The translations under genes and the position numbers were made by a program. This document shows, in pieces, positions 1 through 64,000 of a stretch of DNA of 64,000 bases. Each line of letters opens with the position of its first letter. Positions within the stretch are counted from its first letter, which is position 1. Source of the DNA: a virus; IMG/VR virus record IMGVR_UViG_3300010430_000024, positions 9,647-73,646 of that record, one strand, 5' to 3'. The notes beneath the pieces were generated by a model. That model saw nothing but the letters and a program-made list of their open reading frames with translations, had not been told where the DNA came from and did not search any database.

Positions 1-1
1 C

Positions 2-178
2 ACCCGGCGAGGTAGCTGCCGTTCCCTCTGACGTAAAGATGGACAGGTCGAGATCGCGCCATAAACGCATCTCACCAAGATTGATCAGATCATCAATCGA
101 CCCTGCGAACTCAAGGTCGTCGTCTTCCATCCACGACTGAAGATTGGCTGAGAGTTCTGCATATGTTTTGTTGCTCAA
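2..178 (-). CDS. Head-tail adaptor/connector protein, N-terminal part (runs off window)
   Basis: Hand translation from TTG overlapping the upstream TGA: MSNKTYAELSANLQSWMEDDDLEFAGSIDDLINLGEMRLWRDLD, a typical adaptor N-terminus; not in ORF track. Confidence 0.6.
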   Translation of the reverse strand, partial: MSNKTYAELSANLQSWMEDDDLEFAGSIDDLINLGEMRLWRDLDLSIFTSEGTAATSPG

Positions 179-777
179 GGTGCCGCTCCATATATCTGCA
201 CAGAGGTGATTGCATGATCCCAGAAGGTCGCGTCAGCCTGTGGTGTGATGTAGAACGTGCCACCGTTTGTCTGGAAGTCTGACCCTGCGAACAATGGGAT
301 AACGAAGTTGAAGTGCTGTGTAACACCAGCGCCCTTGGCAAACACAGCGGTCTGCGCATAAATAATAGGGAATGAACCACCACCGACATCAAGCTCGAAC
401 TCGAACAGATTCTGCGAAGCTACTGTTGATTCAGCCGACATAGCAACACGCACCATACCGAAGTTATTCAGACCGTTCGGGATCAGTTTGTTCGTTGTTA
501 CATCCCAGAAATGCCCAGCACCACCGTGACCCGTCTCCGGGTGACCGAAGTCACCACCAGCGCCATCAATGGTCATCTGCGTTCGAGCCGCTGCCAAGAT
601 CGTGCGCGGCGAGCCTACCGTGTAGGTGCCATCCAAGTGGAAGTCCCACCCCTGATTTGCAAGGTATCGAGAGCTGACAGTAAAGTCCCGCATGTCCTGC
701 GGTGTGATTGAAGCTGGTCCCTGCCCATCAGCGAAGATGGCTTGCAGTTCAGCTTCTGTTCTTACGGTGTCTACCAT
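175..777 (-). CDS. Putative virion structural protein
   Basis: 200 aa, beta-rich, coupled overlaps within the head/neck operon. Confidence 0.55.
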   Translation of the reverse strand: MVDTVRTEAELQAIFADGQGPASITPQDMRDFTVSSRYLANQGWDFHLDGTYTVGSPRTILAAARTQMTIDGAGGDFGHPETGHGGAGHFWDVTTNKLIPNGLNNFGMVRVAMSAESTVASQNLFEFELDVGGGSFPIIYAQTAVFAKGAGVTQHFNFVIPLFAGSDFQTNGGTFYITPQADATFWDHAITSVQIYGAAP

Positions 778-1331
778 TAGTCGAACTCCGCGCTAAAGTC
801 TGAAGTGAATACATTGTCGTACGTGTATCCAAGATAATAATCATTGCCAGCCGCAGCAACACCATCAAACACTACATTGAACGGCACGGTAAATGACGGA
901 CAGTCTGCCTCGGTTCTTGTCATGGACACAAACCAGCTCATATCGTCACGCTGAATGTACACACACTCACCAAAGATAAACGTCATTGCCTGATCGAGCA
1001 CGATATGCCTCTCACCGCCAACGAGAGCCTCTGTGATCGTCCCTGTCGCTGGATACAGTATGTTCGGTTCAGGTGGGCAGGAATTCAGCCCAGTGCCGTC
1101 TGGTAACCCGTAGCCATCCTCGATAGATATCTCTGGTGCAGGTCTGTACAGGGCTATAGGATCAGTCACCGTGACTGGTATCTCTTGAGGGTGTTTCGGC
1201 TCCCACCAATCAGGATGCACCAGCAAGCCGGGAACGTGACCGTCCTCGACCAGATCGCGGTACATCATCTTCTGTCCTGAGCGCTGACACTCAGCAACAG
1301 CGTTATGACCCTTGGCGTAAGTCTTGCTCAT
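777..1331 (-). CDS. Hypothetical virion-associated protein
   Basis: 184 aa; CQRSG...WEPKHPQ N-terminal motif of the type seen next to podovirus adaptors. Confidence 0.55.
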   Translation of the reverse strand: MSKTYAKGHNAVAECQRSGQKMMYRDLVEDGHVPGLLVHPDWWEPKHPQEIPVTVTDPIALYRPAPEISIEDGYGLPDGTGLNSCPPEPNILYPATGTITEALVGGERHIVLDQAMTFIFGECVYIQRDDMSWFVSMTRTEADCPSFTVPFNVVFDGVAAAGNDYYLGYTYDNVFTSDFSAEFD

Positions 1332-2056
1332 CGATAATGTCTCGCACTCCCTCTCCTTCGCCTGCTGCCAGACGTTGGAACGATGCGTACATCACCACGC
1401 TCGCGAACAGCATTTTGAGCCTTGAAGAATGCGTTCTCTGCTTTGCCGTATAGCGCCTGTTCGAGTTCAGGTGGCGCGAACTTCTCAGCCAGACGAAACG
1501 CCAGACCGTAAGCGAAAGCATCGTACATTTGGTAAGGGATGTCAGCGGTATCAGCTGCGGTATCCGAGTCCTCGAATTTACGCACAGTGTCGAACACCAG
1601 TATGTCGGTCGAGTTCTCAGGAGTAGTCCAGAGCGTCATGGTAATGCCATCGCGCCCCTTGTCGATAAATACCCTGTCAGGTCGTCCCTCAATGTCTTTC
1701 TCAGGGATGTCGAGGTACTCACTGCGAGGCATGAATGTGACAGGCGTGTCTACGCCATTACGGCGCAACGCCACATCAATAATGTCGATGATGTTTGTAC
1801 CACTGACATCGAGATCGAAGTCCGTACCAGCAACGTAAGAAGCCTGACTCTCAACAAGAGTCATGGTCTCCTGCACGATACGGAAATCGTGATAGTCCTC
1901 AGTCGCCCATGCAGCCAACATGAAACGCATGGAGCGCCGAGCAGATAGAATGTGCCTGCCAGTAATCTTGGCAGGGTCTATCCGCGCACGCTCCATGGCC
2001 TCATCGACCAGCTCAGCGAGATCGGGATTAAAAATGTACGTCCCTGATGTCGCCAT
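1328..2056 (-). CDS. Head-tail adaptor / tail tubular protein A-like
   Basis: MATSGT...ELVDEAMER...SARRSMRFMLAAW...GRP...AFAYGLAFRLA pattern; downstream of capsid. Confidence 0.7.
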   Translation of the reverse strand: MATSGTYIFNPDLAELVDEAMERARIDPAKITGRHILSARRSMRFMLAAWATEDYHDFRIVQETMTLVESQASYVAGTDFDLDVSGTNIIDIIDVALRRNGVDTPVTFMPRSEYLDIPEKDIEGRPDRVFIDKGRDGITMTLWTTPENSTDILVFDTVRKFEDSDTAADTADIPYQMYDAFAYGLAFRLAEKFAPPELEQALYGKAENAFFKAQNAVRERGDVRIVPTSGSRRRRGSARHYR

Positions 2057-2060
2057 GAGC

Positions 2061-2438
2061 TTATCCTTGCTGAATAGTGTACGTTACAGAGCCAGTGCCA
2101 GCCGTGATGTTGATACGAATAGCAAACATCGGTTTATCCGAGATAGCAACGGAAGCATCAGCACTGCCACTCGCGATCTCGTTATCCCAGTCAGCACTCG
2201 CTGGAGCAACATACCTGTCATTCGGATTGCCTGCATTGCCACCACCGACATTAACTGCTGCAAGAGCAGTCGCGTCATACATGATGTTTTGAGAGGTAGA
2301 GTCAACCGTGAAGGTGACTGTGCCATTCGCAACAACATGTATCCTCATGTCATCGAGTGCTGTCTCAACAACTACATAGGTCGCGCCTGTACCTGCTGGC
2401 GTAGTGCCAGTGATTGGGCGTTTACGAAGGTGTCCCAT
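2061..2438 (-). CDS. Small virion structural protein
   Basis: 125 aa beta-sandwich-like ORF in head operon. Confidence 0.5.
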   Translation of the reverse strand: MGHLRKRPITGTTPAGTGATYVVVETALDDMRIHVVANGTVTFTVDSTSQNIMYDATALAAVNVGGGNAGNPNDRYVAPASADWDNEIASGSADASVAISDKPMFAIRINITAGTGSVTYTIQQG

Positions 2439-2449
2439 AAGTCACCCCC

Positions 2450-2920
2450 TTAGTTGTTTACAGAGCCATCATCATCGAACGTGTAGGTGATGAATATGTC
2501 GAACGTGCCGCCAGTAGCATTCGTGCCACCACCGTCACTAACGGTGATCTCTGCCAACTCGGTGTTTGGCACACCAAGTAACACGCCACCACCAGTGCCC
2601 ATGATCGCGGTAATGCTTGCCGTGATATCAACACCATCAACGAGACCGTCATCGTCGGGCGTACCCAACTCAAGACCTACATCAAGCAGCGGGTTAGTAC
2701 CGCCAGTCGCCGCACTGAACACATCAACCTTCAGCGGGATCGCATTGATTGGCAAAAACTTGCCAGTCAGTATTCCTGCTGCGGCGAGAGTTGCGTCAAT
2801 GCCTCTAATTGCCAATACAACCGGAACTACAGCAACTGCTGGTGCCGGGGTTTTACTGCTGCTTGCCTCTGTTGCGCCACTGGCTCTCCAGTAGCCTTTA
2901 ATTGTACTTCTGATACCCAT
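2450..2920 (-). CDS. Putative capsid decoration protein
   Basis: 156 aa Gly/Ala/Thr-rich, directly after major capsid gene. Confidence 0.5.
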   Translation of the reverse strand: MGIRSTIKGYWRASGATEASSSKTPAPAVAVVPVVLAIRGIDATLAAAGILTGKFLPINAIPLKVDVFSAATGGTNPLLDVGLELGTPDDDGLVDGVDITASITAIMGTGGGVLLGVPNTELAEITVSDGGGTNATGGTFDIFITYTFDDDGSVNN

Positions 2921-2957
2921 CTGTCTGTCTCCAGTCCACTAAGTGGTCGTCAGGGTG

Positions 2958-2982
2958 AAAGGCAGGGACCGAAGTCCCTGCC
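2958..2982 (-). terminator. Hairpin/weak terminator after major capsid gene
   Basis: GGCAGGGAC-TTCG-GTCCCTGCC-TTT on minus strand. Confidence 0.6.
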
Positions 2983-2993
2983 AATCAGGTTGC

Positions 2994-3908
2994 TTATGCG
3001 CTTCCAGAACTTCCGAATGCGCCTCGGTAGTCAGACCAACCGAACGTGTAGCGTTCACGCGCTTTGTAACGCATGTTGCCAGTCTCGAAGTCGCCTTCAA
3101 GACCACGTTGGATGTTCTTCCTGACCATGTGCTTCAAGCCATCCGGGCAGTCAGTAATCAAAGTCCACGCACTGGGGTCCGTGAGACGATGATTCTTATG
3201 CGATCCACCGGGGATCATGCCCATCTTCTTCACGGCATTGATATCGTTGTCTGCCGTACCGGGACGGTAAGGAGACATCAACAGCCGCTCAGCGACAAAG
3301 CATAGGTCGGTTGGGATGATTAACTTGGTAGCTCGAACAGCGATAGGGATCGAACGCTCGTCCACGAACTTGCTGATGGCGATCAGAGCTTCCTCAAGAG
3401 AGGTCTCCGACAGGTCAGCCTGTGTCGTAAACGTGTTCGCCTGCGTGCCACCGCCGAAGAGCGGATGCGCCGTCGAGAACAACTCAACTCCGTCACCGCC
3501 CGGATAGGCAGAGTCGTAGCCGTTGTTCAAGGTAGCCGCACCTTTAACTTCCTTGGTGTGCTGCATTGAGCGTGCAAGTGCCTTGGAGTACTTAGAGCCG
3601 AACGATCCATACAGACCATCTTCCTCAGCTTCTTCCGTCAGGGAGAAGGCAAGGGCAATAGTCTCGTGGACATATCGTGACGTGAATGCTTCGCCGCCCT
3701 GATCATAACTGACCGGAGCACCTTCAGGCTTAACTGGAGCACCAGCCAGACCTGCAAGCAACACATCCTCTTCATACGCTTTAGTGGAATTCTCTACCGC
3801 ATAGATAGGTCTCCACTCCTGCTCGTACCTACGAAACTCCAGCCCGAAGACGGTGTTCAAGCCTTCTTGCAAGAGCTTACGAAAACGAGCGCGATTCATG
3901 ATAGCCAT
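2994..3908 (-). CDS. Major capsid protein (HK97 fold)
   Basis: RKLLQEGLNTVFGLE...TIALAFSLTEE...KALARSMQHTKEV...GDGVELFSTAHP...YKARERYTFGWSDYRG. Confidence 0.9.
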   Translation of the reverse strand: MAIMNRARFRKLLQEGLNTVFGLEFRRYEQEWRPIYAVENSTKAYEEDVLLAGLAGAPVKPEGAPVSYDQGGEAFTSRYVHETIALAFSLTEEAEEDGLYGSFGSKYSKALARSMQHTKEVKGAATLNNGYDSAYPGGDGVELFSTAHPLFGGGTQANTFTTQADLSETSLEEALIAISKFVDERSIPIAVRATKLIIPTDLCFVAERLLMSPYRPGTADNDINAVKKMGMIPGGSHKNHRLTDPSAWTLITDCPDGLKHMVRKNIQRGLEGDFETGNMRYKARERYTFGWSDYRGAFGSSGSA

Positions 3909-3920
3909 TATTACGCTCCT

Positions 3921-4511
3921 TTACGTAGTAGGTTTAGCAGCTTCAAGCACTGCTTCGTTGAAGATGACTTCGACCTTGGCGTTCGCACCAATTTCGGCAG
4001 GGAAAATGCCGTCAGGTGCGGTAGCTAGACCGAGAGTCAGGAACTGACCAGTTGCGCCGTACGTCGAATCCAACTGTTGACCGGAGACACCAGTAGCAGC
4101 ATTACCTGCCGTAACGTCTTCCATGTCAGCAGCCAGACCAATATTCGCAGCAGCGATGGTCAGGGCTTGTACTGCGTAAACGATGCCGGGGTCGGTATAG
4201 ACGAACGCCTCAGCAGCTACACTGCCAAGAGTTGCCGTACCGGAAGCCCATTGCTTTTTCCACTGCACGTCGCCTGCTGCATCTGTGTACTGGCAACCCG
4301 CGAATACTCCTAGAACTACCGGAGATGGGGTGCCCTGTGCACCTACGGCAACATCGATGTTCTTACTGGTGCCAGTAAGAATAACAACGTCACCAAGGAA
4401 GATGTCGGACGCGAGAGCAGAAGCAATAGTAAAACCGCCATCGTAACGCACAGTGCCACCCTTGAGGTGGCGAACGGGACTAAACCCGCTTTTTGCGTCG
4501 AGATTTGCCAT
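3921..4511 (-). CDS. Capsid cement/decoration protein
   Basis: MANLDAKSGFSPV...IFLGDVV...GVFAGCQYTD motif, immediately upstream of the capsid gene. Confidence 0.65.
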   Translation of the reverse strand: MANLDAKSGFSPVRHLKGGTVRYDGGFTIASALASDIFLGDVVILTGTSKNIDVAVGAQGTPSPVVLGVFAGCQYTDAAGDVQWKKQWASGTATLGSVAAEAFVYTDPGIVYAVQALTIAAANIGLAADMEDVTAGNAATGVSGQQLDSTYGATGQFLTLGLATAPDGIFPAEIGANAKVEVIFNEAVLEAAKPTT

Positions 4512-4522
4512 TGAACATTCCT

Positions 4523-5083
4523 TTATTCATCGTCAGCCACCCTAACGGGTTGTACCCGTCTTGCTGGGTGGGACACCGATGTTTTATGCTCTGAAATAAT
4601 CGGATGCCCCGCTATCTGGGCCGACTCAAGGTCATGTTCAACGCTTAGCATCTGGTTCGCAGTATCGCGCCTGATGGTTTCTTTGCGATTCTCAAGGACA
4701 CGTGAGTCGATCTCCATCAAGATGAGATCATCCACCACAATCATCCCCTCATTTGAATTCGCGAAGGTGGCATAAATGCGCCAGTCTTCAGGCAACGAAT
4801 CAGGTGACCGAGGTCTCCATCCTTCGCGCCATGCACGGTTCAAATTTTTGGGATCATCCGCACCGAATAGTGACTTCCTGACCCAGCGTTGAGTCATTCC
4901 ATCCTGAGCAGGTGGTGCGTCGAGCGAACTCGGTCGCACCCACTGGGCCTCAGTTTGTTGGTGGGTGGCATCGTACTCCGACATCTCGTCCACACGAGAC
5001 TCGTGTCCATGGTCAACGCCATGGGTGGTAACAGCTGGCTTAGGTGCTACCTTTTTGCTTACTTTCTTTTTGCTGGCAGTCAT
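4523..5083 (-). CDS. Head-module protein with basic N-tail
   Basis: RPSSLDAPP...RWVR...REGW motif; lies between scaffold and cement genes. Confidence 0.6.
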   Translation of the reverse strand: MTASKKKVSKKVAPKPAVTTHGVDHGHESRVDEMSEYDATHQQTEAQWVRPSSLDAPPAQDGMTQRWVRKSLFGADDPKNLNRAWREGWRPRSPDSLPEDWRIYATFANSNEGMIVVDDLILMEIDSRVLENRKETIRRDTANQMLSVEHDLESAQIAGHPIISEHKTSVSHPARRVQPVRVADDE

Positions 5084-6135
5084 CGGTTTTCTCCTTGCTC
5101 GGCTTCTCGCTTATTACGTGCAAACTCTCTCAAGACCTCTGGGTCGTTCGGGTCAAGATTAAATTGCCGCATAGTCGCAAAATCCTCCGCATCAAGATTA
5201 ACCTTACTGCTGCTGGATCGCTGGTGGCGTGTTTCATTGCCGCCGACTGGAGCTACAACAGGTTTGCCTCGTCGTCTCTCGGTGTCAGTGTCGCTCTCGG
5301 CACCAGCATCCAAATCATCATACAGTTCCGGTGCCTTCTCCTGAATTCGCTTGTTGAGTTCTTTGAAGTACTCAGGCGTATTAGGATCGTAACCGTCTGC
5401 ATAAACCTCTTTATCAAGGCGATTGGCAAGACGGGTCTGTCGTTCAAACCCGTCTTGTTTGTACCAATCACCTTGGTCTTCCATCCACTTCGACGTTTCC
5501 GTATCTGTGGCTTTCCGACTCGTTGGTGTAACTCTATCATCAAACGGTTGTACATTACCATCTGGTGATAGATTGTCTAGGTTGGTTTCAGCCATCACTT
5601 TGTCAGCTTTCAGATCAGTAAGCCGCGTCGTGAGACGCACCTGATCGTCTGTCTTACCGTCCTCAATAGCTTGTTTGAGATCGGCCTGAGTCTGCGTGAT
5701 AGCCGAACCAGCCTGTTCGACAGTTCTCTGGAAGGCTTTCTTGTCTCGGTCATGGGAGTCTTTAGCAAGCCTGTTCGCCTGCTCTTCCCAGTAATCGCCG
5801 CGCTGCTTTTCCTTAGCCGTTGCTCGTGTAGCGCGTTGAATCCGAGCCTTCACCTTCTTCGAGTATCCGTCATCGTCACTGTCACTACTTGCAGTCTGCT
5901 TCTTGCTGTCTTGCTTATCGGCTGCTGAATCATCTACTGAGTCATCAACGTCTGCGGATCGCAATCCATCAAGCTGCTGGCTGTCGTCGTTTACGTCACT
6001 AACGTCTGCCGATTGTGCATCGGGAGATAGTTGAATGCCGTCGTCTTTCGTGTCAGCGTCCAAGTCCACAGTAACAGGTTCTTTCTCCTGCATACCGTGT
6101 AAGTCTTCAAAAACTATTTCATTTTCAGTGCCCAT
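5080..6135 (-). CDS. Capsid scaffolding protein
   Basis: Acidic N-terminus, YSKKVKARI coiled coil, position between portal and capsid. Confidence 0.7.
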   Translation of the reverse strand: MGTENEIVFEDLHGMQEKEPVTVDLDADTKDDGIQLSPDAQSADVSDVNDDSQQLDGLRSADVDDSVDDSAADKQDSKKQTASSDSDDDGYSKKVKARIQRATRATAKEKQRGDYWEEQANRLAKDSHDRDKKAFQRTVEQAGSAITQTQADLKQAIEDGKTDDQVRLTTRLTDLKADKVMAETNLDNLSPDGNVQPFDDRVTPTSRKATDTETSKWMEDQGDWYKQDGFERQTRLANRLDKEVYADGYDPNTPEYFKELNKRIQEKAPELYDDLDAGAESDTDTERRRGKPVVAPVGGNETRHQRSSSSKVNLDAEDFATMRQFNLDPNDPEVLREFARNKREAEQGENR

Positions 6136-6147
6136 TATTCACCCCTG

Positions 6148-6546
6148 CTAAATGTGTGCGCGGAACTGAGTCGGGTCTTTAACGATAGCCATAACGCCAT
6201 CGTCATTCATCGATAAGTACTTCACGCCGTTTTTCATGTGGACCTTCTGCCCACCGTAAGTGCCAAACACTATCCAGTCACCAACCTTCGGCTTTGGATC
6301 AACGTCTGCCAGATTGATACCCGAACGAGTGACAGCCTTGTAGCAAAGATTACCCATCGCTACGATCTGTCCGACGTACGTCAGGTACTCTTCTGACTCG
6401 CGTGCAGTCTCAGCGTAGACAATCCCACCAGCTGATTCCTTTGGTGGCTCGTACGGTCTGACAATCAAGCGCCATCCAATCGGTGTGAGCGGCAGCTCTG
6501 CCTCGACCTTTGGAGCTACAAAAGAAACCTCACCCATTGTCGTCAC
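6148..6546 (-). CDS. groES: GroES-like co-chaperonin
   Basis: PIGWRLIV...SAGGI...GQIVAMG...KVGDWIVFGTYGG...MNDDGVMAI (Cpn10 signature). Confidence 0.85.
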   Translation of the reverse strand: MTTMGEVSFVAPKVEAELPLTPIGWRLIVRPYEPPKESAGGIVYAETARESEEYLTYVGQIVAMGNLCYKAVTRSGINLADVDPKPKVGDWIVFGTYGGQKVHMKNGVKYLSMNDDGVMAIVKDPTQFRAHI

Positions 6547-6769
6547 CCGTCATCTCTGGAAGGTCACTATCGTCTGCTGCCTCAATCATCTTGTTGAGTA
6601 AGTCCTTGGATATCTTGACGGTCTGCTCCATGCCCTGAATGCGACCGCACGCTCGGTTGTACGCCTCCATATTTGGTAGCGAACCCTTCGCTATCGTGAC
6701 GGACTGTTCGACCACTGACTGCTTGATGATCGTTTCGAGGTTCTTTATGAAATGTCTAACTTGTTGCAT
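6530..6769 (-). CDS. Small portal-adjacent protein
   Basis: 79 aa; YNRACGRIQG motif; between portal and GroES. Confidence 0.55.
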   Translation of the reverse strand: MQQVRHFIKNLETIIKQSVVEQSVTIAKGSLPNMEAYNRACGRIQGMEQTVKISKDLLNKMIEAADDSDLPEMTGDDNG

Positions 6770-6935
6770 CTAACTTTCTCCTTGCTACGCCTGCCAGTTT
6801 ATCGAGCAGTGTTTGATATGACGCGCCAGTCTCCTGTGCGGAACGGGCGAATTGTCGAGGGGATACACCACGAACGCCTCTCTTACGGAGGAACTCGCGT
6901 GCTGCACGCACTTCTTTAGGTTTTGGTTGTGCCAC
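6756..6935 (-). CDS. Small basic hypothetical protein
   Basis: GTG start overlapping portal end; Arg/Lys-rich. Confidence 0.4.
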   Translation of the reverse strand: MAQPKPKEVRAAREFLRKRGVRGVSPRQFARSAQETGASYQTLLDKLAGVARRKLDATS

Positions 6936-9348
6936 TCGGTCGTGCCTTTTTCTGTGTCGCAGCTTTTGCCGCTGCCAGCTTATCTTCTCTTGCGATCTTT
7001 GCTTCGTTAGCTCTTGCTTCACGAGCCTCCTTCCTGTTCGCCATGAAGTCATCGCGCTGCTCTTTGCTCATCGCAGCAGCCTCTTGACGCTCTATATCTG
7101 CGAGGGTGGCTTCATCCTGCCGTGCCATCAATCTGTCGTGGGCATCGTCCAGTCTCGCCTGCTCGCGTTCATGCACTTCATCGTCAGGGTCCATGCTGTC
7201 GTCAGGGTCCATGATCTGTATCTGCGGAACCTGAGCCGCTGCCTGTGCGATCTGCTGCTCCAGCTCTGGTGGCATTGGCTGCTCTGGACCAAACTGTCCG
7301 GGTTGCGGCAACTGGTTACCCAGCATCCGTTGCATTTCCACGAAGTACTTGAATGAGTAATGCTGTGCCATGTGCGCCTGCATGATCGGACCCAGCTGCT
7401 CCAGTGCCTCTGGTTGCAGACCATTGACAAAGTTCATGTGCACCTTGATGTGTGCGTCATGGTCTTGGTCGATGAACGGTTGGGCACTCTGCCCTTGCAG
7501 CATGTCCATGTTCTCCATCACAGGGTCTTTGCGCTGTGGCTGGTTCTTCTGCAACACACCGTCTGGATCAGGGATGCGAATAGCCTTCAGGAAGCGCTCT
7601 TCGACCTCCATGCGGTTGTACAGGTCAGGCGCTTGTGTTGCCCTCTCGATGAGAGCTTGTCCCTGAGCGATCCTCTGAGTGCTTGAGAAGATGTTCGGAT
7701 CACTGATGGGAATAACATCGACCCTGCCGTCGTAGTCATTACGGAGCACTACAGACTCAGGGTCTTCAACCTTGTAAGGGTACTGGTCCGGTAGGAATTC
7801 ATAGTTTAGCTCAGCACGTAGTTTGAACTCTTCTGCCGCCGCCATATGTAGACGGCGATGGATGGCAGACAAGGGCTTACTGCCCTGCTCTATGAGTGCG
7901 ATGGTTGTACCCACCGGACCAGTGTTCGATGCCTCACCTGTCAGCACTTCTGTTGAGCTGCTGAACGATTTGCCTGCCTCAAGCAGAACCTCGAACAGTT
8001 TAGCCAGTGCTGGCGATGGGTCTTTGAATGGTGGCGTGTAGAAGGCGCGTGCCAACTCTTCAGCCGACATGTTCACTTCTTTGTACAGTCCCGGCGTGAT
8101 GTGCTCGTCACCGGGCTTCAGCTTAGCGTCATTGGAGACGTAGCCACCCTGCATGTTGGCGAACGCAGCAGAGTCGAGAAGCGCCCTGATGGTCGCTGAC
8201 GTAGCCTCAGCCACGCTGCCGATGAGGTGCAGCAAACCAAAGCCGTAGAAGCCCAGACCCGGAAGATATTTGTAGTGCGTGAACCAGATGCGCTTTTGCA
8301 TCAGCTCGTCATCTTCCCTCCAGTTGCGACGGATGGATAACACCTCACGTGTCTCACGCTCGATGGTGACGATGTACGGCAGTGGTGACTGCTTGCCGTA
8401 GCGCTCTTGGTCAGTATCTACCATCAAGTCGCAGTGACACTCAAGCACGGTGTACACGTTGTCATCGGTGTGCGTGTCAGGAGACCGTGAGTCAGCAATG
8501 TCCTCATGCTCTCGGATGCGGTCATCACCAGTGTCTGTTGCATACGGTGTCAGGTCAGGTAGCTCCAGCGCCTCCCAGAACCCTGACTCGAACAGCTTCT
8601 TCATCTCTGTCGAGTTCTTGAACATCCGATGCGTGTAGCGTGGTGAACTCGCAAGGTCGGTGGCGATGTACGGCACGATGAAATCAGACGATGGGATGTA
8701 GCGACTCACCACCATGTTGCTGAGGCTGTCCCAGTACGTTTTCTTGAACGCTGATCCACCCAGTGGCAGATAGAACAACATCGAATCGACCTGCCAGAAG
8801 TAGCTGCGATCCTGATCAAGAATCTGGTAGTTCATGTGGTTCTTGATGCGGTCGGCTTGATCCTCTGTTTCGCGAGTCATCTCACCCACGACCTTGGTCT
8901 TCACTGGTCCTTCTGATGGGAATATCTCTTCGATGGCACGCGCCTGAAATTGCACCACAGCTTCACCAATGAGCGGATACGTCACTGCACTGGCACCATC
9001 GAATGGCAGCTCTTCACCGGGGATGTTGTTCAGACCCAACAGCTCCATGGCTTGATCCATGCGTTGCTCCCAGTCCTTACGAGACTCGATGTCGGTCTCC
9101 ACCCACTCGATCACATCGTTAGCCAGCTTCTGAAGCTCGGTGCGGGACAAGTCGTACATGATGTTAGCTGCGTGCTCATCACTGTCGTCTTGCGACATAC
9201 GGCTCATACCGGGATTGAAGTCTACCGTGGCGCTGTTGCCGCGACGTGTTATCTGTGCGCCGCCAACCTCACCAGAGAATCCCTCATCAGGCATCTCTGG
9301 CATCTCAGGACTACGCCCGTAATCAATATCGTCTGGTCGTGTTGCCAT
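6916..9348 (-). CDS. Portal protein
   Basis: SRKDWE...PFDGAS...YLPLGGSAFKK...FYGFGLLHLIG...PVGTTIALIE; follows terL. Confidence 0.9.
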   Translation of the reverse strand: MATRPDDIDYGRSPEMPEMPDEGFSGEVGGAQITRRGNSATVDFNPGMSRMSQDDSDEHAANIMYDLSRTELQKLANDVIEWVETDIESRKDWEQRMDQAMELLGLNNIPGEELPFDGASAVTYPLIGEAVVQFQARAIEEIFPSEGPVKTKVVGEMTRETEDQADRIKNHMNYQILDQDRSYFWQVDSMLFYLPLGGSAFKKTYWDSLSNMVVSRYIPSSDFIVPYIATDLASSPRYTHRMFKNSTEMKKLFESGFWEALELPDLTPYATDTGDDRIREHEDIADSRSPDTHTDDNVYTVLECHCDLMVDTDQERYGKQSPLPYIVTIERETREVLSIRRNWREDDELMQKRIWFTHYKYLPGLGFYGFGLLHLIGSVAEATSATIRALLDSAAFANMQGGYVSNDAKLKPGDEHITPGLYKEVNMSAEELARAFYTPPFKDPSPALAKLFEVLLEAGKSFSSSTEVLTGEASNTGPVGTTIALIEQGSKPLSAIHRRLHMAAAEEFKLRAELNYEFLPDQYPYKVEDPESVVLRNDYDGRVDVIPISDPNIFSSTQRIAQGQALIERATQAPDLYNRMEVEERFLKAIRIPDPDGVLQKNQPQRKDPVMENMDMLQGQSAQPFIDQDHDAHIKVHMNFVNGLQPEALEQLGPIMQAHMAQHYSFKYFVEMQRMLGNQLPQPGQFGPEQPMPPELEQQIAQAAAQVPQIQIMDPDDSMDPDDEVHEREQARLDDAHDRLMARQDEATLADIERQEAAAMSKEQRDDFMANRKEAREARANEAKIAREDKLAAAKAATQKKARPSGTTKT

Positions 9349-9350
9349 GG

Positions 9351-11006
9351 TTATCCTCTTTGACCTCCGTACATGCGAACAGGCTTGTTCACATGATTCA
9401 TCAGGTTGTCGTTGTCATCATCATCGTCCAAGAAGTCAGCACTCCACTTCTTCCTCAACCACAGCATTGCCATGGTGCAGGTGTCTACCAAGTCGTCATG
9501 ATCATCTGCCGGGAAGTTACCACACTGGGAAATCACTTCGCTTGCCCAGTTGCGCTTCACGTAGAAGACGCAACCACGCTCTAACACAAGAGACGCAGCG
9601 TGCGCTCGCACGAACTTCGAGTCAGTGACTTTGATTCGCGCTACGGGGAGGTTCGCACGCCGCATTTCCTGCGCCAAAGAGTGACCGGATGCCTTCTTCT
9701 CGATCAGCACCTTATCGGGTTTCCATAGCTCAGCAGCCTGCATTGCATTGTCACGCAACTCAGGGAACTCCATGCGTTTGTTCAGTCGCTCCAGCATGAT
9801 CAGGCACAGTCGTGTCTGTCCTTTGTATTGTGCTGTCCACGGCAACTTCGGATTGAGCCGCTCTTCGTACTCGAACACGCCCCACGTGGTCCGGGCACTG
9901 TAGTCATGCTCTTCATCCTCTTCAAATGCGGTGTCGTATGACTGGATGATCATGGACAGCTCTGGCAACTCTGGCTCTACCCACTCGCGCCAGTGATGCT
10001 CTTTCATGATGTTGCCGCCCTTGGCTGACGGGTTCTGCTGAATCTGTGACTCGAAGCCTCGCTCGGTCAGCTCCATGGAGAGCTTCGCCATCTCTTCAGG
10101 ACCGAAGCGATCCTCTTGCAGTAGGTCGTTCTCCACCTTACGTGGATCAGTGAAGATCAACTGCTCTTTGCGTAGCGGCGCTATGTGATCACCAAAGGTC
10201 CAGATTTCAGGATCAGCAGGGATGACTCTCTTGCTCTCCTTCTTCGCCTTGGTGATGCAGCGAGTCTTCGGCATGAAGTAACCGGGAAGGTTGAGGTGCA
10301 CCCACCCACCAGTTGAGAGTACATGCCCCGGAAGGTCTTGGTGATGACCCCGCTGTGCGATGATCACGCGACCGAGCTTCTTCATGTCGTTGCCACGTGT
10401 TGACATGGTGTCTCGCCACCAGTCGATTACGCCTGCGCGGATCGTGTCGGAGTTGATCTCTTTCATGTTGTGAGCGTCATCCACTACGATGCGATCACCA
10501 CCCTCACCCGTTGCAGTACCACCTACTGATGTCGCCAGTCGGTAGCCGTAGTAATCGTTATCGAACCTGCCCTTCTGGTTGAGGTCGCTCGACAACTGAT
10601 AGCAATCCCCGAAACGCTCCTGATACCAAGGCGACTGTATTAAGCGGCGACACTTCACGCTGTCTCGAATCGTCAGGGACGATGCGTACGTTGCAAACAG
10701 CCACTGTGTTGATGGGTTCCATGTCCATTCCCAAGCAGGCCACATGACAGCCACGACCGTGGACTTCGAGTGTCGTGGTGGGATGTTGATCACGAGGTCA
10801 TCGATATCACCCAGTGATACATACGTGAGGTGCTCACAGATGGCATCGATGTGCCAGCCGCTCTTGAATTCCTTGCCCGGTTCAACCACGTGCCATGCTT
10901 CAGCGACGAACCTCTTCAGGTCTCGCTTCATCTCTTCAGCCTGTGCCCACGTCCACAGTCGTGAGGCTGAGTGCTGGTCTATATCTTGTGGGAGAATTTC
11001 AATCAT
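9351..11006 (-). CDS. terL: Terminase large subunit
   Basis: INIPPRHSKS Walker A, IVVDD Walker B, nuclease SYDTA/IEKKASG/HDDLVD. Confidence 0.95.
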   Translation of the reverse strand: MIEILPQDIDQHSASRLWTWAQAEEMKRDLKRFVAEAWHVVEPGKEFKSGWHIDAICEHLTYVSLGDIDDLVINIPPRHSKSTVVAVMWPAWEWTWNPSTQWLFATYASSLTIRDSVKCRRLIQSPWYQERFGDCYQLSSDLNQKGRFDNDYYGYRLATSVGGTATGEGGDRIVVDDAHNMKEINSDTIRAGVIDWWRDTMSTRGNDMKKLGRVIIAQRGHHQDLPGHVLSTGGWVHLNLPGYFMPKTRCITKAKKESKRVIPADPEIWTFGDHIAPLRKEQLIFTDPRKVENDLLQEDRFGPEEMAKLSMELTERGFESQIQQNPSAKGGNIMKEHHWREWVEPELPELSMIIQSYDTAFEEDEEHDYSARTTWGVFEYEERLNPKLPWTAQYKGQTRLCLIMLERLNKRMEFPELRDNAMQAAELWKPDKVLIEKKASGHSLAQEMRRANLPVARIKVTDSKFVRAHAASLVLERGCVFYVKRNWASEVISQCGNFPADDHDDLVDTCTMAMLWLRKKWSADFLDDDDDNDNLMNHVNKPVRMYGGQRG

Positions 11007-11809
11007 GTTCGCAAACTGAAGAACTTCGCGACCGTCAACAGACGACGCACGACGAACTCTCCGAATGAACTGGTAACTGTGTGAGCTGAGATCAGGGCAT
11101 CCCAGACGGCTGCTGCCTGAGCATCTGCTGTGGTCTGTGCAAGGATCGCTGCGATGTCAGCTTCGAGATCAGGTAAGCCTGCAATCGTTCCTGATGACGA
11201 TAGCGTCACCACCACCTGCGTGAAGGCAGTCGGTGAGATTGCATTGGTGGGAACCAAGAGCGTGTCCAGCCCTACCACGTTGCCACCCTGTACCGTCATC
11301 TGCTCGACATTGAAGACGTGATAGAAGTCACCGAACTGGAAAGAGTTGTCGATGCCGTTCACCAGCGTCTTCGTGGTCAGTGTGTTCAGGTCATCAACTG
11401 CTATGACATCAGCGATGCTTCGGTCTGTGAAGTTGATCACCAGTGAGCCACGATCAACACCAGCAGTAACGAAGTCAGCTGCCGTATCAACGAAGGTGAT
11501 CTCTCCCTGTAGTGTTGGTGCGCCTGATGCGGTGGTTACCGTACCAGTCTCAGCAGGTGTGGTACGTGCCTCGAATGCCAGCTTCAGGTCTTGCTCTGAC
11601 AGGGTGATGTCAACCAGCTTGCCACCACCAAGGTCATCCTTGCCGCCTGCGCTAATCAGGAATGGGTGCGACATAGCCTGAAAGGATGACTCGAACGGAC
11701 GTGTGGTATCGACGTAATCCTGCACCAGCAATTCTACTGATGGTGAGGCGACCTCTGCGACCCTTGGGGATCGTCTTAGATCATACGTTACGTCCGTTCG
11801 TGTGGTCAT
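11003..11809 (-). CDS. Putative virion protein
   Basis: 268 aa; shares DxxADFVTxGV...DLNTL segment with the 851-aa protein. Confidence 0.55.
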   Translation of the reverse strand: MTTRTDVTYDLRRSPRVAEVASPSVELLVQDYVDTTRPFESSFQAMSHPFLISAGGKDDLGGGKLVDITLSEQDLKLAFEARTTPAETGTVTTASGAPTLQGEITFVDTAADFVTAGVDRGSLVINFTDRSIADVIAVDDLNTLTTKTLVNGIDNSFQFGDFYHVFNVEQMTVQGGNVVGLDTLLVPTNAISPTAFTQVVVTLSSSGTIAGLPDLEADIAAILAQTTADAQAAAVWDALISAHTVTSSFGEFVVRRLLTVAKFFSLRT

Positions 11810-12369
11810 GATCCTTCTGCTACTGCTCCCAGTTTTGCCAGCTCTTTGTCACGCTGCCTGCACAGTGCTAAGCACTCACTGAACTCCTTGATGCTCGCGT
11901 CCTCTGCAACGATGACTGCCTTGCAACGCTCGATGCCCTCATTGTTCTGGATGATCTGCTTCCTCATGGCCTTCACGTCGTATGGTGGGAACTTCTTCTT
12001 CAGCTCTCTGATGCCATCGTCACGAACCTGTGCCGTTATACCGTTAGAGCCTTGTCCTTTTTCCAGCTTGTAAATCTCATCATCACGGTGCTGGCACATC
12101 CTGATCTGACCGTCGTACTCACTGGTCATTGTGTTGAGCTGACTCATGGTCGTCTGCATTCGCTTCTTGTTGTCTTCGCACTCATGGATGCGAGAGACCA
12201 AGTAGTCAATGCGGTGTGTCGGGTACTCCGCATTGACTGTCTCGATTGCATGTAACCGTTCAGCCTTAATGGCCTCTGGCAACTGTGCCTTCGCCTCATT
12301 ACCCAGACCAAGGGGCAGCTCATCAATCCTCTGCCCCTTGATGCGGATACTATCTACGCCTTTACTCAT
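11806..12369 (-). CDS. Coiled-coil hypothetical protein
   Basis: 187 aa helical ORF, ATGA overlap. Confidence 0.55.
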   Translation of the reverse strand: MSKGVDSIRIKGQRIDELPLGLGNEAKAQLPEAIKAERLHAIETVNAEYPTHRIDYLVSRIHECEDNKKRMQTTMSQLNTMTSEYDGQIRMCQHRDDEIYKLEKGQGSNGITAQVRDDGIRELKKKFPPYDVKAMRKQIIQNNEGIERCKAVIVAEDASIKEFSECLALCRQRDKELAKLGAVAEGS

Positions 12370-12384
12370 ACCCCTGTCTCCTGA

Positions 12385-14940
12385 TTACGTGGCGATTGTG
12401 TCTAGCTGCCTTACAACGGTCACTGCACCACCACTGGCTGTTACTTCTGCGTTCTGCGTGAATGGCAGGATCACCTTGCCCTGCCTGACGTTCACTACAG
12501 TGTCGAACACTGTTGATTGTACGAACGTGTTACTGGTCGTCGCACCTGTTGCTTCTACATCGAGAATCAAGTCGTACACAGTGTCGCTCGTGTCGTATGC
12601 CTGAATCGTCTCGTTGATGGTGTACGCCTCGCCAGAATCAGCGAGACCTCCAGCACCGTATACCAGCCTGATCACCAGCGTGTTGAGGTCAGTCCTGCTC
12701 ACCACTTCAAAGGTTGAGCTGCCAACAGACGCGAAGTGAATCAACATGCCCGGATTCACACCGTCAGTTACAAAGTCAGCAGTCGAGTCTTCGAGCAACG
12801 TATCTGTCGTACCTGTCGTGGTTGAGCTTGGAGTGACCGGATGCAAGACGAATGAACCACCTGCGCCTGTCACCCTGCTGTCGTACTCGTAGCGATGCTC
12901 TTCCTGCTCATCAACTGCGACCACTCGAACGTAACCAGCGGTTGGCACTTCGGTATCGACCGTGCCAGTGATCAGCAGAGTCGTTGCAGATATTCCCGTC
13001 GCTGCCATGCCACCGAACTGATCCTTATCGATGATGCCATCAACACCTGTGTCGCGAGCCACCAGCACCCTGTCGAGGGCCGCTGTATTCGAGACGATGA
13101 ATGACACGGTATTCGGGCTAACCCGTTGCGTACCGTTGTCATCGATCAGCGTGTATGCCTGCGTGTCGTTGTCGTGCTGTCCTGTGTACAGGATGCCGCG
13201 ACTTCCGAACAACTGAGTACCTGTGAACGTGCCGAATGGTGAGCCTTTGTTACTCGATGGGAAGTTCTGAATTGCCCCACCAGCGCCACCAGTGTCTGCA
13301 TTAACCGTGTCACCACCAGTCGTATCAGTCAGCAGGTCATTGTCAGCGATGCCATCAAGTGACGTTTGCTGATCGGTGACCATGATGTAGTTCTGCAACG
13401 TGCCTTCACCTGCTGCTGTTGCATTCACACCAAGCACTCGTGCTGTGTAGCCACCCTGCCCGGTGATGTCATCACCCTGAGTGAATGTGCCTGACTCAGT
13501 GACGGTCCAGACCTGCGCCTCGATGCCGTGATACTGCTCACCATCAACAGAGCAAGCCACCGTGTCCCAGAACGTGTTGTCCTGTCCACGTCGCGTCACA
13601 TACTTGATGCGCTCGTAGACATCGGCTACTGCGACACCGTTGGCACCCGGACCCTGTGCATCAATCGTCACCGAGTACGGCTCGGTTGTGCCTGATCCAT
13701 CATGGTCGGACAGCACATGACCGATGGTAATAGTCACTGTGCCACCGTTGCCTGCACCCGTCTCAGTCGGTCCACCTACATTCGCTGTCGGTGCGCCGTT
13801 GATCGTGCCGTTACGGTTGGCACTGGTGAAGGTGTCAGTCGTGGCAAATGGTGTGAGGTCTCCTACCTCGTAGTACTCGAACGTACCAGTTGCACCTGAG
13901 TCATTGACTGCGGTGACAACGTACGCGCCACCCTCCTTACTGCCAGTCGTGTTGTCCAGTACATCACCGACAAGCATCGCTGTACCCGTACCTGACTGCC
14001 ACACACCAGCCCAGTAGCCAGTGGTGTTGTTGATGTCAGGACTGGATGCCAGCGGCAGAGCTGAAAAGCCACCTGCTGCGACGTTCAGTCGGAAGTTGTC
14101 GTACAGGGATGTATACCTGCGAGCGAAGACCTCCAAGTCCTCGTCAGCGATGTCAACACCCTGTGTTCTGGTACGGACCAGAATGGAGATGATGCCCAGT
14201 GCGAGGGTTGGATCGGTTGCCCACCACTGGAACACATTGGTCGCTGAGTCTGCCAGCTTGATGCGGTTCTGCACCACGTACACCTCGGTAGCTGTTGGAA
14301 CGCTACCAATCGCCTGAATGGCTGTGTACTTGGTGATGCCGTCAGTCTCACCAGCGTCTGGTGTGTTCGAGCCTGTACCAGCTGGTGTATCACCTGTGCA
14401 ACTGATCGTGCCAGTCGTGTCATCGAATGAATCACCCGTTCCCGGTGTCGAGTCATCGGGCCTGATCCAGCACACGTTGGTGCCGTCAGGTTCGACCTCG
14501 AAGTCGAGTAGCGTACCAGTGTCGCCTGACACTGATGCCACTACCTGCTTGCCGATGTCACCAGCCACGAAGTCCGTGACGATGGTGTACGGTTTGCGAA
14601 TCACGCCGTTGCCGTTGGTGTCTGGCAAGATGACGTTGGTCCAGTCGGCTGTGATCGTTCCTTCTTTCAGGAACTCGGTTGACGAACGTGGGATGAAGTA
14701 CTTGTTCTCCATCGTGAATGCGTTCGGTGTGGTCGGCAGCATGGGGTTTGTGAATCCCATGGCCTGAAACGCATCAGCCTCATCAGCAACGGCTGAGTAA
14801 AGCTGGAGCGTCGTATAGACGGTTGTGCCTGCGCCTGATGCACGACGTATCATTCTCATGCCAGCATTTGCGTCAGCACCTACCGTCTCGTCATCAAAGA
14901 GGATTTCAAAGTCACCTCCGAGAATGCTGAGTGTAGTCAT
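12385..14940 (-). CDS. Large Gly/Thr/Asp-rich putative virion appendage protein
   Basis: 851 aa; composition typical of structural fibre/decoration proteins; GGAG SD. Confidence 0.6.
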   Translation of the reverse strand: MTTLSILGGDFEILFDDETVGADANAGMRMIRRASGAGTTVYTTLQLYSAVADEADAFQAMGFTNPMLPTTPNAFTMENKYFIPRSSTEFLKEGTITADWTNVILPDTNGNGVIRKPYTIVTDFVAGDIGKQVVASVSGDTGTLLDFEVEPDGTNVCWIRPDDSTPGTGDSFDDTTGTISCTGDTPAGTGSNTPDAGETDGITKYTAIQAIGSVPTATEVYVVQNRIKLADSATNVFQWWATDPTLALGIISILVRTRTQGVDIADEDLEVFARRYTSLYDNFRLNVAAGGFSALPLASSPDINNTTGYWAGVWQSGTGTAMLVGDVLDNTTGSKEGGAYVVTAVNDSGATGTFEYYEVGDLTPFATTDTFTSANRNGTINGAPTANVGGPTETGAGNGGTVTITIGHVLSDHDGSGTTEPYSVTIDAQGPGANGVAVADVYERIKYVTRRGQDNTFWDTVACSVDGEQYHGIEAQVWTVTESGTFTQGDDITGQGGYTARVLGVNATAAGEGTLQNYIMVTDQQTSLDGIADNDLLTDTTGGDTVNADTGGAGGAIQNFPSSNKGSPFGTFTGTQLFGSRGILYTGQHDNDTQAYTLIDDNGTQRVSPNTVSFIVSNTAALDRVLVARDTGVDGIIDKDQFGGMAATGISATTLLITGTVDTEVPTAGYVRVVAVDEQEEHRYEYDSRVTGAGGSFVLHPVTPSSTTTGTTDTLLEDSTADFVTDGVNPGMLIHFASVGSSTFEVVSRTDLNTLVIRLVYGAGGLADSGEAYTINETIQAYDTSDTVYDLILDVEATGATTSNTFVQSTVFDTVVNVRQGKVILPFTQNAEVTASGGAVTVVRQLDTIAT

Positions 14941-14952
14941 TGCGTGTTACTC

Positions 14953-17082
14953 CTAATCATTTAGTGGATCGAACTTTGCGATGGAGTCCACGGCTTGAGA
15001 AAGAGTAGCGGTAAGACCTGATGATGTAATGGTGCGAACAAGTTCGCCCGTTGGTGGTATGGGGAGATAGCGCGTCACATCTAGCGTGGCACTTCTGCCC
15101 AAGGCTTGGTTCGGAGACGATACCGAACCCACCAGCGCCCGTACAAAGAAGAACGGACCCTGTGAATTGATGGTCGTGGTAGCCCAGTCACCCGGTGCGG
15201 TCCACGACACGATGTTTGATCCTGACACACTGAACGACGATGTGCCATCCGTCACGCCAGTCAGTGCTGTCCATGCACCGTTCCAATACTGCCACGTGAT
15301 GGTGAAGCCTGAGCCTACATCACTGACATACTGCTTCAGTCGCGTGAACTCTTCCGAGTGACCGTACAGGTACGCATCACCGTTCACTGCTGTGGCTGGA
15401 GTCAGTGTCATGTCATCCACGGCATTGCTATTGGATACGGTTGTCTCATCGGTGAACGCTCCACCATCATCAGCGATGGCAGCGTTACACAGTCCTTGGT
15501 TACGCGCCCTGACAAGAACGTCGATTCCAGCACCAAAGGCTGCTTCGTAGTTGAATGTGGTGTCGGTCACTTTGCCAGTCGAGTCAGCCAGTCCTTCGAG
15601 CAACACATCACCGATAGTTACTGTGCCTAGTGTTTCGTTGGCAATCATGGTCGCTGCTGTGCCTTCCGCAAGACCATCGATGGTGATCGTGACAGCGTTG
15701 TTGATGGTCGGTGCTGTGCCTGAGTCCCTGATGGTGGGCGTAGCACCACCGTTCTGGATATTGATCGTTACAGCCGCATTAACTGAGATGTACACCTCTG
15801 CGTCTGTCGTGGCATCAGCGCCATAGCCGCTGTATGTGAAGTTGTCAAAGTCATAGGTGCCTGTCACGCTGATCTCGATGGCGTGACCTGTGCCGTCACT
15901 GTTGAACACAGCGCCAGCCACATTGTTACTGTCGCCACTGGTATCCAGTAGCACCGCACCGTTGGCATCGGTCGTACCGTTGTACGTCAGGTCCGACATG
16001 TTCATGCCGTTCCATATCATCTGGTCACAGTTGTTGAACGTGATCGAATCAGCGTTCTTGGATGCGTCAACACCCGGCCATGTGATTGCACCGAAGTCCA
16101 CGAATGAGCTGCCATCAAGAGTGATCTCATCAAAGTCTGCGTTGTCGAAGTAGAACTGACAGCGTGTACCAATGCTCTGGTTGGTAACACGTGTCTGCCT
16201 GAAGATGTTGGTGCCAGTGGCGTTACCTACCACTCGCATCGGGAAGTGATTGGCACCCACTGCGTGTCCACCACCATTGTCACCCACATACAGCCATGTC
16301 TCATCAGTGCCAGCGAATGCTGTAGTTGCAGTGCCTGCGTCTCCCCACTCTGTAGGCACGAAGATATAGTACGTTGAGCCAATGGGGTTCGAGAACATAC
16401 CAGCACCGACCGTGATGTCATCACCCACCAAGTCAGTCATAGTCTCTGGCGTACCTGATGTGCCTCCAGAGATGGTTGCACAGTAACCTGTGGTCGCGCT
16501 GGTGCTGTTGGCAAGGTAGTAGATGCCATCGAAGAAGGTGTTCGGGATCGTACCCTGTCCCTTAATCAGATGGATTGAGCCGTAACCCACCTGCTTGATG
16601 ATGGTCTGATCAAGCGTGGCTTCAGTACCTGCGTGAGTGTAGAAGTCCACGTTATCGGTGCCGGGTGCTGCCACGATAACTGACACATCCAGCTTCATGG
16701 TTGAGTACTTCTTCTCGTACGGTAAACCAATAACATCATAGCCAGCCACTGCATACCCGATGACATGGGTGCTGGTGCCATCTGCTGTGTCAGCGAGAAC
16801 AACCTGAGCGCCGAGTCCTGCAAAATTATCGTGCAGGTTGTCCTTGATCATCAGGTAGATGGTGGAGTCGGACAGATCAAGGTTGAACGTCGAACCAGCA
16901 GCGTCCTGATCGTATGCCAGATACTCCTGTGCGTTGGTAACCTGAAACTGCAACGCATTGGTGCCTTCGATGACAACACCAGACTCTGCTGTGTTCGACT
17001 GCGGGTCAGCGTTACTGTCCGATGCTACATCAGCAACAGCTTCACAATCTTGGAGTTGGGTTCTGTTATCAGCGAGTGCCAT
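14953..17082 (-). CDS. Large putative virion protein (beta-helix-like)
   Basis: 709 aa Gly/Thr/Asp/Asn-rich, repetitive beta pattern. Confidence 0.6.
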   Translation of the reverse strand: MALADNRTQLQDCEAVADVASDSNADPQSNTAESGVVIEGTNALQFQVTNAQEYLAYDQDAAGSTFNLDLSDSTIYLMIKDNLHDNFAGLGAQVVLADTADGTSTHVIGYAVAGYDVIGLPYEKKYSTMKLDVSVIVAAPGTDNVDFYTHAGTEATLDQTIIKQVGYGSIHLIKGQGTIPNTFFDGIYYLANSTSATTGYCATISGGTSGTPETMTDLVGDDITVGAGMFSNPIGSTYYIFVPTEWGDAGTATTAFAGTDETWLYVGDNGGGHAVGANHFPMRVVGNATGTNIFRQTRVTNQSIGTRCQFYFDNADFDEITLDGSSFVDFGAITWPGVDASKNADSITFNNCDQMIWNGMNMSDLTYNGTTDANGAVLLDTSGDSNNVAGAVFNSDGTGHAIEISVTGTYDFDNFTYSGYGADATTDAEVYISVNAAVTINIQNGGATPTIRDSGTAPTINNAVTITIDGLAEGTAATMIANETLGTVTIGDVLLEGLADSTGKVTDTTFNYEAAFGAGIDVLVRARNQGLCNAAIADDGGAFTDETTVSNSNAVDDMTLTPATAVNGDAYLYGHSEEFTRLKQYVSDVGSGFTITWQYWNGAWTALTGVTDGTSSFSVSGSNIVSWTAPGDWATTTINSQGPFFFVRALVGSVSSPNQALGRSATLDVTRYLPIPPTGELVRTITSSGLTATLSQAVDSIAKFDPLND

Positions 17083-17493
17083 CTACTGACCCCACCTGAC
17101 TGCTAACGCGATGGCTGCTGCATTGCATCCATAGAGGTGAGCCTTGGTTGGTCCAGCCTCAGTGCTGATGCTGTAGGTCTCATTGACTCGTGCGTGTTCC
17201 ATGTTGTTCATAGCAGTGTTGCCCACCACGATCACGATGTCCTCATCCTGTGGTATGGCAGACACCGGGTTGTAACCTGTTGGCTCAAGGAAGACTCGTG
17301 TACCCGGACCAGCACTAAGCAGTGCCGTCATCATGTTGTCGCACTGCATGAAGGCGTAGTTATCCATCGACTCAACCACAGGCGTGAAGATGAAGTTGTC
17401 AACCTTGAATGATCCCTTCAGTTGTCGCCACAGCTGCCACTCCACTTCAGGTGGCATCTGCGTGGTCTCCCATCGTGCGACGACCGTGATCAC
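17083..17493 (-). CDS. SPOUT (SpoU/TrmH-like) methyltransferase-like protein
   Basis: C-terminus DIVIVVGNT...YSIST...HLYGCNAAAIALAVRWGQ resembles SpoU motifs (hhhGxE...hxIP...SLNxxxAAxIxLY). Confidence 0.4.
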   Translation of the reverse strand: MITVVARWETTQMPPEVEWQLWRQLKGSFKVDNFIFTPVVESMDNYAFMQCDNMMTALLSAGPGTRVFLEPTGYNPVSAIPQDEDIVIVVGNTAMNNMEHARVNETYSISTEAGPTKAHLYGCNAAAIALAVRWGQ

Positions 17494-17663
17494 CTATTCA
17501 GGTCATCCGACATTGGCTTGCGTGCCTTCGGTCTATTGCGACCGGGATGTGCTCCACCCGGACCTGAATCACCCGGCTTGCCCGGTGTGGTTATCTTCTT
17601 CGGCTTTGTCTTTGCTCGCTCTGGTTTAGCCCAGTCGCGCCGCTGTCTGCTCATGTTGCTCAT
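17490..17663 (-). CDS. Small basic peptide (57 aa)
   Basis: MSNMSRQRRDWAKPERAKTKPKKITTPGKPG...; AGGAG SD; GTGA overlap with next gene; not in ORF track. Confidence 0.45.
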   Translation of the reverse strand: MSNMSRQRRDWAKPERAKTKPKKITTPGKPGDSGPGGAHPGRNRPKARKPMSDDLNR

Positions 17664-17672
17664 CTGCTGCTC

Positions 17673-18293
17673 CTATGAGTACGACAGGCTTAGCCTGTTG
17701 TCCCAGATGTTATCGAAGTTATCGTTGCCATCAGCAAACACGATAGCGATGTCACCGTCTGACTGCATGGTCAGTCGTGAGATGCGCCATGATGCTGCTG
17801 ATGTGAGTACACCGGGGAGTGCGTCACCACGGTAGGTCACCTCTGGAAATACAGAGGGGTCAATGGTGTCTGATCGAGTTGTTAGTGCCAAGCTGCCCGG
17901 ACTCCCTTGCAAGACCCATGACCCAGTGACCTTGAGATAGATGTCACCGTTGTCTGCGTCAGTGTAGACATCTCCATCGCTACCCAGACCAGCGCCCGGT
18001 GCGCCGTTGCCAACGTAGTGAGTATTGCCATCAGCGCCGTCCTGACCACTAACTCCTGCTGGACCAGCCGCACCATCAGCACCATCTTCTCCCTGCTCAC
18101 CCTGTGGGCCGCGTGGTGGCGTGTCTGATATGAGACCTTCTTCGTACCCTTCCTCATAGGCTGTCCACGAGCCACGGACCACTGATGCGTCGTAAGGGTT
18201 GTCGCGAGGACGACCAAACAAGGCATCGTTGAAGCCGTGGTCGAATGCGATCTTGCGTTGTCCAGAATATGCCAATGACTGTTCCCAATACAC
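17673..18293 (-). CDS. Collagen-repeat protein with RMF-like N-terminus
   Basis: GPQGEQGEDGADGAAGPAG repeats; GSDGDVYTD..NGDIYLK fibre motif. Confidence 0.6.
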   Translation of the reverse strand: MYWEQSLAYSGQRKIAFDHGFNDALFGRPRDNPYDASVVRGSWTAYEEGYEEGLISDTPPRGPQGEQGEDGADGAAGPAGVSGQDGADGNTHYVGNGAPGAGLGSDGDVYTDADNGDIYLKVTGSWVLQGSPGSLALTTRSDTIDPSVFPEVTYRGDALPGVLTSAASWRISRLTMQSDGDIAIVFADGNDNFDNIWDNRLSLSYS

Positions 18294-18444
18294 ATAGGGC
18301 AGCGGTTAAGCTGCCCCTGTTTGTTTGAGTCGCCACCTGTGGCAGGGACTAGGTGTTGATGGCTCAGCACCGTGCGCTATTCGTTACTGATTACTGACCG
18401 CGCTTGATCGCCATCGTTGTGAATCTTATACCATCAGCTGCTAA

Positions 18445-18567
18445 TCAGCCAGTCTTCTTCTTTGACTTCTTCTTGGTCTTCTTTTTGGTGGTAGCCGTAC
18501 CAGCTGATTGCTTAGCACGCAGCTCTTGGAGTTTGCGCCTCTGCGCCATGAAGGGTGTCTCGCTCAT
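18445..18567 (-). CDS. Lys-rich 40-aa peptide
   Basis: MSETPFMAQRRKLQELRAKQSAGTATTKKKTKKKSKKKTG; hand translated. Confidence 0.4.
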   Translation of the reverse strand: MSETPFMAQRRKLQELRAKQSAGTATTKKKTKKKSKKKTG

Positions 18568-18876
18568 AGTGTTAGTTCCATGTGATTAGCCCCTGTCGTA
18601 GATCATCGACCTCTTGCGCGGTCAATCCGAATGGTTCAGTTGTATTCCACGAGTGGTGGCGCAGCTCGAAGTGAGTGCCACAGTTGACGACCATGATGCT
18701 GTCACCCTCGTTCGGGCACAGTCGGTACACATCCACAGTGCCCGTCAGCTCATCGATTCCATCTTTGTTGCTCATGCGGTGCCTCGTCATACTATGCACC
18801 CCTGCAACGCCACTGTAACGCTTAGACGGGACAATGCAACTCCATATCGTCTTCAGTACCAACCTTACACCAACCA

Positions 18877-19398
18877 TTATCTCCATCCCTTGAGACCGTC
18901 CTCATCTTCTCGTATGCGCTCTCTTGGTGTGTAGGCTGTCGAGTAGTAGTCAGGCTCGTACACCTTGTCAGCAACGATCACATCATCTCCCAGTGAGTTC
19001 ACGCAGCTCCAGTACTCACGCTGCTGAGTGCTCTGTGAGCATTGCTGCTCTAAGGGGCTTTTGGTCCTATCCTGTGCCAGTGTTCCCTCAGTGAGGTGCT
19101 CTGGGTTCTCTATACGGTATCCTGATGCCAGTGACACCATGTTAGGTGTGTCTGCTTGCATAGGGGCTAGGGCTTTACTTGCGTGTCTTGCCAACCAACT
19201 GTAGAACTTCTTGATTGTGACCGTCTCATACTCAGGACCAATGTACCTGATGTTGTTGCCCATGATCTCGAAGATTGATGGACCATAGAACTGCTTGCCA
19301 CTGGGTATCGAGATCATCTTCTGTCCCGGTATCCACAGTCCAGCTGCGGTCATCACACCACCTGCCATCAGTCCCTTCAGTAAGTCTCGTCTGTTCAT
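18877..19398 (-). CDS. Tat-signal protein carrying a homologue of the N-terminal domain of the 851-aa virion protein
   Basis: MNRRDLLK + hydrophobic stretch; FYS..A..A...PM...TPN...Y.I...E.L.EGT matches the start of 12385-14940. Confidence 0.65.
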   Translation of the reverse strand: MNRRDLLKGLMAGGVMTAAGLWIPGQKMISIPSGKQFYGPSIFEIMGNNIRYIGPEYETVTIKKFYSWLARHASKALAPMQADTPNMVSLASGYRIENPEHLTEGTLAQDRTKSPLEQQCSQSTQQREYWSCVNSLGDDVIVADKVYEPDYYSTAYTPRERIREDEDGLKGWR

Positions 19399-19577
19399 TC
19401 CATAAATTCCCGGTACATCCTGTCCAGCAACTCCTGATCACTCTCCCTCCAGATGAAGGGCTTTGTGTACGGTGCGCCAGTGATCTTGATGTGCATCTCC
19501 TTGGCTGTCTCGATCATGGCGTGCTTCATCGCGTCCTTGATCCGCATCTCTTCGTATCCGTGGTTACCGTTCACCAT
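19395..19577 (-). CDS. Hypothetical protein
   Basis: 60 aa, coupled to both Tat ORFs. Confidence 0.45.
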   Translation of the reverse strand: MVNGNHGYEEMRIKDAMKHAMIETAKEMHIKITGAPYTKPFIWRESDQELLDRMYREFME

Positions 19578-19578
19578 G

Positions 19579-19821
19579 TTATTCCATCACCCTCATTCCA
19601 ACTACTTCTCGTGTCTCCATCATGGACTTAGCTAATGCCTTCGCATAGCGGTCGCTGATATCACCGTACAGACCCTCATCGATCTCTTCCTCGGTGATTG
19701 TGTACGCCAGCTTCACGCTTTTACGACCGAACTCTGGGAACTTCGGTGCCAGCTTTGATGCCATGGCGACCGTGGCAACACCTGCCACCAGTCCCTGCAT
19801 AAATTTGCGTCTACTTAGCAT
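19579..19821 (-). CDS. Tat-signal peptide fused to a major-capsid-like fragment
   Basis: MLSRRKFMQG...AMA signal; 20/38 ungapped identities to the phage's own capsid segment LAFSLTEE...TKEVKG. Confidence 0.75.
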   Translation of the reverse strand: MLSRRKFMQGLVAGVATVAMASKLAPKFPEFGRKSVKLAYTITEEEIDEGLYGDISDRYAKALAKSMMETREVVGMRVME

Positions 19822-20074
19822 ACGTCCAGTCTTCTGCCATCAGGTCACCCTGAGATGCCAGCCACGGCACAATGGTCCCTTGAGCGTTACGGATATCTAT
19901 GTGTGGCAGGTAATTGATCACAGTGCCCTCTGGGTAGATGCCAAGCAGTGGTGGTCTGTCCACCGTGAACGTACTGCCCGGCACAAGAAAGATGAACTGG
20001 TCTGCACCATTCCATCCCTCTCTGGTCATCCTGTTGCCTTCTTTGATCTCAAATAGTGCGTCTGAAAAATCCAT
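19811..20074 (-). CDS. tad2: DUF2829 / Tad2-family anti-defence sponge
   Basis: MDFSDAL..IKEG....REGWNG...PWLASQGDLMAEDW signature. Confidence 0.8.
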   Translation of the reverse strand: MDFSDALFEIKEGNRMTREGWNGADQFIFLVPGSTFTVDRPPLLGIYPEGTVINYLPHIDIRNAQGTIVPWLASQGDLMAEDWTYAK

Positions 20075-20238
20075 CATCTTTCTCCACTTTGGTAGCTCTA
20101 TCAATTACTGCAATCGTCTCTGCTGATATACCACGCATCCTAACGAACTGTGACATCTCCTTGAGTGCTTCGGCCTGTTCCCTAACCAAAGGACGTGAGG
20201 CTTTCACCTCATTGCGTAGCTCTCGCTCGCTCATCTTG

Positions 20239-20625
20239 TCAGGGTTCTTCATGCGCCTCTCTCCTTGCCTCAATCATTGGTCCGATGTTGCCCTTGCCGA
20301 CGACTTCCGTGTACCGCATAGTCCTCCCCGAAGCGTGATCAAGCACTTCGTTGCGCTCTGCGTGGTACGTTCGCACTCTTCCTGCATCCTTACGACGCGC
20401 ATTAGGTCTCTCGTAGTGGGAGAGTAATCGAGCAGCCAGATGATTGAACGCAGTTCTCTGATTTGTGACACGGCTTTTGCTGGCTGTTCCAATAGCTGTG
20501 ATACCAGTGTCACGATGCGTGATTCGGCAGCAGTTTTCGTGTTTATTTCTGTGTTGTCCACCGCTTCCCTCCCCGGAGTACCACTCCAGTTTGAAATCTT
20601 TTTTTGTGAGGTGTAGCTCATCCAT
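20239..20625 (-). CDS. Truncated class-I release factor-like peptidyl-tRNA hydrolase (GGQ)
   Basis: SGEGSGGQHRNK..CCRITH..TGI...SRVTNQ..A and RTYH..RNEVLDH; lacks stop-codon recognition domain. Confidence 0.85.
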   Translation of the reverse strand: MDELHLTKKDFKLEWYSGEGSGGQHRNKHENCCRITHRDTGITAIGTASKSRVTNQRTAFNHLAARLLSHYERPNARRKDAGRVRTYHAERNEVLDHASGRTMRYTEVVGKGNIGPMIEARREAHEEP

Positions 20626-21032
20626 TAGTCAATCGTCACACTCAGGTCATCAATGCCTGCTGGTGCTGCCAGCAGGGTGCCAGTTACCACAGCATCGACT
20701 GAGCGCCTGTCTGCTGTGTCCACAACTGTAGCCTTGAACGCATAGGTGCCTGCGGTTAGGTTGTCCACCACGAACGTCTGAGGGACATCTGAGGCAACTA
20801 CGACAACAGGGCTATAGTTCGCCCCACCATCAGCACTCATGCTGATCTCAGTTCCCATGATCTCGCTCACGTCCAATGCTACGCCGTCTTCGCGAGTCGT
20901 TGGTAGTGTCCAGTTCAGTGTCGCTCTTCCCATCTCAATCTCCAGTGTCATGTTACTGACAGGCATCGGCCTGTCGTTGATAAGTCCCAGCAGCCTCAAT
21001 AGCCACCGAACAAGTTTTAGCCACCAGCTCAT
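20625..21032 (-). CDS. Fibronectin type III-like protein
   Basis: ATLNWTLP...NLTAGTYAFKATVVD pattern. Confidence 0.6.
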   Translation of the reverse strand: MSWWLKLVRWLLRLLGLINDRPMPVSNMTLEIEMGRATLNWTLPTTREDGVALDVSEIMGTEISMSADGGANYSPVVVVASDVPQTFVVDNLTAGTYAFKATVVDTADRRSVDAVVTGTLLAAPAGIDDLSVTID

Positions 21033-21583
21033 GCGCAGTCAGCGACTACCAGTGGCTTGGGTATTACTCCCGATGACCAGCTCACACTGGTTGTCGGAAC
21101 TGCATATTTTCCATTTACATTCTGGTTGACGATGCACTCAACATCAGCACTGACCGTGCCTACTGGCAGCAACCAAAATCCATTCGCAATCGATACAGGC
21201 TGGTACACCATCGCACCCATTGCTGCGGTGAACGTGGTGACCGTTTTCTCTGCCTTGCCTGAAACTCGCGACTCTTCGCCGTCTGTCGTGTACGACGTTG
21301 CCACGTACTGGTAATCACCGGGGAGTTTTCCATTTAAGGTCACTGTCGTGGTCGCTGGATCGTCAATTTCAGCCACTAACTGCCATATTCGGGTGCCAGC
21401 CAGAGTGGTCAGCGGTCCAGCATCAGTGCATTGTTCCTGCCCTGTTGGGTTGGTCCAGTCCAGTATCACGTCATCAGCAAGTGCTTCCTTGACGCAGTAC
21501 GCAAAATACAACACCACTCCCACGGCAATCAGGGTTGGAAACCATAGGCTGTCGAAGAACTTTTTCATGAGCTGCACTGGCAC
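21029..21583 (-). CDS. Secreted/membrane FN3-like protein
   Basis: N-terminal hydrophobic signal ending ALA; LDWTNP...PGDYQYVATSY...ES. Confidence 0.55.
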   Translation of the reverse strand: MPVQLMKKFFDSLWFPTLIAVGVVLYFAYCVKEALADDVILDWTNPTGQEQCTDAGPLTTLAGTRIWQLVAEIDDPATTTVTLNGKLPGDYQYVATSYTTDGEESRVSGKAEKTVTTFTAAMGAMVYQPVSIANGFWLLPVGTVSADVECIVNQNVNGKYAVPTTSVSWSSGVIPKPLVVADCA

Positions 21584-21774
21584 TCATCAATCCTCAGATC
21601 GAGGAACACTGCATCCCATGTGGTCACTGGTGTATCGCAGAACTTGTTGTAGCTGGCTGCTTCGTTGTGTGCCATGAACCACACCATCAACACCAAGAAT
21701 GAAATCATGCCAGCAAACATCAGCGGCACCAGTATTCTGTCATCACTTAGTCTCATTTCGGCACCTCCAAGCAC
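21565..21774 (-). CDS. Small membrane protein
   Basis: One TM helix. Confidence 0.45.
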   Translation of the reverse strand: MLGGAEMRLSDDRILVPLMFAGMISFLVLMVWFMAHNEAASYNKFCDTPVTTWDAVFLDLRIDECQCSS

Positions 21775-21989
21775 TGAGCCACAAGCGCATACTTGTAGGT
21801 CTGTTTCGCCTTCGGGTTTGCTTCAGTCAGGCTCTCTGCTGCTGCCTGACAATCCTCCATCGTCTTGAAGCCCTCGATCCTCTGTGGATCGGTTACGCCG
21901 TTGTTCACCATCACCCAGAACAGCAGTATTACTTTCATCCTCTTCCCCTGTTGACAACAGACAGCACTCCGCTTCGTCACATGCGTCAC
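21753..21989 (-). CDS. Small hypothetical protein (true start probably MKVILLF)
   Basis: F.TMEDCQAAA...C motif common in small phage proteins. Confidence 0.45.
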   Translation of the reverse strand: MTHVTKRSAVCCQQGKRMKVILLFWVMVNNGVTDPQRIEGFKTMEDCQAAAESLTEANPKAKQTYKYALVAQCLEVPK

Positions 21990-22019
21990 TACACGGAATG
22001 CTACCCGTTGCGTAACACA

Positions 22020-22730
22020 TTAGCTGTGATCAGCCTCTGTGGTGTCGCTGTTTAGGACCACCGAGGATGCAGACTTCAGAGTTTCTTCTGGGTCTACACT
22101 GTCAGGGTCCAGTCCAGCATCGTGGTAGAACGACTGTGTTGCTCCTGCTGCCCCACCAACGGACGTATTGCAAGCGTACGTCGATGTTGCCTGTGCAAGA
22201 TTCATCATAGCCGCGCCTCTCAAATTACTTGAGAAGTTCGCCACGTTGCCAATGCCAAAGTCATAGCCAGCGTTCCACGCTTGTTCACCTTCACCGAGGT
22301 ATACAAACGTCCAGCCTCTCTTCTTCTCCAGCCTTTTGACCATGTTCTTGATGCGTTCCTGATTGTATTGACTCGAAGCGTTCTCGTAGCCATCAGTGTG
22401 AACAACGAACAGGACCTTAGCTTCTTTCGGAAGACGCTCTTTTGTCTTCTTGATCAGCATACCCATTGCGTCGTAAAGCGGAGTACCACCACAAGGCTGG
22501 TACTGATCCATCGTCAGCGCGTAGCACTCTTTCACCTTACGGTTTTTGAATACCTTGCGAAGATATGGAATACCCGGACGTGCATCAAATTTGTAGAGCG
22601 AGATAAAGCATCGCTTCGTCTCTTTCTTCAGGTTTGAAACATAGTCGTTGAAGGAGTCAATCACAGATTTGCGATGACACCCCATGGAACCGCTTTCATC
22701 AAGCAGCATTACTACATGCGTTTTTTGCAT
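22020..22730 (-). CDS. Stand-alone von Willebrand factor A domain protein
   Basis: MIDAS LLDESGSM, GGTPLYDAM, VHTDGYENAS. Confidence 0.85.
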   Translation of the reverse strand: MQKTHVVMLLDESGSMGCHRKSVIDSFNDYVSNLKKETKRCFISLYKFDARPGIPYLRKVFKNRKVKECYALTMDQYQPCGGTPLYDAMGMLIKKTKERLPKEAKVLFVVHTDGYENASSQYNQERIKNMVKRLEKKRGWTFVYLGEGEQAWNAGYDFGIGNVANFSSNLRGAAMMNLAQATSTYACNTSVGGAAGATQSFYHDAGLDPDSVDPEETLKSASSVVLNSDTTEADHS

Positions 22731-23061
22731 GGTCATCTCCAGACAGAGACAGCTTGAACGCTGCCTCAATAGTTGGCAGAGAAGTTATGGCCTCTGCCGT
22801 GCCATATCTCTTGACCATCCTACAGACCTCACTGAAGTCCGACATCCGCGTGAATCTGTCGTGACTACAACACGACTGCCAGTCTCTTCCCCTGCAAATC
22901 TGGTACGCCAGTTGCGACCGTCTTGCAGCAGCACGCACGACCGTTTTCCGGTGGTGCTGAAGATTCCATTTCGCCATGCCATGGAGCTTGCTTTCTTCCT
23001 TTCGGATGGTCCTCGCCTCATCAGCGAGGTTCTTGATTTTGATCTTGAGTTCAATGCTCAT
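22699..23061 (-). CDS. Conserved phage hypothetical protein
   Basis: LKIKIKNLADEARTIRKEE...HR..VVR..AR..QLAY motif. Confidence 0.6.
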   Translation of the reverse strand: MSIELKIKIKNLADEARTIRKEESKLHGMAKWNLQHHRKTVVRAAARRSQLAYQICRGRDWQSCCSHDRFTRMSDFSEVCRMVKRYGTAEAITSLPTIEAAFKLSLSGDDHAKNACSNAA

Positions 23062-23285
23062 TTTAATGTCCCTTGATAGATTAAAGTTTTTAGCGTTTTT
23101 CTTTAATCTGGGACGGGCGGCGCTCTACATTCAGTTCATCTCTGTATCCTCAGTTGTAAGTACCGCCGATAAGGGGTGCACTACCACCCCTCATCGACTT
23201 GAGGGCATCATCACCCCCTTACGGACATTCTATTTTTTTCTCGGAGCTGAATGTCTAAGGCGCTCCACTTCGGTGTACACGGATT

Positions 23286-23360
23286 TGGACCCGCTGCCGG
23301 GAGTCGAACCCGGTCTCTCCGCTTTGAAAGGCGTTGACACTCCACAGTGCCTTCAGCGAG
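23286..23360 (-). tRNA. Atypical tRNA-like gene (8-nt anticodon loop; UUC or UCA)
   Basis: Acceptor CUCGCUG/CAGCGGG, U73, CCA; T arm CCGGG-UUCGACU-CCCGG; D stem GGCAC/GUGUC; anticodon arm CGC-CUUUCAAA-GCG. Confidence 0.6.
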
Positions 23361-23412
23361 TTAATGTACTTTGTACTTTACCACATAGTGTGAACTAATT
23401 CACACTATCTGA

Positions 23413-23724
23413 TCATTGTCCTGCCATGATCCTGAGTATCTCTTTGGTGTCCTCTTCGACAAGTTCAACCTGCTCACTGACACGTCCGATCTCAGTCCTC
23501 GCTCCAGTGATTGCGTTCGTGTTCGTTTGGATTGCGCCAGTCATCTGCACGATGGCTGGTTGCTCCAGTGTCTGTGTCTTGATGGCTTTGGATATCTTCG
23601 CATCCAACCATAGCTCGCTGTAGCCAAACATCAGCCCAACAACCACACCATAAATAGGCCAACCCTTGATCATCATCTTGATGATCTCAGCCAGCCTGTC
23701 TACTGCTTGATCTTCGTTGCTCAT
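23413..23724 (-). CDS. Membrane protein with coiled coil
   Basis: One TM segment then heptad-like region. Confidence 0.5.
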   Translation of the reverse strand: MSNEDQAVDRLAEIIKMMIKGWPIYGVVVGLMFGYSELWLDAKISKAIKTQTLEQPAIVQMTGAIQTNTNAITGARTEIGRVSEQVELVEEDTKEILRIMAGQ

Positions 23725-24656
23725 TCATCAGGTTCCTTGTCTTCCCCTTTGTTATAACGAGCATCGAGACGGCGCTTAAATTGTGCGCGGATATCGGATT
23801 GCTTTTTCTCTTCAGCTTCCTGCGCGGCCCGAAGAGCTGCCGCTTCCTGCTTTAGTCGATCAATGTCTTCATCGTCAGTCTCGTGCTTTGCTATCTCCAG
23901 CTTCAGCTCTTCAATTAAGCTCTGCTGTTGGGAGTGACGATACTCACCAAGCTCGACAGCTTCCTCAAACTCTTCTTTCTGCACTGCTTGTGCCATTAGG
24001 TCACTGTACTCAGCCTCATCTATCTGGATCATCCCAGTAGGCACTGGTGCTGGTTGGATGGGTTCGGGTTCAGGGGCGATGGTCGGCATCTCTATGCGCC
24101 GACTCCCACCAAACTCAAACCCAAAGCTACCTCGTACTGCTGTCTCGTCACCAGCTCTACCGACTGATAGTGTCAGTGCAGAGTTGCGTTCGTTATCGAA
24201 CATGTACGCATAGCCAACACCAACACCTGTCGTGTTGTTGATTTTTGCCCCACTAAAGGTAATGCGCTGAGTCTGGTCCTGCGGCAAAAATACCTGCATG
24301 GCTGTCTGTGCTGCTAACGCATCACGTGCTGACTGAATCCATTTATTGTGGATGTTGAATGTGTTGTTGGTGTTAGTGATCCACTCTGTTGGAACCACAC
24401 CATCCTTGCCGTCAATGCCGTCGCGTCCGTCTTTACCATCAATGCCATCAATACCGTCAATGCCGTCGCGTCCGTCCTGCCCATCAGCACCATCAGCACC
24501 ATCAGCGCCATCCTCGCCTTCATAGCCGCAACCATGCTCCAAGAATCGTGGGTGGTCACACTCTTCCCAGTCTGTTGCGTACGCTGCTGACGTGGTAAAC
24601 ATAAACCACGCAACCAACATCAACGCGCCGAGACTAAGCCCCGTCGTCGTCTTCAT
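23721..24656 (-). CDS. YadA-anchor trimeric autotransporter-like protein with collagen-like repeats and C-terminal extension
   Basis: Signal peptide; (G.DG.D)n repeats; ALAAQTAM..LPQ...GVGVGYAY...VRGSFGFEF anchor; start uncertain. Confidence 0.7.
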   Translation of the reverse strand: MKTTTGLSLGALMLVAWFMFTTSAAYATDWEECDHPRFLEHGCGYEGEDGADGADGADGQDGRDGIDGIDGIDGKDGRDGIDGKDGVVPTEWITNTNNTFNIHNKWIQSARDALAAQTAMQVFLPQDQTQRITFSGAKINNTTGVGVGYAYMFDNERNSALTLSVGRAGDETAVRGSFGFEFGGSRRIEMPTIAPEPEPIQPAPVPTGMIQIDEAEYSDLMAQAVQKEEFEEAVELGEYRHSQQQSLIEELKLEIAKHETDDEDIDRLKQEAAALRAAQEAEEKKQSDIRAQFKRRLDARYNKGEDKEPDE

Positions 24657-24773
24657 CAATCCCGTCATCATCAAAGTCCTCGTCGTATTGATAGCACTGT
24701 GCAGTCGCCAGCACCTCAATAAGTTTCTCCAACGCTGGGCTTACCTCCAGCTTTATCGTTATCGTCACATCGC

Positions 24774-25010
24774 TCATACGAGACGTTCCTGAACGCCTTC
24801 ATACTGAAGGTGGTTGTCCACCTTCTCGCGACTCACGAACTCGTGCTTCCACAGTTTCCTCAGCGCCTTCTGGGCTGAGCTGTAGCTCGTCCGATACCTT
24901 GTCGTCGCTCCCCGTATGGTCAACTTCATACCGGGCGTTAAGTCCTGAATAATCTGATCCTCTATCGCCATCAGTCCATCCTCCGATGCTTGATTCTGGC
25001 AGCTGCACAA
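24774..25010 (-). CDS. Small winged-HTH-like protein
   Basis: TSYSSAQKALRKL...VSRE pattern. Confidence 0.4.
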   Translation of the reverse strand: MCSCQNQASEDGLMAIEDQIIQDLTPGMKLTIRGATTRYRTSYSSAQKALRKLWKHEFVSREKVDNHLQYEGVQERLV

Positions 25011-25328
25011 AGCGGTAAAACTCCAGCAGTGGCAGGGTTATAAATTTGCGCTCGCCACTGGTTAGTTCAACCCTGACCCATAAAATCTGAGGGTTCGGCA
25101 CAGCGCCCTTTGGATATACCAAGTCGCAGGATGTCACCTGCTCAGCACCAAAGGCTTGGTGCCGACATAACTCGTCAAGTTTGATTGTGTACCCGGTCAA
25201 GGATGCCCACCAGTGAACGCTGTCATCAGCGCTGGAACAAATATCATGCCCAGTATCAACAATACTAAGCCAGCAATGAGCCACTTAAATCCTGTTCGCA
25301 TAGTTTTTCTCCTGATAAACCAGTGTAC

Positions 25329-25568
25329 TTAGTTTGGCACGACTATTCCAGATGGCTTGTCCTTGACCTGCTCCTTGAGTGCCGCTCTGGCTTCATCCTC
25401 GAACGTGCTTCGCAGGATCGTCAGGAACTTGTACACCGTGTACTGAGCCTCGGTCAGGTCTTCCACGTCCTCTGGTAAAAGCTCTCCCTCTGGTAACCCA
25501 AAGTCAGCGCCATACTCCAGAGCGTCCTGCCCCTCTACATCCTTCACCATCAAATAACATTCAGCCAC
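25329..25568 (-). CDS. Hypothetical protein
   Basis: 79 aa acidic ORF coupled to terS. Confidence 0.5.
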   Translation of the reverse strand: MAECYLMVKDVEGQDALEYGADFGLPEGELLPEDVEDLTEAQYTVYKFLTILRSTFEDEARAALKEQVKDKPSGIVVPN

Positions 25569-26178
25569 TCTTCACCTCTTTGTAGTTTCCTTCGATTGGT
25601 GTTGGTTCTGACATGACACCAATCACCGCTGTTCGTAATTTGTCCAGCTGGGCTGGTGAGGCATTCTTGAATGGATTCTGCTGGTTGCCCACCAACTTCA
25701 GCTTGTCATCGAAGATGCCGAAGTGTCTGCCCATGTTCTCCAGTGCCTTCGATTTGTCTGCCAGCACATACGTGTAGTGCTTGACCCAAATCTTCTGCGG
25801 CTTGCCGTCCTCAATGATTGTGATGTCGTGCAGGTTGTATGTGACCTTTTCCACGATGGCTCGCTGATCGACTGTCAGCTCATCTGGTGATTTATAGACG
25901 AACTCTCCGGGGCAATATTCATCTTCCTTCAGGAAGTCCACCCGGTCGGTGAATGCAATCTTCGAGAACTCGTTGATAACATCAGCGGCTGACTTCTCCA
26001 CTCTCTCATTGACTCTTGCCCTGAGCCGTTTGATCTCAGCGACAATCTCAGGATCATCCAGTAAACGATATGCACGCTGCGTAGCGTACTTCTCAGAAAA
26101 CCCTGCCGCCTTCGCCGCCTGAGTCACGTTGGGGTCTTTCGCATAGAACTGGCAGAACAATAGTCGTCTTGGTGTCAT
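25561..26178 (-). CDS. terS: Terminase small subunit
   Basis: TPRRLLFCQFY...NVTQAAKAAGFS...AYRLL..PEI HTH; DKSKALENMGRHFGIF. Confidence 0.9.
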   Translation of the reverse strand: MTPRRLLFCQFYAKDPNVTQAAKAAGFSEKYATQRAYRLLDDPEIVAEIKRLRARVNERVEKSAADVINEFSKIAFTDRVDFLKEDEYCPGEFVYKSPDELTVDQRAIVEKVTYNLHDITIIEDGKPQKIWVKHYTYVLADKSKALENMGRHFGIFDDKLKLVGNQQNPFKNASPAQLDKLRTAVIGVMSEPTPIEGNYKEVKSG

Positions 26179-26214
26179 GCCTATAGTGTACCTAACCCAT
26201 TGATAGAGATAAAG

Positions 26215-26228
26215 TTACCACTGAGTGT
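26215..26228. promoter_or_regulatory. Putative operator TTACCACTGAGTGT
   Basis: Identical 14-mer at 37081-37094; variants at 23378, 39570, 39594 (reverse), 42804. Confidence 0.55.
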
Positions 26229-26249
26229 GAAATAAATAACAGAAAGGGG

Positions 26250-26277
26250 TTGACATTCCTGTGGAAGTGGTTACAAT
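26250..26277 (+). promoter_or_regulatory. Sigma70-like promoter for tRNA-Tyr/early operon
   Basis: TTGACA-N16-TACAAT. Confidence 0.75.
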
Positions 26278-26286
26278 GCGCAGCAT

Positions 26287-26370
26287 GGAAGCGTTGAGCA
26301 ACTGGTCGCTCAGCAGACTGTAAATCTGTGCCCTCTGGGATTGTAGGTTCGAACCCTACCGCTTCCACCA
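26287..26370 (+). tRNA. tRNA-Tyr (GTA)
   Basis: GGAAGCG/CGCTTCC acceptor, A73, CCA; anticodon loop CTGTAAA; long variable arm; GGTTCGAACCC T arm. Confidence 0.92.
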
Positions 26371-26381
26371 AACATAGAGAC

Positions 26382-26478
26382 AGTTGGTCTCGCCGGGTGT
26401 ACTCCTACCTACTCATAAAAGGAGCCGGGAAGTCTGGGTCAGCCAGAACGTACCTCCGCGATAGAGGCGAGACCGATT
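26382..26478 (+). ncRNA. Candidate structured ncRNA A
   Basis: 13-bp closing stem AGTTGGTCTCGCC/GGCGAGACCGATT with internal hairpins CTCCT/AGGAG and TCTGG/CCAGA. Confidence 0.45.
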
Positions 26479-26484
26479 TTATTT

Positions 26485-26560
26485 TGGGGAGATGTTACTA
26501 CGTTAGCATCCTCGCGATGGGCGCGGCTCTTGATGCCTCAGCCAAACGAACGTCTCCCCA
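26485..26560 (+). ncRNA. Candidate structured ncRNA B
   Basis: 12-bp closing stem TGGGGAGATGTT/AACGTCTCCCCA, inner GCATC/GATGC, followed by T-run. Confidence 0.45.
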
Positions 26561-26606
26561 CTTTTTATATGCCAGCGTTGCGCTGGTTGCTTAACAGGAG
26601 AATGTC

Positions 26607-27206
26607 ATGTTGACAGAAGACGACAGGAATAACATAAGGGTTCGCTTTACGAACCGATTCAGGGATAAATCCTTTGAGGGTGACCTTCAAGCGGATGTGA
26701 ACGAAACAGCAGAACTCATTCAGCTGGATCGACGCATCAAGAACCTTGAGGCTGACCTGTGGGATGCCCAGCAAGAGAAACACATCGTTAGGCGAGCACA
26801 CTCTACCGTAATCAATGAAGAGCGTGTCCGAGTTGCCAAAGCTAATCTTGGTGTTCGCGTTTTCACTGAATCTTTGATTAACGAAGTTCATGCGCGTGCC
26901 CAGCAAGTGAAGAAGCTGCGCGGCGAGGACTTGGGCTGGAGAAGCAGGCACGGTGGTCAGTACCCCACCATTCGTCAGTTCGTAAAAAGCGGTACGTATG
27001 GTAACGGCTACCACAATGATCGTGACTTTCACCCCTTGTTTGTAGAGACCCAATTGCTGGGCGCTGCCCTCGGAGTAATCAGCCAGAGCACCGCAAAGAA
27101 AGATGCCGATCTGTACGATAGGGTTTACACGCACTACACAAAGGTTCGTGCAGAACACATCGACATTGGTCAGCCTGTAGACCGTAAGGAGAATGACAAT
27201 GCCTAG
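26607..27206 (+). CDS. Early hypothetical protein
   Basis: AGGAG SD; 199 aa. Confidence 0.6.
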   Translation: MLTEDDRNNIRVRFTNRFRDKSFEGDLQADVNETAELIQLDRRIKNLEADLWDAQQEKHIVRRAHSTVINEERVRVAKANLGVRVFTESLINEVHARAQQVKKLRGEDLGWRSRHGGQYPTIRQFVKSGTYGNGYHNDRDFHPLFVETQLLGAALGVISQSTAKKDADLYDRVYTHYTKVRAEHIDIGQPVDRKENDNA

Positions 27207-27843
27207 AGTAACGCACGTAAAAGCAGCACGAAAAGACAACCCTGTCGCGAAGAAGGGAGAATCATATTACTGGTGGAAGTTCAGGTACGGTGGCAAGCGC
27301 TACTCCCTGACTTACCCGAAGGCTTCACAGCTCACCCAGTCAGCCTACTTCGGCACGGTGTATTCCATGCAGGAAGAGGTCGAGGCTTGGGAAGGCGAGG
27401 ACGTGCTTTCGTTCGAGGGGCTGAAGGAAGACATCTTGGGTCAAGTTGAAGAGCTGCGTGAAGAGACGCAGAGCAGCTTGGACAATATGCCTGACCAGTT
27501 GCAGTACTCACCGACAGGCGAGCTGTTACAGGAGCGTGTAGACGCTCTTGATAGCGCTGAGTCTGACATAGAGTGCATTGATGAGCCTGATGACGCTGAA
27601 GAGTTCGACCGTGAAGAGTTCGACCGTGAAGAGTTCGATGGCAGCGATATCGATGATGAAGATGATCGACTCGAAGCTGAAGAGGAACACGACGAAGAAC
27701 AGGACGAGCTGGAGCGTCAGCACGATCAAGAACAGAGTGATCTTGAGGGTGAGCACAACGACGAACAGGAGTCTATCTTTAGGGACTGGATAGAAAACGC
27801 TAAGTCTGAGCTGACTGATGCACTGGATGGAGCAATCGTATGA
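27199..27843 (+). CDS. Early protein with basic N-domain and highly acidic C-terminal region
   Basis: AAGGAG SD; YYWWKFRYG motif; EEFDR tandem repeats. Confidence 0.7.
   Translation: MPRVTHVKAARKDNPVAKKGESYYWWKFRYGGKRYSLTYPKASQLTQSAYFGTVYSMQEEVEAWEGEDVLSFEGLKEDILGQVEELREETQSSLDNMPDQLQYSPTGELLQERVDALDSAESDIECIDEPDDAEEFDREEFDREEFDGSDIDDEDDRLEAEEEHDEEQDELERQHDQEQSDLEGEHNDEQESIFRDWIENAKSELTDALDGAIV
27598..27639 (+). repeat. 15-bp coding tandem repeat (EEFDR, ~3 copies)
   Basis: GAAGAGTTCGACCGT x2 + GAAGAGTTCGAT. Confidence 0.85.
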
Positions 27844-28007
27844 TGACACTTGAGAGCATGACAAACGAAGACCTGCGCTGGTTCATTATGCGAGCTAAGC
27901 AGAACGTAAAGACCAACCCAAAGAATGGGTGGGAGCGCAGGTTGCGTGAATTGCGTCAGGAGCAGAAACGAAGAGTGATTTCGTAGCGACTCCACTGGAG
28001 GTGGGGC

Positions 28008-28036
28008 TTGACACCACCTCCAGAGTCAGGTATACT
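28008..28036 (+). promoter_or_regulatory. Sigma70-like promoter
   Basis: TTGACA-N17-TATACT; -35 flanked by inverted repeat CTGGAGGTGG/CCACCTCCAG. Confidence 0.75.
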
Positions 28037-28059
28037 GTCTGTTGTAAATGGAGAAAGCT

Positions 28060-28335
28060 ATGTACCAACTGATGGATTACTTTTCAGACCACGGTCACAA
28101 GACCGTGTTGGTCGGCCCAAAGGGCAGGAAGCTGATGCCCATCCTTGTGATGGAGTCCAGCGGCCTGACAGTAAAGAAGGTTCCTCTCACTGAAGAGCGC
28201 TTCCTTACTGAGATACCTCTGCCCCCAAGGTCAAGAGGAATTAGCACCGTCGCCAAAAGATTCAAGGCGTTCGGTAACAGAAATGGAATGACTAAAGCAG
28301 CCAAGTCTTTCCTGAAAAACGTATCGGCTGCATAA
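28060..28335 (+). CDS. Early hypothetical protein
   Basis: GGAGA SD, downstream of promoter. Confidence 0.55.
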   Translation: MYQLMDYFSDHGHKTVLVGPKGRKLMPILVMESSGLTVKKVPLTEERFLTEIPLPPRSRGISTVAKRFKAFGNRNGMTKAAKSFLKNVSAA

Positions 28336-28348
28336 CTGGAGAAACACA

Positions 28349-28570
28349 ATGTCACTTATTACTTTAACGGCAATAGCAAAAGTCCTGAAAGAATCAGGCG
28401 TAACTGCTGACGACATCCTTGGTGAGGCTGGTTTGTCTCGCGAAGAAGCTGTCGCAGCTCTGTCCGAAGAGCTTGGCATCAAGGCACCTGAAGGTGCTGT
28501 CGAGGTCACTGACGCTGAGGTCAGAACAGTTCGTGAAGCTCTCGCCATTCAGACGCGAATCTTCTCCTAA
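28349..28570 (+). CDS. Small acidic protein
   Basis: GGAGA SD, 73 aa. Confidence 0.55.
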   Translation: MSLITLTAIAKVLKESGVTADDILGEAGLSREEAVAALSEELGIKAPEGAVEVTDAEVRTVREALAIQTRIFS

Positions 28571-28575
28571 CTTGA

Positions 28576-28595
28576 TGGGGAGGTTCGCCTCCCCA
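28576..28595 (+). terminator. Repeated hairpin GGGGAGG-TTCG-CCTCCCC (copy 1)
   Basis: Directly after a stop codon; identical core at 30261-30278. Confidence 0.55.
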
Positions 28596-28613
28596 CTCTT
28601 TAAAGGGTGAGAC

Positions 28614-28814
28614 ATGAGTGATCCAACACTTGAAGACACATGGACAGTTTTCTGTCCACATTGCGGCGCTGATCCTATGGAGGTTTGCAAACCTATGGGG
28701 CATGGCTCAGATATGTCATCCCATTCTCTGCGGTGGAAGGCGCTGAAAAGGCAACGCATAGCCGCTGCTGATAAGGAGGTGAGTGATGCAGGAGACGATT
28801 ATGAACGACTGTAA
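28614..28814 (+). CDS. Small zinc-finger protein
   Basis: CPHC.A.P...C...H..R. Confidence 0.6.
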   Translation: MSDPTLEDTWTVFCPHCGADPMEVCKPMGHGSDMSSHSLRWKALKRQRIAAADKEVSDAGDDYERL

Positions 28815-29040
28815 ATGGTATGGAATGCACCAACGCGATAACCGCATCTGGCTGAAGCGCTTCATGAAGCACTTCGGATTGACCAGACCGCACATCGCCG
28901 CATTCGTAGAGGTAAACATCAGCACCGTAGATCGATGGCTGACACCAGAGGACGCAAAGAGCCACAGAGCCATGCCCAACATGGCACGAAAGCTGCTGTT
29001 CTCTTTGGTCGAAACTGGAGACATCAAAGAAAAGACTTGA
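28801..29040 (+). CDS. Small HTH protein
   Basis: GLTRPHIAAFVEVNISTVDRWL HTH. Confidence 0.6.
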   Translation: MNDCKWYGMHQRDNRIWLKRFMKHFGLTRPHIAAFVEVNISTVDRWLTPEDAKSHRAMPNMARKLLFSLVETGDIKEKT

Positions 29041-29064
29041 CTTCCAATGGAAGTTACCTATAAT
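29037..29064 (+). promoter_or_regulatory. Sigma70-like promoter
   Basis: TTGACT-N16-TATAAT with palindrome ACTTCCAATGGAAGT. Confidence 0.75.
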
Positions 29065-29108
29065 ACGCACATCAAGTCCGGTTGTCGGGCTTGCAATTGG
29101 AGAAAATT

Positions 29109-30254
29109 ATGAAACGTGGAATGTCACTTGAGAACCTTCTTACCACAGTAGTCGAGCAAAACAAGGTTAAGCGTGATTTCGTAGCTAACACCGGAGAGTC
29201 TATCTCCATGGTCGCCGCTACCGACATGCCTAACAAGGTTGCCTTGGTACTACTCAAGGAAGGTGCCTCTGAGCTGGAACGATTCTCGATCTCTGAGAAT
29301 TGCCACCGTCAAATCGCAGGTCGTCTTCGGATTCCTCTGAAGCACTACTTTCGTATGCTGGAAGATTACCGTGACCTGATCATCAATGAGGTCAATGCAA
29401 TCTTCAAGCAGGAACCCCAGACACGCTTGCTGCGTACACTGGATGGAAAGGCTCGTGCCTTCTTGTCCGATAAGTACAAGGTTCTGGACAACGATCAGGT
29501 TCTGGAGCAGGTCTTGCCTCCCATAGTAAAAGGCGATATCCCTTCTCAGTTGCTGTCAGCTAACATCACAGAGAACAACATGTACATGAAAGTACTGTTC
29601 ACTGATGACTCGCTGGCGCAGGACATCGGAGAGCTGGCTCGACCCTCTAACCACATTGGTGGTCAGGACAACGGTCAGACTCGCGACATCGTTCGCCCCG
29701 GTGCCATCATCAAGAACTCTGAGACTGGTATGGGTTCAATGGTCACTGAAGGGTTCTTCTACCGGGACTACTGCCTTAATGGTTGCGTCTACGGTGTGTC
29801 GAACATCTTCTCGACTAAGCGCATCCACCTTGGTGGAAAGCTGGTTGCTAATGGCGACTTCGAGGTCTTCTCGGACGAGACAAAACGCAAGCAGAATGAG
29901 CTGGTCATCGCTGAAGTTACTGACACGATGAAAGCCCTGACCAACCCAGAGAACGTCCAGAAGATGGGCGATGCTTTGAGAGCTACCAAGGAAGGTACGC
30001 AGGTCGAAAATGCTTTCGCAGCTGTTGACCAGTTGGCGAAGGAAGTAGACATCCGTGACGGTGAGAAGGAGAGCGTGATCTCGAACTTCTTGCAGGATGG
30101 CGACTTCAGTCGATGGGGTATGTTGAACGCAGTCACCAAGATCGCTAACACCGATGCTGTTGACTACGAGCGAGCTTGCGAGCTGGAGAACATCGGCTCA
30201 CAACTGATCGACATGCAGATGTCTCAGTGGAACCGCATCGCGGTAGCCGCGTAA
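29109..30254 (+). CDS. DUF932-like protein
   Basis: RAFLSDKY..LDN...NSETG.GS...CLNG...H.G...WGMLNAVT motifs. Confidence 0.7.
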   Translation: MKRGMSLENLLTTVVEQNKVKRDFVANTGESISMVAATDMPNKVALVLLKEGASELERFSISENCHRQIAGRLRIPLKHYFRMLEDYRDLIINEVNAIFKQEPQTRLLRTLDGKARAFLSDKYKVLDNDQVLEQVLPPIVKGDIPSQLLSANITENNMYMKVLFTDDSLAQDIGELARPSNHIGGQDNGQTRDIVRPGAIIKNSETGMGSMVTEGFFYRDYCLNGCVYGVSNIFSTKRIHLGGKLVANGDFEVFSDETKRKQNELVIAEVTDTMKALTNPENVQKMGDALRATKEGTQVENAFAAVDQLAKEVDIRDGEKESVISNFLQDGDFSRWGMLNAVTKIANTDAVDYERACELENIGSQLIDMQMSQWNRIAVAA

Positions 30255-30260
30255 CTGGGT

Positions 30261-30278
30261 GGGGAGGTTCGCCTCCCC
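30261..30278 (+). terminator. Repeated hairpin GGGGAGG-TTCG-CCTCCCC (copy 2)
   Basis: After stop of DUF932-like gene; followed by TTTCCCTTT. Confidence 0.55.
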
Positions 30279-30297
30279 TTTCCCTTTGGAGACGATC

Positions 30298-31314
30298 ATG
30301 AAGAAGCACCCCAAACCCGGATACCTCGGACCAGCGTTCCATCGCTATCTCGAATACCTTGAGACGGTGGAGCACGCTGTCGTCACAGGCAAGCAGCCTA
30401 AGAAGTTTCGCAACACCACCATCACAGTGAACAACCGTCTCTGGGATTGCGGTGATGAGGAACAGTTCGGTGAGATGATCAAGGATGCCTTTCCGGTTGA
30501 TGCTGTGCTCGCTGGTGTCGTCAGGTCATCAGTCAAGTACAAGCTCACCGTTGATACGTTCGTCCAGCTGGGCGACACATACGGGCACGAGCTTCTCAAT
30601 ATCTCACGCACCACACCCGTTCACCTGCCACACGAGTGGTGCACTATTATTGTTGAGGGGTTCGGCAACGACGACATCATTCTGGTTGCTCAGCGACAGA
30701 CAGCAGACAACCACAAGTCTTACCCGGAGCTGGAGCTTGAGCCTGATGAACCATTCATCTGTCTCAACATCGGAGCATATCGCTCTCGTGGCGTTGAGCT
30801 GGAGGACGGCACCACGTCACAGAACAACAAGCTAAGCTACTTCCCGGTGGAGATACACATGCGTGAAGGTGTTGTCGAGAAAGGCAACAAGGTTCTATAC
30901 GCCATGGCAGGCAAGGCTGAACCCACCAAGCAAGGTCAGAAGATCATGGACCTCCTGTACAGGACGTTCCTGATCTGGCATCACCAGTTTCACCTTCAAT
31001 CTTTACTGCGCAGTAAGAGCATCCCCGGAGCAAAGGCTTCACCCGGAAGGATGTTCCGCAGGACACAGCTGCGCAAACGAATCGATCACCCTCAGTTTGA
31101 ACACACGATCATACAAGTGGAGATGGACTCACCTGAGCCATCACAGACTGGGCGCTCGATGTTCCAGCCGCACAAGCGGCTACACCAAGTCCGAGGCTTC
31201 TGGAGGCACTACAAGAAGACAGGGCGTAAAGTATGGGTCAAGCCTCACTGGCGCGGAGATGAAAAGCTCGGTGTCGTGAAGCGAGACTTTGAAATGATAA
31301 TGCACGACCACTAG
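30298..31314 (+). CDS. Conserved phage hypothetical protein
   Basis: C-terminal HQVRGFWR...WVKPHWRG motif. Confidence 0.65.
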   Translation: MKKHPKPGYLGPAFHRYLEYLETVEHAVVTGKQPKKFRNTTITVNNRLWDCGDEEQFGEMIKDAFPVDAVLAGVVRSSVKYKLTVDTFVQLGDTYGHELLNISRTTPVHLPHEWCTIIVEGFGNDDIILVAQRQTADNHKSYPELELEPDEPFICLNIGAYRSRGVELEDGTTSQNNKLSYFPVEIHMREGVVEKGNKVLYAMAGKAEPTKQGQKIMDLLYRTFLIWHHQFHLQSLLRSKSIPGAKASPGRMFRRTQLRKRIDHPQFEHTIIQVEMDSPEPSQTGRSMFQPHKRLHQVRGFWRHYKKTGRKVWVKPHWRGDEKLGVVKRDFEMIMHDH

Positions 31315-31323
31315 GAGAAAACT

Positions 31324-31866
31324 ATGTCGTTATCACAAAAGCAGTATGCAACAAACCTGCTGGACCGACTCATCAGTCTTGATGATCAGGTCACTGGAGC
31401 GTTCTATGAGATGGGTCAGATTCTGTCTGCCATCGAACACGGAAAGCTCTGGGAGATGCTTGGCTATGAGTCGTTCGCTCATCTCGTTGAAGAAGAGATG
31501 TCGTTCACCTCTGGCACCGCTGGTAAGTACTACCACACCTACCGTCACTTCAAGCGTCTGGGCTACAACAAGACAGAAGCTCTGGAGTTGATTCGCAGCT
31601 TCAGCTTCACCCGCGTAGCGGAGTGGGCTGCTAAAGCGAAGGTCAAGGTCAGCAAGCGAGCGGTCGGTAATGCGATCAAGAAGATTCTGGAGAACAAACA
31701 CCAGATCAACTTCACCGTCAACAAGGACCAGTACGAGATGGTCAATCGAGTGCTACGCGCCCATGGTGCAGAGCAAAGCGACAGTGGTCGCTGGCTGTAC
31801 AGCACGGATGCCTTCGTTGATGCAATGAAGGTTGCTGATCGACCGAAGCTCAAAGCAGTGAGCTAA
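31324..31866 (+). CDS. Hypothetical protein, probably DNA-binding
   Basis: AGGAG SD; YEMG..L..I....LW...GY.SF motif. Confidence 0.6.
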   Translation: MSLSQKQYATNLLDRLISLDDQVTGAFYEMGQILSAIEHGKLWEMLGYESFAHLVEEEMSFTSGTAGKYYHTYRHFKRLGYNKTEALELIRSFSFTRVAEWAAKAKVKVSKRAVGNAIKKILENKHQINFTVNKDQYEMVNRVLRAHGAEQSDSGRWLYSTDAFVDAMKVADRPKLKAVS

Positions 31867-31867
31867 T

Positions 31868-31900
31868 AAAAAAGGGACCACCAGAATAGGTGGTCCCTTT
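31868..31900. terminator. Bidirectional intrinsic terminator
   Basis: AAAAAA-GGGACCACC-AGAATA-GGTGGTCCC-TTT between convergent genes. Confidence 0.8.
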
Positions 31901-31950
31901 CCATTGCACTTTGGAGAATAACAATGTGCCCCATTAGGAAGGCACAACCA

Positions 31951-32310
31951 CTATCTCACAATCTCAATCTCAATTCCATTCTCAGCCTCAACCATGGCGA
32001 TCTTCAAGGTGCCCAGTGGCGTGTCAAAGCCCTTCACATCTTCGTAGCGCATCCTTCGCTCTTCGTTGTCCCAGTACTTGAAGTCCACCACGTAGTAACG
32101 CTGCCGCTTGTTCCTGCCCATCACTGGCTTGCCACCACAGGCGAGGTTCATCTTTACCTGACACTGTAGCTCGCGAATCACTCCAGCCTTCTCCATGAGA
32201 GCCAGTTCCTGATAGCGCTCGAACTCCCTGATGGAGTCGAACGTCATGCCACCCCATTCGACCTTTTTGTTTCGGTACTTGGCTGGCTTTTTCGGTTTGT
32301 CTCTTCCCAC
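31951..32310 (-). CDS. DUF1064-family PD-(D/E)XK endonuclease
   Basis: KYRNKKV..GG.TFDS..E..RY..L...YVVDF.Y...EDVKG; start uncertain. Confidence 0.8.
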   Translation of the reverse strand: MGRDKPKKPAKYRNKKVEWGGMTFDSIREFERYQELALMEKAGVIRELQCQVKMNLACGGKPVMGRNKRQRYYVVDFKYWDNEERRMRYEDVKGFDTPLGTLKIAMVEAENGIEIEIVR

Positions 32311-32636
32311 CGTACTGCCTCTGCGAAGATGTTGTATGGAAGCTGGTCGTTTACCCATATCAGATGATCCCATTGTCTGCCGAATTGTGATTCCCATGTC
32401 TCTACTCCCATGCCTGAGTCGATGCCCATGTCGCCTATGTGATAGTCGTCCTTCAGTGGTATCTGAAGGAACGGGTTTTGTTTCTGTGCGACACCAACGT
32501 GCCAACCCATCTCCTTCATGGACCCACCATGACAGTGATGCAAAGTTATGAATGGACTACGTGAGACCGCACAACGCAGCTCACGCAGGCTCTTCTCGTG
32601 TTTGCTCACCGCTATCTGTTGGTGGAGTGTTGTCAA
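32244..32636 (-). CDS. Ref/DUF968-like HNH nuclease-like protein
   Basis: LRCAVS...TLHHCHGG...IPL..DYH.G..G....G..TWE..FG. Confidence 0.55.
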   Translation of the reverse strand: MTTLHQQIAVSKHEKSLRELRCAVSRSPFITLHHCHGGSMKEMGWHVGVAQKQNPFLQIPLKDDYHIGDMGIDSGMGVETWESQFGRQWDHLIWVNDQLPYNIFAEAVRWEETNRKSQPSTETKRSNGVA

Positions 32637-33117
32637 ACAGCACCTGTATAGGTTTTAGACTTTCAACTGGAAGGCTCAACCTTGGTCCATACCCAAAGTC
32701 ACGTGTCTCGCTTTTTTTCGCGAACTCTTTTCGATGGATGCACCCAAGTATCTTTACCTTTGTTGGCGATAGTGCCTGACAACAAATGCCAACCGGAGCA
32801 GTGAAGCACTCCATGTTGTCCATCAGGTAGTGCGGGTTTGGTCCGGTGAACGCTATCGTCTTTACATGGCAAGGCCACCCATTGATAACAATGTCTATAC
32901 CATCGTCTCCACCGACATGGACATCCATATTTAGCGGCACATCGTACTCCTTGTGCAGCGCGAACTCACCCATGCTACCGAGATACTGTAGCTCAAACTC
33001 ACCACGATCTTTTGCGTATTTTTTACTCTTCACCCGCAGCGCTCGCTTCACACACCTCTGCCGCTCTGAGAACAGCGCTATGAACTGAAGATCAAACGCC
33101 GTCAGGTCAACTATCAA
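32581..33117 (-). CDS. Hypothetical protein (PD-(D/E)XK-like)
   Basis: G.MGE.A...DDGIDI...VKT pattern. Confidence 0.5.
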   Translation of the reverse strand: MIVDLTAFDLQFIALFSERQRCVKRALRVKSKKYAKDRGEFELQYLGSMGEFALHKEYDVPLNMDVHVGGDDGIDIVINGWPCHVKTIAFTGPNPHYLMDNMECFTAPVGICCQALSPTKVKILGCIHRKEFAKKSETRDFGYGPRLSLPVESLKPIQVLFDNTPPTDSGEQTREEPA

Positions 33118-33797
33118 AACGGTGCCTCATAAACTTCGCTGTACCACTTCTGATACGGCTCCAGTATGTCCTGAACAAAACGGTTAGCCACAATGCTGTC
33201 GTGGTCAAGGTCAGCCCTACTGTTGATACCCAGTTCCTGATACATCCATAGCTTCGCAACATCTTCTCCCATGACTGGCGTTGACAGTATGTCGTCCTTC
33301 TTGTTGACCCACTCCCAGAACTCAGCGCTGCGACAGAACATAGCGGCGACATTCGATAGCTTCTGCTTCCCAGTGTCGTGCTGCTTCTCCACCCTGTCAC
33401 GCATCTTGGGGTCGATCACCTCCTGATCGTCGTCCAGCTCGAACAGGGAGATCAGCAGGGCCGTCTTCCTGTTCATCCCCTCGAACGGATGACCCATGCC
33501 ATCGTTGGCGATCCAGAACTTCGCGGTATGTCCGTTCTGCTGGCTGTCGTTCCAGCCTGCCAGCATCACCTCATCTTCGTACAAGGCGTGTCTGACTGCT
33601 CCTGCCGTGTGGCACGCCATCATGAACCGAGTCCCGGCCTTACCCTTGCGGCGCTTTGTGTACGCATGGAATGGGTTCCGCTTGTCCTCGGCCTTGTCGT
33701 TCATCGGTAGCTTGAACGTCACCGTAGAGCCTGTCTCGTCGCCCCACGCGGCACTGTGCATTGTTACCTGTGCGCTGTATGAAATCATGGTGCCCAC
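33114..33797 (-). CDS. Hypothetical protein
   Basis: 227 aa; C-terminal AAMFC....FW...GI.SRADLD motif. Confidence 0.6.
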   Translation of the reverse strand: MGTMISYSAQVTMHSAAWGDETGSTVTFKLPMNDKAEDKRNPFHAYTKRRKGKAGTRFMMACHTAGAVRHALYEDEVMLAGWNDSQQNGHTAKFWIANDGMGHPFEGMNRKTALLISLFELDDDQEVIDPKMRDRVEKQHDTGKQKLSNVAAMFCRSAEFWEWVNKKDDILSTPVMGEDVAKLWMYQELGINSRADLDHDSIVANRFVQDILEPYQKWYSEVYEAPF

Positions 33798-34738
33798 CTC
33801 ATTAGTGCTGCTGGTCGCAACCCCTCCATGTCCTCATGGAGAGAGTCAACCATATCTGTGTCTATTGCCTCTGGCATTATCACGACGGTCTCGACCTTCA
33901 GCTTCTGCTTCATGGTCTTGGCGCAGGTAAAGGCAGCAGCCTGACCAGTGAACGATGCGTCGTTGTCTGCCGCGATGATCACCTTCGTCACATGCCGTGG
34001 GATCGACTTGAACTCTGCCAGCCCGTGTGCGCTGATCGTCGCCCATGCTGGATGACCAGTGAGCGACCATGCTGCCAGTGCGGTCTCGATTCCTTCTGCC
34101 AGCACGAGCGTATCCTCCGGCTCACCAAGGCGCACACAGGCTCCTGTGATGCTCTCCAGAGTGGGCATGATCTTCTTCTCTTTGCCGTCTGGTGTCAGGT
34201 ATGTGCGGTGTATTGATACTGGCTCGCCCTTCGGGTTGCGGATAAGTCCCAGCATCGCGTTGTAGGTTCCTTTGTGCGCCTTGCCGTCATACAGGTCCAA
34301 CTTCTCGATGCCCCTGATATCCTTGCCAACCTGATCAACGATCTCCGATGGGATGCCACGACCAACCAGATAGTTATAGGCATAGAATGGCTCATTCGCG
34401 TTTGACCATGTGACGTTCAGGTTTTTCCTGCGCCTGTCGATATCAACGTCAGGCTTGAATGGCTTCTCTTCGACGTTATTCACAACCTCATCCACACGCC
34501 GTGCGGCTTCGGAAAAGTCGATGCCCAGCGTTTCCATGATGAGCTTAAACCCATCTCCTGTACCACAGTGATTGCAGAACCAGTCACCATCGTTCCGATT
34601 GTTATCGAACCTGTAACGGTCAGTGCCTCCGCATATAGGACATGATGTGTGCCGTCTACTGACGGCTGATTCACCAACAAGTTGTGTGATGATGCCATCC
34701 CACTTACCCTTGGCTGCTTGCTTGGTTGTCATTCTCAT
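33785..34738 (-). CDS. Primase (zinc-binding + TOPRIM)
   Basis: CPICGG.DRYRFD...CNHCG.GDG; AEGIETALA; AADND. Confidence 0.9.
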   Translation of the reverse strand: MRMTTKQAAKGKWDGIITQLVGESAVSRRHTSCPICGGTDRYRFDNNRNDGDWFCNHCGTGDGFKLIMETLGIDFSEAARRVDEVVNNVEEKPFKPDVDIDRRRKNLNVTWSNANEPFYAYNYLVGRGIPSEIVDQVGKDIRGIEKLDLYDGKAHKGTYNAMLGLIRNPKGEPVSIHRTYLTPDGKEKKIMPTLESITGACVRLGEPEDTLVLAEGIETALAAWSLTGHPAWATISAHGLAEFKSIPRHVTKVIIAADNDASFTGQAAAFTCAKTMKQKLKVETVVIMPEAIDTDMVDSLHEDMEGLRPAALMRWAP

Positions 34739-36263
34739 TCTGTTTCTCCATCGCTTTTGCGTATCTTATATCCATGCCCCGGCACCATGACTTCACCTCT
34801 GGTGCTGGTTCTTCGAGCGGCACTTTTGAAAAGTCATTGTCAGGCCACACGCCCATTTTCTTTTTGTATTTATGTGCCGCCCAGCCCTCTACTTTTTTCA
34901 CCTTCGGCTTCTTTGTTCCAATCGCCAGTAGCGACCTGTACCACAGCTCACGTTCCTCTGGTGTGAACTTACGCTCCTTGGCTGTGCGTCGTGATTCTGC
35001 TCTGACCTCCATCAGGTCACCAGAGCGTGACTCTACGTACCTGCCCTTCTTCTCTGGGATATGACCACAGGTCGGACACGGCAGTTGCCGGGTGTACACC
35101 GTCGCACACATGACGCATGTGATAGGCTTCTTGTCATCTAAATCCTTTTGTCGTTCAGCTGGAGTTGATATGAGAGCGCGACCCTCTTCGAGCAGCCACC
35201 TGTGGTTATCTTGGATGAAACCGTGTTCGTAGACGTTACCGCTATGGTCGATGATGCGGGAGTCTTTCTTGTTTGTGGATTCGCAAGTTCGGAGCGTCCT
35301 ACCGCCCATCTGAATATAGAGGCCCAAGTGCTTTGTCGGACGAGCGAGAACACAGGCACTCAGGCTGGGTTCATCGAACCCCTCGGTGAGTACCCCGTAG
35401 TTGCAGACAACCTGTACCTTGCCTACCTTCAGGTCGTACACCAGCTGCTTCCGTTCAGGCAGCGGCGTATCTCCATCCACGTGCGCCACCGCAACCCCTG
35501 CTTTATGGAACTCGTCGCGCAAGTTAATCGAATGTTTGACCCCGCTCGCAAACACTACAGTTGGCCTGTCATGAGCAAGCCTGTACCAGTGTTCAACAAT
35601 GTCACCAACCAATGAGCGCTGATTCATTTTCGCTTCGAGGTCAGCCGGGTCATAGTCACCACCACGAACCTTCACTCCAGTCAGGTCGAGAATGGTCGGC
35701 GCGAAGGTGATGGGTTGAACCAGATACCCGTTGTCGATCATCCACTGGGTACTGGGACCGAGCACCATGTAATCGTACACGTGACCCAGACCCTTGCCGT
35801 CTCCGCGAATGGGTGTAGCGGTCAATCCTATAACGACACTTTCACCGTAGTGGTTGATGAGTGTGATGTAGGTCGGTGCGAGAGAGCGGTGAGCTTCATC
35901 AACGATAACTATGTCAGAGTCAGGGAAGGGCAGCTTGTCCGTTGTGATACATCTGGCAGCGATAGTCTGGACACTGGCGACTTGGCAATCCGCTGCGCCA
36001 TATGGATATTCGCCAGCCATGAGAATCCCATGGTCCACTCCGAAGTTTTCGAGCTTGTCAGCACACTGGTAAATAAGCTCGCGGCGATGGGCGAGGAACT
36101 GGGAACGACGACCCTTCTGCGCGGCAAGTTTTACGATCTGTGCTGCTATGACAGTCTTGCCCCCACCAGTAGGGACGACCACGAGAATCTTCCGGTGTCC
36201 AGCGGCAATCGCCTGTCTCACCTGATTGATGATGTCGTTCTGGTAGTCGCGAAGGACGAACAC
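34704..36263 (-). CDS. SF2 DEAH helicase with zinc ribbon
   Basis: PTGGGKT, DEAH, GLTATP, QMGGR.LR, CVMC...CPTC. Confidence 0.92.
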   Translation of the reverse strand: MFVLRDYQNDIINQVRQAIAAGHRKILVVVPTGGGKTVIAAQIVKLAAQKGRRSQFLAHRRELIYQCADKLENFGVDHGILMAGEYPYGAADCQVASVQTIAARCITTDKLPFPDSDIVIVDEAHRSLAPTYITLINHYGESVVIGLTATPIRGDGKGLGHVYDYMVLGPSTQWMIDNGYLVQPITFAPTILDLTGVKVRGGDYDPADLEAKMNQRSLVGDIVEHWYRLAHDRPTVVFASGVKHSINLRDEFHKAGVAVAHVDGDTPLPERKQLVYDLKVGKVQVVCNYGVLTEGFDEPSLSACVLARPTKHLGLYIQMGGRTLRTCESTNKKDSRIIDHSGNVYEHGFIQDNHRWLLEEGRALISTPAERQKDLDDKKPITCVMCATVYTRQLPCPTCGHIPEKKGRYVESRSGDLMEVRAESRRTAKERKFTPEERELWYRSLLAIGTKKPKVKKVEGWAAHKYKKKMGVWPDNDFSKVPLEEPAPEVKSWCRGMDIRYAKAMEKQNENDNQASSQG

Positions 36264-36652
36264 TAAAACGTATCCTCTGATTTACGCGCACGGTAAGCTC
36301 GCTTCTGTTCTGCCCAGTGTGCGCGTAACGACTCCATGTTTTTCGCATTCGCATACTTCTCGTAGTTGGTAATTCTCCAGCCCCACTCTCGATGCTCATC
36401 CAACCGCACGATGCGACGACCATCCTGACCATCGGTTCTACTTGTCGGGTCATCTTCCTCAAGGGCTTTGATGCCCTTCTCAAATATCTCTTTGGGGATT
36501 GTGGTGCGATGAGATAGTGCGGTCGGGGTCATGTCCACGATGCCGTGCTTGTCTGCAAAGGTGATTAGAACCATGAAGGTGACGACTGCTTCCCAGCGAG
36601 TCTCTACCAGTGAGCCGTCGAACATCGACTCCCAAACTTTCCCGTATGCCAT
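36263..36652 (-). CDS. Short replication initiator (replisome-organizer-like N-terminal domain)
   Basis: YGKVWESMFDGS...AD..G.V...LA/LS...W.I.NY.KY pattern; upstream of helicase. Confidence 0.6.
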   Translation of the reverse strand: MAYGKVWESMFDGSLVETRWEAVVTFMVLITFADKHGIVDMTPTALSHRTTIPKEIFEKGIKALEEDDPTSRTDGQDGRRIVRLDEHREWGWRITNYEKYANAKNMESLRAHWAEQKRAYRARKSEDTF

Positions 36653-36704
36653 TGCTTCCCTTCTTAGTATTAACAGTATTGCTAATCATTGGTGGGTAGG
36701 GTTT

Positions 36705-36786
36705 ATCTACATCTACATCTACATCTATATCTACATGTACAAATGTCCGTAGACAGTCCACAGACAATAGCAACTGTCCATAGACA
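36705..36786. repeat. Putative replication origin: (ATCTAC)x6 plus three TGTC-N4-GACA-like iterons
   Basis: Hexamers 36705-36740; TGTCCGTAGACA, AGTCCACAGACA, TGTCCATAGACA. Confidence 0.55.
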
Positions 36787-36788
36787 GG

Positions 36789-42868: not shown

Positions 42869-43639
42869 ATGAATAAATTAGTGATACACCCGAAGGACAA
42901 GAGTACCGACTTCTTGAAGCCGATATACCACGGTCGTAACGATACGACTGTGATCACTGGCGGCTGCACGAAGAAGGACGTAGAGGATGCCATCAAAGAG
43001 CACGACCACATTATCATGCTCGGACACGGTACACCGCAGGGACTTCTTGCGATGAACCAGTTCAATGGCAAGGTAGCACCACGAGCCGCATACAAGCCTG
43101 TGGTTAAGCCAAGCACAGCTATCCGTAAGTCTACGACTGGATTACCCCTCAAAAGGGATGACATCAAGGACTTCTACACGCCGAGCCAGATCATCCAAGA
43201 TGAAGATGACTGGTTCGCTAACCGACAGGTTGGTGGTGGTAGCTATGGTGGCTATTCAAGCACCCTGACAACCAGCTACGTCATCGATGATGAAACGGCT
43301 GATCTGTTGCGCGAGAAGAAGCTGACTACGATCTGGTGTAATGCCGATCAGTACATAGAGTGGAATGAGCTGGAAGGTTTCTACACCGGAATGTTCATCA
43401 GTGAGGAAGGTGAGGCTAGGATGATTGGCACTGCCGACACCGACAAATGGCAGGTTGAGGAAAGCAACTACGCTTTCGTCAGCATTGTTCGCAGGTTCCT
43501 CGACCACTCGGCAGAGAAGTTACACGCTGCCCTGACGCTGGAGTACGGAGAGATGGCTGATCGTAACGCCGTCGCAAAGTACAACCTGCATCGGCTGTAC
43601 ACACGCAGCAATGCAAACGCCAAATTGCATCTCGCGTGA
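42869..43639 (+). CDS. Putative clan-CD (caspase-fold) cysteine peptidase-like protein
   Basis: HIIMLGHG and LTTIWC motifs; AGGAG SD. Confidence 0.45.
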   Translation: MNKLVIHPKDKSTDFLKPIYHGRNDTTVITGGCTKKDVEDAIKEHDHIIMLGHGTPQGLLAMNQFNGKVAPRAAYKPVVKPSTAIRKSTTGLPLKRDDIKDFYTPSQIIQDEDDWFANRQVGGGSYGGYSSTLTTSYVIDDETADLLREKKLTTIWCNADQYIEWNELEGFYTGMFISEEGEARMIGTADTDKWQVEESNYAFVSIVRRFLDHSAEKLHAALTLEYGEMADRNAVAKYNLHRLYTRSNANAKLHLA

Positions 43640-43807
43640 GGTACGGGGTCATGATCTTTGTGTCTCTGTCCCTACTGGCAATAGTGGCGTTCACCGTTAA
43701 GGTGTTCGTCACTGCCAGCTCTGCATATGAAGACAAGATCGAGCGCCTGTGTGCGCCGAAACAAGAAAGCAAATGGGCATACCTTGCCCCACCAATGGAG
43801 AAAAATA

Positions 43808-44209
43808 ATGTTTGGATTGAATCAGAAGCATCTCGCAAAGAGATGTGCAAATCTCGAAGAGAGGGTGACGGAGCTACTGACAGTTCGCGATAGACTGAGT
43901 GACGAGAACCACCAGCTGGTAACCGAGAATAAAAGTCTCGCCCAGACCAAGCAAATGGATGAAGAGATGATCGCGCACAAGCTCAAGATGCGTGAAGAGT
44001 CTGTCGTCCTGAATGCCGACAAGAAAGTATCTGAAGCAGTACGTAAAGCTGCCAAAGAAAAAGATGAAGGCATAGCTGCGACCAAGGATGAATACCGTGA
44101 CAAACTGGAGAGCCAGCTGGAGAAACGCGGCGACGAGATGAAGGAAATTCAGATTGAAATTCTTAATCGTTTGCCTGACGTGAGTCTGGCGATCAAACAG
44201 AAAAGCTGA
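43808..44209 (+). CDS. Coiled-coil hypothetical protein
   Basis: GGAG SD; heptad-rich. Confidence 0.6.
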   Translation: MFGLNQKHLAKRCANLEERVTELLTVRDRLSDENHQLVTENKSLAQTKQMDEEMIAHKLKMREESVVLNADKKVSEAVRKAAKEKDEGIAATKDEYRDKLESQLEKRGDEMKEIQIEILNRLPDVSLAIKQKS

Positions 44210-44832
44210 TGGGTGTTCTGCGTCCCGGCGCACACATTGCCATGAACGGGAAAACCATGGACCCGGAGTCAGCCAGACGGTTGGCTTCGGGATTCTGGAA
44301 GCACGAGTGGTCTCCCCTTGACGACATCACAACGTGGGTCTGCGACAAGCGCAAACTGCACGAAGAAGTGCAGAGGTTAGGACAGGACCATCGGATATGG
44401 GAGAAGTTCGCACGTGACCCGACAGCCTTTCTCGATGCTCGCTTCGGTGAGGGAACAGGCGAGGCGTATCGACACTCAGGTCAGGACCGAGTAGCAATGC
44501 GGTTCGATCCATTCATGAATGAGAGAAATAAAATGGCACTAGGATATATTCACAACACAGGCTTCACCACCGCCACAGGCACAGCCACCAACATCACTAC
44601 CACAAGCAATACAGACTCGTGGATCATGGAGCACCAGCAGGAACAGCGCATCTATGAGCAGCAACAGCGCGTACGCAAGAAGCGAATGCAGGAGAAAGAA
44701 TCCATCCGCTTCAAGCCGAACTCTCTGGTCAGGAACCTACCCTTCGTCCATGGTGGCGACAGCTTACTGGCAACCCTGCAACGTGACTTCGATCACTGGG
44801 CAAAACCACAAATGAGGTTACTCAATGGATAA
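44209..44832 (+). CDS. Hypothetical protein(s)
   Basis: 207 aa ORF; a possible internal start at MALGY. Confidence 0.45.
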   Translation: MGVLRPGAHIAMNGKTMDPESARRLASGFWKHEWSPLDDITTWVCDKRKLHEEVQRLGQDHRIWEKFARDPTAFLDARFGEGTGEAYRHSGQDRVAMRFDPFMNERNKMALGYIHNTGFTTATGTATNITTTSNTDSWIMEHQQEQRIYEQQQRVRKKRMQEKESIRFKPNSLVRNLPFVHGGDSLLATLQRDFDHWAKPQMRLLNG

Positions 44833-45238
44833 CACACAAGCACAACAGGTATATGGTCTCGACTCTGCCGAGTGGCTCAGCCGATGGGATGACAACAAGA
44901 TCGTCTGGTCCGTAGAGATGGGTGGACTCGGACCCGGTTACGAGCAGGCAATCCAAACCGCTGTAGCAGAATTCCTGCGCATCATCGTCGCTGAAAACTT
45001 TGATCACCACACATGGGGTGACAAGGATGTCTGGGCTAAAGATCGTGACAAGATCAACGAGCTGGCACATAAGAACGAAACGATCTCAGGGATGGGATTG
45101 AGTGGCGCTCAGGCTGGCGCAGCGCTCAGCGTTGCCACACAGTTCTATATGCGAGACCCATGGGTAGCGCTCAACGATACCGCAATCAGGGACCGTCTCA
45201 TACAGGTCCAGAAGGAGTTTCCCAATGGTGGTGTATGA
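44825..45238 (+). CDS. Hypothetical protein
   Basis: 137 aa; WSVEMGGLGPGYEQAIQ. Confidence 0.6.
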   Translation: MDNTQAQQVYGLDSAEWLSRWDDNKIVWSVEMGGLGPGYEQAIQTAVAEFLRIIVAENFDHHTWGDKDVWAKDRDKINELAHKNETISGMGLSGAQAGAALSVATQFYMRDPWVALNDTAIRDRLIQVQKEFPNGGV

Positions 45239-45704
45239 ATCACTACAGAGACTCTCTCTTGACGTTGGTGATGAGGTTGTCGCAGCAACCCTTTTCAGGG
45301 ATTACGTGATGGTGTTCACGCGAATGGGGCGCGTCTACAGGGTGAGGCATGATGGCTGACTTCATTCACCTGACCAACATCATTCAGGGTGAGGTACTCA
45401 GGATCAGGGAGCGTAGGCCGCTGGAGCAGCAACCAGAGCTACTCTTAGAGCTGATCGACTACCTGAACGACCAAACCACAGCTGTGACAATGACGCGCCT
45501 GAAGGTCGCTGAGGAACTCTCAGAGGCTTGATCTGTCAGTTATATTCACATAAGGTGTGAATATGAACACGTTGACTGAGAAAGTTTTACCGCTCTACGA
45601 GAAGGTTATCCATATAGCCTTTGGGTGCGGTTGTGTCCAGACGTTTTCCCCGAACCAGATGACGGCTCAGCGCTGCCCAACCCATGGCGACAGCATGATC
45701 TCGT

Positions 45705-46031
45705 CTACTGAGGAACTTCAGCGGGTGCCGTCAGTTCACCAGCATCAGCCTTGTCATTGTTAGCCTGATCCAGAGCGTCGTACAGGTCGAAGATCAGGTC
45801 GAACAGGTCATCGACCGTGAATTCCTCATCAAGCCCAGCAGGGTAGGCTACAGGGGCTGTCAGGTTAGCTGGCAGTTCCTTGTAGACCTCGACCTGTTCA
45901 ATTACTGTCTGCGTCTCCGTTACTACCCGGACCTCTGGATCGCTGGCGCAGCTGGTCAGCAGTAGCGGGACAGAAAAAATCAACCCGCAAACCAGCAAGG
46001 TCCTTGCAGTCAGCATTCTCATCTTGTTCAT
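45705..46031 (-). CDS. o-spanin (Rz1-like lipoprotein)
   Basis: Lipobox LTSC; overlaps the i-spanin in another frame. Confidence 0.75.
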   Translation of the reverse strand: MNKMRMLTARTLLVCGLIFSVPLLLTSCASDPEVRVVTETQTVIEQVEVYKELPANLTAPVAYPAGLDEEFTVDDLFDLIFDLYDALDQANNDKADAGELTAPAEVPQ

Positions 46032-46338
46032 CTTCTCTTGCTTCCCTTAGTATGTCGTTCTCTGCTCTCGCTGCCAGTAGGTCTGCCTCGCGTTCAACCA
46101 GTATCCTCTCGCGCTTCACTGTGTCTACACGTCGATCTTCAATCATGATGTCAATGCGTTTTCGCAAACTATTGATCGTGACCAAGTTCGTTTTGTTTGC
46201 GTCAGCAGCCTCGATGGTCTCTGCTGCCTGAGCCTCCAGCTTGGCTTCCAGCTCACCGTTGCGGGTAATGGATGACTTCAGCTGCCACCCCATAACAATG
46301 ATCACCAGAGCAGCCCCACCAAGTACGTATGGATTCAT
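45898..46338 (-). CDS. i-spanin (Rz-like)
   Basis: N-terminal TM + coiled coil + C-terminal Cys. Confidence 0.75.
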   Translation of the reverse strand: MNPYVLGGAALVIIVMGWQLKSSITRNGELEAKLEAQAAETIEAADANKTNLVTINSLRKRIDIMIEDRRVDTVKRERILVEREADLLAARAENDILREAREDEQDENADCKDLAGLRVDFFCPATADQLRQRSRGPGSNGDADSN

Positions 46339-46586
46339 GGGATAACCTCGTGTTCTCTTTTCTCAAGCAAAGAAACCCGATCCTGCAAGTCACCAAGCTG
46401 GCGAGCAAGGTCGCTATGAATCAGCATCGGCTCTTCAGCTGCTGCCTTCAGGTACGCAAGCTCTACTCGCATCTCAGCCACAGCCACAGCTGTACTCTGG
46501 GTGGTGTTACCAACCCACAGCAACAAAGCAACCAGCAGTAACACAAGTACTGTCTGTGCGTGTCGTTCAAGTACATTCGATGGCAT
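46335..46586 (-). CDS. Holin/antiholin-like membrane protein
   Basis: One TM + coiled coil in lysis cassette. Confidence 0.45.
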   Translation of the reverse strand: MPSNVLERHAQTVLVLLLVALLLWVGNTTQSTAVAVAEMRVELAYLKAAAEEPMLIHSDLARQLGDLQDRVSLLEKREHEVIP

Positions 46587-46603
46587 ACTCACATTATCAC
46601 CAC

Positions 46604-46891
46604 TCAATGCCCCACTCCTTGGTGCGAAGAGCCATTCCAATAGCTCTGTGTCAGGTCTTTCAGAATCTTCGATAAGATGCCCAGTATGATAGCAGGAAAC
46701 CCAGCGACTGCTGCTGCCGCCACTGATCCTACGATCTGATCATCTGGCAAGGTGTTCCAGTCAAACGCAATGAACCACTTCACAATAAAGAACCATGCGT
46801 ACATAAAGAACGAATAGTAAGCAGCCAGCACCAACCTCGGAATGACGCGGTAACTGTTGAGCAGCACCGCACCTCTGTCCCACCTATCCAT
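46604..46891 (-). CDS. Putative holin
   Basis: Two TM segments (RVIPRLVL...), adjacent to endolysin. Confidence 0.55.
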   Translation of the reverse strand: MDRWDRGAVLLNSYRVIPRLVLAAYYSFFMYAWFFIVKWFIAFDWNTLPDDQIVGSVAAAAVAGFPAIILGILSKILKDLTQSYWNGSSHQGVGH

Positions 46892-47324
46892 TGAACGGAC
46901 CCCTGTACTCAAAGTGTGGAAGGTCATCGAAATTCTGATCATCGATGATCACGTTGTCCTCATCCCAATTTCCACCCCACCTGATGTCATGACCCAGTGC
47001 CCTGCCCGTACCAATGATCAGCCCAGCAAGATAGATGAAACGCTTAGCGTCGTTCCAGTCGATAGGATACGGCGCTACATCGACAGCCTCTGACAGCCAG
47101 CCCTCCATTTCAGTTCCACCACGATTCATCGGTGCATTGTGTTTCGACTTGCCGGGACCGAGTTTGGTTTTGTTCTTGCGCAGCAGCTCTCCCTGCCTCT
47201 CCCACGAACGACGACCCTCAAGTACCGAGTTATCGAACTCCTTGACCACGACCTCCAGCGTCTCAACAAGCTGTGGACAAACTGTGTCTAACTGTGCGCG
47301 TGATGCACTTCCGTACGATGCCAT
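46884..47324 (-). CDS. Endolysin, peptidase M15 (L-Ala-D-Glu-like)
   Basis: EGRR...Q...SKH...AVD..P...RWGGNW...DLPHFE. Confidence 0.9.
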   Translation of the reverse strand: MASYGSASRAQLDTVCPQLVETLEVVVKEFDNSVLEGRRSWERQGELLRKNKTKLGPGKSKHNAPMNRGGTEMEGWLSEAVDVAPYPIDWNDAKRFIYLAGLIIGTGRALGHDIRWGGNWDEDNVIIDDQNFDDLPHFEYRGPFNG

Positions 47325-47326
47325 GA

Positions 47327-50300
47327 CTATTCCCTCGTTTTTACCAGTGATGCAAGATTCGGCACGGACATGTCGTTCGACACCATCTCCAACAGCTCAG
47401 CAGTAGTTGGTGCATCCTCTTGAATGCGCCTCATGTACGCGACCGAGTTATCCACACCCCACTCGTCAATCAGGTCGATCACCTGACTTGTCTCGATAGG
47501 CTCATCAGTGATCGGGTTGTACTCACCACCCGGTCGCAATTTCCAAGCCTCCTTGAATAACGTGTTGCGTGTCTCTTCAAGAGTGTCAATTTCCTTCTGC
47601 TTCCTATCTCTGAACTCACCATCAGTTTCGCCTTTTTCTTTCTCTTTGTTGATGGTGATCTGCATGATCGCAGTGTTCACGTTTTGAATGTTCTCGCGAA
47701 CATTCTCCAGCGAACTTGCTGCACGAATATATGGAGCATTATCGGTATGGGTCTTGAGATATTCCTCGACGTTACCTTGCTTCTCATGGAACGAGAGCGA
47801 CCCTTGAATCGCAGTAACCTTGTCGAGCATCTCATAAACCTCAGTCTCGTACTTGGTGTTGCGTGGTGGATTGTCACCACGGTTGAATCGACCAAGCACA
47901 GCATAGTCCTGAGTTTCAGGAGATGGTGGCAGCGGGTAGTCAAGCATCCGCTCAACTCCCCAGTCAGCAGCCTGAAGGACGTAACGCCCAATGGTTCCTG
48001 TGTACCCCGCATACAGGTTCTGTAGGTGCATTGGAGACCTGATCTTGCCGCTTATTGTATCCAGCCCTTCTGGCAGTCGCTTCGCCAACTCAATCATCAT
48101 CGGACTGGTACGATAGTTGTACTGGTCAGGAGGAAGCCGCTTGCCTTGGTAGTAGCTGACAATCGGTCTACCCCTGAAGTAGTTCATGTTGTTATTCATT
48201 TCACGGATTGGCGCGATTGTCTGCGGGATCGGACTCATGGCAAACGTCTGTGCCATCATGTGAGCGAACTCTTTCATCAACGTCTTGCCAGCATCAGTCT
48301 CTTGGTCATACCTATAGTTGAAGAACATCTCTGGGATGGTGTTGAAGATAGCGCCAACCTCGAATGGTTTTGGCAGACGGTAATGCGTATCGCCAACCCA
48401 CCAGTGGTAGTAAGCGTGTCGGTCCCATGGCTGTAGGCTCTTGTAACGCTCATCGTCTTTGAACGCTCCGTACAGAGCCAGACCAGCAAGGCTGATCGCT
48501 AAACCCTTAATGGTGAACGCTATTGGGTGCTCCCTTGCGCCTCTTCCGAGACGGTACATGCCCTGTGCGCGAGCATTCATAAACGGCACCGTCTGAATCA
48601 GGAATTGAACCACAGGCCAATCGCCTCCCATGGAGAAGTCCATCAGGTCCTTCGCCTCGTAAGCAGCTCGCTTCTTCGATTTGCCTGCGGCGATGGCAGC
48701 ATTGTAAACAGCCATACGGTTCGAGTTCTCAATCGATGAGCCGAGGTGCATCCATGCCCTGATAAGTTTCTTCGGTGAGTCAAGCACTGAGCCAACAAAG
48801 CCCTTATTCTTCATTGCCTCCTTCAGCATCTTCCTCGTCTGTTGAGGATCACCACCAGTGATGTATCCATTTTCAAACGCTGCTCCTGCGCCCACCAAGG
48901 TACGCATGGTCTCGTCTTCCATGAGCGCCTGACCGAAGCCCTTGATCGCAGAAAGTACAGGTAGGTTGCCCTTATCCCTGCCGATAACAAACGCTGATCC
49001 GGTATCACGAATGAAGTTCGACAGCATGAACGAAGGATCGATTGTGATCAGCGTCGTCAGTAGTCGCTTAGGTGCACGGAACAGGTTGATCCACTCACCA
49101 AAGTGCTTCTTGTTGATCGCGCTGAGGGAGCGATACAGAAGCATGTCGTCGGTGTAGTAGTACTCACGTTTGCCGTCGCGCATGACGCTAACGATACCGT
49201 CACCCTGCGGTGCCTTGAGCGCGAACATCTTCGCCATTCCAGTGAGTGCTTTCTCTGGGAGATCGTTCATGTGGATGCCAGCCTGATCTTCAGGAACGAT
49301 CACGCCCTTCTCGATCAGCACCTTTTTCAGCTGCGCCATCGGGATCATCTCTGGCTTCCAGTCCAACGGCTTCTTCGAGATGATGCCAGAGCCACGCAGC
49401 GCATCAATCGATTCGAGTGCAGCGTTGTTCTTCACGGATGCGTCCACCAGCTTGGTGACGTTCATCATGATGTTGCCAATGATGTCGCTGACGTTCTCTT
49501 TCCCACCACGCAGACGACGAATCGGTGCACGCTGATTCGCAATACCGGATGTTGGTGACATGCCAGAACCAGAAAGCCTGTTGTCGTCAACACGATAGAA
49601 CGGCACGTAATCAGCGCTCTCCCACGTCGGTCTGGTCTCTGCATCTATGATGCCTGACGCTTCACCAAAGTCGAGCATCTTCTTATTGAATGCAGCGTAG
49701 TCTTTTGCTACGCGCTCGAAGTGTGGGAACTTGTCGCCCAGTGCGACCATCGCCTTGAGTTCGTTCGCGCCGAATAGATGCTCACGGCCTGTTCGCGAAA
49801 CTTTGTCAAGCGATTTGGCAGCATCAGCCATGATCTTCTGACGTGCGTTAGCCTCTCCCTGCTTCTTCAAAGCAAGCTCGGTCAGCTTGTCCATGATCGC
49901 GTTGGCTTCAGCTTCAGTCTTAATGCCCTTGCCTTTGAGGTAGGCCCAGCCCATCTTGTATTTCACATAGATGTTTTCGCTGGTGTTCCGGGTATCGGGT
50001 TCACGCCAATTCCAAATCTTCCACCGATGTGTTCCAGCTTTGGCGCGTTTACCGCCAGCCTGCTTTTTCACGTGCGGGAGAAACTCATTGTCCCAGTACT
50101 CTTGCTCCACCTTGGATAGAGCGGCTCGCTCATCCTTAGTTATATGGTCTGGCTTCACTTCCCAGTGGCGCAGAAGTTCTTTATCTGCTTGCAGTGCCAG
50201 AAGAGCCATGATGTTGTCGTTCTCATTGCCGTGATCTACTCCGCTAGATTCGATCATTGCTTGAACGGCATCATCAACTCTCTTCTTCTGTTCAGGTGGT

Positions 50301-53300
50301 AGGTTGCCGTAACCCTCCAACATCAGAGACTTGCCACGCTTGCCTGCCATGTACAGACCCCACGTGTCCGGGTCGCCCAGTATTGGCTGAAGAATCTCAA
50401 GCAAGCCCTTGCCCTCGTTCTGCACAATGCCGTCCTTCCAGACAGGGTTTCCGTAGTACAGGACAGCCTTCATCATTGAGTCCAGTGATGTCGTCAGGCG
50501 AGCGCTTATGTACGCACCATCACTCTCACCAGCAGCATTGAGTGCTCGCCTCAGTCCATAGAACTGATCGACCATACCCTGCCGCATCTCTGCGCCCAGA
50601 CCTTCGCGGAACTCAGCAGCACGTTGCGTTAATGTCTTCGGCTGGTAGCCAACTTTTTTCGCAGCGGTCTTCAGCTTCGGGTCTGTCTTTGGGCTGTAAT
50701 GGAACGGAGCAACCGGACCACTAAACTCTTCACGCATCTTCTCGTTGATCGGGAAGTACATGACCCTCACACCCTCGCGATCAGAGCCGTAGTTCTCATC
50801 GATGTACACATCAAGACGCGATTGAGCATAGCTCTGCTCAGTGAATACGTCCTGCACAACTGGACCCTTCTTGTCACTCATGACAACCCAACCGTGCATC
50901 TCACCAGTAAGCTCAGTGACGTGCAACTTGCCATGATCATCAGCAATCTGCTTGTCCCGATTCGGTGACTTCCGCGTGAACTGACCTTCTTCTTTTGTGG
51001 CCTTGTTCATATCGTTTGCTTTCACATACGTGTCGCTGATATGCACGCCGTACTTCTTCAGTTCCTTGTTCCACATTCGCACAGTGATGTCTTCGTACGA
51101 CTGCCTTGCGCCAGCCAGCTTCGGTCGCCCGTACGTCTCTGAGTAACTACCAACTTGGTCACCGACCATGACGTTGATTAAGCCACCAGCCATCTCTTCA
51201 TCAATCAACCCTTGACTGATGACTTCACCTAAAGGTTCCCCAGTCGGTGGCATCTCATCGCTCGGTCGGCTCGTTCTTCTTCTGCGTGGACGATTTCGTT
51301 GCTCTATGTCCTGAGTAATCAGATCATTGATTGCGGCCTCGTCGTTAGCAAAACCGATGAAGCCATTGTCGGACCTTCGGTGCACCGCAGTTGTGGTCTC
51401 ATTTGTTGTCGAGAGAATGTAATCGTCACGACTTATATTGCCGTCTTCGTCTACTTCTGGCGCAGCAGGCAGCTCTGGTGTTGGTATCTTGCCGCTCTCC
51501 TGCTGATAAATCAGTTTGGCAACATCAGCTCCAAGCACAGGCACCATGCTACTGCGTGATACCACTATCGGTTTTGCTGCCTCTGGGTAACGAATGACAT
51601 AGACCTCCTGCTCTTCGCCACGGATGCCTACGTTCTCTTTGCTCCATGAGATTCGTTTGGTTGGTTGAACACCACTCAAACCCATCCCACCACGAGTTGC
51701 AGATGACAGTCCGTTGTTCCACATCACGCCACCCAACCCACGACGCACTGCGTCAGCGATCAGGTACTTGAGTGCCAGCGGTCTCCACTGGTCATCCTTC
51801 GAGACTGGACTATCCTTATGAACTTGTCCGTAGTTCAGGCGTTTCTTTACTACAACAAATCGCTCGAACACCTTGTCCATCTTCTGCGACTCATCGCTCA
51901 TCATAGCCATGTTCTCGACCATGTTGCCCTTTACGATGTCCCAGTTCGGACCTGCCGCCCCTTCTTCTTCGGTTGCAGGTTCAGGAGTAGCTGGTGCCTC
52001 TGGTCCGAATGCCGCACCAACTGGTGGGGAAAGCTCTTCTTGTTCGTAGTAGTTCTTGATGGCATCAGAAAAGTTCCTCTTAGCGTCATCAAGATCAGAC
52101 TCGTAATCGTGCTCTTCGCCATCGATCATCATGTCATAGGCATCACCAGCTTCCTTGGCAATGATCATTATCTCTACGTAGTTAGTCGGGTCACCATCCT
52201 CATCCCAGCTGACTGGGAGGCTACCTATAACCAGCGCAGTCGGACCCCTCTCGTGCCACTCTTCCCGAATTTGCTCATCAGCCTGTTCACGATATGCGTC
52301 GTCGTCGTACATGACATCTCTGCGATAGTCTTCGCGAGCTTCTGAAAGCGCTTCTTCAGCATCGGAGTTATCCACATCACCGTCTGCATCGATCTCAACC
52401 GCATCACGGTAGGTTTCGCCCTGCCTGCTGACACCTTCGTGATATTGTTCGAGGTTGTCCCAATCGTCCTCGCCCATGTTGTCGTAAGCGTACTGGATGA
52501 TGTCACTGAGGTGCTCGCCATCGTCGTTCATCTCATAGTCGTAATACGACTCGACACCATGATCGCGCATCGTAGAGGTTGCCTCACCATCCACATCTTC
52601 TTCCTCGAAGTTGAATAGCGATTCAAGTTCATCCCAGTCGTAGTCCTGCTCACCGACAAGCGACAGTCCAGACTCGTTGCGACGATGAGTGTCAAGAGAG
52701 ATGCGACGTTTCTCTGCTGCGTGGTTCTCCATCCATGTCTTAACCAGTTTAGGCATCAGGTCTTTTGCTTTTTCTACATCAGCTTTACTGCCTAACACCT
52801 TGACATCAATAAAGTCATCACCTGCTCTGACGGCATCCAGTATCAGCGTGCCCGGTGCAATATCACTGTGTCGGCTGACTCGACTTGGCGAGATAATTTC
52901 TTTCATCAATGAGATTGCGTCGTACCCAGTTCTCATTGCGGTGTTGGCATCATTGAGCACTACGTTCGGGATGCGTACCGTCGCCTGCTCGCGAGTGCCT
53001 AGCCCGGACAATAGCTCAGCTATTCGGTTGGTATCAGCGCCCGTCCTGCCGTAGAGAGTTTCAAGGAACGGCTTCAGCCTGTAGCCAATCATCGGCATCC
53101 GCAACCCTTCGTCGTAGTTGCTGCTGCTGGCTATGCGATCCATGTTCTGACCGAAGTTTCTCTTCAGGACATTGACAGCATCAACCAGCGCTTTCTGAGT
53201 GGAAGCATAACGAAGATCGTTGTGAATGGAATCAATAACCTTGTTCAGCTCACCTCTCATTGAGATAGCAATTCGGTTCATTGCTTTGCCGTCGAGGTAC

Positions 53301-56300
53301 TCAAAGCCACGAGCATCCATCGACCCTGCGATCTCAGCATCAGTGATCTCTGTAATTGTTTCCTCTACGCCATCACGAGCATCGCTGAGCATCTCTTTAA
53401 TCTTGTCGAGTTCCTCAACAGTATGGGTCTTCCAGACCTCTCTCTTCTGGTCTGCGGATAAGTCTTCCCATACGTCACCAGTTTGCGTAACCGCACGTTC
53501 ACGCAGAGAACTAAAGGCTGTTCCAGTCATGCCCTCGGTTGATCCATCTGGCAAATTCAGGATAGGTTTAAGGGTGTCATTCACGACCTGCCAAATGTCC
53601 TGACTCACGCCACGACCGAACTGATCGCCCACCATGTTAAGGAGGTTGCGTTTCTCGGTGTACTCCTGATCGACCTCAGCCTTCTCGTTGCCACTTGCGA
53701 AGCCCTTGCGTAACTTCTGCAACCAGTCAGACTGGAGTTCGATGAGCGACAACAGCTTGCCCTTCATCCTTTCATTCGGAAACTCCAGCTCTGGCATTCC
53801 ATCAAACTCAAGCAACTCGGCAACGCCAGTACGGATGTGCATGAGGTTCGCTTCATAATGCCCGGTGTAGCCCATCTCGCCACCACGACCTTCACTCTTG
53901 ATCAGGGCAACACGAAAGTCCTGCGTGTAACGCGAACCCTGTGGCGACCACTCAGAATACTCAGTGGTATGAGCTGCCCAATCAAACCAGCGATCCAAGT
54001 CCTTGTCGTAACCGATGTTAAAGCCTTTGGCGCGGGTCTTCTCACGCTCAGCTTTGATCATCTCCTTCTGTTCATCAGTTAGATTGTCTATCTCTTCGTC
54101 GGTCAGCTTGCCAAACAATCTGTCCAGCGCATCCGTGTAACTCATGCGCTGGTAATCACCTTGCTGGTCAGCGTAAATGCGGTACGCATTTTCAGACAAC
54201 ATGTGAGCCTGCATCAGCTCTTTGGTTAGTTGAGTCTTCTTCGGGTTTAGCTTCTGCGTCATGATCTCGGTAATCCGAGTACGCATCATTTCAGGGGTGG
54301 CTTCATTGACTCGCGGTCGATATTCCTCGCCCTGCATTTCCTTGAGCGGCCCAACCATGAGCGTCTTTTCCATGGCCTCATTGATCGCTTTCAGCTCAGC
54401 TGTCACATCAGCTGGGAAGATACCCTCGTACCAACCAGTCGGCGCAGTGCCACCGTGCATTTGCTGCATGTAGCGTTCGAGCGTGCCATAGGTGCCATCA
54501 CGGAATAAAGAGAAGTCTGCCTTGTCGCTCAAACCGGACAGCTCCAGTTCGCGCACCGTCATGTACTTTTCTTTCTGCGCCTTGATGATCAGCTGCTTCC
54601 AGTTGTTTGGTGTAGCAGAGTCAGGGAATAGTGGCACCTCATCAGGCACGTTCTCTTTGCCGCCATAGCGCTTCGCCAGCTCGTTCTTCTCTCGGTTGCT
54701 GGGCTTGAACGTCGCTGTGTTCATCGCGGTAACAAGACCAGCTTGGAAGATGTCACGATCACGTACAAACGGCTTGGTCGTATCTTCGAGTGGGGTCCAC
54801 TTGAACCCATCCGCATGACGAACAAAATCTCTCGACCGAGACAACAGGTCCTGCACGCGACTGTCGTTCCAGAAGTTCTCCTTTGTCTCGTGGATGGAGA
54901 CGAACTTCTTCACTGGCGCGTAACGGTCCATGTTCCGCTTCATCATGATGCCCTTGATCCACGCAACGAACCGCGCCCAAACGCTCTTCTGTTTCTTACT
55001 GAAGTCCACCTGACCAGCTTTCACCTGACCAGCAAGATACGCCACCATCTCTTCACCAAGCAGTTGCTTGTGGTCAGGTTTGCTCTTGTCCAGACCGAGG
55101 GTGCTGGCATAGTAATCAGCAAGTCGTGGGAATGAATCAACGAGATCGTGCATGTACGTGCGCAGCTCAGCCTCATTGCCGAACATGCCGCGTACGCCAT
55201 AGTGACCAATCAACTCATGCCAGACGGTCTCCATGATTCCAGTTTCGTAGTTCGAGCTGCCAACAGACGCTGTTACGTGTGCCGGGAAAATGAAGACTCC
55301 ATTCTCCGGGTTGAGATGATCCATGTAGCCGCGAACACCACTGAAGTTGCTGCCACCCAGCTCATCTTTGATCTGCTGCACGACGGATGGGTATTCTTTT
55401 TTCAGCGAATCCAAATCACGAACGATGTTGATCTTCGGCAGGTTGGTCATGCCATCGGTTAGCTCTCTCGCTATCCTTACTGCAATCGCGATCTGCGTGT
55501 CGTTCGCTTTCTTCTCAACAGGCATGTACGGAATGGTCGGGTGATAATTCATCTCCGGGTGAGCGTCCATCCACCATGGCACTGGTGTCTCGTACTCGAA
55601 GTCATCCGCAAGATCGGCAATTATCTCATTGTTGCTGAACAGGCTCCCAATATTTATATCAACCAGAGTTTGCGGAAGCGTCTGTCGATCTGGGCGAGCA
55701 TAATCAGCATCACCAGTGATCCATGCAAGGTCTGCTTTGTCCATGCCTTTCGGAATGATCAGGTGGTTACTGCTCGGATTGAATAGGAACTCTCTGCCCT
55801 GAACATTGACCTTCACTCTCGCACGACCACGCTTGTTCGAGATGTTCGTGATCACACCATCAACAGCTCCATCAGGGGTTAATATCTCTGCCACATCACC
55901 GCGCTTAACCTTATGACTTACTCGATGCCAGTGACGTGGCAATGACTCCTTATCAAGCTGGAATAAACCCTGCTGTGCCCGGTGTCTGTAGGTAGCTGCT
56001 TTCTTCTTACGAGATGCGACGATGCCGCGAGCCTGACGATCCTGCTTCATGGTCAGGGACTCAGCATCAGCACTCTGGTAATCCTCGCCCTTGCCCCACG
56101 TGATCTGCGGTGTGACAACATCCTCGCCTGCGATGACCTCAGTCTCCGACAGTTCAGTAGCCGCTGCCTGCATAGCAGTCTCCAGCGCCTCCTGAGAGGC
56201 TCCAGTTACTGCGAACTCGTCACCACCTAACCGGAAGACCTCTACGCCTGCCTGCTTGCTTAGAGCGTCTGAGACAGCCAGTAGCAGCCGATCTCCAGCT

Positions 56301-64000: not shown

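What the first reader, a model, noticed from the sequence alone, without database searches (positions are those of the whole stretch)
18877..19398. Second Tat-signal ORF carries a copy of the N-terminal domain of the 851-aa virion protein
Seen: MNRRDLLKGL signal, then IR...TV.T...FYS..A..A...PM...TPN.......Y.I...E.L.EGT...D. This matches IRRASGAGTTVYTTLQLYSAVADEA...PMLPTTPNAFTMENKYFIPRSSTEFLKEGTITAD of 12385-14940. Two neighbouring genes with the same Tat + virion-fragment design point to a general strategy, not an accident. Inference: a cassette of exported or membrane-tethered virion-protein mimics (decoys or superinfection exclusion).
Basis: partly seen in the sequence, partly recalled or inferred. 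Interest (0 to 1): 0.7.

Follow-up and report, generated by a model that had tools for sequence, protein, structure and literature searches.

The report
Tat-leader phage protein copying virion part
A small phage gene joins an export-type leader peptide, shared almost unchanged by hundreds of otherwise unrelated small phage proteins, to a diverged copy of the first domain of the phage's own large structural protein, which points to an undescribed way in which phages re-use pieces of their particle proteins.

Summary
ORF 18877-19398(-) encodes 173 aa: a twin-arginine leader, then a folded domain homologous to residues ~30-99 of the 851-aa protein (BLASTP E 0.004; profile-profile 93.6%, E 2.2e-7). 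The neighbouring 80-aa Tat-signal ORF copies capsid-protein residues 50-128 (E 7e-13). New here: the first 32 residues (RR, then LWxPGxKLISIP) form a portable module. A profile search found 361 clusters at E<=0.001; of the 150 listed, most match the leader alone and carry unrelated tails. RR is present in 157 of 157 and the module is kept at protein level. The copied domain is the N-terminal domain of a widespread 545-860-aa phage protein superfamily that includes the 851-aa protein. Other leader proteins carry that superfamily's C-terminal or middle parts, or capsid-protein pieces. I found no match in the Pfam, PHROGs, NCBIfam or PADLOC scans, in cultured phages, or in two pattern scans of GTDB species genomes. 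Function is untested. Most likely it is a Tat-targeted, membrane-tethered or periplasmic mimic of a virion part. Decoy or exclusion remains inference.

The parts
18877..19398 (-). Whole ORF, 173 aa plus stop
   Evidence: 26 homologues at E<=0.01. 361 clusters at E<=0.001 by profile search.
19303..19398 (-). Leader module, residues 1-32: MNRRDLLKGLMAGGVMTAAGLWIPGQKMISIP (Tat-type n- and h-regions, then the LWxPGxKxISIP motif)
   Evidence: Column counts over 166 family proteins: R3 157/157, R4 157/157, W22 164/166, P24 164/166, I29 163/166, P32 162/162. Synonymous codons vary. Pfam TAT_signal 19.9 bits, below the cut-off of 22.7.
19387..19392 (-). Twin-arginine codons (R3, R4)
   Evidence: Invariant in 157 of 157. 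Encoded by AGA, AGG and CGN codons across 45 distinct leaders.
19009..19278 (-). Folded cargo domain, residues ~41-130
   Evidence: AlphaFold2 block pLDDT 96-81 over residues 41-130. No PDB fold match: Foldseek 0 at E<=0.001; VIA-align best Z 2.8.
19069..19251 (-). Core homologous to the N-terminal domain of the 851-aa protein, residues 50-110
   Evidence: hhalign probability 93.6%, E 2.2e-7. A7 profile hit on residues 48-112, E 0.0017.
18880..18927 (-). C-terminal tail PRERIREDEDGLKGWR, residues 158-173
   Evidence: Conserved in the close family. The tail regex flagged 27 of 216 proteins, 26 of them true GxKGWR/GYR-type tails (one, L065, is a false match). A different tail, FEDL[SDV], occurs on 10 proteins with at least 3 unrelated middle domains.
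12385..14940 (-). Parent-type gene: 851-aa beta-rich protein, member of a 545-860-aa phage superfamily
   Evidence: 386 relatives at E<=0.01. hhalign against the 545-860-aa family: probability 99.9%, E 3.8e-35, 456 columns. AlphaFold2 pLDDT 82.
14644..14853 (-). Residues 30-99 of the 851-aa protein, the copied N-terminal domain core
19579..19821 (-). Neighbouring 80-aa ORF: Tat signal (MLSRRKFMQGL...AMA) plus a capsid-protein fragment
   Evidence: TIGR01409 18.4 bits, above the cut-off of 16.7. BLASTP against the capsid protein E 7e-13. It lies directly upstream of the leader ORF in relatives L016, L020 and L023 as well.
3525..3761 (-). Capsid-protein residues 50-128, source-type segment of the 80-aa ORF's cargo
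   Evidence: The capsid protein is Pfam Phage_capsid_4, E 3.4e-11.

Best explanation
The ORF is one member of a large, undescribed family of small phage proteins (52-254 aa) built from swappable modules.

Module 1 is a near-invariant 32-residue leader: a twin-arginine (Tat-type) signal followed by the motif LWxPGxKLISIP. Module 2 is a variable cargo. In this phage the cargo is a folded, much diverged copy of the N-terminal domain of the phage's own 851-aa protein. That protein belongs to a conserved 545-860-aa superfamily whose gene, in a distant relative (L107), sits in the particle-building gene block. Module 3 is a short acidic and aromatic tail.

Proposed working:
- The gene sits in a tightly packed same-strand run between the small and large terminase genes, so it is probably made late with the particle genes.
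- The RR leader takes the folded protein to the host Tat translocase.
- The protein ends up on the periplasmic face of the inner membrane, tethered if the signal is not cut.
- The copied domain then acts by mimicry: it binds, or competes for, whatever the original domain binds.

Shown: the module structure, the homology of the cargo, protein-level conservation of the leader, restriction to phage and metagenome contigs, and recurrence of virion-protein pieces as cargo.

Inferred: Tat export, topology, late expression, and the mimicry or competition function.
For: Leader:
- RR in 157 of 157. W22, P24, I29, S30, I31 and P32 are each kept in at least 158 of the 162-166 sequences that cover them.
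- All synonymous Arg and Ser codons are used. 59% of codon pairs with the same residue differ. Differences by codon position are 9593, 5670 and 19492.
- Pfam TAT_signal is the only family hit by many members: 41 of 67 at E<=0.1.
- Only 1 of 216 proteins has a second hydrophobic segment.

Cargo homology:
-.
- Confident fold for residues 41-130, with the same order of secondary-structure elements as the 851-aa model.

Modularity:
- Close relatives with the same flanking genes (L027, L028: VWA 65%, collagen-like 79%, 709-aa protein 54% identical) carry an unrelated middle domain behind the same leader.
- The FEDL tail occurs on at least 3 unrelated domains.

Recurrence of virion pieces:
- Cargo from the N-domain of the superfamily in 29 of 233 leader proteins, from its C-terminal domain in 3, and from its middle in 2.
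- Capsid-protein pieces in P0202, P0203, L060-L062 and L011, and in the 80-aa ORF.

Position:
- Between or next to the terminase genes in at least 3 phage groups.
- 49 of 54 metagenome copies are complete short ORFs.
- One copy in this 73,646-bp genome, rated complete by CheckV.
Against: - The 173-aa protein scores below the curated Tat cut-offs: Pfam 19.9 against 22.7, TIGR01409 14.0 against 16.7.
- There is no clear AxA cleavage site.
- Nothing shows export, expression or binding.
- Virion proteins are assembled in the cytoplasm. A periplasmic copy meets its original, or that original's partner, only before export or on incoming particles. Capsid-derived cargoes fit neither case well.
- For most of the listed cargoes no source protein was found. 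Cargo compared with genes within about 8 kb in 12 IMG/VR loci gave no match to any other gene at E<=0.01. PHROGs hit 2 of 150, both weakly.
- The 851-aa protein is not proven to be a virion protein.
- No leader ORF lies within 9 kb of 80 genes of the large-protein family.
Confidence: 0.4

Rival explanations
1. Anti-defence decoy acting from the cytoplasmic side. The cargo copies parts of abundant late proteins (capsid protein, the large structural protein) that host abortive-infection sensors recognise. The fragment binds such a sensor without setting it off. The leader then parks the complex at the membrane or at the Tat translocase, or takes it out of the cytoplasm by Tat 'hitchhiking'.
For: - The ORF lies 413 bases downstream of a Tad2-like anti-Thoeris gene (E 9.9e-23). 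Tad2 homologues lie on 3 relatives' contigs that also hold the leader ORF: L017, L022 and L023.
- The sources of cargo are capsid protein and a large conserved structural-module protein.
- Cargo is swapped between close relatives, as expected in an arms race.
- From general knowledge, not tested here: capsid proteins are common triggers of abortive-infection sensors (Lit/Gol, CapRel, PifA), and Tat exports folded complexes.
Against: - No sensor is known for these proteins.
- No precedent for a trigger-mimic decoy in phages was found in 4 literature searches.
- A trigger mimic could just as well activate a sensor.
- Most of the listed cargoes show no similarity to known proteins.
- PADLOC has no hit for the region, but it holds defence families, not counter-defence ones.
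Confidence: 0.2
2. Minor particle protein. The cargo is a docking piece that takes the place of its parent domain on the capsid or tail. It thereby carries the conserved hydrophobic leader on the particle as a membrane-active peptide used at infection. The likeness to a Tat signal is secondary.
For: - Position within or next to the packaging and structural genes in several phage groups.
- The cargoes are contact elements of particle proteins: the capsid N-arm, the E-loop with the following helix, the C-terminal hairpin, and the N- and C-terminal domains of the large protein. The names of the capsid elements come from general knowledge of the HK97 fold, not from a model made here.
- The leader is conserved across phages whose contigs range from 33% to 64% G+C.
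Against: - The invariant RR with an S/T/N/D residue before it and F/L-L after it is the Tat consensus and is not needed for a simple membrane peptide.
- A working Tat signal would remove the protein from the site of assembly.
- There are no proteomic data.
- Permuted mosaics such as L062 (capsid residues 279-301 followed by 53-76) are unlikely to fit a lattice.
Confidence: 0.12
3. Lysis-related membrane protein (spanin-like, antiholin-like or a lysis timer). In T7-type phages the genes between the small and large terminase genes are spanins (recalled). An N-in, C-out single-pass protein made late would fit this.
For: - In the G+C-rich group with a T7-type portal, the gene order is small terminase, leader ORF, a 175-181-aa ORF, large terminase.
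- There is a single N-terminal hydrophobic segment.
- Many other signal- or membrane-anchor-bearing ORFs lie in the same interval of the window.
Against: - The cargo is a mixed alpha/beta domain, not a coiled coil.
- The cargoes are unrelated to each other.
- There is no lipobox ORF in 17-26 kb. The 3 candidates in the whole window all lie elsewhere.
- The invariant RR and the LWxPGxKLISIP motif are not spanin features.
Confidence: 0.08
4. Chance similarity or a decaying gene fragment without function.
For: - The direct BLASTP signal is weak (E 0.004).
- Identity to the parent domain is only 26%.
Against: - Profile-level significance.
- A conserved family with a confident fold.
- Protein-level selection on the leader.
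- Conserved pairing with the 80-aa ORF in L016, L020 and L023.
Confidence: 0.03

Closest known systems
Twin-arginine (Tat) signal peptides, including uncleaved Tat signal anchors such as that of bacterial Rieske proteins (Pfam PF10518, PF10399; TIGR01409)
   Same: - N-terminal (S/T/N/D)-R-R-x-(F/L)-L, then a Gly/Ala-rich hydrophobic stretch of about 13 residues, then Pro-Gly and a basic residue.
- TAT_signal is the only Pfam family hit by many members: 41 of 67.
- One member weakly hits the Rieske Tat-signal family.
   Different: - Ordinary Tat signals are poorly conserved outside RR. Here 32 residues are nearly fixed across 166 proteins that are otherwise mostly unrelated, including a 12-residue motif after the hydrophobic stretch.
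- No AxA site is evident.
- The 173-aa protein is below both curated cut-offs.
- Export is not tested.
Families with a conserved leader and a hypervariable cargo: double-glycine-leader bacteriocins, Nif11/NHLP-leader peptide precursors, and polymorphic toxins with a fixed trafficking domain and swappable C-terminal domains (recalled from general knowledge)
   Same: - A fixed N-terminal module joined to many unrelated C-terminal parts.
- Cargo is exchanged between close relatives.
   Different: - The leader here is Tat-type.
- The cargoes are 20-220-aa protein pieces, several derived from the phage's own capsid and large structural proteins.
- No modifying enzyme, transporter or immunity gene was seen next to it.
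- The family was found only on phage and metagenome contigs.
Phage superinfection-exclusion and envelope proteins with an N-terminal anchor or signal (T4 Imm and Sp, T5 Llp, TP-J34 Ltp, lactococcal Sie2009; recalled)
   Same: A small phage-encoded protein with an N-terminal signal or anchor and an outward-facing domain.
   Different: - No sequence relationship: Pfam, PHROGs and NCBIfam give nothing beyond the Tat signal.
- Those proteins are not copies of virion domains.
- Most of them come from prophages or early genes, whereas no copy of this family turned up in two pattern scans of 185,579 GTDB species genomes.
Paralogous decoys of pathogens (Phytophthora PsXLP1 shielding PsXEG1) and capsid-fragment triggers of phage defence (T4 Gol peptide and Lit); recalled
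   Same: A truncated paralogue, or a short piece, of a functional protein that is recognised in place of the full protein.
   Different: - There is no evidence here for any host binder.
- A Tat leader is not part of those systems.
N-terminal domain of the 545-860-aa phage protein superfamily found here (alignments A7 and A2); unnamed, with no Pfam or PHROGs family
   Same: The cargo of the 173-aa protein is homologous to this domain.
   Different: - In the large proteins the domain starts at residue 4-63 (median 5) and is followed by more than 400 residues of beta-rich domains.
- Here it follows a leader and ends after about 90 residues with a different tail.

Membership tests
Tat signal peptide (PF10518 / TIGR01409) | Twin-arginine consensus (S/T)-R-R-x-F-L-K at the N-terminus | tested here: met
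   The sequence reads N-R-R-D-L-L-K. RR is kept in 157 of 157 family members. Position 2 is N, T, S or D in 155 of 157. Position 6 is F or L in 145 of 157.
Tat signal peptide (PF10518 / TIGR01409) | Score at or above the curated family cut-off | tested here: not met
   Pfam 19.9 bits against a cut-off of 22.7. TIGR01409 14.0 against 16.7. The neighbouring 80-aa ORF does pass TIGR01409 (18.4). 41 of 67 family members hit PF10518 at E<=0.1.
Tat signal peptide (PF10518 / TIGR01409) | c-region with a signal-peptidase site (small residues at -3 and -1, typically AxA) | tested here: inconclusive
   No AxA is present. A-A-G before L21 or V-A-G before E/L is allowed by the -3/-1 rule, judged by eye only. 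No predictor was available.
Tat signal peptide (PF10518 / TIGR01409) | Tat-dependent export of the folded protein | not testable with these tools
   Needs expression in wild-type and tat-deficient laboratory strains.
N-terminal domain of the 851-aa / 545-860-aa phage protein superfamily | Significant profile similarity over the domain | tested here: met
   hhalign probability 93.6%, E 2.2e-7. The A3 profile finds 162 large proteins at E<=10, best E 2.7e-10 against 5.8 billion sequences; the 120 listed reach E 1.9e-5. A7 profile against the 173-aa protein E 0.0017.
N-terminal domain of the 851-aa / 545-860-aa phage protein superfamily | Same fold or order of secondary-structure elements | tested here: inconclusive
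   The DSSP strings of the two AlphaFold2 models give the same order (strand, strand-helix, strand, strand, short helix, strand) under the hhalign register. The two models were not superposed.
N-terminal domain of the 851-aa / 545-860-aa phage protein superfamily | Domain sits at the very N-terminus of a large multi-domain protein | tested here: not met
   Here it starts at about residue 41 behind a leader in a 173-aa protein. In 120 of 120 large proteins it starts at residue 4-63, median 5.
Two-component spanin (inner-membrane subunit) | Periplasmic coiled-coil domain, and a partner lipoprotein gene embedded, overlapping or adjacent | tested here: not met
   The model is a mixed alpha/beta domain. 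The lipobox scan found 3 ORFs in the window, at 5836, 9140 and 49465, and none in 17-26 kb.
Known superinfection-exclusion or defence families | Sequence membership in a described family | tested here: not met
   No family in PHROGs or PADLOC. Pfam and NCBIfam give nothing beyond the sub-threshold Tat-signal hit.

The most novel reading that the evidence does not exclude
The 32-residue leader is a universal tow-hook, and the family is a set of phage-made adaptors. Each adaptor uses a piece of a capsid or tail protein as a grip on a full-length partner. That partner could be the phage's own or a rival phage's particle protein, or a host sensor that recognises that piece. The adaptor drags the partner to, or through, the Tat translocase by hitchhiking. 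Phages would thereby relocate or remove cytoplasmic proteins by way of a host export machine. The invariant LWxPGxKLISIP motif would be the part that holds or stalls the complex at the translocase or membrane.
Probability: 0.12. Interest if true: 0.9.

Novelty: new variant of a known kind. Interest (0 to 1): 0.72.

Why it matters
If the reading holds, phages carry a widespread, unrecognised toolkit: one fixed export-type leader joined to interchangeable cargoes, several of them cut from the phage's own capsid and large structural proteins.

- It would give a name and a testable design to hundreds of small "hypothetical" phage proteins. The profile search found 361 clusters at 50% identity.
- It would define a new N-terminal domain shared with an abundant, unannotated 545-860-aa phage protein family (366 IMG/VR loci).
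- It opens the question of why a virus would send copies of its own particle parts to the cell envelope. Exclusion of rivals, decoys for host immunity and control of assembly or lysis are all open to ordinary bench tests.
- The leader is also a candidate for a compact, highly conserved Tat-targeting tag.

Tried and rejected
- **Complex prediction.** 851-aa residues 1-330 with the cargo residues 36-173: no answer, score 0.00. This is not evidence either way.
- **Public sequencing runs.** No RNA holder was listed, and the 3 DNA runs have small shares only. This allows no statement on expression or habitat.
- **Fold searches with the 173-aa model.** Foldseek against PDB gave 0 of 413 matches at E<=0.001. 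VIA-align against 48,161 chains gave a best Z of 2.8. No known fold was assigned.
- **Fold searches with the 851-aa model.** PDB gave only generic multi-beta-domain proteins with TM below 0.1. BFVD gave 94 matches at E<=0.001 to phage proteins named VrlC-like, DUF4815, baseplate J-like or virion-associated, but with TM about 0.1. This is a weak hint of a structural role only.
- **ESM Atlas.** Best score 0.85, under the 0.9 bar.
- **Terminase-like cargo.** My impression that some cargoes (P0199, P0216, P0227, L053, and the G+C-rich group with GGRGGGKT) are terminase fragments got no support from BLASTP, phmmer or Pfam, so I dropped it.
- **Longer homology for the 173-aa protein.** Extension of its similarity into 851-aa residues 200-305 was not supported. 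Only the long forms P0021, L037 and P0217 match a second segment of the large-protein profile (positions 154-191; E 2.4e-7, 0.0033, 0.0055).
- **Origin of the leader motif.** The idea that LWxPGxK derives from the capsid C-terminus rests on one alignment. The leader profile finds no capsid protein, so this remains unsupported.
- **Cargo against nearby genes.** Comparison with genes within about 8 kb in 12 IMG/VR loci gave no match to any other gene at E<=0.01.
- **Cultured phages.** No DNA or protein match for the region, the 173-aa protein, the 851-aa protein or P0290.
- **GTDB species genomes.** Two pattern scans gave 168 and 313 pattern matches, none confirmed.
- **Literature.** Four full-text searches listed nothing on Tat-leader phage proteins carrying virion fragments. 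I saw only listings and the starts of abstracts and read no paper.
Full report
**Setting.** The window is bases 9647-73646 of a 73,646-bp IMG/VR virus record that CheckV rates as complete. It is a tailed phage. Pfam finds the following:
- small terminase, 25561-26178(-)
- large terminase, 9351-11006(-)
- an HK97-type capsid protein, 2994-3908(-) (Phage_capsid_4, E 3.4e-11)
- a 3941-aa protein with LPD38 and GGDEF domains

An 810-aa ORF at 6916-9348(-), placed where a portal gene would be expected, has no Pfam family. The collection of cultured phages holds no match to the region, the 173-aa protein or the 851-aa protein. The 14.5 kb between the two terminase genes is a tight minus-strand run. 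It holds many small ORFs with signal or anchor-like N-termini, two collagen-repeat proteins, a VWA protein, an RF-1-domain protein, a Tad2-like gene, the two Tat-signal ORFs, and the 709-aa and 851-aa proteins.

**The observation.** ORF 18877-19398(-) has an ATG start, encodes 173 aa and begins MNRRDLLKGLMAGGVMTAAGLWIPGQKMISIPSGK.
- BLASTP against the 851-aa protein gives E 0.004, 31 of 120 identical, residues 51-150 against 33-152. This is suggestive only.
- The protein has 26 homologues at E<=0.01 in the word-indexed search. Their alignment shows a conserved domain and tail.
- Profile against profile, the signal grows with alignment depth. It is P 2.1e-4 with 22 sequences. It is probability 93.6%, E 2.2e-7 over 66 columns with 47 sequences against 59 relatives of the 851-aa protein, residues 50-110 against 30-99.
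- Intermediate members hit the 851-aa protein directly: P0156 E 7e-9, P0162 9e-7, P0020 4.7e-6, P0231 1.2e-5.
- AlphaFold2 models residues 41-130 with block pLDDT of 81-96. Under the hhalign register, the order of strands and helices equals that of residues about 30-99 of the 851-aa model.

**What the copied domain is.** The profile of the 173-aa family, searched among longer proteins, found 162 proteins of 446-2000 aa at E<=10 (best E 2.7e-10 against 5.8 billion sequences).
- In all 120 listed proteins the match is the protein's own N-terminus (start at residue 4-63, median 5). It covers the cargo columns 44-139 of the profile and not the leader.
- These 545-860-aa proteins are homologous to the 851-aa family over 456 columns (probability 99.9%, E 3.8e-35).
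- They are frequent: 366 IMG/VR loci, about 55-70% identical to the query.
- They have no Pfam or PHROGs family and no cultured-phage match.
- In locus L107 the gene follows large terminase, a 589-aa ORF with no Pfam family (in the portal position), a scaffold-like ORF, a P22-type capsid protein and three small genes. In L082 it precedes a 1165-aa protein with an endosialidase beta-barrel.
- BFVD fold matches of the 851-aa model are to phage proteins named VrlC-like, DUF4815, baseplate J-like and virion-associated, with high probability but TM about 0.1.

The 851-aa protein is therefore probably a particle (tail-side) protein. This is not proven.

**The leader is the surprise.** A profile search of 1.84 billion representatives found 361 clusters at E<=0.001.
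- Most of the 150 listed match only positions 1-35 to 1-45, at 55-80 bits. They carry unrelated C-terminal parts, 54-254 aa in all.
- Over 166 family proteins the columns are nearly fixed: R3 157/157, R4 157/157, W22 164/166, P24 164/166, G25 161/165, K27 148/166 (R in 14 more), I29 163/166, S30 158/166, I31 161/166, P32 162/162.
- The conservation is at protein level. In 45 distinct leaders from fetched loci the fixed Arg and Ser use all their codon families. 59% of identical-residue codon pairs differ. Third positions carry most differences: 9593, 5670 and 19492 by codon position.
- Pfam TAT_signal is the only family hit by many members, 41 of 67 at E<=0.1. The 173-aa protein itself stays below both curated cut-offs.
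- Variant leaders (L013, L014, P0163, P0176, P0217, P0267) have a linker between the hydrophobic stretch and ELWxPxxKxISIP. The signal and the second motif are therefore separable.
- Only 1 of 216 proteins has a second hydrophobic segment.
- The window holds one canonical leader. The 80-aa ORF matches only the RR and hydrophobic part (16.5 bits).

**Where the family occurs.**
- There are 14 IMG/VR loci and 54 metagenome loci.
- 49 of the 54 metagenome copies are complete short ORFs with their own stop, as are the IMG/VR copies.
- No copy was confirmed in two pattern scans of 185,579 GTDB species genomes.
- PHROGs hits 2 of 150 members, both weakly.
- In a G+C-rich group with a T7-type portal and an Sf6-type small terminase, the order is small terminase, leader ORF, a 175-181-aa ORF, large terminase, portal.
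- In L060 and L062 the leader ORF lies just upstream of a large terminase. In L045 and L053 it lies next to portal-like and terminase-like genes.

**Modularity.** Close relatives of this phage keep the flanking genes but differ in the middle domain. In L027 and L028 the VWA protein is 65% identical, the collagen-like protein 79% and the 709-aa protein 54%, yet an unrelated middle domain sits behind the same leader. A tail ending FEDL[SDV] is found on 10 proteins with at least 3 unrelated middle domains. The tail regex flagged 27 proteins for the GxKGWR/GYR type of tail seen on this ORF, of which 26 are true matches.

**Recurrence of particle-protein pieces.**
- The 80-aa ORF 19579-19821(-) passes TIGR01409 (18.4 against 16.7). 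It matches capsid-protein residues 50-128 at E 7e-13. It has no similarity to the 851-aa protein.
- A homologue of the 80-aa ORF lies directly upstream of the leader ORF in L016, L020 and L023.
- P0203 carries the same capsid piece behind the canonical leader. P0202 carries capsid residues 2-30.
- L062 carries capsid residues 279-301 followed by 53-76, a permuted mosaic (E 4e-6 and 4e-5).
- L011 matches the C-terminal 70 residues of the Phage_capsid_2 protein of the related L005 (E 9e-5).
- Profiles of the large-protein superfamily, run against 233 leader proteins, find its N-terminal domain in 29, its C-terminal domain in 3 (P0181 E 5.4e-15, P0192, L057), and middle pieces in 2 (P0172, P0177).
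- Against this, most of the listed cargoes have no detectable source. No leader ORF lies within 9 kb of 80 genes of the large-protein family.

**Mechanism.**
- Shown: the three-module build, the origin of the cargo, selection on the leader, and restriction to phage and metagenome contigs.
- Inferred: the invariant RR within a Tat consensus makes Tat targeting the most economical reading. I put it at about 0.65. The protein would then be exported folded, tethered or released at the periplasmic face.
- The cargo is a copy of an end domain of a particle protein. Elsewhere in the family the cargoes are contact elements of the capsid protein. The shared logic is therefore most likely binding by mimicry.
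- What is bound, and where, is open. I rank the options as follows:
  - cytoplasm-side decoy for host sensors, favoured by the nearby Tad2-like gene, 0.20
  - minor particle protein carrying a membrane-active peptide, 0.12
  - lysis-related protein, 0.08
  - chance or relic, 0.03
- The complex prediction gave no answer, and no RNA data were found.

**Comparison and novelty.**
- The leader works like a Tat signal but is far more conserved than any Tat signal family I could test, and it carries a second motif.
- The leader-plus-variable-cargo design resembles bacteriocin or peptide-precursor leaders and polymorphic toxins (recalled). The cargo here, however, is made partly of the phage's own particle proteins.
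- Four literature searches listed nothing on this. I saw listings only.
- I rate it a new variant of a known kind, with a real chance of being more.

Noticed in passing
window 19811-20104 (-): A Tad2-like (Thoeris anti-defence 2) domain protein, Pfam E 9.9e-23. Its end overlaps the start of the 80-aa Tat-signal ORF by 11 bases. Homologues lie on the relatives' contigs L017, L022 and L023, which also hold the leader ORF.
   Followed up: partly
window 37893-39563 (+): A phage-encoded Ro60-like protein: TROVE domain (E 7.1e-39) plus Ro60 vWA domain (E 5.7e-60). No Y-RNA-like partner was looked for.
   Followed up: no
window 20239-20625 (-): A 128-aa RF-1 domain protein with a GGQ motif (peptidyl-tRNA hydrolase / ArfB-like), Pfam E 8.4e-15. 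It is conserved next to the leader ORF in L001.
   Followed up: no
window 47327-59152 (-): A 3941-aa protein with a GGDEF domain (residues 895-1005) and an LPD38 domain (residues 3567-3735).
   Followed up: no
window 9351-26178: The small terminase gene (25561-26178) and the large terminase gene (9351-11006) are 14.5 kb apart. The interval holds many ORFs with signal- or anchor-like N-termini: the 332-aa and 206-aa collagen-repeat proteins and the 184-, 135-, 103-, 78- and 69-aa ORFs. Together these look like an envelope-directed gene block.
   Followed up: partly
window 11003-11809 (-) and 12385-14940 (-): The 268-aa ORF just upstream of the large terminase gene shares a module of about 60 residues (DxxADFVTxGVxxG...DLNTL) with residues 718-775 of the 851-aa protein (BLASTP E 6e-4).
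   Followed up: partly
L062:1913-2341 (also L060, L061): The cargo behind the leader is a permuted mosaic of the capsid protein: residues like 279-301 (the C-terminal hairpin) run straight into residues like 53-76.
   Followed up: partly
window 6148-6546 (-): A Cpn10 (GroES)-like protein, Pfam E 2.4e-10, lying between the 810-aa ORF in the portal position and the head genes.
   Followed up: no
L008:9119-9334 and L008:8493-9038 (G+C-rich group): Between the leader ORF and the large terminase gene lie two ORFs. One is a conserved 175-181-aa ORF beginning MG/MAGxPxIxTSIHG, with no Pfam family. The other is a 71-aa ORF with an N-terminal membrane segment and a Cys-rich tail.
   Followed up: no

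Follow-up and report, generated by a model that had tools for sequence, protein, structure and literature searches.

Why would a phage carry, besides its major capsid gene, a small gene whose product appears to join an export-type leader to a piece of a capsid protein? This question is raised by P0002, a short ORF in a viral record of 73,646 bases that CheckV rates as complete. Bases 9647–73646 of the record, a stretch of 64,000 nucleotides, are referred to here as the window, and the features discussed below are collected in Table 1. The initial annotation of this DNA had proposed that P0002 is a Tat signal peptide fused to a fragment of the phage's own major capsid protein, that it is maintained by selection at the protein level rather than being recent debris, and that it might serve as a decoy for capsid-sensing defences or as a dominant-negative inhibitor of the assembly of competing phages.

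Table 1. Positions of P0002, of the capsid gene related to it and of neighbouring features within the window.
Feature	Coordinates	Strand	Basis or remark
Small ORF P0002	19579..19821	-	80 codons plus stop; twin-arginine leader, then capsid-derived body
P0002 leader, residues 1-22	19756..19821	-	RR, uncharged stretch, A-M-A
RR pair, P0002 residues 4-5	19807..19812	-	Sequence
P0002 capsid-like core, residues 34-75	19597..19722	-	Gapless alignment to capsid residues 82-123
Major capsid protein gene P0001, 304 aa	2994..3908	-	Pfam, PHROG
Capsid segment homologous to P0002, residues 82-123	3540..3665	-	BLASTP and alignment
Second leader protein P0003, 173 aa	18877..19398	-	Twin-arginine-type leader; body unrelated to capsid
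60-aa ORF between P0002 and P0003	19395..19577	-	Tightly packed; no family match
Tad2-like gene directly upstream of P0002	19811..20104	-	Pfam PF11195, 80.9 bits, cut-off 25
Terminator-like hairpin, downstream of the cassette	18296..18317	-	Consensus match only
Antisense ORF overlapping P0002	19694..20056	+	Spans two genes
Putative scaffold protein	3921..4511		

Over the whole P0002 ORF, dN/dS was 0.17–0.32 in six pairwise comparisons involving the window and the loci L007, L008 and L009, which indicates purifying selection. The first 22 codons gave values of 0.06–0.21 in five of these pairs, the sixth being saturated, and the rest of the ORF gave 0.31–0.52. Because synonymous divergence within the leader is high (dS 0.57–1.8) and its dN/dS is low, the constraint there falls on the protein and not on the DNA. 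These values, together with the wide family described below, bear out the earlier suggestion of selection at the protein level. They also bear on the most sceptical reading of P0002, according to which it is a decaying duplicate or a spurious ORF devoid of function. The ORF is indeed short, another ORF overlaps it in antisense, and the public gene call starts at Met8, leaving out the RR pair. However, the antisense ORF spans two genes, and dozens of divergent relatives share the architecture of P0002. Since relatives keep an N-terminal M-N-R-R, we take the upstream start of P0002 to be real. The breadth of the family and the dN/dS values effectively refute the idea of a dead remnant, to which we assign next to no probability.

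A word-indexed search returned 11 homologues of P0002, 74–102 aa long and 58–76% identical to it, and when 1.84 billion cluster representatives were searched with a profile, 208 proteins were obtained at E ≤ 1e-3, 23 of them at E ≤ 1e-10. Among the best 150 representatives (of 50%-identity clusters), 54 were RR-leader proteins of at most 230 aa. The other matches among these 150 were mostly capsid proteins, complete or incomplete, with the match at residues 78–128 or thereabouts, and some were long repetitive proteins, which we regard as low-complexity matches. Taken together, these matches place P0002 in a large uncharacterised family of proteins composed of a predicted leader and a capsid piece.

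We also looked for this family among known phages and their hosts. In 50,697 GenBank phage records, tblastn with P0002 and P0040 matched capsid genes only (9 and 13 records, respectively; query residues 31–80 in the case of P0002), with 0 places covering at least 80% of either query, and P0003 found no match in the same records. At the sensitivity of tblastn, no cultured phage is thus known to carry a recognisable member of the P0002 family. A scan of viral contigs with the single protein P0002 gave no match; the search for loci used narrower alignments, the 42-row alignment being too diverse. In genome contigs, the scan found two metagenome-bin contigs only, with no host among them. The nearest cultured phages with the capsid type of P0001 infect Roseobacter, Pelagibacter, Caulobacter and Alcaligenes, which suggests that the host of our phage is Gram-negative.

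The body of P0002 can be traced to the capsid gene. P0001 itself matches the Pfam family Phage_capsid_4 at 44.4 bits (cut-off 27), as well as Mu-like gpT, and its PHROG match is a major head protein. BLASTP aligned residues 11–80 of P0002 with residues 50–128 of P0001 (27/79 identities, E 7e-13), and when P0002 was compared with every ORF of 40 aa or more in the 73.6-kb phage genome (579 ORFs), the capsid was the sole non-self match (E 1.35e-10). Counting by eye, we recovered the 20/38 ungapped identities given in the initial annotation, the capsid stretch in question being encoded at 3540..3653 on the minus strand. At the level of profiles, hhalign joined one subfamily of the small proteins to 25 capsids with a probability of 99.2% (E 6.5e-20, capsid residues 73–131), and the ESM Atlas look-alikes were fragments of Mu gpT capsids. 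The piece retained in P0002 is the best-conserved stretch of these capsids, and the helix positions A-L-A-x-S-M-x-x-T-K-E are conserved alike in 47 small proteins and 12 capsids.

Judging by the order of elements in the HK97 fold, the homologous capsid stretch would comprise the end of the E-loop, a P-domain strand and the long spine helix; named after the same topology, residues 34–75 of P0002 would run from a strand-like stretch through an acidic loop into a helix. P0002 resembles HK97-fold capsids of the Mu gpT/Phage_capsid_4 kind in its homology at capsid residues ~73–131 and in the conserved face of the helix. It differs from them in that it retains only this part, about 55 of the 304 residues, without the N-arm, most of the E-loop and the A-domain of the complete fold (N-arm, E-loop, P-domain, A-domain), and in that it bears an export-type leader, which HK97-fold capsid proteins do not have. 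No capsid model of Pfam or PHROGs matches the 80-aa P0002. Hence, it is best described as a capsid derivative and not as a member of the HK97-fold capsid family. When the 25-capsid profile was compared with solved structures, it gave only weak matches, to Mu GpT-domain capsids (E 0.052, profile positions 163–220), in a region other than the segment shared with P0002. A predicted complex of the capsid with mature P0002 obtained a score of 0.00 and a mark of 0.32, values that favour neither binding nor its absence.

Is P0002 then a fragment of the phage's own capsid? In a tree built from the 45 shared columns, P0002 of the window grouped with the small proteins, and the capsid of the window grouped with the capsids. 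The two labels required 3 changes on this tree versus 11.2 in shuffles, with 0/500 shuffles as low, and one clade of small proteins was compatible with the AU test (p 0.438), which does not prove such a clade either; resolution in this tree is poor, with no starred branch. A recurrent origin of the small proteins was examined against the same AU value on the same poorly resolved tree and was not upheld. Alignment scores point in a similar direction: P0002 scored 114 with its own capsid and 123, 120 and 117 with the capsids of three other phages. Mimicry of the cognate capsid was also considered and not upheld, as a comparison of 6 small proteins with 6 capsids revealed no consistent preference for the own capsid. 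The proposal of the initial annotation stands as far as the capsid derivation of the body is concerned; it fails where it implies a recent fragment of this particular capsid, in view of the tree and of the higher scores elsewhere. Its further remark that P0002 is not recent debris agrees with the purifying selection described above. The small gene and the capsid gene are old paralogues, and selection has kept the former.

The family members do not all retain the same parts of the capsid. P0027, P0038 and P0125 have a copy of the capsid C-terminal strand placed ahead of the helix, P0108 (221 aa) continues from the helix into the capsid C-terminal part, and further relatives bear the G-D-G-V-x-L...H-P strand or the E-loop. 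The helix is the sole piece common to all relatives.

We now turn to the leader. P0002 begins with M-L-S-R-R-K-F-M-Q-G, then come 16 uncharged residues, with A-M-A placed before S22. The segment S-R-R-K-F-M-Q has the form of the Tat motif, (S/T/N)-R-R-x-F-L-K, and the uncharged core of 16 residues is longer than the minimum of about 12 that is looked for after this motif. The NCBIfam model TIGR01409 matches P0002 at 18.4 bits, above its cut-off of 16.7, and the Pfam model PF10518 (TAT_signal) reaches 17.0 bits, under its cut-off of 22.7. For comparison, two other members of the family (L003 with 14.9 bits and P0008 with 15.8) and the neighbouring leader protein P0003 (14.0) remained under the TIGR01409 cut-off. 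Read from the sequence alone, A-M-A offers a candidate cleavage site directly before S22.

The strongest regularity is seen across the family. The protein searches yielded 124 short proteins; 78 of them contain, near the N-terminus, a stretch of 12 or more uncharged residues. RR stands directly before this stretch in 64 of the 78, and KR, RK or KK in 0; the remaining 14 comprise 12 capsid fragments and 2 truncated gene calls that begin at an internal Met. In the case of one truncated call, the DNA of L007 shows M-N-R-R upstream. As the sequences in A2, the 42-row alignment, had been chosen on account of their RR, the invariance of this pair within A2 is circular, and the 64/64 count is the fair one. 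In these 64 leaders, the uncharged stretch that follows RR has at least 13 residues in 58 cases and 12 in the other 6; its median length is 16 residues and its mean hydrophobicity about 1.8. The hydrophobic cores diverge widely among subfamilies, and the N-R-R-x-F-L-K-G pattern persists. Thus, the twin-arginine leader claimed for P0002 is supported above all by the strictness of RR across the family leaders, the two curated models being divided, and the AxA site claimed ahead of the mature part is present in the letters as A-M-A.

Bacterial Tat signal peptides are known from proteins such as SufI and AmiA. Like the signals described by TIGR01409 and PF10518, the leader type of P0002 has a polar residue followed by R-R-x-F-L-K, a moderately hydrophobic uncharged core within the range of 12–25 residues, basic residues close to its end, and small residues at positions -3 and -1. 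Unlike the usual Tat signals, it has a very short n-region (RR occupies residues 3–4 in most members) and an unusually conserved region past the core. In the P0002 subfamily, this region reads S-K-L-A-P-K-F-P, and in the P0003 type, it reads L-W-x-P-G...I-S-I-P and is invariant. Such conservation is above the norm for signal peptides and hints at an extra or different role of the leader. The passenger is uncommon as well, being tiny and derived from the capsid of a phage. In the phage's own genome, no TatA gene was found.

Just two ORFs of the phage genome have a leader of the twin-arginine type, namely P0002 and P0003; a third match to the leader pattern lay inside the helicase gene in another frame and was discarded. 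A capsid origin was considered for the body of P0003 too and was rejected (hhalign probability 1.6%). The ESM Atlas gave no usable match for P0003, and Pfam and PHROGs gave nothing for P0003, the 60-aa ORF or a 104-aa ORF. The leaders, for their part, are shared more widely. The P0003-type leader is also present on four or more unrelated cargos (P0187–P0190) and on the capsid-fragment proteins P0031 and P0158, and the P0002-type leader occurs on unrelated cargos in P0163, L018:1889-2494 and L038:7684-8268. From this distribution, the putative export leader is a modular unit employed in a set of phage proteins.

Several loci contain more than one gene of this kind. P0002-like and P0003-like genes abut or overlap in L007 and L009. 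In L010, L011, L018 and L025, the small gene is immediately followed by a gene for another RR leader joined to a capsid E-loop piece (G-F-G-L-A-x-x-K-x-E-G...Y-D), which hhalign aligned to capsid residues 50–78 with a probability of 93.3% (E 2.7e-7). A single leader in L038 precedes a fusion of the E-loop and helix pieces. HK97-type shells are built so that a subunit's E-loop rests on the P-domain of the adjacent subunit. Since these two elements meet in the shell, both sides of a subunit contact bear an export-type leader in these relatives.

The genomic setting of the small gene was compared in 21 places, i.e., the window and 20 loci; L027/L028 and L030/L031 have an identical small protein and matching surroundings and may be copies from the same phage, so that the independent count is perhaps lower. 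In 15/15 places that show both the small gene and the large terminase gene (TerL), the two share a strand and the small gene is the upstream one. It directly abuts TerL in 7 places (L021 and L026–L031), is separated from it by one small ORF in L017, and stands 8.6 kb upstream of it in the window. Homologues of the 184-aa and PKD-like 135-aa genes of the window are found just upstream of the small gene in 10 and 11 loci, respectively. The usual order is small terminase ... p184, PKD-like, small gene, large terminase, portal, GroES-like, head genes and capsid. The setting of the small gene is a packaging and head block and not a variable island. In the window, the first 11 bases of the P0002 ORF overlap the end of the Tad2-like gene, an overlap that the initial annotation had also noted. 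A Tad2-like gene is near the small gene in only 3/21 places, namely the window, L009 and L019, and the gene context speaks mildly against an anti-defence island. On the other side of P0002, the 60-aa ORF begins one base past the end of P0002 and overlaps the start of P0003; it is absent from the corresponding position in L007 and L009.

The full capsid gene was present in 5/5 larger records tested that hold the small gene. Conversely, the small gene was found in 0/5 more distant phages with the same capsid type, one of which is 100% complete. It follows from the latter that phages with this capsid type can in general do without the small gene, which is a feature of one phage lineage.

How might these observations be combined? 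We are inclined to suppose that the product of P0002 is exported by Tat and acts outside the cytoplasm, a reading that we give about an even chance. The small gene would be expressed together with the genes for packaging and the head, and the Tat translocase of the host would recognise the RR leader and export the product during infection. Cleavage after A-M-A would then release a mature peptide of about 58 residues in the periplasm or on the outer face of the inner membrane. There, the peptide, a remnant of the peripheral part of the capsid protein, could mimic the subunit-contact surface of the capsid, on the side that meets the E-loop of a neighbour, and its partner might be the other exported leader protein: the E-loop fragment in relatives and perhaps P0003 in our phage. 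Mature P0002 would probably work together with such other exported leader protein(s).

As to the role in the envelope, our guess, made by analogy, is that it may concern either the exclusion of superinfecting relatives or the control of lysis. Small phage proteins that are exported commonly serve such ends, as exemplified by T4 Imm, Sp and RI and by the lipoproteins Cor and Llp. Like P0002, those proteins are small and phage-encoded, and P0002 would share their destination in the envelope; they differ from it in having Sec-type, lipoprotein or signal-anchor sequences and in not being derived from a capsid. A bolder scenario takes the tandem genes at face value. Tat moves folded proteins and complexes, and export of the E-loop half in tandem with the strand-helix half might carry off binders of newly made capsid protein, for instance a host sensor, or might reconstitute a capsid-like surface beyond the cytoplasm and so trap parts of superinfecting relatives. 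We consider this unlikely; if true, it would represent a form of counter-defence or exclusion that is so far undescribed.

The same data have to be weighed against other readings. One could assume that the small protein remains on the cytoplasmic face as a capsid-binding assembly factor, docking on subunits or proheads via the E-loop/P-domain contact and using its leader as a tether to the membrane or to the Tat receptor, or else carrying the capsid protein along. A small gene among packaging and head genes, a helix face conserved both in the small proteins and in the capsids, a complementary E-loop piece in relatives and the presence of a full capsid gene in all five records tested would suit such a factor. 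However, for an N-terminal RR with a hydrophobic core behind it, the positive-inside rule of the textbooks would put the capsid-like part outside the cytoplasm, and the distant phages with this capsid type have no small gene, for which reasons we hold an assembly role to be an unlikely solution too. Somewhat less credible still is the anti-defence decoy, in which the capsid-like piece would bind a host capsid sensor and the leader would tether it at the membrane or export it. In its favour, Tat can transport folded complexes, as mentioned above, the retained piece is the best-conserved capsid stretch and thereby a natural epitope, and Tad2-like anti-Thoeris genes overlap P0002 or lie near the small gene in L009 and L019. 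Passages of a review also describe capsid proteins as triggers of the defence systems CapRel-SJ46 and CBASS, and mention no capsid decoy (PMC13728456). Against the decoy, the Tad2-like neighbour is confined to the three places listed above, as opposed to a packaging and head block in every one of the 15 places where TerL is visible; P0002 does not track the sequence of its own capsid, as a mimic of a cognate epitope might; a plain decoy could equally trigger the sensor; and the unrelated cargos found behind the same leaders would be left unexplained.

Those cargos would be accommodated more easily if the leader were a head-sorting tag in the style of the T4 internal proteins, loading various cargos into the head, from where they would be ejected into the next host. 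The T4 internal proteins, which are present in virions after the prohead protease has removed their tag, share a capsid-targeting sequence; similarly to the P0002 set, their small cargos are polymorphic, are encoded in the vicinity of head genes and follow a conserved tag at the N-terminus; an adjacent anti-defence gene and the conservation that reaches past the hydrophobic core also fit this picture. Unlike the T4 capsid-targeting sequence, though, the present tag has the features of a Tat signal: a TIGR01409 score above cut-off for P0002 and, across the family, a retained N-R-R-x-F-L-K and RR with no replacement by K. Because RR is strict and the core keeps the right length and is free in sequence, these are hallmarks of Tat rather than of an amphipathic targeting helix, and we see only a slim chance for head sorting. 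A comparably slim chance is reserved for something else altogether. Export by Tat, followed by action outside the cytoplasm, is accordingly the reading kept in mind below.

Capsid copies and pieces with a separate role are known. The vertex protein gp24 of T4 is a paralogue of its capsid protein, and the Gol peptide of T4, derived from the capsid, is sensed by Lit. Together with the triggers of CapRel-SJ46 and CBASS, these examples resemble P0002 in that a copy or a piece of the capsid acquires another function. They differ from it in acting within the cytoplasm or the shell, and none of them is known to have a signal peptide or to be a separate conserved gene for a capsid fragment. In full-text literature searches, no paper turned up that describes a phage protein with a Tat signal and a body derived from the capsid. 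We rate the predicted pairing of capsid pieces with an export-type leader, often arranged in tandem across a subunit contact, as lying outside the known kinds of systems.

Capsid proteins are thought to work solely in the cytoplasm and in the particle, and here a widespread family maintained by selection seems to tag capsid pieces for export. If so, phages either use capsid-like surfaces at the envelope or exploit Tat in a way not described so far. The modular leader also marks other cargos that are probably sent to the envelope, and it may provide a handle for finding exclusion, lysis or counter-defence proteins in uncultured phages of marine sediments. Both the leader and the cargo are short, which makes the dependence on Tat directly testable.

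Finally, we would like to comment on two C-terminal features of some relatives. For the extension W-D...F-L-H-V-E-G, a capsid origin was considered and remained unconfirmed, hhalign having aligned the core only. Another tail, S-G-E-G-A-R-R...S-P-D-R-I, always occurs just before the start of the terminase gene. Since it forms a separate ORF in L017, this tail is tied to the position upstream of the terminase and not to the small protein.

The fusion of a twin-arginine (RR) leader to a capsid-derived strand-helix piece, as in the 80-aa product of the small gene (19579..19821), is not the only arrangement of its kind. In four loci of related phages (L010, L011, L018 and L025), the gene immediately after the strand-helix gene belongs to a second family, in which an RR leader precedes a piece of the capsid E-loop, while two more RR-leader ORFs are devoid of capsid similarity. 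The leader of P0003, the 173-aa neighbour of the small gene (18877..19398), carries an invariant L-W-x-P-G...I-S-I-P signature and is common to several unrelated C-terminal cargos (P0187-P0190). Together, the proteins that share this leader have the look of a polymorphic set with one common tag.

At the other end of some small genes in relatives there is a tail, S-G-E-G-A-R-R-x-V-G-x-x-G-S-P-D-R-I, which is always found directly 5' of the large terminase start and in L017 is carried by a separate ORF. Such a tail could be a terminase translation signal or a terminase-binding tail. Collagen-repeat genes flank the cassette of the small gene and P0003 on both sides in the window. One of them falls in the roughly 8 kb that separate the small gene from the terminase, DNA that is missing from relatives in which these two genes abut. 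Two genes upstream of the small gene is an RF-1 domain gene, whose product resembles a peptidyl-tRNA hydrolase or release factor.

Elsewhere in the window, a GroES-like gene is located between the portal and head genes, and its homologues occupy the same position in many relatives; such a placement hints at host GroEL taking part in capsid protein folding. The giant 3941-aa ORF, separated from a nearby 'DNA ejection protein' gene by a 468-aa ORF without a family, probably encodes an ejected virion protein.

Coordinates of the features discussed (window positions unless a locus of a related phage, L0xx, is named)
Feature	Position	Strand	Match or remark
RR leader + capsid E-loop piece	L010:8675-8992; L011:806-1105; L018:4250-4534; L025:1124-1486		second family
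Other RR-leader ORFs	L010:8982-9329; L038:11825-12166		
S-G-E-G-A-R-R... tail	L017:1629-1853; L021, L026-L031		L017, separate ORF; others, ends of small genes
GroES-like co-chaperonin	6148..6546	(-)	PHROG 3188, E 3.2e-15
Collagen-repeat, tail-fibre-like proteins	17673..18293; 23721..24719	both (-)	
RF-1 domain protein	20239..20625	(-)	Pfam 55.2 bits (cut-off 35)
tRNA-Tyr	23286..23360	(-)	ARAGORN; Rfam agrees
tRNA-like gene	26287..26370	(+)	ARAGORN
Ro60-like protein	37893..39563	(+)	Pfam TROVE 134.6 bits; Ro60 vWA 202.4 bits
YqaJ-type exonuclease	39793..40737	(+)	
RecT-like recombinase	41042..41965	(+)	
3941-aa ORF	47327..59152	(-)	PHROGs of unknown function; weakly DarB-like antirestriction family, E 3.6e-8
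'DNA ejection protein' match	60587..61600	(-)	

The window also encodes a Ro60-like protein. When the window was scanned with Rfam at gathering thresholds, the sole match was a tRNA and no Y RNA appeared; an odd tRNA-like gene received a two-base anticodon call. Finally, the YqaJ-type exonuclease and the RecT-like recombinase form a pair.
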